A model generated the notes under the pieces. It was not told the origin of the DNA. It searched no databases and was given only the letters and a program-made list of their open reading frames with translations. A stretch of DNA of 43,708 nucleotides, the filler included, from Jimgerdemannia flammicorona (lineage: Eukaryota), in assembly GCA_003990765.1 (NCBI GenBank). It is 2 parts of 2 records of this genome, joined end to end, with 100 filler letters (N's around TTAATTAATTAA, not from the genome) between each part and the next. Parts side by side here need not be neighbours in the genome. Positions count along the whole stretch, not along the records: positions 21,905 to 43,708 come from RBNJ01001391.1; 1 more part is not named here. One strand, given 5' to 3'. The position numbers and the translations under genes were made by a program. Shown here one piece after another: positions 1 to 43,708 of this stretch. How positions within the stretch are numbered: the first letter of the stretch is position 1; the number at the start of each line of letters is the position of its first letter.

Positions 1-55
1 AAAAAAAATAAAAAAAAAAAAAAATCCAAATAACTAAAAAAAAAAAAAAAAAAAA

Positions 56-1000
56 GAGACTACCTGGAGTGACTATGACAAGAAGGGTGATAAGGAAGAA
101 ATCCTGATCAAAGCCCTACAAGGACTCCTCCAAGGACAAGAAAGATCCAAAGAAAGAAGGCCAGCTAAAGAAAGAAAGAAGGATAGAAGTAAAATTCAAG
201 ACCTCAGCTCTAAGTTGGACTGATTGGTTGGACAGATTGAAAAACTTACTATATATGAAAATTAGAGTTATCAAGACAACAGAGGATACCCTCCACAAAG
301 AAGCCAAGGTTACTCACTAAGAGATAATAGAAACTACCAGCAAGAAGAAAGAAGATACTCTGTCTAAGACAGAGCCCAAGTTCAATGCTTCCACTGTGGA
401 CAATTCAGACACTATACCACTGAATGTGACAATAAAAGAAGTGACTGAAGGGACTCAGAACTATCAAACCAAAGGAATGACACTCAGTATGAGAAGACTA
501 AAGCCCATCCTGTTGAAGATTTTGAGGAAGTAAGCAATAGTAAAGACTATAGTGATCTAGGCTTATACTCTACCAAGGTTACCATCTGAAAAACAGTCTA
601 CCCAGCAGAGAAGAGAAAGAGACCCATAGGAAGGCTATCCAGGAATATCAGCAGAAGAATTATCCAGGAAGAAGATGTAAAGCATAAGGAGGAGCAAATA
701 GAAATACCTCCCCAGACTCCCTCACCTTTTGTCTCTGAGACAAATGAGCTACTACCAGAAGATGAAGAAATGAAACAAGAAGAATGGGAGCCTACTGCCC
801 CAAAGCCTAAGAAAAAGTACACTCTAAAGACTATATCCAGAGCCATCTACAATGAAGTCTGGCAGAAGATTCAAGAAGCCAAGATGGAGGTCCCCCTTCT
901 GCAGTTCCTATAACTGATACCAGCTGGAGTCCAAAACAAATTGCTGAGAACCATTAGGTCTAGTACTGGCTGAGTTCCCATCCCACAGCAAGAGCCAGCC
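56..1000 (+). pseudogene. gag: gag remnant of family A
   Basis: About 100-830 is colinear with 20490-21222, which follows the PBS in the second copy; lies directly upstream of the protease. Confidence 0.7.
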
Positions 1001-1029
1001 CCCACATCTATCCAGGCTACAGAAAGACA

Positions 1030-1390
1030 TGTCAGTACCTATTTATATAGAGACATTGGAGGACAAAAGGTGAAAATCCTCATAGATACAGGAGTAGCTA
1101 TCTGTGTTATTGCCAAACAATTCTTGGATACCCTCCAATGGTCCATTGATAGATCATCCAATCTCAGCATTATAGTAACAGATGGAGCCTGAACTCAACC
1201 CCTTGGAGAAGTATGAAATATCACTATCTCTCTGGGACATATTCAGTTCTCTATTCTGAAAGCTGTTGCCACCAAAGCTGTTATCTATAACATGATTCTT
1301 GGTACCAACTAGATGAAGGAAATAAATATAGTTGTTGATATCAGTCAACAAGTACTCAAAGTTCGACTACCAAGACAAGAAGTATAGAGT
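1030..1390 (+). pseudogene. Retropepsin aspartic protease, family A
   Basis: Reads KVKILIDTGVAICVIAKQFL...YNMILGTN*M (DTG triad and ILG motif). Confidence 0.85.
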
Positions 1391-2689
1391 TAAGGTGACC
1401 AGCTATGAGCAATCAAAGAAGAAGGTCACTATCTAAGATAAATATACTAGTAGTGAAAAGTCTACTATAGAAGAAGAAGAAGAATCTGAAGATAGAAATG
1501 ATCCCAGACTCAATTCCCAAATTAACCTAGTAAATGATAGACCAGAAGACAATTTATGGGCCAAGAATACTGTCCCCATCACCATTGGAGCCATTGCAGG
1601 AGAAATTAAAAGATACCCCATCTGTCTTAAGAGACACAAGTGCCCTGAGCACTCCTCCAAGATCATTGGGACAAGGAATTCACCTGGCATAGTCTGCTCA
1701 GAGTGTAGAAAGAAGAAGAAGAAATGCAGACATGTTCCAGAAATACCTGCAGCTGAAGCTACAGAAGTATAAGCAATTTGAGGCCAAGAATCATCTAAGA
1801 AGAAGTTCTTGACCAAGAAGTTCCTGAACAAGAAGTACCTGAAGAAGAAGATGTCCCTGAACTCATTCTCTGAGATAACTCTTACTAGATACCATCTGAA
1901 GATAATGACCCTTGGAATATGGAAGAAGGATACAGTACAATTTCCATTATTCCCAAGAAAGAAACTCACTAAGAAAGGGCATTTCAGCTAGGAAGATGTC
2001 CACACCAAATGGTCTTCCACTCTCCAAGACTACTACTATCAGTACTATTTACTAGACCAGCAAGAGAGACAGAGACCCCAAAGACCAGAACCCCTAACTA
2101 TAGTTGCACAGTCAACTACCTTCCAAGAAGTTACTCCCAGATTACAAAGCTAATTTATAGGACAAGGTCTCTTCACCTGAACAGAAGTATACCAATTGTC
2201 CATTCTTCCTCCAACTTATGACCAAGATGAGTACTGATTCCTGAGACAACAAGAAATCAACAACCAGGAATATCATTTCAGAGAAATGGGATATTGTAAT
2301 CATGGAAGACACCCAGACTACTGAGACTACAGATATCAGAAGATTCACCCCAGTCATGATATTGCAATCCACACTTTGAAGAGAGGAGACAATAGAGGCC
2401 AGATCCAAAAAAGCCAGACTAAGAAACCAGGAAGAAGGATCCTTAAGATCTACAATTTGGAAGAAGACATTCTAGCCATTATCAGACATGCAACCTGCTA
2501 AGAATAGGCAGAAGATGCCACCAAATTCATGGAAGCCCTAGACCCTACAGGAAGAAGAGGAATCAACTATCTCTGAGACCCCTCTACTGGAGCCAGATGG
2601 CCACACCTCAATCTTAGAGCCTGGAGGCTCTCTGCTAGTAGAGCTTCAGCCCTAGAACAGTCCAAACTCAGTAAGAATATTGCTCAGTA

Positions 2690-3075
2690 TACCCTGCTAC
2701 ATTCTAAGGCAAACTCCTGACCAAAGCCCACTCAGAAGATATAGGATATGATCTTCACAGTCTGGAGGATGAATCTATCAAGCCTGGAAAAACATTATGA
2801 TCAGAACTGGACTAGCCATACAGCCACCCCAAGGAGCTTACATCTAACTAACCTCAAGATCTGGACTTGTCAGACAAAGAATAACTGTGGAAGGAGAAAT
2901 CATTAACCCAGAATATATAGGTGAAATCAAGGTCATTCTATACAACAGTAGTACAGAATGGTACCAAATCATTAGAGAACAGAAAATTGCCCAAGCAGTC
3001 TTCATGAAGGTCAAGACCTCACAATTACAAGAAGTCTCCAAATTGACTAAAAGAATGAGACAAGCCAAAGGATTT
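2690..3075 (+). pseudogene. dut: dUTPase domain between PR and RT, family A
   Basis: GYDL, RTGLAIQPPQG, SRSGL, GEIINPEYIGEIKVILYN, KIAQAVF and RQAKGF match the five trimeric dUTPase motifs; frameshifted. Confidence 0.9.
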
Positions 3076-3559
3076 AGATGTTCAGACAAGAAGGAAGTAT
3101 ATCTCCTTCAAGTCAACCACCTCAAGAAGAATGTCTCTCAGAAGGTATACTGCCAACCAGTCAAACTATACAAGAATCTCATCCTGGAGCCTGGAGAACA
3201 AACCACCTACAAAATCTTTGCACCACCTAATCCCAGAAACCTTTTCTTTGAACTCAATGAAGATATCCTACACCTGGACATAGAAGGACACACATTCCCT
3301 GATAAGATGAACTCTGTACATTCCCAAGCAACCAACCAAAGTTGGGAAACTCATATCTTATCAAAAGGAACCATCATAGGACATCTGGTGCTTTTTATCA
3401 ACTGAACTCATAGAGAAGTTTATAAACTAAACTTATCAGGAAATGGCAAAAGGTCCCAGAAGAAAGGAAAGGCCCCTCTGCAACCCAGGAGACAGTGAAG
3501 CCTTCCACTAACATTGGAGAAGAATTGATATCCTAACAATAGCAACAACTTGTAGAACA

Positions 3560-4900
3560 TTTCAACAAATATCAAGATATCTTCACTACTAATTATAGCA
3601 ACCTGCCATATAATTCATCATATCACTATAGCATAAATACAGAAAATGCAACACCCATCTAGCAGAAACTCTATAGAATACCCCACTACTTAAAAATATT
3701 TAAAAAGGAGCACATTCAAGAACTCTTAGATAATGGAGTTATCTAACCCTCTACCAGCCCCTGGGTCAGCTCTATACTTATTGTACCAAAGAAAGAAGGA
3801 TGGAGACTCTATGTAGATTACAGAAAACTCAATTCAGTTACTGAAAAGGATATCTATCCTTTGCTCAGAATTGATGACCTTTTAGATCAGTTATAAGATA
3901 CCAGATACTTCAGCAGTATAGATCTTTTTGCAGGATTCCATGAGATCCCCATGGACCCCAAAGACATTTAAAAGATAGCCTTTCTTGCTTTAGGAAAACT
4001 ATTTGAATACCTCTGAATGCTCTTTAGACTTTACAATACACCTCTCACCTTCCAGAGGATGATGAATTCAGTCTATGACCCCTTGATCCACTACTGTCTG
4101 ATTGTATATATAGATGATTTCACATCTATTCAGCAAATTTCAAAGAATACCTACACCACCTAGAGGAATTCTTCAAGCTCACCTGCAAGAACCACTTGAG
4201 ACTAAATGCAAAGAAATGCTACTTTGGGAAACAGAAACTTAAATTCCATAAATTTATAGTTTTGAAAGAAGGAATCCATACAGATCCAAAGAAAACTGAG
4301 AAGATCAACAACTGGCCAGTACCCAAGACTCTGAAGGAAACATTATCATTCCTGATACTAGTATCCTACTACAGAAGGTTTATTAAGAACTTTGCCCAAA
4401 TTACCACCCTAATCTGAGTTCTTCTCAAGAAAGAAGTACTATTCAAATGGATGGAATTATAAGAGAAAGTCTTCAAAGAACTCAAGAACTATATGACTAC
4501 AGTACTAATCCTTGTATGCCCCAATCTATAGAAGTCATTCATCTTATATACAGATGCTTCCAAAGATGGCCTAGAAACAGTTCTAGCCCAAGAAGGACCT
4601 GATCAGCAGTACTATATGATAGCTTATGTAAGCTAAGCTACCAATCAGCAGCAGATGAACTATGGTAGCACAAAACTGGAATACCTTGCAGTCATATAAG
4701 CAGTCACTCTGTTCAAGTATTACCACATCAGAAAAAGATTCACTCTGATTATAGACCATGCAGCTCTCAAATAGCTATTTAACTACAAGAAATCTACTGG
4801 AATCCTAGCCCACTGGATCCTTATCCTTCAGGATTACAAAATCACCATTATCCACAAAGCAGGGAAAGCCCACAACAATGTTAATGTACTTTCCTGCCAG
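3560..4900 (+). pseudogene. pol: Reverse transcriptase plus RNase H, family A
   Basis: [43 protein letters not shown] at 4107-4118, LVSYYRRFIKNFA, ILYTDAS, HKAGKAHNN. Confidence 0.93.
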
Positions 4901-5039
4901 TCCCAATGAATCAGAAGAAGAGTATCTCAAGGAACTACACTCTAAAGAAAGCTTCTCAAACTATCAAGGCACAAGAAGATCTCATCTGAAAGGAATATCA
5001 GAAAGCTTACCAAGAACAACCAAATATAGAAGAAAAGTT

Positions 5040-5945
5040 GCAAATAACACACCAACATTGGCCCAATCTCAGAATACAAATCTGGGACATACTTAAGAAA
5101 TGTGACACCTGCCAGAAGTATCAAGGAAAGAAGAACTACCAAGCACTACTGCAACCAATTACACCACCAGACAATATCTTTCAGAGATAGAGAGTAGATC
5201 TAATCAGACCCCTGCCAGTTACACTAAGAAAAAACAAATACATCCTTATATTTGTGTAATATCTGACTAAGTGGCCTGAGGCTTTCTCTATAGAAATCAT
5301 AGATGCCTTAACTATTGTAGGCCTTCTCTATAGACTCACACTCAGATATAGACCCCCAGAAGAACTCATCTCTGACCAAGACACAGAATTCATCAACAAT
5401 ATAATCCTTAATTTACAAGATCCACCTCAAATAGACCACATCATATTACCCTCAGAACAATGGCATGACAGAAAGAATGAATCAGACCATCAAGAAAGAA
5501 CTTGCCTGAGTCAATCCTACCAACTGAGACCTCTGCTTATCTGAGATCCTATGGGAAATTTGGAACACCCCTATTACCTCCACCAAACAAATATCATTCA
5601 AAATGATATTTGCCAAGAAAACCAGAACTGCTGACCATGAGAATCTTGGAGACCTCCTCAAGAAGACAGAACAGTTATATAATCAAGCCCAAATTCAGAT
5701 TACCAAAGCTCAAGAAAGACAAAAGAAGTATTATGATCAGAAATGGAAGGACCAGAAGATCAAGATTGGAGATCAAGTACTAGTTTGGAGATGTATGATT
5801 GAAACAAACTTTGCTGCCAAATTGGAGCCCAAATGGGAAGGATCTTATCTTGTGTACAATATCAGAGGAACTAGTATCTATTTAAAGGACATAGATGGAT
5901 GAACCCTGAGGACACCAGTATACATCAATCATCTCAAGATATACC
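5040..5945 (+). pseudogene. Integrase (HHCC remnant, DDE core, GPY/F), family A; no chromodomain recognised
   Basis: CDTCQK, YLTKWPEAF, LISDQDTEF, PQNNGMTERMNQTIK, KLEPKWEGSY. Confidence 0.9.
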
Positions 5946-6499
5946 TTTCCCTATATCATAATCAGAGAGTTGACAACTACCTTCAGACTCTTGTCCAATC
6001 ACTACCAGTTCCCCTACCCTAATTCTGAGAAGTCAATGGGAACACTCTCCAGAAAATCCAGATTCATCAAGAGAATCTTGTCCTGGTCAGATTATTATTA
6101 CAGATCCATCAACTTCAGGCCCACTATGCAATTGGAGAACAATTGCAGAACCTCCCAGCCCCAGAACAAACATATATCAGAAATATTACAGGACTATCAA
6201 GAAGATATGTCACTGCTGCAGACAGGCTCTACACCCTTTATAAATGTAGCTCTGCAACCTTGTTACAAGCACAATTCCTCTGTGTGATGTATGAAGAATG
6301 AACCTGACCATCTACCTGAGCATCATCAATACTGTCAAAATCCTGTTCCCAGAAGAAGAAGAAGAACTCTTGAAATAGAGCAACCATGGTATAGATAATG
6401 AAGGTGATAGAATAGATATTAATACAGAAGATACTTATCTACACTGGGATGATGACTAAAGGACAGTCTGAGGACAGACCATCCTTTAGTAGGGGCTGA

Positions 6500-7849
6500 T
6501 GTGACAAACCAAAATATATGACCTGAATTATAACTTAGTCAGATGATGTGAATGTATAGTATAGTTACCAGACATAGCAACTATTGTTGTGGAAAACTAT
6601 ATAAATAGCCAGAATACCAGATAAGGTATATCTGTACAGGATCTGTACATCTGTGCTAGACCTGTATATCTGTGCTAGATCTGTACACCTATGCTAGACC
6701 TACACACTTGTGCTGAACCAGTATACTTACTATAAGTAGCAAATCTATAGTTACCCATATAGCAACCAGATAGCAACTATATATAAAATACTCCAGAGAC
6801 AAGAGTGAATAAACCTCAGTCCAAATTGAATCCAAAGCAAAAGTTAAGTCTGCCTACTACACTTCAAGAGGAACTCTACAGCTACTGCTAAGAGATTGTA
6901 AGCAAAGCATTCCTTTCCACTCCAGTCCACTTTCTGATATAAAGAAGAGTTTATTACATTTTTGGTTCACTTGCCAGATAAGCCTGAAGAATCCAAGTTT
7001 GTCACCAAGTTCAAGAAAGAACTTTGCTATCTTTTGAAGAGAAACCTGCTGCTTAAGAAATAAGCTACTATATTTGGTACACATGCCAGACTAAGCCTGA
7101 AGAATCTGAGTTATTGTCCAAGAAGCCCACTGATTCAGAAAGAATCTGCATCATCTACCATTTCCAAGTTATCTACATTCTCAAAGAACCCAAACCTTAC
7201 CACAAGCCAGTCACTTGATACAACTTCACAGTGATCTATTCATATAAATGAAGTTAGTCTTTAATGTAACTTGCCAAGAATCTGAGTTATTTCCCAGAAC
7301 CCCACTGATTCAGAAAGAATTTGTTTCATTCAAGCTATCTGAGTTATCTAAGTTATTCATTATTCCCAGTAAGCTCAGTACAGAAGAATCTGCTGCCAGC
7401 ATAATTTCCAGTGAGCTGATTCAGAAGAATCTATACCATCTGCTATTCCCAGAAGAACCACTGAGTTATTATTTCCAGAAGCCCACTGATTTAGGAGAAT
7501 CTATACCAAATCAAGTTATCTGCCAAATTACATTATCACTCAGAAATTGTATACTTTTGGAAATTATCATGCTACACAGAGATCACCTATCACTCAAGAA
7601 GAAGAACTGCTAAATTGCCAGACTGTTATACACAGAGATCATCATGCTATATACAAAATCACTACTATACCCAAGAACCTGTCTCAATAAGGAAATTGCC
7701 AGAATTGCTTGCAGATATCCAGCTTTGACTATTATACCACTAAATACTAAGAATTTTTTATTACTTTTAACAAAATAACTGGGGGCTCAAGCTAAACTAC
7801 ATCAATCCCCAACCTTGTAATTTACTTCTATTGAGCCAGATATATTACA
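6500..7849 (+). repeat. 3' LTR of family A (~1350 bp)
   Basis: Starts TGTGACA right after AGTAGGGGCTGA and ends TATTACA. About 6735-7849 aligns with 18630-19635. Contains 18-bp tandem repeats (6632-6720) and recurrent GAGTTAT/CCCACTGATTCAG motifs. Confidence 0.88.
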
Positions 7850-9114
7850 ATATAATAAATATAATATCTTATAACTTTAGATATTTTTATTAAAATATAT
7901 ATATAGTAACTTAAATAGCTATAGTAATTCTAGAGATAATAAATACTAAAACAAAATTTCTACTTCAGAAAGAGATATATTTATTAGATTAAAAATCAAT
8001 ACAAATATATAACTACTTCTCTAATAATGAATATTTTAATTAAAAATAAGATATTTTACTATAAAGAGTTTTATATTTATTCAACTCTTAATATTTTATT
8101 ATAAGTAAGTTATTAGCTTAGATTATATTCTTAATTTATATTATTATAGAAGTTATATATTCTTATATATTATAAATTAATAATATTGTAATATAGTAGA
8201 TATATAATCTTATAAATATAGTAAATTTCTTTCTCTTAAATACTTAATTTTTATTGAAATATTGCCTGACTATATTATTACTGAAAATATTATTATTAAT
8301 ATATATAAAAGTGTATAAGTTAGTATTAATAAATAATTACTACTTCTTTTCTCTATTCTTCTTAAGTATTATATAATAAAAGATTATAAGTCCCACTAGT
8401 AAAAGTGAAAAATAACAAAGACACTCCTCTATACTATGTAAAAATATCATATCTACCAGGTATATCAAACATAAGTCTACCAAGTAGTATAAGTAGAATG
8501 AGATCTGAAATAGATACTGATAGAATAAGTATGTCTATTATGATGGTTATGACTATAACTATTCCTGTAGTAGTACCAACAATGATAAAGAGAATGATTT
8601 CTATCTTTGATAGTAAGAACTATACTAATGAGTATACTATATAAAGAATCTCTTAAAATAATATAGCCTGGAGTAATACTGGAAGCCACAGATATAAATA
8701 ATGAGATACAATATTATAAAGAATTACAGAGTACTAAGAGAGATTATATTTATCCTTTTAAATATATAAATAAAACTTATTATTAATATTACAATAGTAA
8801 ATAAAGCCTAGAAGATCTTATATAATCACTACCAGCAGGCATACATATATATCAAATAGATTCTATCTGAAAGCATAACTGTTCAATCTCTAAATAAAGT
8901 TGAAGAAGAGTCTCTAGAACTATACCAACTATATTGATAATCTAGTAAATCAAGTGAATTCTCTTTCTATACCAGCAGACCTCATCGGGAATAAAGACAA
9001 AGTTCTGACTCTTATATATAATCTTCCTATAACATACAATATAGTTATCACTACTATAAGAGAATCTGGCAAACTATTAAATTATAAGTATATCATTATA
9101 AGTCTTTTAAGATA

Positions 9115-9540
9115 TCACTTTCTAGTACCACTCAGGTTATATAAACTTCTGATAATACTTTTAGTATAACTTTTTGAGAAAAGGTAATAGTAATATAGAT
9201 ACTGATGATTATTCTGAGGTTTATGTTAAGTAGTGTGGTCCTAATTTAACTAATAGTATATTGAGCATAGTTATAGCTTGGGAGAGAGTCTGTTGGACTC
9301 TCTTTCTAATAGATATTGAGAGAAAAACAGTGATGCTGATAGGTGAGAGATGGAGAAGGTAAGCTTTGTAGATAAGGTTAAGGCTAAGTATTAGTTGATA
9401 AGTCTGGAGAGTTGGCTATAGAGAGGTAAGAGAAAAGAGAGAGCAGCTAGGCCTAGAGGGGTGGCCCTAGGTAGTGGTAGTAATAGAGTAGTGACTGAGA
9501 GAGGGAGAGAAGAACTACTGATGAAGTGGAGACTGCTAAT
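9115..9540 (+). mobile_element. LINE 5' head plus start of ORF1, 3'-truncated and decayed
   Basis: Aligns with 21224-21548 and with the reverse complement of 15600-15760 (gagaaaaggtaatagtaat); SFVDKVK matches ORF1 SFANKVK. Confidence 0.6.
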
Positions 9541-9544
9541 ATTA

Positions 9545-12328
9545 CCAAATGCCCTTATGTCACATATACCCACTACTCCAAAGCCCAACCAAAGACAGTA
9601 GATCCCCTGAGAAGCCTTTTAGTGAAAATATCATCTCCCAGATCTTTTATATCAGGAGAACCCAGCTGTCTTTCTGTAGTTCCACAGTTCTCTTTAGCTA
9701 TTATACTCTTAGATAATGAAGCCTCTTTGAGAAGTCAACTAGCCCAAGTCTCTCTCTATCTACTAGTATTGACAGAATATCCCAGCTAATCTGACTCCAC
9801 CTCCTAGCCCAGATTTAGTCCTTGGATAGCTTCAATAGCCTCTTCACTACCTAGGTCAGAAAGTCCAAATGATATGTCAAATACTATAGCTTTGAAAGCC
9901 AGTAGATATTCAGGATTGAAATGTGGCCCACTAAAGAGATATAATGGCTGCCTCAGCTCTACAGGGCCTCCTCCCAAATAACTACCTATTGCTCTTACTA
10001 TATTCTAGATAGAACTGACTTATAGATTAAAAGGAAAATGTCTAGATACTACACTATATCTACAGTAAGGACAATTGTTCCAATGATATCTCCTCTCACT
10101 AGACTATTGTCCAGCACTATTGTTTCATAATTATATTAGTTGAGTTTTACCCCAGAGTATACCTCATACCACTTTACTATTTTCTTAAATACCTATATCT
10201 GTAATTGATCTAAGACCAACTACTATGTCATCTGCAAAGACTCCAATCTTCCAGATAATTCCAAATACTGAGAGCCCTACTATCTTGCACTGAATCCTAT
10301 CTATCAAAGGCTCTAGAAATAGAGTATTCAAAATAGAGAATAGTGGATCACCCTGGAGAATACCTCTACCTAGAGAGAATACTACACCCTAATGACTATT
10401 GTACATGAGTATTACTCTACTCCCTTTCAGTAGACTGATTATTGATACTTAGAACTACTGAGAGACCTAATCTATCTAGCACCTTCACTAACCAAACTCT
10501 CCAGACATGATTATATATCTTCTCCTGATCCAAAAAAACCAATCTCTCATTCAGCCTATAGGCTCAAGCCCCTTCAATGATGCTATGAACTCAAGCTGTA
10601 TTATTCTGAATGAGCTGGCCCCCAATAAAGCCCTGTTGCTCCTCACCCAATACTTGTTGGGTCACCTTCTGCAGTCTTGTGACAATAATCTTGGTAACTA
10701 TCTTTCTGTCTAATTCAGGAGTATGATCAGTTGCCAGTTCTTCCAATCCTTCCTCCTACTCTTGTTCTTATATATATAATAATGCCACCAGCCCCAGATC
10801 CTGCCCACCCACTCACTTCTCTGACCCTAATATAGAGTTTCAAAGTGCTGTCATCTCTCCCAGCACCCCAGAGACTTTCACTATCTTCTTCCAGAAGTCT
10901 CAGAGCAGCCCATCCTCCCCTGGTGTAGTGTCTAGCTTAGTTGTAATAAGAACTTAATAAATCTCCTCCTTCTTAACTGATAGTACCAAACTTCTAAGTC
11001 TATCTACTTATAATGAGTACCAACCCTCCAAAGTGTATTCAATGGCAGCAGTATCAGCCCCACCCTCCTTCTCACTCTATAGACCACTCCACCCCTTCTT
11101 TAGAAAGTCTAAAATATTTTGTAAACAATATGTCAGCATGCCCTCAGAATTCAAGACTCCCTCCCACCTCTTCTCAATCAAAGAAGTTTTGAAAGAAACT
11201 TAGAGGACCACTCTCTCTCCTCAAGTCTCTGCTAATACAGTCATGTAGCCATTTCTCTCACAAGAGTCTCCTCTTTCTCCTTCAATATCTGTTATAACTC
11301 TACAATCTCGAGCTTCACTCACATCAACCTCTAGTTCTCTACCCCCTCTAAGGTTAATAGCTTAGTTCAATTCTCCTGAAGCTGGGCCAACTTAGTAGAC
11401 CCAAGTTACTCTCCTCCTTCACTGTTATCCTGCTATCTTGCCAGCCTTATCTCAGTAAACTCTAGCTATCTCCTTCAATCTCATCCATTGAATACATACT
11501 TTCTTAAATCCAATTATCTACTTTCTATCTAATATTCTCAGCCCAAGTATTCAACAGCTCCTTCTCAGCTAGTAAAGAAGAATTGAGGCACTAATGTTCA
11601 GGCCCATTCCTACTTCCCCCAAACTAACCATGCCCTAACAAGTTCCAATAGTCTGATCAAGGATACCACTCAACCTCTAGAGACTTCTAGACATCCAGAC
11701 ACCAGCAATTGGTAGTCAGCATTCAGTCAATCCTAGTTTCAAGAACACTCACCTAATTGATATAGACTCTCCTATCTCCTCACATTACTCAACCAGTATC
11801 CTCTAAGGATCCAAGTTGCTCTATTTCCTCTCAATCCTCCAGGCCACTACTTCTGCTTCTAGAATTCCTCTCTCCATCTGTTCTATCCAACTATACTATA
11901 TAAACCATATTGAAGTCTCCTCTAAGCATATCCACTCTTACCTCCACAAGGACTTTACTATCCAAAAGACCATCAATCTACTCCATATGCTCACTCTTAA
12001 CTATAGAGAAGTAATAAGATCTAATTACAATTGACTCCTACTCTGACTGATACCATTCACCCCAAACCAGTTAATCTCCCCAATTCCTGCTTCTATATAT
12101 TTCACCTTACTCTTTCTGCACCAATAGTCCAATCTTACCATTCCAAACTATAGTCTCTCTTCATTCTCTCATCCACTCTTATTGATCTAGCTCTCTTTCA
12201 TATTATATATCCTGCAGAAGAAAGAGATTAGCTTCTAATCTCTTTAATTAAGTAAAAATATTATACTATCTTCCTGAACCCCTTAAGCTATTCACATTCA
12301 ATAAAAAAATATTAGTTATACTATTTAT
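9545..12328 (-). pseudogene. LINE ORF2 (AP endonuclease plus RT), decayed
   Basis: TNIFLLNVNSLRGSG at the start, NWQLIILLN (~10720-10740), GILQGDPLFS (~10336-10365), VFADD (10227-10238), GFGVVGI near 9570. Confidence 0.9.
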
Positions 12329-12359
12329 AGAGAATAATGTTGAAATAGATATATCCTCT

Positions 12360-14290
12360 TTATAGCTCTATATTTATCTCTTTCCTAGTTAAGTCTGATC
12401 TGTATTCCATAGCAGCCTCCTCTCTCTCAACCTTCTTAGCCTTCAGTCTAATCAAAAACTTGGCCATTACTGCATCATCCTTCTCCTATATCTCCTTCTA
12501 GTACTCTAAGCAGACCTCTTGTCAAATTTTTAGTCTATGCCTCTGTTCTCACCAAAAGACTGCATATTCTCTAGCAGCTATAGCTATCTCTATCTCCCTT
12601 ATATCATCTACTGTATATCCTTCCTCATCTAAATATACTGCCAGCATCTCTATCACCAGGGCCTCTACAATACTATCTCTCTACGGCACCCTTATTCAGA
12701 GTCCATATCTCCTAACTCTCAACTGCTAAGTTATTCATCACCTAATATATTCACTACAGATCATCAATCTTCTTACTCCTAGAGATCACTGGTTGATCAG
12801 CTCCAAGTATCATAGTATCTGCTCCAGTACTCATACATAGACTCATCTCACTCCTTCTTCAGTATATCCACTAACTCATCCTTTCTAACCTCAACCATCT
12901 GCCCCCTACTTGCTATCTCAGATACTCTAAATCAGACATAGTGAGTCTCCAATATCTCTACTTCTCACCAGCCTTCAGCTGTATAACTCCAGACTGCCCT
13001 CTTATATCCTTGCCCTACTCTTACACCTCCAGTATATTATTATTATAAAGAGTCTGATCCCTCACCTCCTGACTCCTACCCACAGCCTTTACACTTCTCT
13101 CTATATTATCATCTATTCAGATACTCTCTTGAGTACTCCCTGCAGCCCTATCAGAACTGGACAATATCTTCCTCTTCTCCTTTAAACTAGCCAGCAACTC
13201 CTTCTGTCACTTATACTCTTGAGTCCTCTCCCACTACTCCTTATCCATCCAAATATACTTTCTATCTACTACCCCAAGTGTATCAAGTTTATATATATCT
13301 GCCATATCTTGGTCTCTCACTCTACTGCCTTACTGAGCTCCTTCAGTGCCTCCATTAGATCCTCCTCCTCTTCTATACTCCCCTTTACTCTCATTATCTT
13401 GCAGATAAATATACCTCATATCAATACTAAGAGCCAGTCTCACACCTTCCCTGTTGTCTCCTTTCTAGCCAGCTAGAGCTTAATATTCACATCTTCTATT
13501 CTGAATAAAGTTCTCTCTCAGAAACCAAAATCAACTACCTCACTATACTCAGTTATAACTTCCTCCACCCTCTTCCTTGTCTCAACTGTCATTACTATAG
13601 ATACTCTCTTTACTAGTAGCTAGACTACTATAGGGTCTCATTTCAGATAGTAAGCTATTGAAACAACTACTTCTCTCACAGTCAACTTCATCTTCAATAC
13701 CTCCTCCAAGAGAGCAGTCTCCTCAAAGTCCACCTCAACTCTTTTAAGTTTTTCAGAAACTTCACCAAAGCAGCTCCAGCCATCTGCTTTGAGATTAGTC
13801 TCAGTACCATCTTTGCTATCACTACTAAGTCCTAGAAGTATAATGTAATTATAAATTCCAAGATTAATTTCTTAAGTAACAGAATCACTATCAGATCTAT
13901 TACACTATCAGCCAGGTCTCTCTGCCTCTGTTGGTCTCTCAGTATTTCTCCACTATCAGTCATTATATCTCTTTTTTTTTTTTTCAGATTTCTTATCATA
14001 CCTTCATTAGCAGTCACACTACTGTCCCCAACTATAGCCCCTCCTGTCCTTATACTTGTTTCCTTGAGCATAGGGCTTTCTGCTCTCCCCAGGTTAGCCT
14101 TGTCTTTTCCCTTAGCTATATTAGCCTAAGTATCTACTAGCCATCCCCTTCTCTTTATCTTATCAGTAAAACTTAGGGGCCCAGATCTGCCCTCATTTCC
14201 ACCTGACACCAGCCCCCCTCCAGATCCTTCACCACCATTCACACCTCCAAAAGAGCTCATCCTCAGACCATAACTCCTCTCCATTTTTTT
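12360..14290 (-). pseudogene. LINE ORF1, decayed
   Basis: Colinear with the better-preserved ORF1 at 24209-26247 (SFTDKIKRRGW vs SFANKVKGSGW; ARMVLGLISKQ region). Confidence 0.8.
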
Positions 14291-14537
14291 TTCTCTTCTG
14301 CCTTTATTAACTATCTATAACATACTACATATCCTCATACAACATCAGTAGTCCCATTCTACCCCAATCTTAACCCACTCCCAGTCTTGCACTTTTAGGG
14401 TATGAGTTGCGACCTCACTGTCCAAGTAACTAGATCCTTCTACCCGGCCTGCCCCACCCAGTAGATATGGGTTGTGAGCCCCAACCACCTCAAGTACTTG
14501 ACATCTAGTATACCTGACCTACCCCTATTAGTGTCTC

Positions 14538-15522
14538 CTGTCTTGTCCATCTAGCCCATCTTGCCTACCCATGTTGCCCATATTGCCATCTTGTCATCTT
14601 GCCCATCTTGCCCATCTTGCCTGCCTATGTTGCTCATGTTGCCCATGTTGCCCATGTTGCCTACCCATATTGCCCATATTGCCCATCTTGCCCATCTTGC
14701 CCATATTGCCCATGTTACCCATCTTGCCCATCTTGCTCGTCTTGCCCATCTTGCCTGCTCATATTGCCTATGTTGCCCATGTTGTCCATATTGCTCATAT
14801 TGCCTGTGTTGCCTGTTTTGCCTGTTTTGCCTGTTTTGCCCATCTTGCCCATATCACCTGTCTTGCCGTCTACCCATCTTGCCTATATCGCCCATCTTGC
14901 TGTCTTACCCTTCTTGCCCATCTTGCCCACCTATGTTGCCCATGTTGCCATGTTGCCCATGTTGCCCATGTTGCCTGTATTGCTCATGTTACTCACCCAT
15001 GTTGCCCATGTTGCCCATGTTGCCTGCCCATATTACCCATGTTGCCCACCCATGTTGCCCATGTTGCCCGCCCATGTTGCTGGTATTGCCCATATTGCCT
15101 GTTTTGTCTGTTTTGCCCATTTTGCCTGTTTTGTCCATTTTGCCCATCTTGCCCATGTCTCCTGTCTTGCTGTCTGCCCATCTTGCCCATGTCGCCCATC
15201 TTGCCATCTTGCTATCTTGCCCATCTTGCCCATCTTGCCCATCTTGCCCATCTTGCCCATCTTGCCCATGTCACCCATCTTGTCATCTTGCCATCTTACC
15301 CATCTTGCCCATCTTGCCCATCTTGCCTGCCTGTGTTGCCCATGTTGCCTGTGTTGCCCATGTTGTCCATGTTGCCCATATTGCTCATATTGCCTGCTTT
15401 GCCCATATTGCCTGTCTTGCTGTCTGCCTGTCTTGCCCATGTCACCCATCTTGCCATCTTGCCATCTTGCCCATCTTGCCTGTCTTGCCCATCTTGCCTG
15501 TGTTGCCCATGTTGCCCATGTT
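14538..15522 (-). repeat. ~1 kb 9-bp minisatellite (minus-strand unit ATGGGCAAC/ATGGGCAAG)
   Basis: Tandem ttgcccatg/ttgcccatc/ttgcccata units are directly visible; they explain the three overlapping ~330-aa low-complexity ORFs. Confidence 0.95.
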
Positions 15523-16422
15523 TGTTTCTTCGAGTTGTATGTAAAACTGTTGCTTGAAGTTTGTGTAATGCAAATTGTACCGGAGAGAGATCCGCCATAA
15601 CTCCTCTCCACATACTGCCAGCTAAATGTCCCAGATCTACCAGATCCAGCATGTCCATCAGGACTCTTGCTCAATGATATGTTACTAGTACCTTTTCTCT
15701 GAGTTGTGTTGAAAAGTGTTGCTTGAAGTTTGTGTAATGTGAATTATACCAGAGAAAGGTACCTGTCCTCTGGTTTTCAAATATGTCATCATCTTTCCCC
15801 AATGGCCAATGATATGATAGCTTGCAGGATTAGAAGATAGTGCTGGGCATGGAACTGTGCTTCACCAGATTCTGTACATGTTCTATGTCAGCAGACCTAG
15901 AATGCTTTATTTACACTCTCAGTACAATGGTGTAATACTATGCATGTTTGTTGGCCGCTCGCAGATGGAAGAGAGTGTTTGTAGAAAGGAATACTTTCGC
16001 CGTTCCTGTTTTTGGTGGTTATTTTAATGAGGGGATGTTGCATGTAACAATATGACATAGCTTATTGAGATTGCGATTCACTCTAGAATTTCATATCCAC
16101 CTCCAGGATCTACAGTCAGTTAATCATCACTAAACGATTCGACACCTCGATGCGATGCATTATGTAAGTTGAGGTTTCATTTCTATCCCAAAAAAGTGAA
16201 TACATAAGGCATGATTGCTCCACCACAAACAATATCGAGCCTTGCACTGCACACTCTAAATATCCCTCCGTGTATACAATGAAGTATGTTATATTTTTCA
16301 ATCATAATCAAAATGCAAAGAAACCAAAAACAGGAAAGAGTGTTATGACGGATTGGTGGAAAAAGTAAACATTACTGAAACAAAGTTAAAATGCATAAGC
16401 GAACATTGCGAGGAATAATCAT

Positions 16423-17225
16423 CTAGTGTAATTGAAGAGTCGTTCTGGCAAAAAGGAGCAGCAAACGCCTGCAGCCTCAACGATTCTCATTGAAGGCGTA
16501 CCCAAAAACTTCAAACCCGAGCTGCCCTGCATATGTCATGTGATTGATACGGATTGCAGAGAAGCAGACATCCGGGACGCCGGCTTGATGGCGAGCCCTT
16601 TGGCAGGAAAGAGAAATCATTAGTAATTGTATTGCTTTAACACAACCGAAATAAAATATAAATTTTAGTACCAACCAGTTCGGGATGCCCTGTTCGCAAA
16701 TCGAAAGCATTTCTGGTGTACAAAACATGAATAGGATATTGAGGTTATGCGCGTCGACACCACCGGAGGCCACAAAATAGGCGACAAGAGCTGCAAGAGT
16801 TTGGCCTGGAACACCGTTTCGGCAACCAGGAGTGGCTGGGACATCGTTAAATCCAGCTGGATTCCACGCGATAGCGATGGCGGGATCGTCTGGGAAGTAA
16901 TTGTTTTTGACGGCGTCTAAGGCGAGACCCGCGACGGTTTCGTCTTGGAGCACAAGAGGAAGTTGGCCAAGTGCTAAATATAAACCTTATACCAAGTAAA
17001 TAACAATAATATTTACAATTTCATAGAGAGAAATATCAGCCATGAAACGGTTACCTACGCTGCTCACAAAGCCGCAACAATTGTTGTTGTTTAGACCCAT
17101 GGCCTAAAGCTGTAAAAGACAGTTAGCAAAAGTAGAGCTATTTCATAGTGAGTTATATTGCGGAAAAGAATGCCTTTACCTATGGCTAGCCTTTTCTTCA
17201 ACGCTTTTGTGAACTTGCGCATCAT
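16423..17225 (-). CDS. Small spliced host gene, hypothetical protein of ~165-170 aa
   Basis: Frame-consistent model with exons 17225-17180, 17103-17059, 16973-16676, 16597-16502, 16444-16423 and GT-AG introns of 76, 85, 78 and 57 nt. Protein begins MMRKFTKALKKRLAIGHGSKQQQLLRLCEQPLGQLPLVLQDETVAGLALDAVKNNYFPDDP. CpG is retained. First and last exons are uncertain (alternative stop at 16477). Confidence 0.65.
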
Positions 17226-17658
17226 TTATGCTTTGTGAGTGTCTGAGGGAAAGCAGGCAGAAGCTGAAGGTAATCAATGTGGATGAGAGAAATAAGCGGT
17301 AAAGAGCTGTGAGCAGAGAAAATTTGAGGGAAGGTTGGTGGGAGCAGAAGGCAGCAAATGCACGGGAGAGAAATGAGCAGCAAAGACTGGTCGTCACCTG
17401 TACTTCGTCGCGGTCGTTGGTAGGAGGGGAAAGTGGTGAGAGGGGAAGGTGGTGAATGCGGGAGAGAGAGTTGAGCAAGCTGTAGCTTTTTATTATTACT
17501 TCGCGCGGGTCGTTGGCGCGCTGGGCGCAATCGTTACGTCATAATTTACATGCCACAAAGACTACATATCACGGTTAATCATTCATTGTGTCGCTTCTGC
17601 CTTGGAAAAATCCACACAAGTCTCTCAACAATCAGTAAATCCCTAGGCGCCTTCGATT

Positions 17659-17739
17659 CAGCCCACCCCCATCAGGTGCAGCCACGCCCATCAGGTATAT
17701 CATTCTGCCCATCAGGTACAGCCCTGCCCATTACAGATG
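17659..17739. repeat. Four imperfect ~20-bp direct repeats with core CCCATCAGGT
   Basis: cagcccacccccatcaggtg / cagccacgcccatcaggta / tatcattctgcccatcaggta / cagccctgcccattacagatg. Confidence 0.75.
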
Positions 17740-17869
17740 TAAATATTTATTTAGACTACTTTATTTCACCATTAGTTTTTTTTTCTTATTATTTAATCTT
17801 TTTATTATATTATCTGTTTTACTTTAATTTTTATCTAATATTTTCTAAATAGTAACTATAATCTATAAG

Positions 17870-18155
17870 AGTGCTCTCAAATGAATTGAATTAATTTGAA
17901 TTGAATTGAATTGGGATCTAATTCAATTTAAAATATTTATCTCAAATTCAAATTGTAATAACTCAATGAAAATATGTCCAAATTTAATATTATTTATTAT
18001 ACTAGATTCTCCATCATAAGGTGCATTGAAAAAGCTAAAATTCATTAAATTTGGATATATTTTGGTCAAGTTATTGAATTTTGAAAAATTAGGTTTAAAT
18101 TGGACTGAATTGAATCAAACTCCAATTCAATTCAATTTGATTCATTCAGAGTACT
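17870..18155. mobile_element. Fold-back / MITE-like element with long imperfect inverted arms
   Basis: agtgctc..atgaattgaatt..gaattgaattgg pairs with ccaattcaattcaatttgattcattcagagtact; inner aataactcaatgaaaatatgtccaaatttaat pairs with attaaatttggatatattttggtcaagttatt. No TSD identified. Confidence 0.55.
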
Positions 18156-18339
18156 AGTCTCTACTTAAGAATATATATCTGGTATTTCTTTATAAATTAT
18201 GAAGCTTATTTTGCTAGATTAGTATTTTCTCAAAAGTAATTTCTCCAATTTTACTTTTGTATATTATTATAAAAAATATATTTTATATTTTTATAATTTA
18301 ATAACTTGAAATCTAGAGATCTATCCTTTTTTTTAATAT

Positions 18340-19635
18340 TGTAATCTATATAAGAATTATTATATAAACTTTATAAAAAGGTCTCCAGAATATATATAGA
18401 ACTATTAAACATATTATAATAAGCAGTAGAACTGTACCACTAAAATTATAAATTAATCATATACTATATCTAGTACACTAGACAACTAAGACTGTTTTAC
18501 TGTATCAACCTATATAATTAGTCAGAAATATCAGAAACAGTATATTTACCTATTTCTGAACCAGTATACTATATTAGTTTAGAAATATTATACTAGTCCA
18601 GAAACATTATACTGGTCCAGAAATACTTACTATAGATAGTTATCTATAATTAGCCATATAGCAACCAGGTAAAAACTACAACTGTATAAAATATCTCAGA
18701 GATAAGAGTGAATAAACATCAGTCTAAAAAGTTCAAAAGCAAAAGACATATCTGTCTACCATATTTTGAGAGAAACTTTAAAGCTACTACTAGAAGATTA
18801 TGAGCTTACTTTCTACTCTGGTCTACTTTCTGATATAAAGAATGAGTCTGTTTTTAAGAAAAGTCTGCTATATTTTTGGTTCACTTATTAGATAAGCCTG
18901 AATAATTCAAAGAAGTCTACTATTTTATCTCAAAATCAGTCATTTGATGTAACTTTATAATAGAGCTAGTCTATCAATATAACTCTGTATAAATGAAGTC
19001 AGTATTGATATAACTTTGCCAAAAAGGAGAATCCAAGTTATTATTCAAGAGAAGAATCTGCCATTCTCAGAGAGTCTACCTAGGAATCTTGTCACCAAGT
19101 CAGTCTATTTGATACAACTTTACAGTAGAGTCAGTCTACAATATAACTCCATATAAATGAAGTTAGTTTTTAATATAACTTATTAAGAATCTACTGCCTG
19201 AGTTATCTAAGTTATTACCCAGAGAGACCACTAATTCAGGAGAATCTGCACTTAAATTGAGATCATCATGGAGAATTTCAGAGATCATCACTTAAGAAAA
19301 AAACTGCTAAATTTTCAGATTGTCTTACATAAGAAATCTACTTATACTATACAGAGATTATTATATAGAGATTGCTATTACTTAAGAAGAAAACTACCAA
19401 ATTACTATCTCAAAAGGAAATACTTATACTATGTACAAATTACCTATATACTCAAGAACTATCCCAATAAGGAAATTCACCATGATATTTAAATTTGACT
19501 ATTATATTACTAAATACCAAGAATCTTAAAAATCTTAGAACATTTTATTACTTTTTAACAAAGTAACCAGGGGCTTAAGCCAAACTATATTAACTCCCAA
19601 ACTTATAATTTACCTCTATTGAGCTAGGTATTACA
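18340..19635 (+). repeat. 5' LTR of second family A copy
   Basis: Ends gagctaggTATTACA like position 7849. The start at TGTAAT (18340) is inferred from the terminal inverted repeat and is less certain. Confidence 0.75.
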
Positions 19636-19637
19636 TT

Positions 19638-19655
19638 TGGGGGCTCAACTGGGAA
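19638..19655 (+). promoter_or_regulatory. Primer-binding site, tRNA-Pro type
   Basis: TGGGGGCTCAACTGGGAA lies 2 nt after the LTR and resembles the tRNA-Pro PBS TGGGGGCTCGTCCGGGAT with both CpGs decayed. Confidence 0.75.
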
Positions 19656-21223
19656 TATTTTTGAAATCTATACAAGAACTCTCAATGGAAAAACAATATG
19701 ACTTTTCAGCTTATAAGAATCTACAGTCAAACTAGATATATTTGATATAACACCAATCTCTGCTACTATAGAAGAACTAGTTATCACCAGCATTTAGACA
19801 GAAAGAGAAGTAATTACTTCAAAACTTACCAATTACCCACTATTAGAAGGATCTCAACAGAAAGCCTGTATAGTACAGAATCCTCAGCCAGTATTAACAG
19901 ACTTACTACCAGATCAACTATATTATATAAATAGTCCTATCAGAACCTTCAATGAGCTTGAACAAGAACCTGAAGACCTTATTACATAAATCTGATTTTC
20001 TGCAGAAATTTCACCAATCTTATCACCACCAGCTATCACAGAATAGAAAGACCAAAGAGTAGCTCCTTCAAGGATACTCAGATCTATTTCACCTTGCTCA
20101 AGATCTGTAACACTATCTTCAGAATACTCAAGTATCTCAAACTCAAGTAATAATTCAGAAAGTGTATTAGAATCAGAATTAGAATCATAATTAGCATTAG
20201 AATCAGAATCAGAATCAGAAGATAGTGATAATGAAATGGCCACCCTATTACCAATCTTTGCAGGATACCTAGAAGAAGATTCAAGAGAATTTCTTAATAA
20301 AATTAAAGAAATTACAGCCCTTAAGAACCTCTTTTCTGAAAGGAAAGTTATTATCTATAAGACCCAACTCAGAGAACCAGCTAAAGGAATTTTCATCTGA
20401 GTAAGAAATGATATACATTCAGACCTTAGAGTAGCCATCAATGTAGTAAAAACATAACTAGTAGAGTATAAAGCCATAGCTCATTGAGAGGACATCTTGG
20501 TCAAGGCCCTATAAGAACTCCTCTAAGGACAGAAAAGATCTGAAGAATGAAAGCCAGTCAAAAAATAAAATAAGGAAAGAAATGAAATCCAAGATCTCAA
20601 CTCTAAGTTAGACTAATTAGTTGGACAGATTGAAAAACTTACCATATGTAAAAATCAAAGTTATCTACAAGATAACAGAGGATATATACTACAAAGAAAC
20701 CAAGGTTATTCATCCAGAGAAAACAGAAGCTACCAGCAAGAAGAAAGAAGATACTCTATCTGAGACAGAGCTTAAGTCCAGTACTTCTACTATAGAAAAT
20801 TCAGATATTATACCACTGAATATGACAATAAAAGAAGTGACTAAAGAGACTCAGAACTATCAAATTGAAGAAATGAAACTCAGTACAAGAAGACTGAAGC
20901 CTACCCTATTGAAGACTTCAAAGAAGAAAGCAACAGTGAAGACTACAGTGACCTAGACTTATATCCAGCCAAGGTTATCATTAGAAAAACTGTCTACCTA
21001 GCAGAAAAAAGAAAGAGACCTGTAGGAAGATCATTCAGGAATACTAGCAGAAGAATCATATAAGAAGAAGATGAAGAACATGAAGAAGAGTAAGTGGAGA
21101 TATCTCTCCAGTCTCTCTCACCTTTTATTTTCAAAAAAAAAAAATGAACTACTTTCAGAGAATGAAGAAATAGAGCAAGAAGAACAAGAGCCTGCTATCT
21201 AAAAGCCTAAGAAGAAGTATACT

Positions 21224-21548
21224 GATCTTTCTCTATAACATTCAGATTATACAAACTTCTGACAATACTTAAGATATTATTTTCAGAGAAATAATACTAG
21301 CAATATAGCAACTGATGAGTATTCTGAGGTATGTGCTAGGCAGAGCAGCCCTAGTGCATTTGACTGATAGTATGTAGAGAGGAGTCATGGCTTGGGGGGA
21401 AGTATGTAGGGCTTGCTGGCTGGAGAACATGGAAGGGGAGGAGGAATTACTGAGAGACAGGAGACTGGGAGGCTAAGCTTTACAAACAAAGTAAAGGGGG
21501 GTTGTCTGATGACTGGACTAGAGGACTGGCTGAGAAAGGGCAAGGAGA
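21224..21548 (+). mobile_element. LINE 5' head plus ORF1 start, 3'-truncated
   Basis: cagagaaataatactagcaat and gtatgtagagaggagtcatgg match the reverse complement of 15596-15700; SFTNKVKG...GKE matches ORF1 SFANKVKG...GKGK. Confidence 0.7.
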
Positions 21549-21557
21549 TGGTGAGAG

Positions 21558-21804
21558 TCACAATTCACGTTACACACACTTTTACAACACACTTTCAAGT
21601 CATTTATTGGAGAAAGGTACTAAGGCAATGGCAAACAGCAAGCTCGCCAACAACTCCCTCTGCCGCGAGGGGTGATGCGCCCAGACGGGCAACACGGGCA
21701 ACACGGGCAACACGGGCAACACGGGCAACACGGGCGGGCAAGACGGGCAAGACGGGCAAGACGGCAAGACGGGCGACATGGGCAAGACGGGCAGACGGCA
21801 AGAC
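21558..21804 (+). mobile_element. LINE 5' head followed by a CpG-intact 9-mer array running into the gap
   Basis: caattcacgttacaca...ggagaaaggtactaaggcaATG matches the reverse complement of 26245-26314; then (ACGGGCAAC)n(ACGGGCAAG)n from ~21684. Confidence 0.8.
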
Positions 21805-21904
21805 NNNNNNNNNNNNNNNNNNNNNNNNNNNNNNNNNNNNNNNNNNNNTTAATTAATTAANNNNNNNNNNNNNNNNNNNNNNNNNNNNNNNNNNNNNNNN
21901 NNNN
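21805..21904. other. Artificial scaffold linker (44 N + TTAATTAATTAA + 44 N)
   Basis: Symmetric 100-nt spacer whose core has stops in all six frames; an assembly artefact. Confidence 0.95.
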
Positions 21905-24176
21905 CAACCCCTTCTCAGCCAGCAGGGAGGAGTTAAGGCACCAATGTCCAGGTCCATCTCCACTCCCCCCAAACTGCCCCTGCCCCAACAGTCCCCAATG
22001 ATCAGACCATGGGCACCACTCCACCCCCAGCACCTTCCAAACATCTAAACCCCAACACTCGGCTGTCAGAATCCAGTCAATCCTCGTACCTAAGCCATTC
22101 ACCCAATGTGTATAGACCCTGGAGTCACCCCACCTAGATCTGCCCATATCCCCTAGGGAACTCAGCTTCTCCACCTCCTCTCATGCATCCAGACCCCCAC
22201 TTCTCCCCCCTGCACTCCTCCCTCCATCAGTTCTGTCTAGATGCTGATCCCGAACCATGTTAAAGTCCCCACCGAGAACATCAACTCCTTCCTCCAACAG
22301 AATACCCTCCTCCAGTAGTTCCTCAATGTAAGAGGGTTACTTTTTAGGGTGACCGTTACGTAGTTCTGGAAAGGTTTTCTGGATATTCTGGATGTTCCGG
22401 AAGACCGTTTTCTTATAGTCAAGATCAATTTCATATGGAGTATGTCCTCTATGCTTATTGATTTCAAGATTGGGTTGACGTCTCAACCAAAGTCCTTCTT
22501 TGGACTAGTTCTGGATGTTCAGGATTTTCCATATTTCAGGAAGTTCAAGAAACTAAGACCAGCTTAGTTAAATTGGCATATTGCTGTAGACAATACCCAA
22601 TTAGAAAATTTCGTGATAGGGTTAGGAGTAGGACCTAACAGAGAGCGGATTTACTTAAGAGTGGTTTGTGGGTTATGAAATAGATTTATTTGCTATTCAT
22701 GATATTGCTATACTAGGAGTATTTGTGTAAAGGGATATTGTGGGGAAGTGCTCAGGAGTTGTGTTCGGATTGTTCAAGTCTGAGATTCTGAGGTCTGGGG
22801 GAGGGGGTATTTATACTAGTGAGGGGCTATCTGGACTATGCTGAATATGGATGTAGCACTAAGTGCCTTGCTGAGTCGGAATGCAGTCACGTAGTACAAG
22901 TGTGATCTGACATGTCAAGAGATCGTCTGACTGCTGAGTCAGTTCACAGTCATATCGTATAAGGCTAATCTATCTATACTATGACTGCTAGGCTATTTAT
23001 AGGTTTAGGCACTATCTGGGTAGTCTTTGATGACATCACTATTGATGACATCATCACTGGCAAAGTCTGAGCAGTTTTCTGACTTCTGATATCATCAGTT
23101 TTCAAGATGTCATCACTTCTATCTCTTATAAGATTAAGACTGTCCTTGGTGGCGGTGGTTGTACAAGGATAACAGGTCTTGGTTCTCTTTTTTTTTGGTC
23201 TGCTGGCGCATTTGCGAGGACTGGCCATTCTCGTCTAGGGCGAGGGCTCCCAATATCGCGGCTGGGGGTTCGAACCTCTCAGAAATGATATTTTCTGTAA
23301 TCCGAGGCAATTTCTAGTAGTAATATCTATCACATGGATGGCTTGAGATTGGTTTTGACGTTGTCGGCTTTCTTGAGTTCAGATGAAGTATCCGTCACTC
23401 TCCAACGGAGGTGACACAGATAAAGCGAACAGAGTTATTCAAATGTGTTTTGCTTCTACTGAGTAATGAGGTCTTGTATAGTCACGGTATATCTTGGTCT
23501 TGAGTTGATAAGTACAGTTCGTGAACCTTTTGATGGGTGAGATAGGGTTCTTCTTGTCTTTGATTTGAGTTTGGTACTTTCGGTTTCTTTTATAATAGTA
23601 CGGAACACCAAACTAGCTATAGTAGTTCAGAGTCAGTCTTATGGTTGTAGTACTTCTTCTAGTATTCTTGTATCTTGGCAGTGGGTTCTCGTGCTTGCTG
23701 GTGTATTTGTGTAACCAGATGATCTCTTCGGTAACTTGTTTTGTAGTCTTGCATGTGGTTTCCAAATTAGTTCTGAGGATACCATGCGATTTTAGTGGCT
23801 TGGAGGTTGTGCGCTTACACTCAATCCACACAATCCTCTCTCCCCTAACCACAGGGCAATAGCAAGAGCCAACCCTCACCGGCTCCCACCCCGGCTGCCG
23901 CCAATCACCCCAGACCAAATGATCACCCCAGTTCTTGATTCCCTCCAAGTCTCCTCTACCCTTCCTCACCAGAATCGCCACTTTTCCAAACCAAGCAGTA
24001 GCTCCTCCCCATTCCCTAGTCCACTCTATATGATCACTCTCATCCTCACACCGAACATCCTGTAGTAAAAAGAGATCAGCCCCCAATCCCTTGAGCCAAG
24101 TAAAAATGCTTTTACACCTCCCTGATCCCTGCAACCCATTCACATTCAACGAGAAAATGTTAGTTGTACTATTCAT
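21905..24176 (-). pseudogene. LINE ORF2 AP-endonuclease, split by the solo LTR at 22327-23819
   Basis: IFSLNVNGL, DLFLLQD, CYCP, then after the insertion LGGDFN, YTHW, TRIDWIL, WSDH, WCLNSSLL. Confidence 0.92.
22327..23819 (-). mobile_element. Solo LTR related to family B (1493 bp)
   Basis: TGTAAG...CTTACA termini and perfect 5-bp TSD CTCAA (22322-22326, 23820-23824). 22327-23040 and the last ~70 nt match B LTRs; the middle differs. Confidence 0.93.
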
Positions 24177-24208
24177 AAGGAATAATGTTGAAAGAGCGAT
24201 CCCATCAT

Positions 24209-26247
24209 CTACAAGTCCACATTCTGCTCCTCCTGCACCAAGTCCGAGTCATGCTCAGCAGCCAGTTCCCTTTCCCCAGCATCCTGCGCCTCCAGCCCTT
24301 TCAGAAGTTCTACCATTGCCCCATCTTCTTTCTCCTCAAAGTCCTCATGATACTCCATGCAAGCCTCCTGCCAGAACTGCAGACCACGATGCTCCGCCCA
24401 ACAGTAGGCTGCCCGCTCACCTGCAACCACTACTAGCTCTGTCTTCCTCACCTCATCAATCTCATATCCCTCCTCCTCCAAGAGGATTGCCAGAATCTCC
24501 ACCCCCAGTGCCTCCATCACTCCATTGCCACGCAGAATACTCGCCCAGTGTTCCTCAGGCATTACCTGCAGGTCCACATCCCCCAATGCCTCAGCCGCAA
24601 GGTTATCCATCACCTTGCTCAACCACAGCAAGTTTCCCACCTCCTTCCCTCCCAGAGTCCCCGGCCACCCAGCATCCAACATCGTGGTATCAGTACCTAC
24701 ACTGGCAGCCTCATCCCATGCCTCCTCAGGGACGTCCACCAGCTCATCCTCCCAACTGCCACCACCTGGCCCCCTTTCGCCACATCTGGGACCCCAAAGG
24801 TAACATGCTGGGCCCCCTGCATCTGTACATCTTCCGCCACCACTCTCTGCCCCACCGGGCCCCTCCTGACTAGAGGGGGGGGAGTGCCATCAGACTTTGC
24901 CTCCCAAACTTCGAAAGTACCATCGGCATAGGGATCTCTGCCCAGCACCTTTGCAGCCCATTCCTCTGTCCCCACCACCTCCTTCCCTCCTTCGCTAGCC
25001 CATACACTGGCTTTGACGCCTCCAGACTCCACAGCCCCATCCACCTTCCTCTTCTCCCCTCCTGTCATACTCGCCAAGAGCTCCCTCTGCCTCTTGTGGC
25101 CCTGGGCCCTCTCCCACTGCTTCTTATCAGTGCGCACACGCTTCCCATTCACAATCTCCAGATGCGTCGACTCCTCAAATAGCTTCCAGACTTTCATCCT
25201 CCTCTCCACAGCCCCACCCAACTCCTCCAGCACCTCCAACAAGTCCTCCTCCTCTTCCTCACTCCCCTTTACCCTTGACACCTTACAGACGAATGCCCCC
25301 CACATCAGTACTGAGGGCCAGTCACTCATCTTCCCCATGGCCTCCTTCCCTGCCAGCCGGATCCTGACATCGACATTGCCCATCCTGAACGTAGTCCCCT
25401 CCCACACCTGAAATCCAACATCCACCACATCACCATACTCCACCATCACCTCCTCTACCCTCTTCCTAGTCTCCTCCTTAGACACTGTGGGCACCCCCCT
25501 CACCAGAAGCTGCACCACCCTGGGGTCCCACCTCAAGCACTGCACCATGGGCACCACCACCTCTCCAACTATAACTCCAGTCTTCAGGGCCTCATCCAGT
25601 GGGCCCACTTCCTCAAAGCCCACCTCAACCCCCTCCAAGCCCTTCAGGAACTTCACTGAGGCAGTCTCCGCCACTTGCTTCGAAATCAGTCCCAGAACCA
25701 TCCTTGCCGTCACCGCCAAGCCCCAGAAGCACAATGTGACCGCGAACTCCGAAATCGATTTCTTGAGCAACAGGGCCACCACCAGCCCCGTTACACCATC
25801 CGCCAGGTCCCCCTCCTACATCGGGAACCCCTGACCCCCTTGGCCATCAGCCATCACATCTCTTTTTTTTTCCCTATTCGCCGTCACACCCCCATTAGCA
25901 GTCCCACCCCCAGCCACAGCTCCTCCAGACCCTACGCTCATACCTCCAACCTGAGGACCACCCCCCCTCCCAAGGCTCACCTTGCCCTTCCCCACAGCAG
26001 CACCAGCCCTGTCTCCAGCCCTGTCTCCAACTGGCCATCCACTCCCCTTCACCTTGTTAGCAAAGCTGGAGGGGCCAGCCCATCCCCTGTTACCACCCAA
26101 CACCGGTTCTCCTCCAGAGCCCTCTCCGTCTTTCGATCCTCCAAAGGCCCCCATCCCCAGGCCAAAACCCCTCCCTACCTCCTGCCAGCCGAAGGCCCCA
26201 GCTCCCTCCGACCCAGTACGCCTGTCGGAACTCTTGCTTGAAGACAT
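24209..26247 (-). pseudogene. LINE ORF1 (~680 codons; premature TAG at 25816, frameshift near 24750)
   Basis: ORFs 25816-26247 and 24697-25782 share a frame. RRM-like segment VVQLLVRGVP...VMVEYGDVVDV...GNVDVRIRL. Ends 32 nt before ORF2. Confidence 0.8.
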
Positions 26248-26314
26248 GTTGATAGTACCTTCTCTCCTAGTAGTGTCGAAAACTGTTGCTTGAAGTCTTG
26301 TGTAATGTGAATTG

Positions 26315-26873
26315 TGGTATTCAGGAGTTGTTGTATGTTTGGATTGTTCAAGTCTGAGATTCTGAGATCTGGGAGAGAGGATATTTATGCTAATGAGAAG
26401 CTATCTGAACTATACTGAATATGGATATAGTACTTAGTATCTTATTGAGTTAGTTCACAGTTATATTATATGAGGCTAATCTAACTATACTAATAACTGT
26501 TAAGCTATCTATAGATTTATACACTGTCTGAATAGTCTTCAATAACATTACTATCAATAATATTATCTCTAATAAAGTAGTTATTTAGGAAGAACAGTTC
26601 TCAGATTTCTTCTCTCTATTTGCTCAGATAAAGATCTCATCACCATCCTACAGAATGTCATCATCTGTCTCATATACTAGATATGGAGTTGGTGGGTGAA
26701 GGAGGAGTATATCATCTTTGCTTTTATCAGATTCACTATCTGCATACTTTTTATAAATTATAGTACTATATATTGCTGAGTTGTAGTAAGCTGGTAGCTA
26801 TTATTCATATCACTCATACTCAGATAGTGGGGTTATAGGTTTGATCTTAAGGGTTGTCTGGAGGTATAGCTTA
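26315..26873 (-). repeat. Older B-family LTR fragment, left part (target of element B)
   Basis: Aligns with ~27295-27910 and continues at 43466-43708. Confidence 0.85.
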
Positions 26874-28901
26874 TGTAAGAGGGTTGCTTTTTAGGGTAAC
26901 TGTTACATAGTTCTGGAAGGGATTTCTGGAAGTTCTGGATATTCTGGAAGACTGTTTTCTTATGGTCAAGATCAATTTCATATGGAGTATGTCCTCTATA
27001 CTTATTGATTTTAAGATTGGGTTGACATCTCAACCAAAGTCCTTTTTCAGACTAGTTCTGAATGTTCAGGATTTTTCATTTTCAGGAAGTTCAAGAAACT
27101 AAGACCAGCTTAGTTGAATTGGCATATTGCTGCAGACAATACCCAATTAGAAAATTTTGTAATGGAGTTAGGAGTGGGACCTAACAGAAAGCAGATTTAC
27201 TTAAGAGTAGTTTGTGGGTTATTAAATAGGTTTATTTACTATTCATGATATTGCTATACTAGGAGTAGTTGTGTGAAGGGATATTATAGGGAAGTATTCA
27301 GAAATGTTCTTATGTGTTTGAGTCTGTTCAGGTCTGAGATTCTGAGGTCTGGGGGAGGGGGTATTTATGCTAGTGAGGGACTATCTGGACTATACTAGAT
27401 ATGGATATAGCACTTAGTATCTTGCTGAGTCAGAATGTAGTCATGTAGTACAAGTGTGATCTGACATGTCAAGAGATCATCTGACTGCTGAGTCAGTTCA
27501 CAGTCATATCATATAAGGCTAATCTAACTATACTATAACTACTAAGCTATTTATAGATTTAGGTGCTGTCTAGGTAGTCATCAATAATATCATCTCTAAT
27601 GAAGTAGTTATATAGGAAGAGTGGTTCGCAGATTACTTCTCCTTGTTCACTGAGATAATAATACATTGGAACTTTGTCACCATCCTATAGGATAACATCA
27701 TCTGTCTCATATACTGAATAAGACATTAGTGGGCGAAGGAGTGATATATCATCTTTGCTTTTATCAGATTCACTGTCTGCATACCTTCTATAGATTACAG
27801 CACTATGAGTTACAGGGTTATAGTAAGCTAGTGGCTGTGGTTCATATTGCTTGTACTCAGGTAGTGGAGTTGTTGGTTCAATCTCAAGGGTTGTCTAAAG
27901 GTACAGGTTGTATTCTTCAGTCTCTTCATTATAGTTGAAGTAATCAGGGGTGAATGTAGGTTGGTATTCATGCCAGTGGTCATTGTCCCAATAAGTCTCA
28001 TATGTAGTTATAAACTGTTATAAGTTCATCAGCAGGGTTGGTGGTATGATCAGGGTTGGTAGAGATCCTTGGCTTGAGGTCATGACATGTCAAAGGGATC
28101 ATTGTCTTCTGCTTCATCTTCATCAAATTAGATTATATCATAGACATCCTTCATAGCATATCCAACTTAGGGCATTTGCAGGATGTAGTTGTTGGGGTGT
28201 GGAAAGATTCTGTCAGTAGTCTGGACATACTCAAGATACTTGTGGTTGAGTTCTTGTATCATGTTGTCGATTTGGCCATAGGACAGAGTAGTAACCATTT
28301 CACTGATAATAACTTAGAGGTGGGGAATAAAGGTACTGTACTCATAGAAGAGTTCTCTATATTTGCAGACAATGAGCTTCTAGTGTTGAGATATCTAGGT
28401 AATATCTATATCATAGTAGTGTTCGACCATGTCTTCTAGGAGGCAGTCAATTTGGTAGTAGCTTGAGATTTGTCTGATTCAGTGAGCCTTGCTAAGCATG
28501 TTCAGGGTATTCTATCAGGCTTTCACAAAGTAGAGGGGTACTAAGCTATGGATATTCATGAGGGGCAGAGGGGGTGTGGCTCAGTTGACAATGGCATTCC
28601 AAATGTTAGCACAGATGCAGTTGTAGATTTCAGTGGTCATGTTTGTATACATATGTTCAGAAGTTGTAGTTGTTGTTTGTTTTGGTTCGCTGTTTCGATG
28701 TGCCTTGGTACTTGGTATATATACATTTGGTCCTGATTGGTCAGATTCTGTATATGAATCTTGTGTTCTGTGACTTTATATTGACTCAGCTTTGTATGCT
28801 GTGACTTTGGTTTGACTCAGCTTTGTAATCTTGCAGGTGATTTCCAGATTTTTTCAGAGGGTGACATGTGATTTTGGTGGCTTGGAGGTTGTGCACTTAT
28901 A
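26874..28901 (-). repeat. 3' LTR of element B
   Basis: tgtaagaggg...gcacttata, adjacent to the minus-strand purine tract AAGAAGGGGAGAGT; colinear with 41438-43465. Confidence 0.92.
27559..28640 (-). pseudogene. LTR-encoded ORF of unknown function, 3' LTR copy
   Basis: Starts MTTEIYNCICANIWNAIVN; homologous to 42124-43206, with a net 1-nt loss near 28085. Confidence 0.65.
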
Positions 28902-29349
28902 ACTCTCCCCTTCTTAGCTTTTGATGTCCTCATCAGGGCTTCTAATTTTGTTCTAGTATTGTTACACTGTTTGGGAGGTCAAAAGTCCAGTAAGGTCTAT
29001 TTTTTTCAGAAAGTGGTATACTTATAATACAGTTGTCTAATACATTGGATTCATATATTAAAGGGTTGTGTGTTCAATGCTGTATGCCAGAAGTGATTCT
29101 GATGTCATTCACTGCTGGAGAATTTCCTCTAAGGAATCTTCTTAAATGTCTATGTCTCATTTCCCACCAGTGATATGGTGAGAATAGGCTGGCTTTCAGT
29201 TTTGCTATTTTTTTAGAGAGTCGGTATTCTTTTGTCTTGACTTGCTGAGTTCTTAATTTGATTGATGATAATTATATTATTCAGGAGGGTAATATATAGT
29301 ATGTACTTATAGGTGTTGGAGTATTCAGATTTCAGTTGTTTAAGGAATC

Positions 29350-30690
29350 ATATTCCTGAACTAAGTCAGTAGTATTCTGGAGATTGGTCTTGGGTTCCCA
29401 GGTTGTATCATGGATTGGATAACCTTTCCATTTGACAAGGTACTCAGGGTGGTTCTTGTGGCTATGTTTGTTGAGAATTTGTTCAACTTTGTATTCTTCC
29501 TGGTCATTAATAATGACAGGTACAGGTGGTTCTGTGATTCAGTTTGGGAATAGTTCATCATCATTGTCATTATATCACTTGAGATGTTAGACATTGAAGA
29601 CTGAGTAAATCTTAATGGTGTCTGGTAGTGCTAATTTGTAGGAGGTCAGAGAGACTTGTGCAATGACTTCAAATGGTCCAATGAACTTGCTGTTCAGCTT
29701 TGTAGATAGTCTGTGCTTGAGGTTGTCAACTCGGTATCATCAGATGTCTAGTAGAACTTTTTCTCCAATATCAAAGGTTTCTTCTCAGCAGTGTTGGTTA
29801 ACATACTATAACTGTTGTTCTTGAGCTCATGATAAATTCTCAGTGGCAATCTGACTTAGATTGCATATTCAGAGCAGGAATTCTTCAACAGCTTCGACTG
29901 TGGAGAGTTCATCAGTAGTTCAGATAAGTGTGAGAGAGGTGTTTGGGCTTTGTTCAGTATTGTTGAAGAATGGGGTCATTCTAAGAGAGGCTTGCTTTCT
30001 GTTATTATAGGCAAACTCAACTGCAGTGAGGTGTTCATGCCAATCATCTTGTCTGTAGGAGACATAGTTCCTTAGTATTTATTCTAGAGTCTGGTTCATT
30101 CTTTCAGTTTGGCCATCAGTTTCGGGATGAAAGGCTGTGGATAGTGCAAGTTTTATTCCAAGGTGTGCATGGAGGGCTTTCCAAAAATGGCTAGTGAATT
30201 TTGGGTCTTAGTTGCTAATAATGATCTTAGGAAGACCATGATAGCAGAAGATGTTGTCAAACAAGAGTGTAGCTATATCTAGTACTGTTGCAGTAGTAGT
30301 AGTTAGCACAAAGTAGGCTTGTTTGCTGAGATAATCTATGAAGACAACAATTGCATCTTTCCCATTCTTGGTTCGGGGTAGTTATATAATGAAGTTCATA
30401 GAGATTTGTTCCCAATTAGCAGATGGTACTAGGATAGAGTGGAGTAGGCCAGGTTTTGCTAGTGTTGAGGACTTATTCCATTGACAAGTGTTATAGGAAG
30501 TGATGTAGGTCTTTAGCTGATCTGCCATACAGGGCCAATAGAAGTTTCAGGAGATAACTTCATAGTATTTATCAAATCCTAAATGTCCAGCAGTAGGCAT
30601 ATCATGACATTTGAATAGGATGGTCCTTCAGAGATCTCAGTTGTTTGGAACATACAATCTGTCCTTGTAGTAGATAGCATTGTCCTTCAG
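29350..30690 (-). pseudogene. Integrase plus chromodomain of B
   Basis: [46 protein letters not shown]...EYLVKWKGYPIHDTTWEP. Confidence 0.92.
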
Positions 30691-30849
30691 TTAGTATTGA
30701 TAATATTGAGTATATTTGTCAGCATTGTCACTGCTGAGGATTTCTCAGAGTGCTTGAGCTTCCTTATTATTAATACATGCTATGATAATTTGTTCCATGA
30801 TGGAGTTTGTAACCAGGATAAGAGTTTGGATAACTTCTTCAATTGGTAG

Positions 30850-32170
30850 TCTTAAGATTGCATCAGCAACAATATTTTCCTTACCAGGGCAATATTGAAT
30901 TTCATAGTCAAAGTTGGTAAGGACTTTCATCCATCTGGCTTACTTTCGAGAAAGGGTAGCCTGTGTCTTGATGTTGACTAATAACTTGTAGTCAGTCAAT
31001 ATAGTGAAGTGTACTCCTTCTAGGTATGGTTGCCATTTGTTCAGAGTGTCTACAATGGCTAGCATTTCCTTCTCGTGAGTTGTGTAGTTGATTTTGGTAT
31101 CATTGAACTTGTGAGAGTGATAGGCCACAGAGTGTCCTTCTTGCATGAGTACTGCTCCAAGAGCTAGGTTAGAGGTATCAGTAGTAACTTCATATAGTAG
31201 GGCAGAGTTTGCTGCTTGAAGTACTGGAGTGGTTATCAGGGCATCCTTTAGTGCTTGAAAGGTAGTATCTTACTCAGGTCCTCAATTCACAAGATTGTTG
31301 AAATCTTTCTCTTATTTCATAGTCCAGAGCTGTTCTTCTTTCTTATTATACTTGGTCATTTGGGTAAGGACAGTGGCAATTTTAGCAAAGTTGGCAACAA
31401 ATCACCTGTAATAGTTTGCTAATCCCAGGAATGACTGGAGGTCTTTCAGCTTCTTGAGTCTGGGCCAATCCTTAATTGTGGAGATTTTGCTGAAGTTTAC
31501 TTTAATTCCATTCAAAGTGATAATGTGTCTAAGGAATTGAATTTCCTTTAGAAGGAATTCACACTTGCTGAGTTTTGCAAAGAGTCAGTTTTCTTAGAGT
31601 TTCAGTAGTACTAGTTCAAGATATTCAAGATATTCCTCCAGGGTTTTGCTGAAGACTAGGATGTCATTGATGTAGACAACAACAAATTTGTCCAGGTATG
31701 GGTACAGGATAGTATTCATCAGAGTCTGGAAGGTTGCAGGAGTATTAGTTAAGCCAAAGGACATAACCAGGAACTTGAAGTATCCATAGTGGGTTCAGAA
31801 GGCTGTCTTGTAGATGTCTTCTTCTTTCATGACAATTTGCCAGTAACCATTTCATAGGTCAAAAGAGCTCATGAATTGTGGGTTGGTAAGCCTATCAAAT
31901 ATTTCATCAATTCTTGGTAGTGGACAATAGTTCTTGATGGTCTGTTCATTGAGGTCATGGTAATCAATATATATTCACAGATCTTCTTCTTTCTTGACAA
32001 TAAAGAGGACTAGTGCACTATAGGGTGATATACTGGGTATGATGAATTCTTGTTCTAGAAGTTCATCAATTTCTTTCTTGAGTGCATCAATTTCTCTTGG
32101 CAACATGTGGTTGATTGACTTGAAGGCTGGCTTGGCATCTGAAATAGTCTTGATGGTATGGTCTACTGCT
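30850..32170 (-). pseudogene. pol: RT plus RNase H of B
   Basis: [28 protein letters not shown] (31663-31674, decayed YIDD), FLGLANYY, NYTTHEKEMLAIV, GKENIVAD. Confidence 0.92.
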
Positions 32171-32449
32171 CATTTAAGAGGTAGGCCTTTTAGAAGCTTC
32201 TTTGGGAATATATCTCAGAATTTCTGGAGTAATAGTCTGACATGACTGTCAACTTTGGAAAAATCTTCTTCAGAGTTCTCAGGTTCTCCTCTGGATAGGC
32301 AGATGGAGATGGCAAAGAGAGGGCATTTCTTGGCCAATTTCTTGAGCTATAACTTGTTGATATAGGTGATCTTTGGTCTAGGATCAATAGGACTGAGTGG
32401 GTCCTTTTCACCTTACAGTTTGAAGTTGTGGCATCCTTTCTTGATAGTT

Positions 32450-32765
32450 AGAGAATGGTTTATCCAATCAATCATAGGGTTCTCTTGTTTCAACTATAAA
32501 GTTTCAAGAATGATCTCATTGTCAGGAAGTGGTACAATTTGGGGGGTAACATGTACTTGATAGTCACTAATTCAGAAGGGTAGATTGCAGACTTCCTTGC
32601 TAATGACATGTGAGGTTCTATCAGCTGTGGCAACTGCTTGAGTTTGTTGTACCAGGGAGGTGAAGACCTTGAGTCTGTTGGCTGTTTCTTTATTGATAAA
32701 GTTGCCTGAGGCATTGCTGTCTATTATAATCTTGACAGGAGCTCGGTTGACAAAAGCTTAGAGTG
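32450..32765 (-). pseudogene. Protease of B
   Basis: VKIIIDSNASGNFINK (decayed DSG motif). Confidence 0.75.
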
Positions 32766-32989
32766 TAAGCAGTTTGTCTGATCCAATAGTAGTAATTTTG
32801 GTTATAGGAGCTTTCCTTCTGTTGGTTCTTCTTTGAGCTAGTTCGTTGACATAAGAGAAGCAATCATCAATTATTTGGGAAGAGTACATTCTAATGCCAT
32901 GGGGGTATCAGCCACTTGGTACATATCTGTCTTTGATTTTCTTGTAGAATTGTTCTTCTTTGTTCATGGTAGGTTGGGCTGGGGCCTTG

Positions 32990-33402
32990 TTTGATGAACC
33001 AAATCCTTTAGATCCTCAGATAGTAGGTAGTAGTTCAGAGACTTCCTTGACTGTCAGAGTTGACTCAATTTCTCAAATAGGATCTGGGTAATACAGAAAC
33101 CTATGGGAATCTTAAAGGGTGTCCAACTGTGGTTTCAGATAAGGACAATAATTTCGCCTATATAATCTTCATCAATGACTCCTCCTTCTACTGAGAGTCC
33201 TTTCAATGCTAGGCTGCTGCGACAGCATATTCTTCCAACATGTCCTTCAGGGATTTGGATGCTGATTCCTGTATAGACTTGCTTGACTTCTCAGTTGGAG
33301 ACTGTAGCTTCTTCAGCTGCATACAGATCATATCCAGCTACCTTTTGACTTCCTTTGGTTGGGGCCTTAGTAGTTTGCCTTAACTTGACAAAGTACAGTA
33401 TT
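32990..33402 (-). pseudogene. dut: dUTPase of B, between gag and PR
   Basis: APTKGSQKVAGYDLYA, TGISIQIPEGHVGRI, GGVIDEDY, *GSKGFGSS. Confidence 0.9.
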
Positions 33403-33439
33403 CTGGTAGTCAGGTTGTGCAGAGTAGTAACAGTTGCTC

Positions 33440-34420
33440 ATGTTGTTGTTTGGGGTTTTCGGTTGGGGCAGACACTGGCCATGTATCCTGTCTTTCAGCA
33501 ATAGAAGTATGCTCTGCTTCTTCAAAGTTCATTCCTTTCTCCTTCAGTGAGTTTCTTGAAGGTACTTGGCTGGATGGGTTCATGATTTCTGAGTGTTTAT
33601 GAGAGAGCTCAGGATGCATCATGCTTGGGTTCTTCTTTCTTAGTCCAAGTCTTTTCCTTGTTGTTGAATTGTCTTCAGGGCAGAATGGGTCCAGCTGTTA
33701 GGATTCACTTGACCATAGTCTTGATTCTTGCCAGGCACCATTATTGGTGATCACAACCAACTGGGTGGCCTTGTTCTCAGATTTTTCTAGTAAGTCATTC
33801 AGGCAGGGTATCAAATAAATGGTCTGCTCTTGTACCATTTCATGCTTCATCATTGGTAATATATCCTAGGCCAACAGTATTCAAGAGTAACTTGAGTTTT
33901 GTATAGAAGATTTTGAATTCTTCTTTGCTATGTATATCGAATTTGAGGTTGTGGAGTTTTACTTGAGATTCAGCAATCATGGTTTCACTGTAGTATTGAG
34001 CAATCATGAGTTGTTTGAGTCCAGGGGCTGCAGGATGGACTCTATATCCTGGGACATTGTTTGCTACATTCTGAGCAACTACTGCAGATCAGGTGTCCCA
34101 TGTGAGGGATTTTTCAGGAAGAGTTCACCACCATTCTTCAGTGGGTCCTCAGAAGAATGTAACAACTTGGTGGACATAGGCTGTAGTAGTAGCAAAGAGT
34201 TGTTCCAGAGTGTGGTCTTGATTGTTTGTCAGAAGGCAGTCAGCAACTCACTCATTGGTCTATTGATTGGCTTTAAAGTTGGTGTCAACTATACTAATAA
34301 AGCTTTGGACTTCTTGTGCAGTACCATTGAAGGTAGGTAGGCTCAGATTTTTGGTAGATTAGGTCTGTTCAGCTAAGGCAGTAATGGTTGCTACCATTAT
34401 GGCTACCTGGGCTGTAAGGT
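33440..34420 (-). pseudogene. gag: gag core of B with decayed CCHC knuckle
   Basis: LPTFNGTAQEVQSF at the start; YFYC*KTGYMASVC near 33460-33510. Confidence 0.75.
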
Positions 34421-35113
34421 CTAGAATCTGTTAGTTTGTCATATTGTTTACTGGAGGCAGTTGGAGTACTGGTAGTAGTGTTACTGGTACTATTTGAGGT
34501 ACTGGTACAGAGTGTAAGGGTGTTCCTTGAGTCTGTGTAAGTTGCTGGAGTAATAGTTGTGGGTCTGGAGTAAGGGCTCGATAGATAGCTGTTTATTACT
34601 GTGTAGGTATATTCTGGCCTGATGGAGGTGCATCTCCTTTGATAGTATATCTGGGATCAAATTTACTGAGATACTCCTCCTCCTCCTCTTTGGTTTGGTC
34701 CTTGTGTAATTGAGTTTGCTTGGCATCAAAGTAGACAAAATCAGTTGTATATCTGATTTCAGATGGACTTAATTCAAAGTCAAGTTCTGGTTCAGTATTG
34801 GTTTCAGGTTCAGGTAGAGCTATAGCTGGGCCTGCTTCTAGTTCAGGGTCAGATTGTTGATGAAGAGTTTTTCTTACTTTTTCCTTAAGGATATGCCGGG
34901 CCTTACTGTTCTAGAATCAGTAGTATAATGCAGTCTTAGTTCTGGTACAGTGAAAGTTGGTAGAGTTGAGCCACTTAGCTATAGAGACTTGGGCTTTGTG
35001 AGGAACTAAGGCTAGAAAGACTGCTGCTGGTTGTTCTAGGTCACTTGGATTTGTAGAGCTGACAAAACTCTTGTTGAGAAGAGTAAAGAAGACTTCTATA
35101 AGACCTTCTTCAT

Positions 35114-35517
35114 TGTAATGGTTCTAGTTTCTAAATGAGGAAGCAACTAGTTCTGGTGGTTCTAAGTAGCTTGAAGAGATACTTAAAGATTCAAGTGTTC
35201 TTAAAGAATTTCTGGGAGAAAATATTCTGAGACTTTATTCATGTGAACAAAGGGGATATTTATACAAGATCTGAAAGAAGGATCCAGAAGGATCTGAGAA
35301 ATCAAAGGAAAATGCCAAGAGGAAAGTTCTCAGTAAAGATGACAAATGATGACAAATAAAGTTCTACAAGTTTCCAGAATATTCAGTGACTAGCTAAATA
35401 AGTACTAGAGGATGCTCGGCATCAAAAAAGGATTTCTAAGTATTTGGAAAGTACTGGAAGATCATAGAATATTGAAAAAAGACAAAGAAAAGAAATAAAC
35501 TATACTAAAATATTACA
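35114..35517 (-). repeat. 3' LTR of C
   Basis: TGTAAT...ATTACA; minus-strand TATAAATA at 35257-35264 and AATAAA near 35235. Confidence 0.95.
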
Positions 35518-35849
35518 TCTCCCCCTCCTTAAGAATCAATGTCCTCATTGAATTCTCAAAGTTATATATAATAAACAATAAGACTAAAAGAAACTTCAAA
35601 TTAAATGTATCAACTCATTGGTAAGGATTGGTCATCTTTATATAAGGCAAGGGCCAAAGTATCATCTTGATTGGACAAGAACTGGTTTGAACCTCATTAG
35701 TTGCAGGATTTATAGGGTTTTCCTATATCTTTTATTTCTGATACTGTATCCCTTAGAGAGCTCTGATACATAATATATCTGATCAGCACAGTAGGTTATT
35801 TACTATTCAAGGGGAGAACCTTACAGGCAGTCAATAAGTTCCTTTTTTC

Positions 35850-37175
35850 TCAAACTCTTAGATGAGGTCTTGAGAGTTCTTGAGATTGGTGGCAGGTTTC
35901 CAGATGGTATCATATTTAGGGTAATTCATCCACTTGACTAGATATTCTGTGTGACAGTATCAGACTTGTTTGTCTAAGATTTTCTTGACTTCATACTCAA
36001 TGTGGTCTTCAACTATAACTGGTACTGATGGTGTCAGAATTCAGCCAGAGTATGGGGGTGACTGGTTCTAGGCCTTAAGTTGTGATATATGGAATACTGG
36101 GTATATATACATGGTTGTTGGTAAGTTGAGACAGTAAGACCAGATAGAGACTTGCTCAGTAATCTCAAAGGGTCTAAGGTACTTGGGCTGGAATTTGGCT
36201 GACTGGTGGTTGACTTGAGATTGAGCCTTGATGTTGTTGGCTTTGAGTAGAACCATATCACTAATATTGTATATGACATCTTACCACTTCTTATCTACAT
36301 ACTTAGCTTGATGTTGCTAAGTCTTTTATAGGTTCATAGTAGTGATCTTGAGAAGAGAATCCATTTTGTCAATAAGATTCTGGGCTGTGAGGACTTGAGT
36401 GTGACTGGATTGCTGGAATTGGACTAGGCTTGCAGAGGTCTCAGGGTTTTGACTATGAAGTAGCTGGAATGGAGAAAGGCCAGTTGATGATTAGTTGGCA
36501 TTATTGTAGATGAACTCAGCATAGGTCAGATAGTGGTCCCAATTGTCTTGCTCATAAGACACATAGTTTCTGAGTATTTTTTTGAATGTTCTGTTAATTC
36601 GCTCAGTCTGTCCATCAGTTTGAGGATGGAAGGCAGTGAACATAGCAATTTGGATTCCAAGGGTCTTGAAGAGTGCTTGCCAGAAGTGAGTTGTGAACTT
36701 GGGGTCGCAGTCACTGATAATTACTTGGGGGAGTCCATAATGGCAGAAGACAGTCTTGAAGAAGATTCTTACAATTTCTGGAGCAGTAGTATTGATTGTA
36801 GTTGGCTCGGCAATTGTAATCTTAATGAGATGGTCCACAAATATAACAATGGTATCATAGCCTGTTTTGGTTTATGGGAGTTGTACAATGAAGTCCATTG
36901 TGACTTGTTCAAACTTCTTGGTTGGAATTGGCAGGGGTTGCAGAAGACCAGCAGGTACTTAGTTGCTTGACTTGTTTCTTTGGCAAAGATCACAGCTTTG
37001 GACATACTTCTTGATTTTCTTGAGCATGTTTGGCCAGTAGTAGTCTCGTTGGATATTCTTGATGGTCTTCTCAGTTCCAAGGTGACCAGCTAGTAGGGAA
37101 TCATGATGTTCATGAAGAATTTTGTACTGTAGTTCAGGGTTAGCAGGAATATATACTTTATCTTGATAGTACACG
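35850..37175 (-). pseudogene. Integrase plus chromodomain of C
   Basis: HEHHDSLLAGHLG...CDLCQRNK, TAFHPQTDGQTERINR, PKYLRPF, EYEVKKILDK...EYLVKWMNYPKYDTIWKP. Confidence 0.93.
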
Positions 37176-37299
37176 AGGTGGTCCTTGATGGTATACCTTT
37201 TCTTGAATTTCTTGGTGTTCCTTTGTAGAACCAGAGAGTCTTATTCATATGCCTTCTTGATCTGATTCAGGAATTCGAGTGCCACAGTGACTTGTAAAA

Positions 37300-38680
37300 T
37301 TACAGCAAGGTCAGGTCTTCTTGAAAGTATATCTAGTATGACTAGAGTTTTGCTGGGCTTATAGATGATGTTTGGGGTAAAGGTCTGAAGTAGTTGACTC
37401 CACTTGGCTTGTTGGCGAGAAAGGGTTAATTGAGTATTGATGTACTGAAGGGATCTGTGATTGGTGATCACATCAAACTCAACTCTTTCTAGGTAGTGTC
37501 ATTAAGTCTTGAGGGTATGTATGATTGCCAGGAGTTCCTTTTCATGAGTAGTCAGCTTTTGTTTGGCTGGGGACAATTTTCTTGACTCAAAGGCAATAGG
37601 TCAGTATCCTTGACCATCATCTTGAGAAATGACTGTACTAATGGCAAAGTTAGATGCATCTGTAGTAACTATGAACTTCAAGTTTGGGTCTATATTTCTC
37701 AGGACAGGTGCATGGGTCAGGCAGTTCTTGAGTTCTTGAAAAGCTTATTGACAGAAAGCATCCCAGATATAGGAGACATAGAGGTTAGAGTTGGGTTCCT
37801 TTCACAGAAGGTTTGTCAAAGATTCTGCAATACTAGAGAAGTTCTTGACAAATCAATGGTAGTATCCAGCCAGACCAAGGAAGGATCTGAGTTCAGTGAG
37901 GTTTGCTGATACAGACCACTGTTCAATGGCTTGTATTTTCCTTAGGTCTACTTGAATTCCTTTGGCTGATACAATGTGTCCAAGGTATTCAACTTGATCC
38001 TTGAAAAATTCACATTTCTTGAGCTTTGCATAGAGCTTGTTCTTGCAGAGGATCTTGAGGACTTATTCAATGTGCTTGAGGTGTTCTTCTTCAGTGCTAC
38101 TGAAGATCAGGATGTCATCAATATATACAAGTACAAAGATATAGAGCTGATCCTTGAAGACAGTTTGCATGAGATCTTGAAAGGTTGTTGGCACATTGGT
38201 GAGACCAAAGGCCATGACTAGAAATTTGTAGAGTCCAAAGGGTGTCATGAAGGCAGTCTTGGGTATATCTTCTGGCTTGATTCGAATTTGGTGATACCCA
38301 GAGGTGAGATCAATCTTGGTAAAGTACTTTGCATTTTTGAGAGCATCAAAGATTTGATCTATGAGCAGTAGTGGGTAATGGTTCTTGACTGTGATCTTGT
38401 TGAGTGCTCAGTAGTCTATACACATTCACAGAGTATTATTCTTTTTCTTGACAAATAGGACTGGAGAACTAAAGGGTGACTTGCTTGGCTGAATGGCTCC
38501 TCGCTTGATGAGTTCATTGAGTTCCTTCTTGACTACTTCAATTTTGAGTGGAGATATACAGTACATTTTCTTCTTAGGTATAGCTGCATTAGCTACCAAC
38601 TTGATTTCATAGTCATAGTCTCTTGAAGGTGGTAGACCAGGTAGTTTGTCCAGGAAGACATCCTTGTACTTGTTCAGCAG
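37300..38680 (-). pseudogene. pol: RT plus RNase H of C
   Basis: KIDLTSGYHQIRI, TPFGLYKFLVMAFGLTN, YIDD at 38114-38125, VTTDASNFA, THEKELLAI. Confidence 0.94.
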
Positions 38681-38859
38681 TAACTTGATGCTTTCACTAA
38701 TTGATAGCTTCTTGTCTTCTTTCTTTGGTCAGATCAGTGTTATAAAGGCACAGGTAGCTTTCTTGAGGGCCTTCTTGAACTGAATTGCCAAAAGGGTAGC
38801 AATTGGGGTTTTCATCTGAGTCTTGTCTGGCTTGATGGTAATGTTGGTTCCATCCTGAA

Positions 38860-39190
38860 TCAGAGTGACTTCATTCTTGGTTCAATCAATCTGAGGGTTG
38901 TGCCATATAAGCCAGGGTTTGCCTAGGATCAGGTTATGGTCTCCTAGTGGTGCTACCTTGAAATCTAAATGTTCCCAGTATTTCTGGATCTTGAGGGGAA
39001 GTTTAGCAGCAATTGAGTCGATTGGTAAGGTGGTGCCATCTACAGTGACAACTCCACCATTCTTGCCAGCTAGTTTGGTAATAATCTTGAGCTTGTCAAT
39101 GAGGTTCTTATTGATGAAGTTCCCAACAGCTCCACTGTCTATGAGAACATCTAGCTCTTGTCCCTTGACTAGACCTTTGAAAATGAGCAT
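38860..39190 (-). pseudogene. Protease of C
   Basis: VLIDSGAVGNFI...NLILGKPWL. Confidence 0.92.
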
Positions 39191-39223
39191 TGAATTGGCT
39201 CAGTTCTTGGCTATGCTTGCAAC

Positions 39224-39645
39224 TTTATCAGTGCTGCCAAAGCCTTTCTGATCTCACTTGGTTGGAGACAGCTTGGTGACTTCTTTGATGACTGGTAGGG
39301 TGGCTTGCTCCAGAATGAGCTGTGCAATTCTGTCACCTTCATTGACAGTGTATGGTTGGTTCTTGTGGTTGACTAGCAGGACTTGCATTTTACCTCAGAA
39401 GTCAGAGTCAATGACTCCAGCACCAATATCCAATGAGTGCTTGAAACTGAGGCCAGATCTTGGTGCAATCCTTGCATAATGTTCCTTGGGAATTTTGACT
39501 GAAAGGCCAGTTGGAATGAGCCTTCTTTTATGTGCAGGAATAGTGACTTGTTGTACTGCTTGAAGGTCCAAACCAATGGCTCCTTCTGACTGTGCTTGAG
39601 GGATCTGGGCCTTAGGGTTGACTCACATGAAATTGAGTACAACTT
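39224..39645 (-). pseudogene. dut: dUTPase of C, between gag and PR
   Basis: GAIGLDLQA, PTGLSVKIP, RIAPRSGL, GAGVIDSDF*G, GDRIAQLI, KGFGST: all five motifs, in-frame TGA stops only. Confidence 0.94.
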
Positions 39646-39699
39646 CTTGTTCAACTGGTTGACCTTGGGTGTCTTTGGACAGGACCAGAATCCTCTTTA

Positions 39700-40670
39700 G
39701 TTCAGCAGTTTTCTTGGGACATTTGGTTGCAATGTGACCAAGCTGATGGCAAAAGAAGCAGGCTCCAGCCATCTTGTGGTGCTCCTTTTCCTTGGGTGTA
39801 AGCTTGCCTTTCTTGTTCTTGTCAATGGTGTCTAGGTTCATGGGGGTAGGTCCAACAGTTCTGACTTTGGGTTCCTCCCTTTTGTGGTTGTTGTTGAAAG
39901 GCAGTCTCTTCTGTTCGAAGTGGTGACCATAGATGATGACATCAAATCTGTTAGCAATCTTCATTGCTATATCTAGGTCCCTGGGCTCTTCTAGTTTGAC
40001 ATGAACTTGGGTTTGACCTTTCAGGCCTCAGATGTACTTGTTAACCTTCTCATCTTCAGTGATATGTAGTAATTCTAACAGGATTGATAAGAATTGTGCA
40101 TTGTATACTTATATAGACTTGAGTTGTTTGACATTTGCCAGACAGTTTTGTGCAGTCTTGGTGCTATTGACTGGTTTGAATTGGTCTTGAATGGCATCAG
40201 AGAATTCATTTCAGGTCCTGATCCAGCCAGTAAATCTGGTATTCTGAACATGGTTTTGCCACCAGATTGTAGCATTCTCTCAGAGGAGTGTGGCAGTGAA
40301 TTGGACTAATATTGCTTCTTCCAAATTAGTCAGTTCTCCATATTGCTCTAATTGGAAAAGCCAGGCATCAGTAGACAGTCCTCCTCTTTGACCATCAAAA
40401 GTGTCAGGCTTCTGAGGCTTGATAGTGACTGCTGTCAGGTATATTGATATCAGTGGGGGTGCAGAGGTATGAGCAGGGGCCTTGCTTTCCTTTCTTTCTA
40501 TGTATTCTTGAAGTTGAGCAATCTGAGCTAATATGGTCTATAAAAGACTCTTGATGGCCCCATTTGACTGAGTAGGGTTTTGCTATTCCTCTTCTTCTTG
40601 CTGATTATATGAGACATTGCCTGGACCATAGGTACTGTATGAAGGGTTCTACCTATTGTCCTCCATAGTG
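39700..40670 (-). pseudogene. gag: gag of C with CCHC zinc knuckle
   Basis: KPDTFDG, GPTPMNLD, CFFCHQLGHIATKC. Confidence 0.88.
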
Positions 40671-40720
40671 TTGTAACTGATATCTTGAGAGGTGTCTTGA
40701 TAAGGCTAGGTGTAACTTAA

Positions 40721-40732
40721 CTGCTGCTACCA
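40721..40732 (-). promoter_or_regulatory. PBS of C, initiator-Met tRNA type
   Basis: TGGTAGCAGCAG 2 nt after the 5' LTR; TGGTAGC complements the 3' end of eukaryotic tRNA-iMet. Confidence 0.8.
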
Positions 40733-40734
40733 AG

Positions 40735-41138
40735 TGTAATGGTTCTAGTTTCTAAATGAGGAAGTGACTAGTTCTGGTGGTTCTAAGTAGCTCAAAGAGA
40801 TACTTAAAGATTCAAGTGTTCTTAAAGGATTTCTGAGAGAAAATATTCTGAGACTTTATTCATATGAACAAAGGGGATATTTATACAAGATCTGAAAGAA
40901 GGATCTGGAAGGATCTGAGAAATCAAAGGAAAATACCAAGAGGAAAGTTCTTGGCAAAGATGACAAATGATGACAAATAAAGTTCTATAAGTTTCCAGGA
41001 TATTCAGTGACTAGCTAAATAAGTACTAGAGGATGCTTGGCACCAAGAAAGGATTTCGAAGCATTCAGAAAGTACTGGAAGATCATAGAATATTGAAGAA
41101 AGACAAAGAAAAGAAATAAACTATACTAAAATATTACA
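40735..41138 (-). repeat. 5' LTR of C
   Basis: Ungapped match to 35114-35517, same length. Confidence 0.95.
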
Positions 41139-41422
41139 TTCATCTTGACTTGCTGGGTATAGAGCAAGGAGTTTGGTGAATAGGGTTTCACCTATTTGCT
41201 GATTTAACTGGAGTATTTCTTTCTTCAAATGAAATTTGTCCCACTTTTTGCAGGTGTGGAGGTCAAATTATCCTTATATGTCAGGTTCAATTCTCTCCAG
41301 ATTGTCAGATGGTTCAGAATAAATTCCAGTTCAGAGGTTGGGCTTTATACTAACTTATAGGAATTCTCAGAGGGGTTTGTAGCGGGGTGAGGAAGCATCT
41401 TGAAGTGGAATTGGATTGTAAA

Positions 41423-41434
41423 CCACTACTATCA
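41423..41434 (-). promoter_or_regulatory. Decayed PBS of B, iMet type
   Basis: TGATAGTAGTGG next to the LTR; transitions alone convert it to TGGTAGCAG. Confidence 0.55.
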
Positions 41435-41437
41435 AGT

Positions 41438-43465
41438 TGTAAGAGGGTTGCTTTTTAGGGTAACCATTATGTAGTTCTGGAAGAGTTTTCTGGAAGTTCT
41501 GGATATTCTGGAAGACTGTTTTCTTATGGTCAAGATCAATTTCATATGGAGTATATTCTCTATACTTATTGATTTCAAGATTGGGTTAATGTCTCAACCA
41601 AAGTCCTTTTTTGGACTAGTTCTGAATGTTCAGGATTTTCTATATTTCAGAAAGTTCAAGAAACTAAGACCAGCTTAGTTGAATTGACATATCACTGCAG
41701 ACAATACCCAATTAGGAAATTTTGTAATGGAGTTAGGAGTAGGACCTAACAGGGAGCAGATTTACTTAAGAGTGGTTTGTGGGTTATTAAATAGATTTAT
41801 TTGCTATTCATGATATTACTATACTAGAAGTAGTTATATGAAGAGATATTGTGGGGAAATATTCAGGAATATTCTTGTATGTTCAAGTCTGTTCAAGTCT
41901 GAGATTCTGAGGTCTGGGGGAGGGGATATTTATACTAGTGAGGGGCTATCTGGACTATGCTAGATATGGATATAGCACTTAGTACCTTACTGAGTCAGAA
42001 TACAGTCACATAGTACAAGTGTGATCTGATATATTAAGAGATCATCTGACTGCTGAGTCAGTTTACAGTTATATTATATAAGGCTAATCTAACTATACTA
42101 TGACTGCTAAGCTATTTATAGATTTAGGTGCTGTCTGGGTAGTTATCGATAATATCATCTCTAATGAAGTGGTCATCTAGGAAGAGTGATTCACAGATTA
42201 CTTCTCCTTATTCACTAAGATAATAATACATTGGAACTTCATTACTATCCTACAGGATAGCGTCATCTGTCTTATATGCTGGATAAGGTATTGGTGGGTG
42301 AAGAAGTGGTGCATTGTCTTCACTTTCATCAGATTCACTATCTGTATACCTTCTATAGGTTATAGCACTATGAGTCACAGGGTTGTAGTAAGCTGGTGGC
42401 TGTGATTCATATTACTTATACTCAGGTAGTAGAGTTGTTGGTTTGATCTCGAGGGTTGTCTGAAGATACAGATTGTGTTCTTCAGTCTCTTCATTATAGT
42501 TGAAGTAATTAGGGATAAATGTAGGTTGGTATTCATGCCAGTGGTCATTGTCCCAAAAAGTCTCATATGTAGTTATGAACTGTTGTAAGTTCATCAGCAG
42601 GGTTGGTGGTGTGATCAGAGTTGGTAGAGATCCTTGGCTCAAGGTCATGTCAGTGTCAGAGGGATCATTGTCTTCTACTTTATCTTCATCAAATCGGATT
42701 ATATCATAGATGTTCTCCATGGTGTATCCAACTTGGGGTATTTGTAGGATATGATCATTGGTATATAGGAAGATTCTGTCAGTAGTCTGGACATACTCGA
42801 GATACTTGTGGTTGAGTTCTTGTATTATGTCATTGATTTGGCCATAGGACAGAGTAGCAATCATTTTATTAGTGGTAACTCTGAGGTGGGGAATAAAGGT
42901 GCTGTACTCATAGAAGAGTTCTCTATGTTTGCAGGTGATGAGCTTCTAGTATTGAGACATCTGGATAATATCTATATCATGGTGGTGTTCAACTATATCT
43001 TCTAGGAGATAGCTGATATGGTAGTAGCTTGAGATTTGTCCAATTTGGTGAGCCTCGCTAAGCATGTTTAGGGCATTCCATCAGGCTTCCACAAAATAGA
43101 GAGGTGCTAAGCTATGAATATTCATAAGGGGCAGAGGGGGTGTGGCTCAGTTGACAATGGCATTCCAAATGTCAGTATGGATGTGATTGTAGATCTCAGT
43201 AGTCATATTTGTGTATATTCAGAAGTTATGGTTATTGTTTGTTTTGGTTCTCTGTTTCGATGCATCTCAGTGCTTGGTATATATGTATTTGGTCCTGATT
43301 GGTAAGATTCCATTTGTGTGAATCTTGTGTTCTATGACTTCATGTTGACTCAGCTTTATGTGCTGTGACTTTGGTTTGACTCAGCTTCATAATCTTGCAG
43401 GTGATTTCCAGATTTGTTCAGAGGGTAACATGTGATTTCAGTGACTTGGAGGTTGTGTGCTTACA
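41438..43465 (-). repeat. 5' LTR of B
   Basis: TGTAAG...CTTACA, 2028 bp; minus-strand TATAAATA at 41927-41934. Confidence 0.93.
42124..43206 (-). pseudogene. LTR(U3)-encoded ORF of unknown function, ~360 codons, 5' LTR copy
   Basis: One frame from ATG 43206 to TAA 42124, containing ORF 42412-42864. Internal stops are transition-type, and two read CAA (Gln) in the other LTR. Confidence 0.72.
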
Positions 43466-43708
43466 GATTATATTCTCCAGTCTCTTCATTGTAGTTGAAG
43501 TAGTCAGATATAAATGCAGGTTAATACTTATACCAGTAGTCATTATCCTAATAGGTCTCATAGGTAGTTATGAACTATTATAAGTTCATTGGCAAAATTG
43601 ACAGGGTGATCAGAGCTAGTAGAGATCCTTGGCTGGAGGTTATGTCAGTGTCAAAGGGATTATTATCTTCTACTTTATCATTATTGAACTAAATTATATT
43701 ATAAATAT
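43466..43708 (-). repeat. Older B-family LTR fragment, right part
   Basis: Aligns with ~42470-42710 and resumes where 26873 stops. Confidence 0.85.

Follow-up and report, generated by a model that had tools for sequence, protein, structure and literature searches.

A coding frame in the U3 region of a chromovirus LTR

The U3 region of a chromovirus LTR from Jimgerdemannia flammicorona contains a long frame that we read, with a probability of about three in four, as a mutated relic of a real protein-coding gene, one that formed part of the LTR in this chromovirus family. A decayed but genuine gene at this site had been proposed in an earlier note on this DNA, and the proposal was upheld by an intact relative, by insertions and deletions that keep the frame, by an excess of synonymous changes between LTR lineages, and by internal stops of the C>T/G>A type. 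The window (the whole stretch of DNA that was analysed) is 43,708 nt in length; the carrier element, its LTRs, the copies of the frame and the other features mapped in them all lie on the minus strand.

The carrier element and its LTRs

The carrier is a true Ty3/Gypsy chromovirus with genuine paired LTRs. Its 5′ LTR (41438..43465; 2,028 bp, TG..ACA ends) and its 3′ LTR (26874..28901; 2,028 bp, TG..CA ends) were delimited by alignment, positions 41438-43463 and 26874-28899 being 87.9% identical over 2,030 aligned columns. The element is flanked by a 5-bp target-site duplication with one mismatch, read directly as TAATC upstream (43466..43470) and TAAGC downstream (26869..26873), and a polypurine tract, also read directly, adjoins the 3′ LTR (about 28903..28922). 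No canonical primer-binding site was recognised directly after the 5′ LTR; TGG begins 12 nt downstream. In the 5′ LTR, U3 occupies approximately 43465-41900, R starts near 41900, and U5 extends down to 41438. The LTR promoter has a TATAAATA box at 41927..41934, located 190 nt downstream of the stop codon of the frame, and the polyadenylation signal of the LTR, AATAAA, is found at 41796..41801.

Pfam analysis of read-through frames from the internal region (28902..41437) identified gag, dUTPase, RVP, RVT_1, RNase H, integrase and Chromo domains in two tandem sets. One set belongs to this outer element and the other, identical in its domains, to a younger chromovirus nested at 35114-41139, which interrupts the internal region of the outer one; repeats were found at a spacing of 5,621 nt. 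The dUTPase, PR, RT, RNase H, integrase and chromodomain of the outer element lie at about 33367-29347, in the order RVP_2, RVT_1 (2.2e-20), RT_RNaseH (2.3e-26), Integrase_H2C2, SH3_Tf2-1 and Chromo (1.5e-14), and in both elements the dUTPase is located between gag and the protease. Look-alikes of a piece of integrase in the Atlas were a mixture of Streptophyta and Basidiomycota. The outer element was itself inserted into an older LTR copy, named C, which it split in two. Elsewhere, Pfam searches of positions 16000-26400 in six frames found nothing, and neither did a tRNA scan or Rfam searches of the window.

The frame and its copies

Minus-strand translation confirmed a frame of 361 codons with six internal stops that runs from 43206 to 42124 (copy A, 42124..43206). 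It opens MTTEIYNHIHTDIWNAIVN, ends in a TAA codon, and is interrupted at codons 20 (TGA), 42 (TGA), 87 (TAG), 265 (TAA), 319 (TAG) and 333 (TAA). The frame has the sense of the element and lies between the LTR 5′ end and the TATA box, a position upstream of that box that places it wholly within U3. The LTR extends 259 nt upstream of Met1 and 601 nt upstream of Met115, and an in-frame stop closes the frame five codons ahead of Met1. Since the gene is wholly contained in the LTR, every integration yields two copies of it.

The frame recurs in the 3′ LTR and, in part, in the older LTR, as had been claimed. Copy B, in the 3′ LTR (27559..28640, read from 28640 to 27559), has lost 1 nt at codon 185 and contains 12 stops. 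The upstream half of copy C (43466..43706; codons 166-245) is truncated where the outer element was inserted and again where the window ends, while its downstream half (26520..26868; codons 246-361) contains a 15-nt in-frame insertion and a 10-nt deletion. Other details of the earlier note also held: codons 265 and 333 are CAA in the sister LTR, His/Cys pairs between copies are present at codons 8 and 10, a TAG at 42252-42250 is common to all three copies, and the internal stops are of the type that C>T/G>A changes produce.

Stops are depleted from the frame, mainly in codons 115-361

Seven stops were counted in the frame (the terminal one included), against 21 and 49 in the other two sense frames, and 13, 27 and 30 in the antisense frames over the same stretch. 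When the sequence was shuffled 5,000 times with dinucleotides preserved, the most stop-poor of the three frames had 22.3 stops on average and never fewer than 11; 0/5,000 shuffles showed seven or fewer. The depletion was concentrated in codons 115-361, with four stops vs 14 and 39 in the other sense frames, and was weak in codons 1-114, with three vs seven and 10. The supported core of the gene is codons 115-361, starting at Met115 (42124..42864), as indicated by the stop counts per frame, by BLASTP to the relative described below (P0001), and by tblastn (42864-42130). Of the 361-codon gene originally proposed, therefore, codons 115-361 stand, having both a relative and a signal of selection, while the full extent does not; the first 114 codons are only a putative part of the gene.

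An intact relative with the same ends

Among 1.84 billion representative proteins searched, only one relative, P0001, was found, together with one weak 36-residue stretch in P0002. The latter (2,078 aa, Lys/Leu-rich; E 2.6e-4 over the 36 residues) was dismissed as unrelated. P0001 is an intact protein of 247 aa, encoded by an ORF on an unrelated 998-nt public contig, and was compared as protein only. Its BLASTP alignment with codons 115-359 showed 60% identity and 80% positives (E 4e-99). P0001 begins at the position of Met115 and ends where the frame ends, and the alignment gaps, of two, two and five residues, are all in frame. At the positions of copy A stops it carries Q, W and N, and the 15-nt insertion in copy C falls exactly at the five extra residues of P0001.

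Further homologue searches were run with three queries. The frame matched one of 262 candidates of near length, alignment A1 matched none of 166 candidates of shorter length, and P0001 recovered only itself among 81 of near length. Searches for related loci in metagenome, viral and genome contigs returned 589, 150 and 115 pattern matches, respectively, none of which was confirmed, and a 26-nt LTR pattern gave no matches in metagenome contigs. Pfam contained no family for the read-through frame (E up to 1) or for P0001 (E up to 10), in agreement with the claim that the product is unlike gag, pol or env, and a PDB sequence search found nothing significant (best E 0.084). Judged by these comparisons, the protein is an orphan of no known family, with one relative among the 1.84 billion representatives.

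Purifying selection between LTR lineages

Comparison of the two LTRs of one element was rejected as a test of selection, since these diverge only after insertion. The check was made between LTR lineages, taking as informative the sites at which copies A and B agree and copy C differs by a transversion (n = 12). Ten of these transversions were at third codon positions and nine were synonymous, while only 13.7% of the possible transversions would be so (P = 2.5e-6). Counted at first, second and third codon positions, the transversions between A and C were 0, 4 and 14, as against 3, 2 and 1 between A and B, which reflect post-insertion decay. In DNA identity between A and C, the gene region (75-80%) was no better conserved than the adjoining non-coding part (82%). 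The strong synonymous excess among transversions, obtained from two independent lineages in the window, supports the view that at least the last 247 codons evolved under purifying selection. As the two lineages have flanking LTR sequence in common, this excess arose after the gene had entered the LTR.

Decay of the copies and the stops in common

C>T/G>A transitions, mostly at CpA/CpG (RIP-like or methyl-cytosine-type decay), together with small deletions, have inactivated all three copies found in the window. Copies A and B differ within the frame by 139 transitions vs six transversions, and over the whole LTR 167/230 transitions are in an apparent CpA context. Four stops are common to both LTRs. 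A model of independent parallel hits, with six and 12 stops among 28 stop-prone codons, predicted 2.57 stops in common (four seen, P = 0.19).

The LTR family was represented at 80% or more in four public runs, by 2,902, 308, 433 and 435 contigs. Among the variants listed, the TAG at 42251 was TGG in 24 contigs of run X1 (depth 203.6/223.2) and in seven of X3 (40.7/40.7), and the TGA at 43149 was CGA in nine contigs of X1 (355.4/559.4), as well as in X2 (12.9/12.9), X3 (34.1/66.4) and X7 (2.4/5.82). At least two of the four stops common to both LTRs were thus sense codons in most related contigs of the public runs. The earlier note had held that stops kept in the consensus, such as the TAG of all three copies, would speak against a gene; the gene survives this test, most related contigs carrying TGG at that codon in two runs. 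The same TAG was rejected as proof of an ancestral break, given the TGG of related contigs and the sufficiency of parallel hits. Nevertheless, with all the copies broken and four stops common to both LTRs, the gene may already have been dead when the outer element that carried it was inserted.

An LTR variant lacking most of the gene, and other origins for the frame

Alignment to A and B identified another LTR variant, D (22327..23819, minus strand). Its first ∼76 nt and last ∼720 nt are common with A and B, while the ∼680 nt between them are different; A-type and D-type LTRs therefore have both ends in common and middles of 1.2 kb and 0.7 kb, respectively. Of the gene, variant D keeps no more than the final 18 codons (23064-23005), which indicates that an LTR can function as such without it. 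The cassette that D carries instead has a stop-poor frame of its own, with four stops vs 10 and 12 in 226 codons.

The exchangeable middle of U3 revealed by variant D would fit a passenger, that is, a fragment of a host gene captured into the U3 of one LTR lineage, of no use to the element, whose coding signal is a leftover from the host. Nothing connects the protein with a retroelement function, and every copy in the window is dead, as would be expected of such a fragment. However, the synonymous excess separates two LTR lineages with common flanks, and hence dates from after entry; moreover, searches of 1.84 billion representatives and of 5.8 billion clustered proteins brought up no host-gene family, only the one relative, a solitary 247-aa ORF from a 998-nt contig. 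Capture of a host fragment is consequently considered quite unlikely. A similar exchange would be seen if a separate small mobile or recombining cassette, rather than a gene of the chromovirus itself, had settled in U3 and spread with the LTR. The common ends and unequal middles (1.2 kb vs 0.7 kb) of A-type and D-type LTRs, and the stop-poor frame of the D cassette (4 vs 10 and 12 stops), could be read in this way, but the break in homology falls inside the gene, the last 18 codons of which are common to D, and no terminal inverted or direct repeats occur at the cassette borders, the repeats found being those at 43325-43386 and 41990-42090. This makes an independent cassette improbable, even more so than a captured host fragment.

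That the frame was never a gene, and came about by chance and composition, is scarcely credible. A G-poor, A/C-rich sense strand can yield long stop-poor frames; here G accounts for only 13.8% of the sense strand, which lowers TAG and TGA, and codons 1-114 are barely better than the other frames. Yet none of the 5,000 dinucleotide-preserving shuffles came near the observed stop count, the intact relative has identical ends, and the synonymous excess (P = 2.5e-6) is accompanied by in-frame insertions and deletions. For codons 115-361, a chance origin is refuted by the relative, the shuffles and the synonymous excess.

The predicted product and its possible expression

The product is acidic (pI 4.05) and rich in Tyr and Pro; P0001 has a net charge of -36, and its highest 19-residue Kyte-Doolittle mean is 0.97. 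AlphaFold2, run on a seven-row alignment, gave no confident fold (mean pLDDT 31.7), and an Atlas model of P0001 (pLDDT 0.39) gave no usable feature match. The product is probably a very acidic, Tyr/Pro-rich and disordered protein of ∼29 kDa, and the lack of a confident fold leaves no anchor for its function. The C-terminal tail appears to be made of acidic/hydrophobic D-x-(V/I)-I units, a motif that would suit an activator. The most likely role of the product is that of an accessory regulator, for example an acidic activator or a counter to host silencing, although as an assignment based on composition only this is doubtful.

Upstream of the frame is a tandem pair of 31-nt repeats (43325..43386), both of which contain a TGASTCA site, with TATATA beside them at 43283-43278. 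Another two repeats, of 38 nt and 63 nt apart, also with TGASTCA in each (41990..42090), are located upstream of the LTR TATA box and are inverted relative to the 31-nt pair. LTR A contains five TGASTCA sites, against ∼0.5 expected (the window-wide shuffle mean being 11.2 per 43.7 kb), and LTR B retains the four that belong to the repeat pairs, at 28782 and 28813 for the upstream pair, and 27426 and 27489 for the other.

The repeats at 43325-43386 and the TATATA form a candidate promoter module for the gene. Two TGASTCA repeats followed by TATATA in the 5′ part of U3 would mirror the pair before the main TATA box, and a transcript starting there would end at the poly(A) signal of the LTR itself. 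With a promoter of its own and the LTR poly(A) signal, every LTR, even a solo one, would amount to a small gene. Expression from this U3 promoter is the most likely route, although we would put it at somewhat below even odds. The alternative, for which our expectation is only slightly lower, is a retroviral route in which the gene would serve as a 3′ ORF of the genomic RNA and be translated from a message that is spliced or subgenomic. No run listed as RNA contained this stretch. In runs X2 and X7, which are sets of contigs only guessed to be RNA, contig depth was up to 1,839 and 9,145, respectively, below 41894, vs 0-80 and 0-32 in U3, although depth cannot rank the parts of the LTR; a few contigs lie on the frame (e.g. 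42571-42902).

A broader proposal, which we regard as rather unlikely, is that each LTR, solo ones included, is a self-contained unit with bZIP-type TGASTCA repeats and a TATA box, an ORF of 250-360 codons and its own poly(A) signal, the product being an acidic, disordered trans factor that serves the whole family. Such a factor might activate the promoter of a neighbouring LTR or antagonise heterochromatic silencing.

Relation to known systems and significance

To our knowledge, protein genes inside LTRs are otherwise found mainly in a few retroviruses. In mouse mammary tumour virus (MMTV), the U3 of the LTR contains sag, a superantigen ORF. Like the frame described here, sag is read in the sense direction, comprises some 250-360 codons lying entirely in U3, is present in both LTRs (of more than 1 kb) and is unrelated to gag, pol or env. 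MMTV, however, is a mammalian betaretrovirus and the present carrier a chromovirus, and our acidic product lacks any hydrophobic segment, unlike Sag, a type II membrane glycoprotein. Pfam, which includes the Sag family, gave no match for the frame or P0001. The nef gene of HIV/SIV and bel2/bet of foamy viruses are accessory ORFs at the 3′ end that overlap U3. Like the present gene, they exploit U3 sequence and the 3′ terminus of the genomic RNA, but they begin upstream of the LTR, while the frame opens within it, at 259 nt (Met1) or 601 nt (Met115) from its border, and Pfam indicated no sequence similarity.

Extra genes have been described in other LTR retrotransposons. The additional ORFs (aORFs) of plant elements are, like the gene described here, extra ORFs of no assigned function in Ty3/Gypsy elements, often lineage-specific orphans, but they are described in the internal region, ahead of gag or after pol (Vicient and Casacuberta 2020, PMC7264820); the searched text of that article makes no mention of an ORF within an LTR. 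In Botrytis cinerea, the Boty-like (BcGypsy1) elements carry brtn, also an extra gene in a fungal Ty3/Gypsy element (Zhao et al. 2011, cited in PMC8365987). It is antisense, and the text seen of PMC8365987 does not state an LTR location, whereas the gene reported here is in sense and inside the LTR. Chromodomain Gypsy elements with a dUTPase domain, as in our carrier, have been reported in Postia placenta, Phanerochaete chrysosporium and Tuber melanosporum (Novikova et al. 2010, PMC2864245). A figure legend in that work marks an 'add. ORF' of unassigned function in some elements; the portion of the text consulted places no ORF inside an LTR, the location of the present frame. In the literature searched, which covered few subscription journals, no LTR-internal protein gene of an LTR retrotransposon was described.

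Retrotransposon LTRs are regarded as non-coding control sequence, and gene finding is run only after they have been masked; a selected protein gene in U3 would change this view. Such a gene is doubled at each integration, outlasts the loss of the element wherever a solo LTR remains, and may adjoin the element's own promoter. If each LTR does act as a gene, hundreds of solo LTRs would make up a distributed gene family serving the element. With a single relative in 1.84 billion representatives, the gene marks a class missed by present pipelines. Chromoviruses are far removed from retroviruses, and an arrangement in them akin to that of MMTV sag and nef would suggest that U3 has harboured accessory genes more than once.

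Location of the frame in a chromovirus LTR

Self-comparison of the window matched 41438-43463 to 26874-28899 (87.9% identity over 2,030 columns). Alignment added two bases to this repeat, giving the LTR pair of the outer element at 43465-41438 and 28901-26874 on the minus strand, the sense strand for all features. The first six bases of the LTR are TGTAAG (TATAAG for the 3′ LTR) and the last six CTTACA, a purine run immediately precedes the 3′ LTR, and the outer element is bordered by TAATC and TAAGC. By these ends, purine run and flanks, the 2-kb repeat behaves as a true LTR. Its main TATA box, TATAAATA, is at 41934-41927 and its poly(A) signal, AATAAA, at 41801-41796, which places U3 at roughly 43465-41900; the 361-codon frame at 43206-42124 therefore lies wholly within U3. 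This confirms the earlier note's description of a stop-containing frame inside a chromovirus U3, upstream of the TATA box.

The 12.5 kb between the LTRs contain two chromovirus domain sets (Pfam, read-through frames). One, running from dUTPase through Chromo (about 33367-29347, minus strand), belongs to the element owning the 2-kb LTRs. The other (gag/Ty3 capsid, dUTPase, protease, RVT_1, RNase H, integrase and Chromo) belongs to a nested chromovirus at 35114-41139 (minus strand), which has 405-bp LTRs, 95% identical, at 40735-41139 and 35114-35518. The nested element is the younger, is inserted in the leader/gag region of the outer one, and is riddled with stops (longest open stretch at most 134 codons in the frame examined). 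In both elements the dUTPase domain lies between gag and protease; dUTPase-bearing chromoviruses are known in fungi (PMC2864245). Taken with the decay pattern and the soil-metagenome occurrence described below, this points to a probable fungal host. Atlas look-alikes of the integrase were a mix of plant and basidiomycete. The outer element itself interrupts copy C, an older LTR from its own family, whose flank at 43706-43466 resumes at 26868-26446 after removing one copy of the target duplication.

Evidence for a gene in U3

The frame in the 5′ LTR (copy A) has seven stops in 361 codons, versus 21 and 49 in the other sense frames and 13, 27 and 30 in the antisense ones; dinucleotide-preserving shuffling (5,000 replicates) gave a mean of 22.3 for the lowest stop count of the three frames, with a minimum of 11. 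Among 5.8 billion clustered proteins there was a single match, P0001, an uninterrupted 247-aa protein on a 998-nt public contig, which aligned to codons 115-359 with 60% identity, 80% positives and an E value of 4e-99, with gaps of 2, 2 and 5 residues. The start of P0001 coincides with Met115 and its end with the YPDS tail, and it carries Gln, Trp and Asn at the positions of the last three stops of copy A. An exhaustive search of 1.84 billion representatives yielded, beyond P0001, just one weak 36-residue stretch in a 2,078-aa protein, dismissed as unrelated.

In codons 115-361 there are four stops, where the other frames have 14 and 39. Over codons 1-114 the counts are three versus 7 and 10; all three stops are common to copy A and to the frame in the 3′ LTR (copy B, 28640-27559), and this part lies outside the coverage of both P0001 and copy C. 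The longer frame has two hints in its favour: most relatives read a sense codon at the codon 20 stop, and third positions account for 7 of the 9 listed variant sites in 43206-42865, a selected subset. The earlier proposal of a real gene, put at about 360 codons, is supported by the P0001 match and the stop depletion for codons 115-361; codons 1-114 may also belong to it.

Decay of the window copies

Internal stops number six in copy A and twelve in copy B, and four of them, at codons 20, 42, 87 and 319, are common to both. With 28 codons counted as stop-prone, being a stop in A or B or a single transition away from one, independent hits would give 2.57 shared stops, so the four seen are no excess (P = 0.19). 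Transitions make up 139 of the 145 A/B differences in the frame (96%), a decay pattern that yields TAA, TAG and TGA, and the C>T/G>A origin suggested for the stops holds. Across the whole LTRs (41438-43465 and 26874-28901), A/B differences cluster in CpA and CpG contexts. An apparent CpA context was scored for 167 of 230 whole-LTR transitions, and copy A retains only 14 CpG; the CpA/CpG split is rough, since a former CpG mutated at both bases was scored as CpA. The decay fits a RIP-like or methyl-cytosine process acting on repeats.

Short contigs of the LTR family numbered 2,902, 308, 433 and 435 in four public sequencing runs (at least 80%); soil metagenomes are among the public data containing the stretch, and no RNA run is listed there. 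Relative to the window copy, most run contigs show A>G and T>C changes (plus strand), so it is the window copy that has mutated. The run variants come from the best-supported 40 of 595 rows and cover two stops, codon 20 and the TAG shared by copies A, B and C. The latter, which the earlier note had named as a possible point against the gene, reads TGG in most of the related depth of run X1 (24 contigs, 203.6/223.2) and in all of that of X3 (seven contigs, 40.7/40.7). The codon 20 TGA reads CGA at depths of 355.4/559.4 in X1, 12.9/12.9 in X2, 34.1/66.4 in X3 and 2.4/5.82 in X7. The window copies of the gene are dead.

Selection between LTR lineages

An element inserts with two identical LTRs, so A/B differences are uninformative on selection (the six transversions within the frame fall 3/2/1 by codon position). 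Copy C arose from another insertion event, and what separates it from A and B therefore includes changes made along active lineages; transversions were chosen for the test because decay is almost all transitions. Over 192 codons, C has a transversion against a base common to A and B at 12 sites; 10 of the 12 were third positions (P = 5e-4) and 9 of 12 were synonymous, versus 13.7% of the possible transversions in these codons (P = 2.5e-6). In addition, copy C has gained 15 nt, in frame, where P0001 carries five additional residues. This excess and the in-frame insertion indicate that at least codons 166-361 were kept as a reading frame while already in the LTR.

Protein product and LTR variants

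P0001 has a pI of 4.05 and a net charge of -36, and lacks both Cys and any hydrophobic segment; Asp makes up 10.5% of it, Pro 9.7% and Tyr 9.3%. Neither the frame (at E up to 1) nor P0001 (at E up to 10) matched a Pfam family, and the PDB sequence search gave no significant match. AlphaFold2 returned a mean pLDDT of 31.7 (7-row alignment) and the Atlas model of P0001 one of 0.39; none of these four sources provided a family or fold, and the protein family is an orphan. Its tail consists of acidic/hydrophobic units, two in copies A and B and three in copy C, P0001 and LTR variant D, and is the sole part of the gene common to variant D. It might be likened to an acidic activation domain.

Variant D (22327-23819, minus strand) resembles the A/B LTRs in its first ~76 nt and last ~720 nt, with a different ~680-nt middle. 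One frame of this middle has four stops in 226 codons, versus 10 and 12; its product is basic, not acidic, and is followed, beyond a frame shift, by the acidic tail that the LTRs share. The middle may be a second, different U3 cassette. A tRNA T-arm-like string in variant D was not reported by ARAGORN or Rfam. Just downstream, in element sense, two 44-nt N runs (21805-21848 and 21861-21904) lie 12 nt apart, an assembly gap or masked stretch. Contigs from X2 and X7 leave the LTR at 41562 and 42571 into one common ~29-nt sequence; breaks at different places into the same sequence suggest that one other repeat family inserted into copies of this LTR.

Elsewhere in the window, 14518-15600 contains arrays of 9-nt units (24 and 8 registered copies in two repeat families), with all three plus-strand frames open (329-360 codons), a GC content of 47-48% and a strong C over G skew. 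The region 24000-26400, between LTR copies, is GC-rich (55-58%), and both strands contain frames open for 160-370 codons; its translations are Gly/Pro/Arg-rich and matched no Pfam family in six frames. A dispersed repeat unrelated to the LTR (95-571 and 20488-20967, about 20.4 kb apart) is 81-82% identical.

Possible modes of expression

Two tandem 31-nt repeats with one TGASTCA site each (43386-43325, minus strand) lie upstream of the frame and are followed by TATATA (43283-43278, minus strand). A second repeat pair, again with a site in each, occupies 42090-41990 (minus strand), past the stop codon and ahead of the main TATA box; the two pairs are mutually inverted. LTR A contains five TGASTCA sites versus about 0.5 expected (window-wide shuffle mean of 11.2 per 43.7 kb), and the four repeat-pair sites are retained in LTR B despite 12% divergence. 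The upstream repeats and TATATA, and the enrichment and retention of the sites, suggest that the gene would be driven by its own candidate promoter in U3, its message being ended by the poly(A) signal of the LTR. Alternatively, the gene could be expressed from a subgenomic message derived from the genomic RNA, which has U3 in its 3′ end.

Comparison with known systems

MMTV sag is an ORF located wholly in U3, an arrangement like that seen here. The likeness to nef is weaker, since nef begins outside U3 and the present frame is wholly inside. The frame belongs to neither family, having no sequence match to them and no membrane anchor. The extra ORFs of plant LTR retrotransposons, as far as they are described in PMC7264820, are additions to the element not placed within LTRs; the same applies to the antisense addition brtn of Boty, within the description in PMC8365987. 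Going by these descriptions, the gene reported here is set apart by being LTR-internal. No LTR-internal protein gene of an LTR retrotransposon was found in the literature searched, most subscription journals being outside its scope. The function of the product and its mode of expression are proposals drawn from sequence. Accessory genes of LTR elements and U3 genes of retroviruses are both known; here, such a gene is represented by an orphan protein family.
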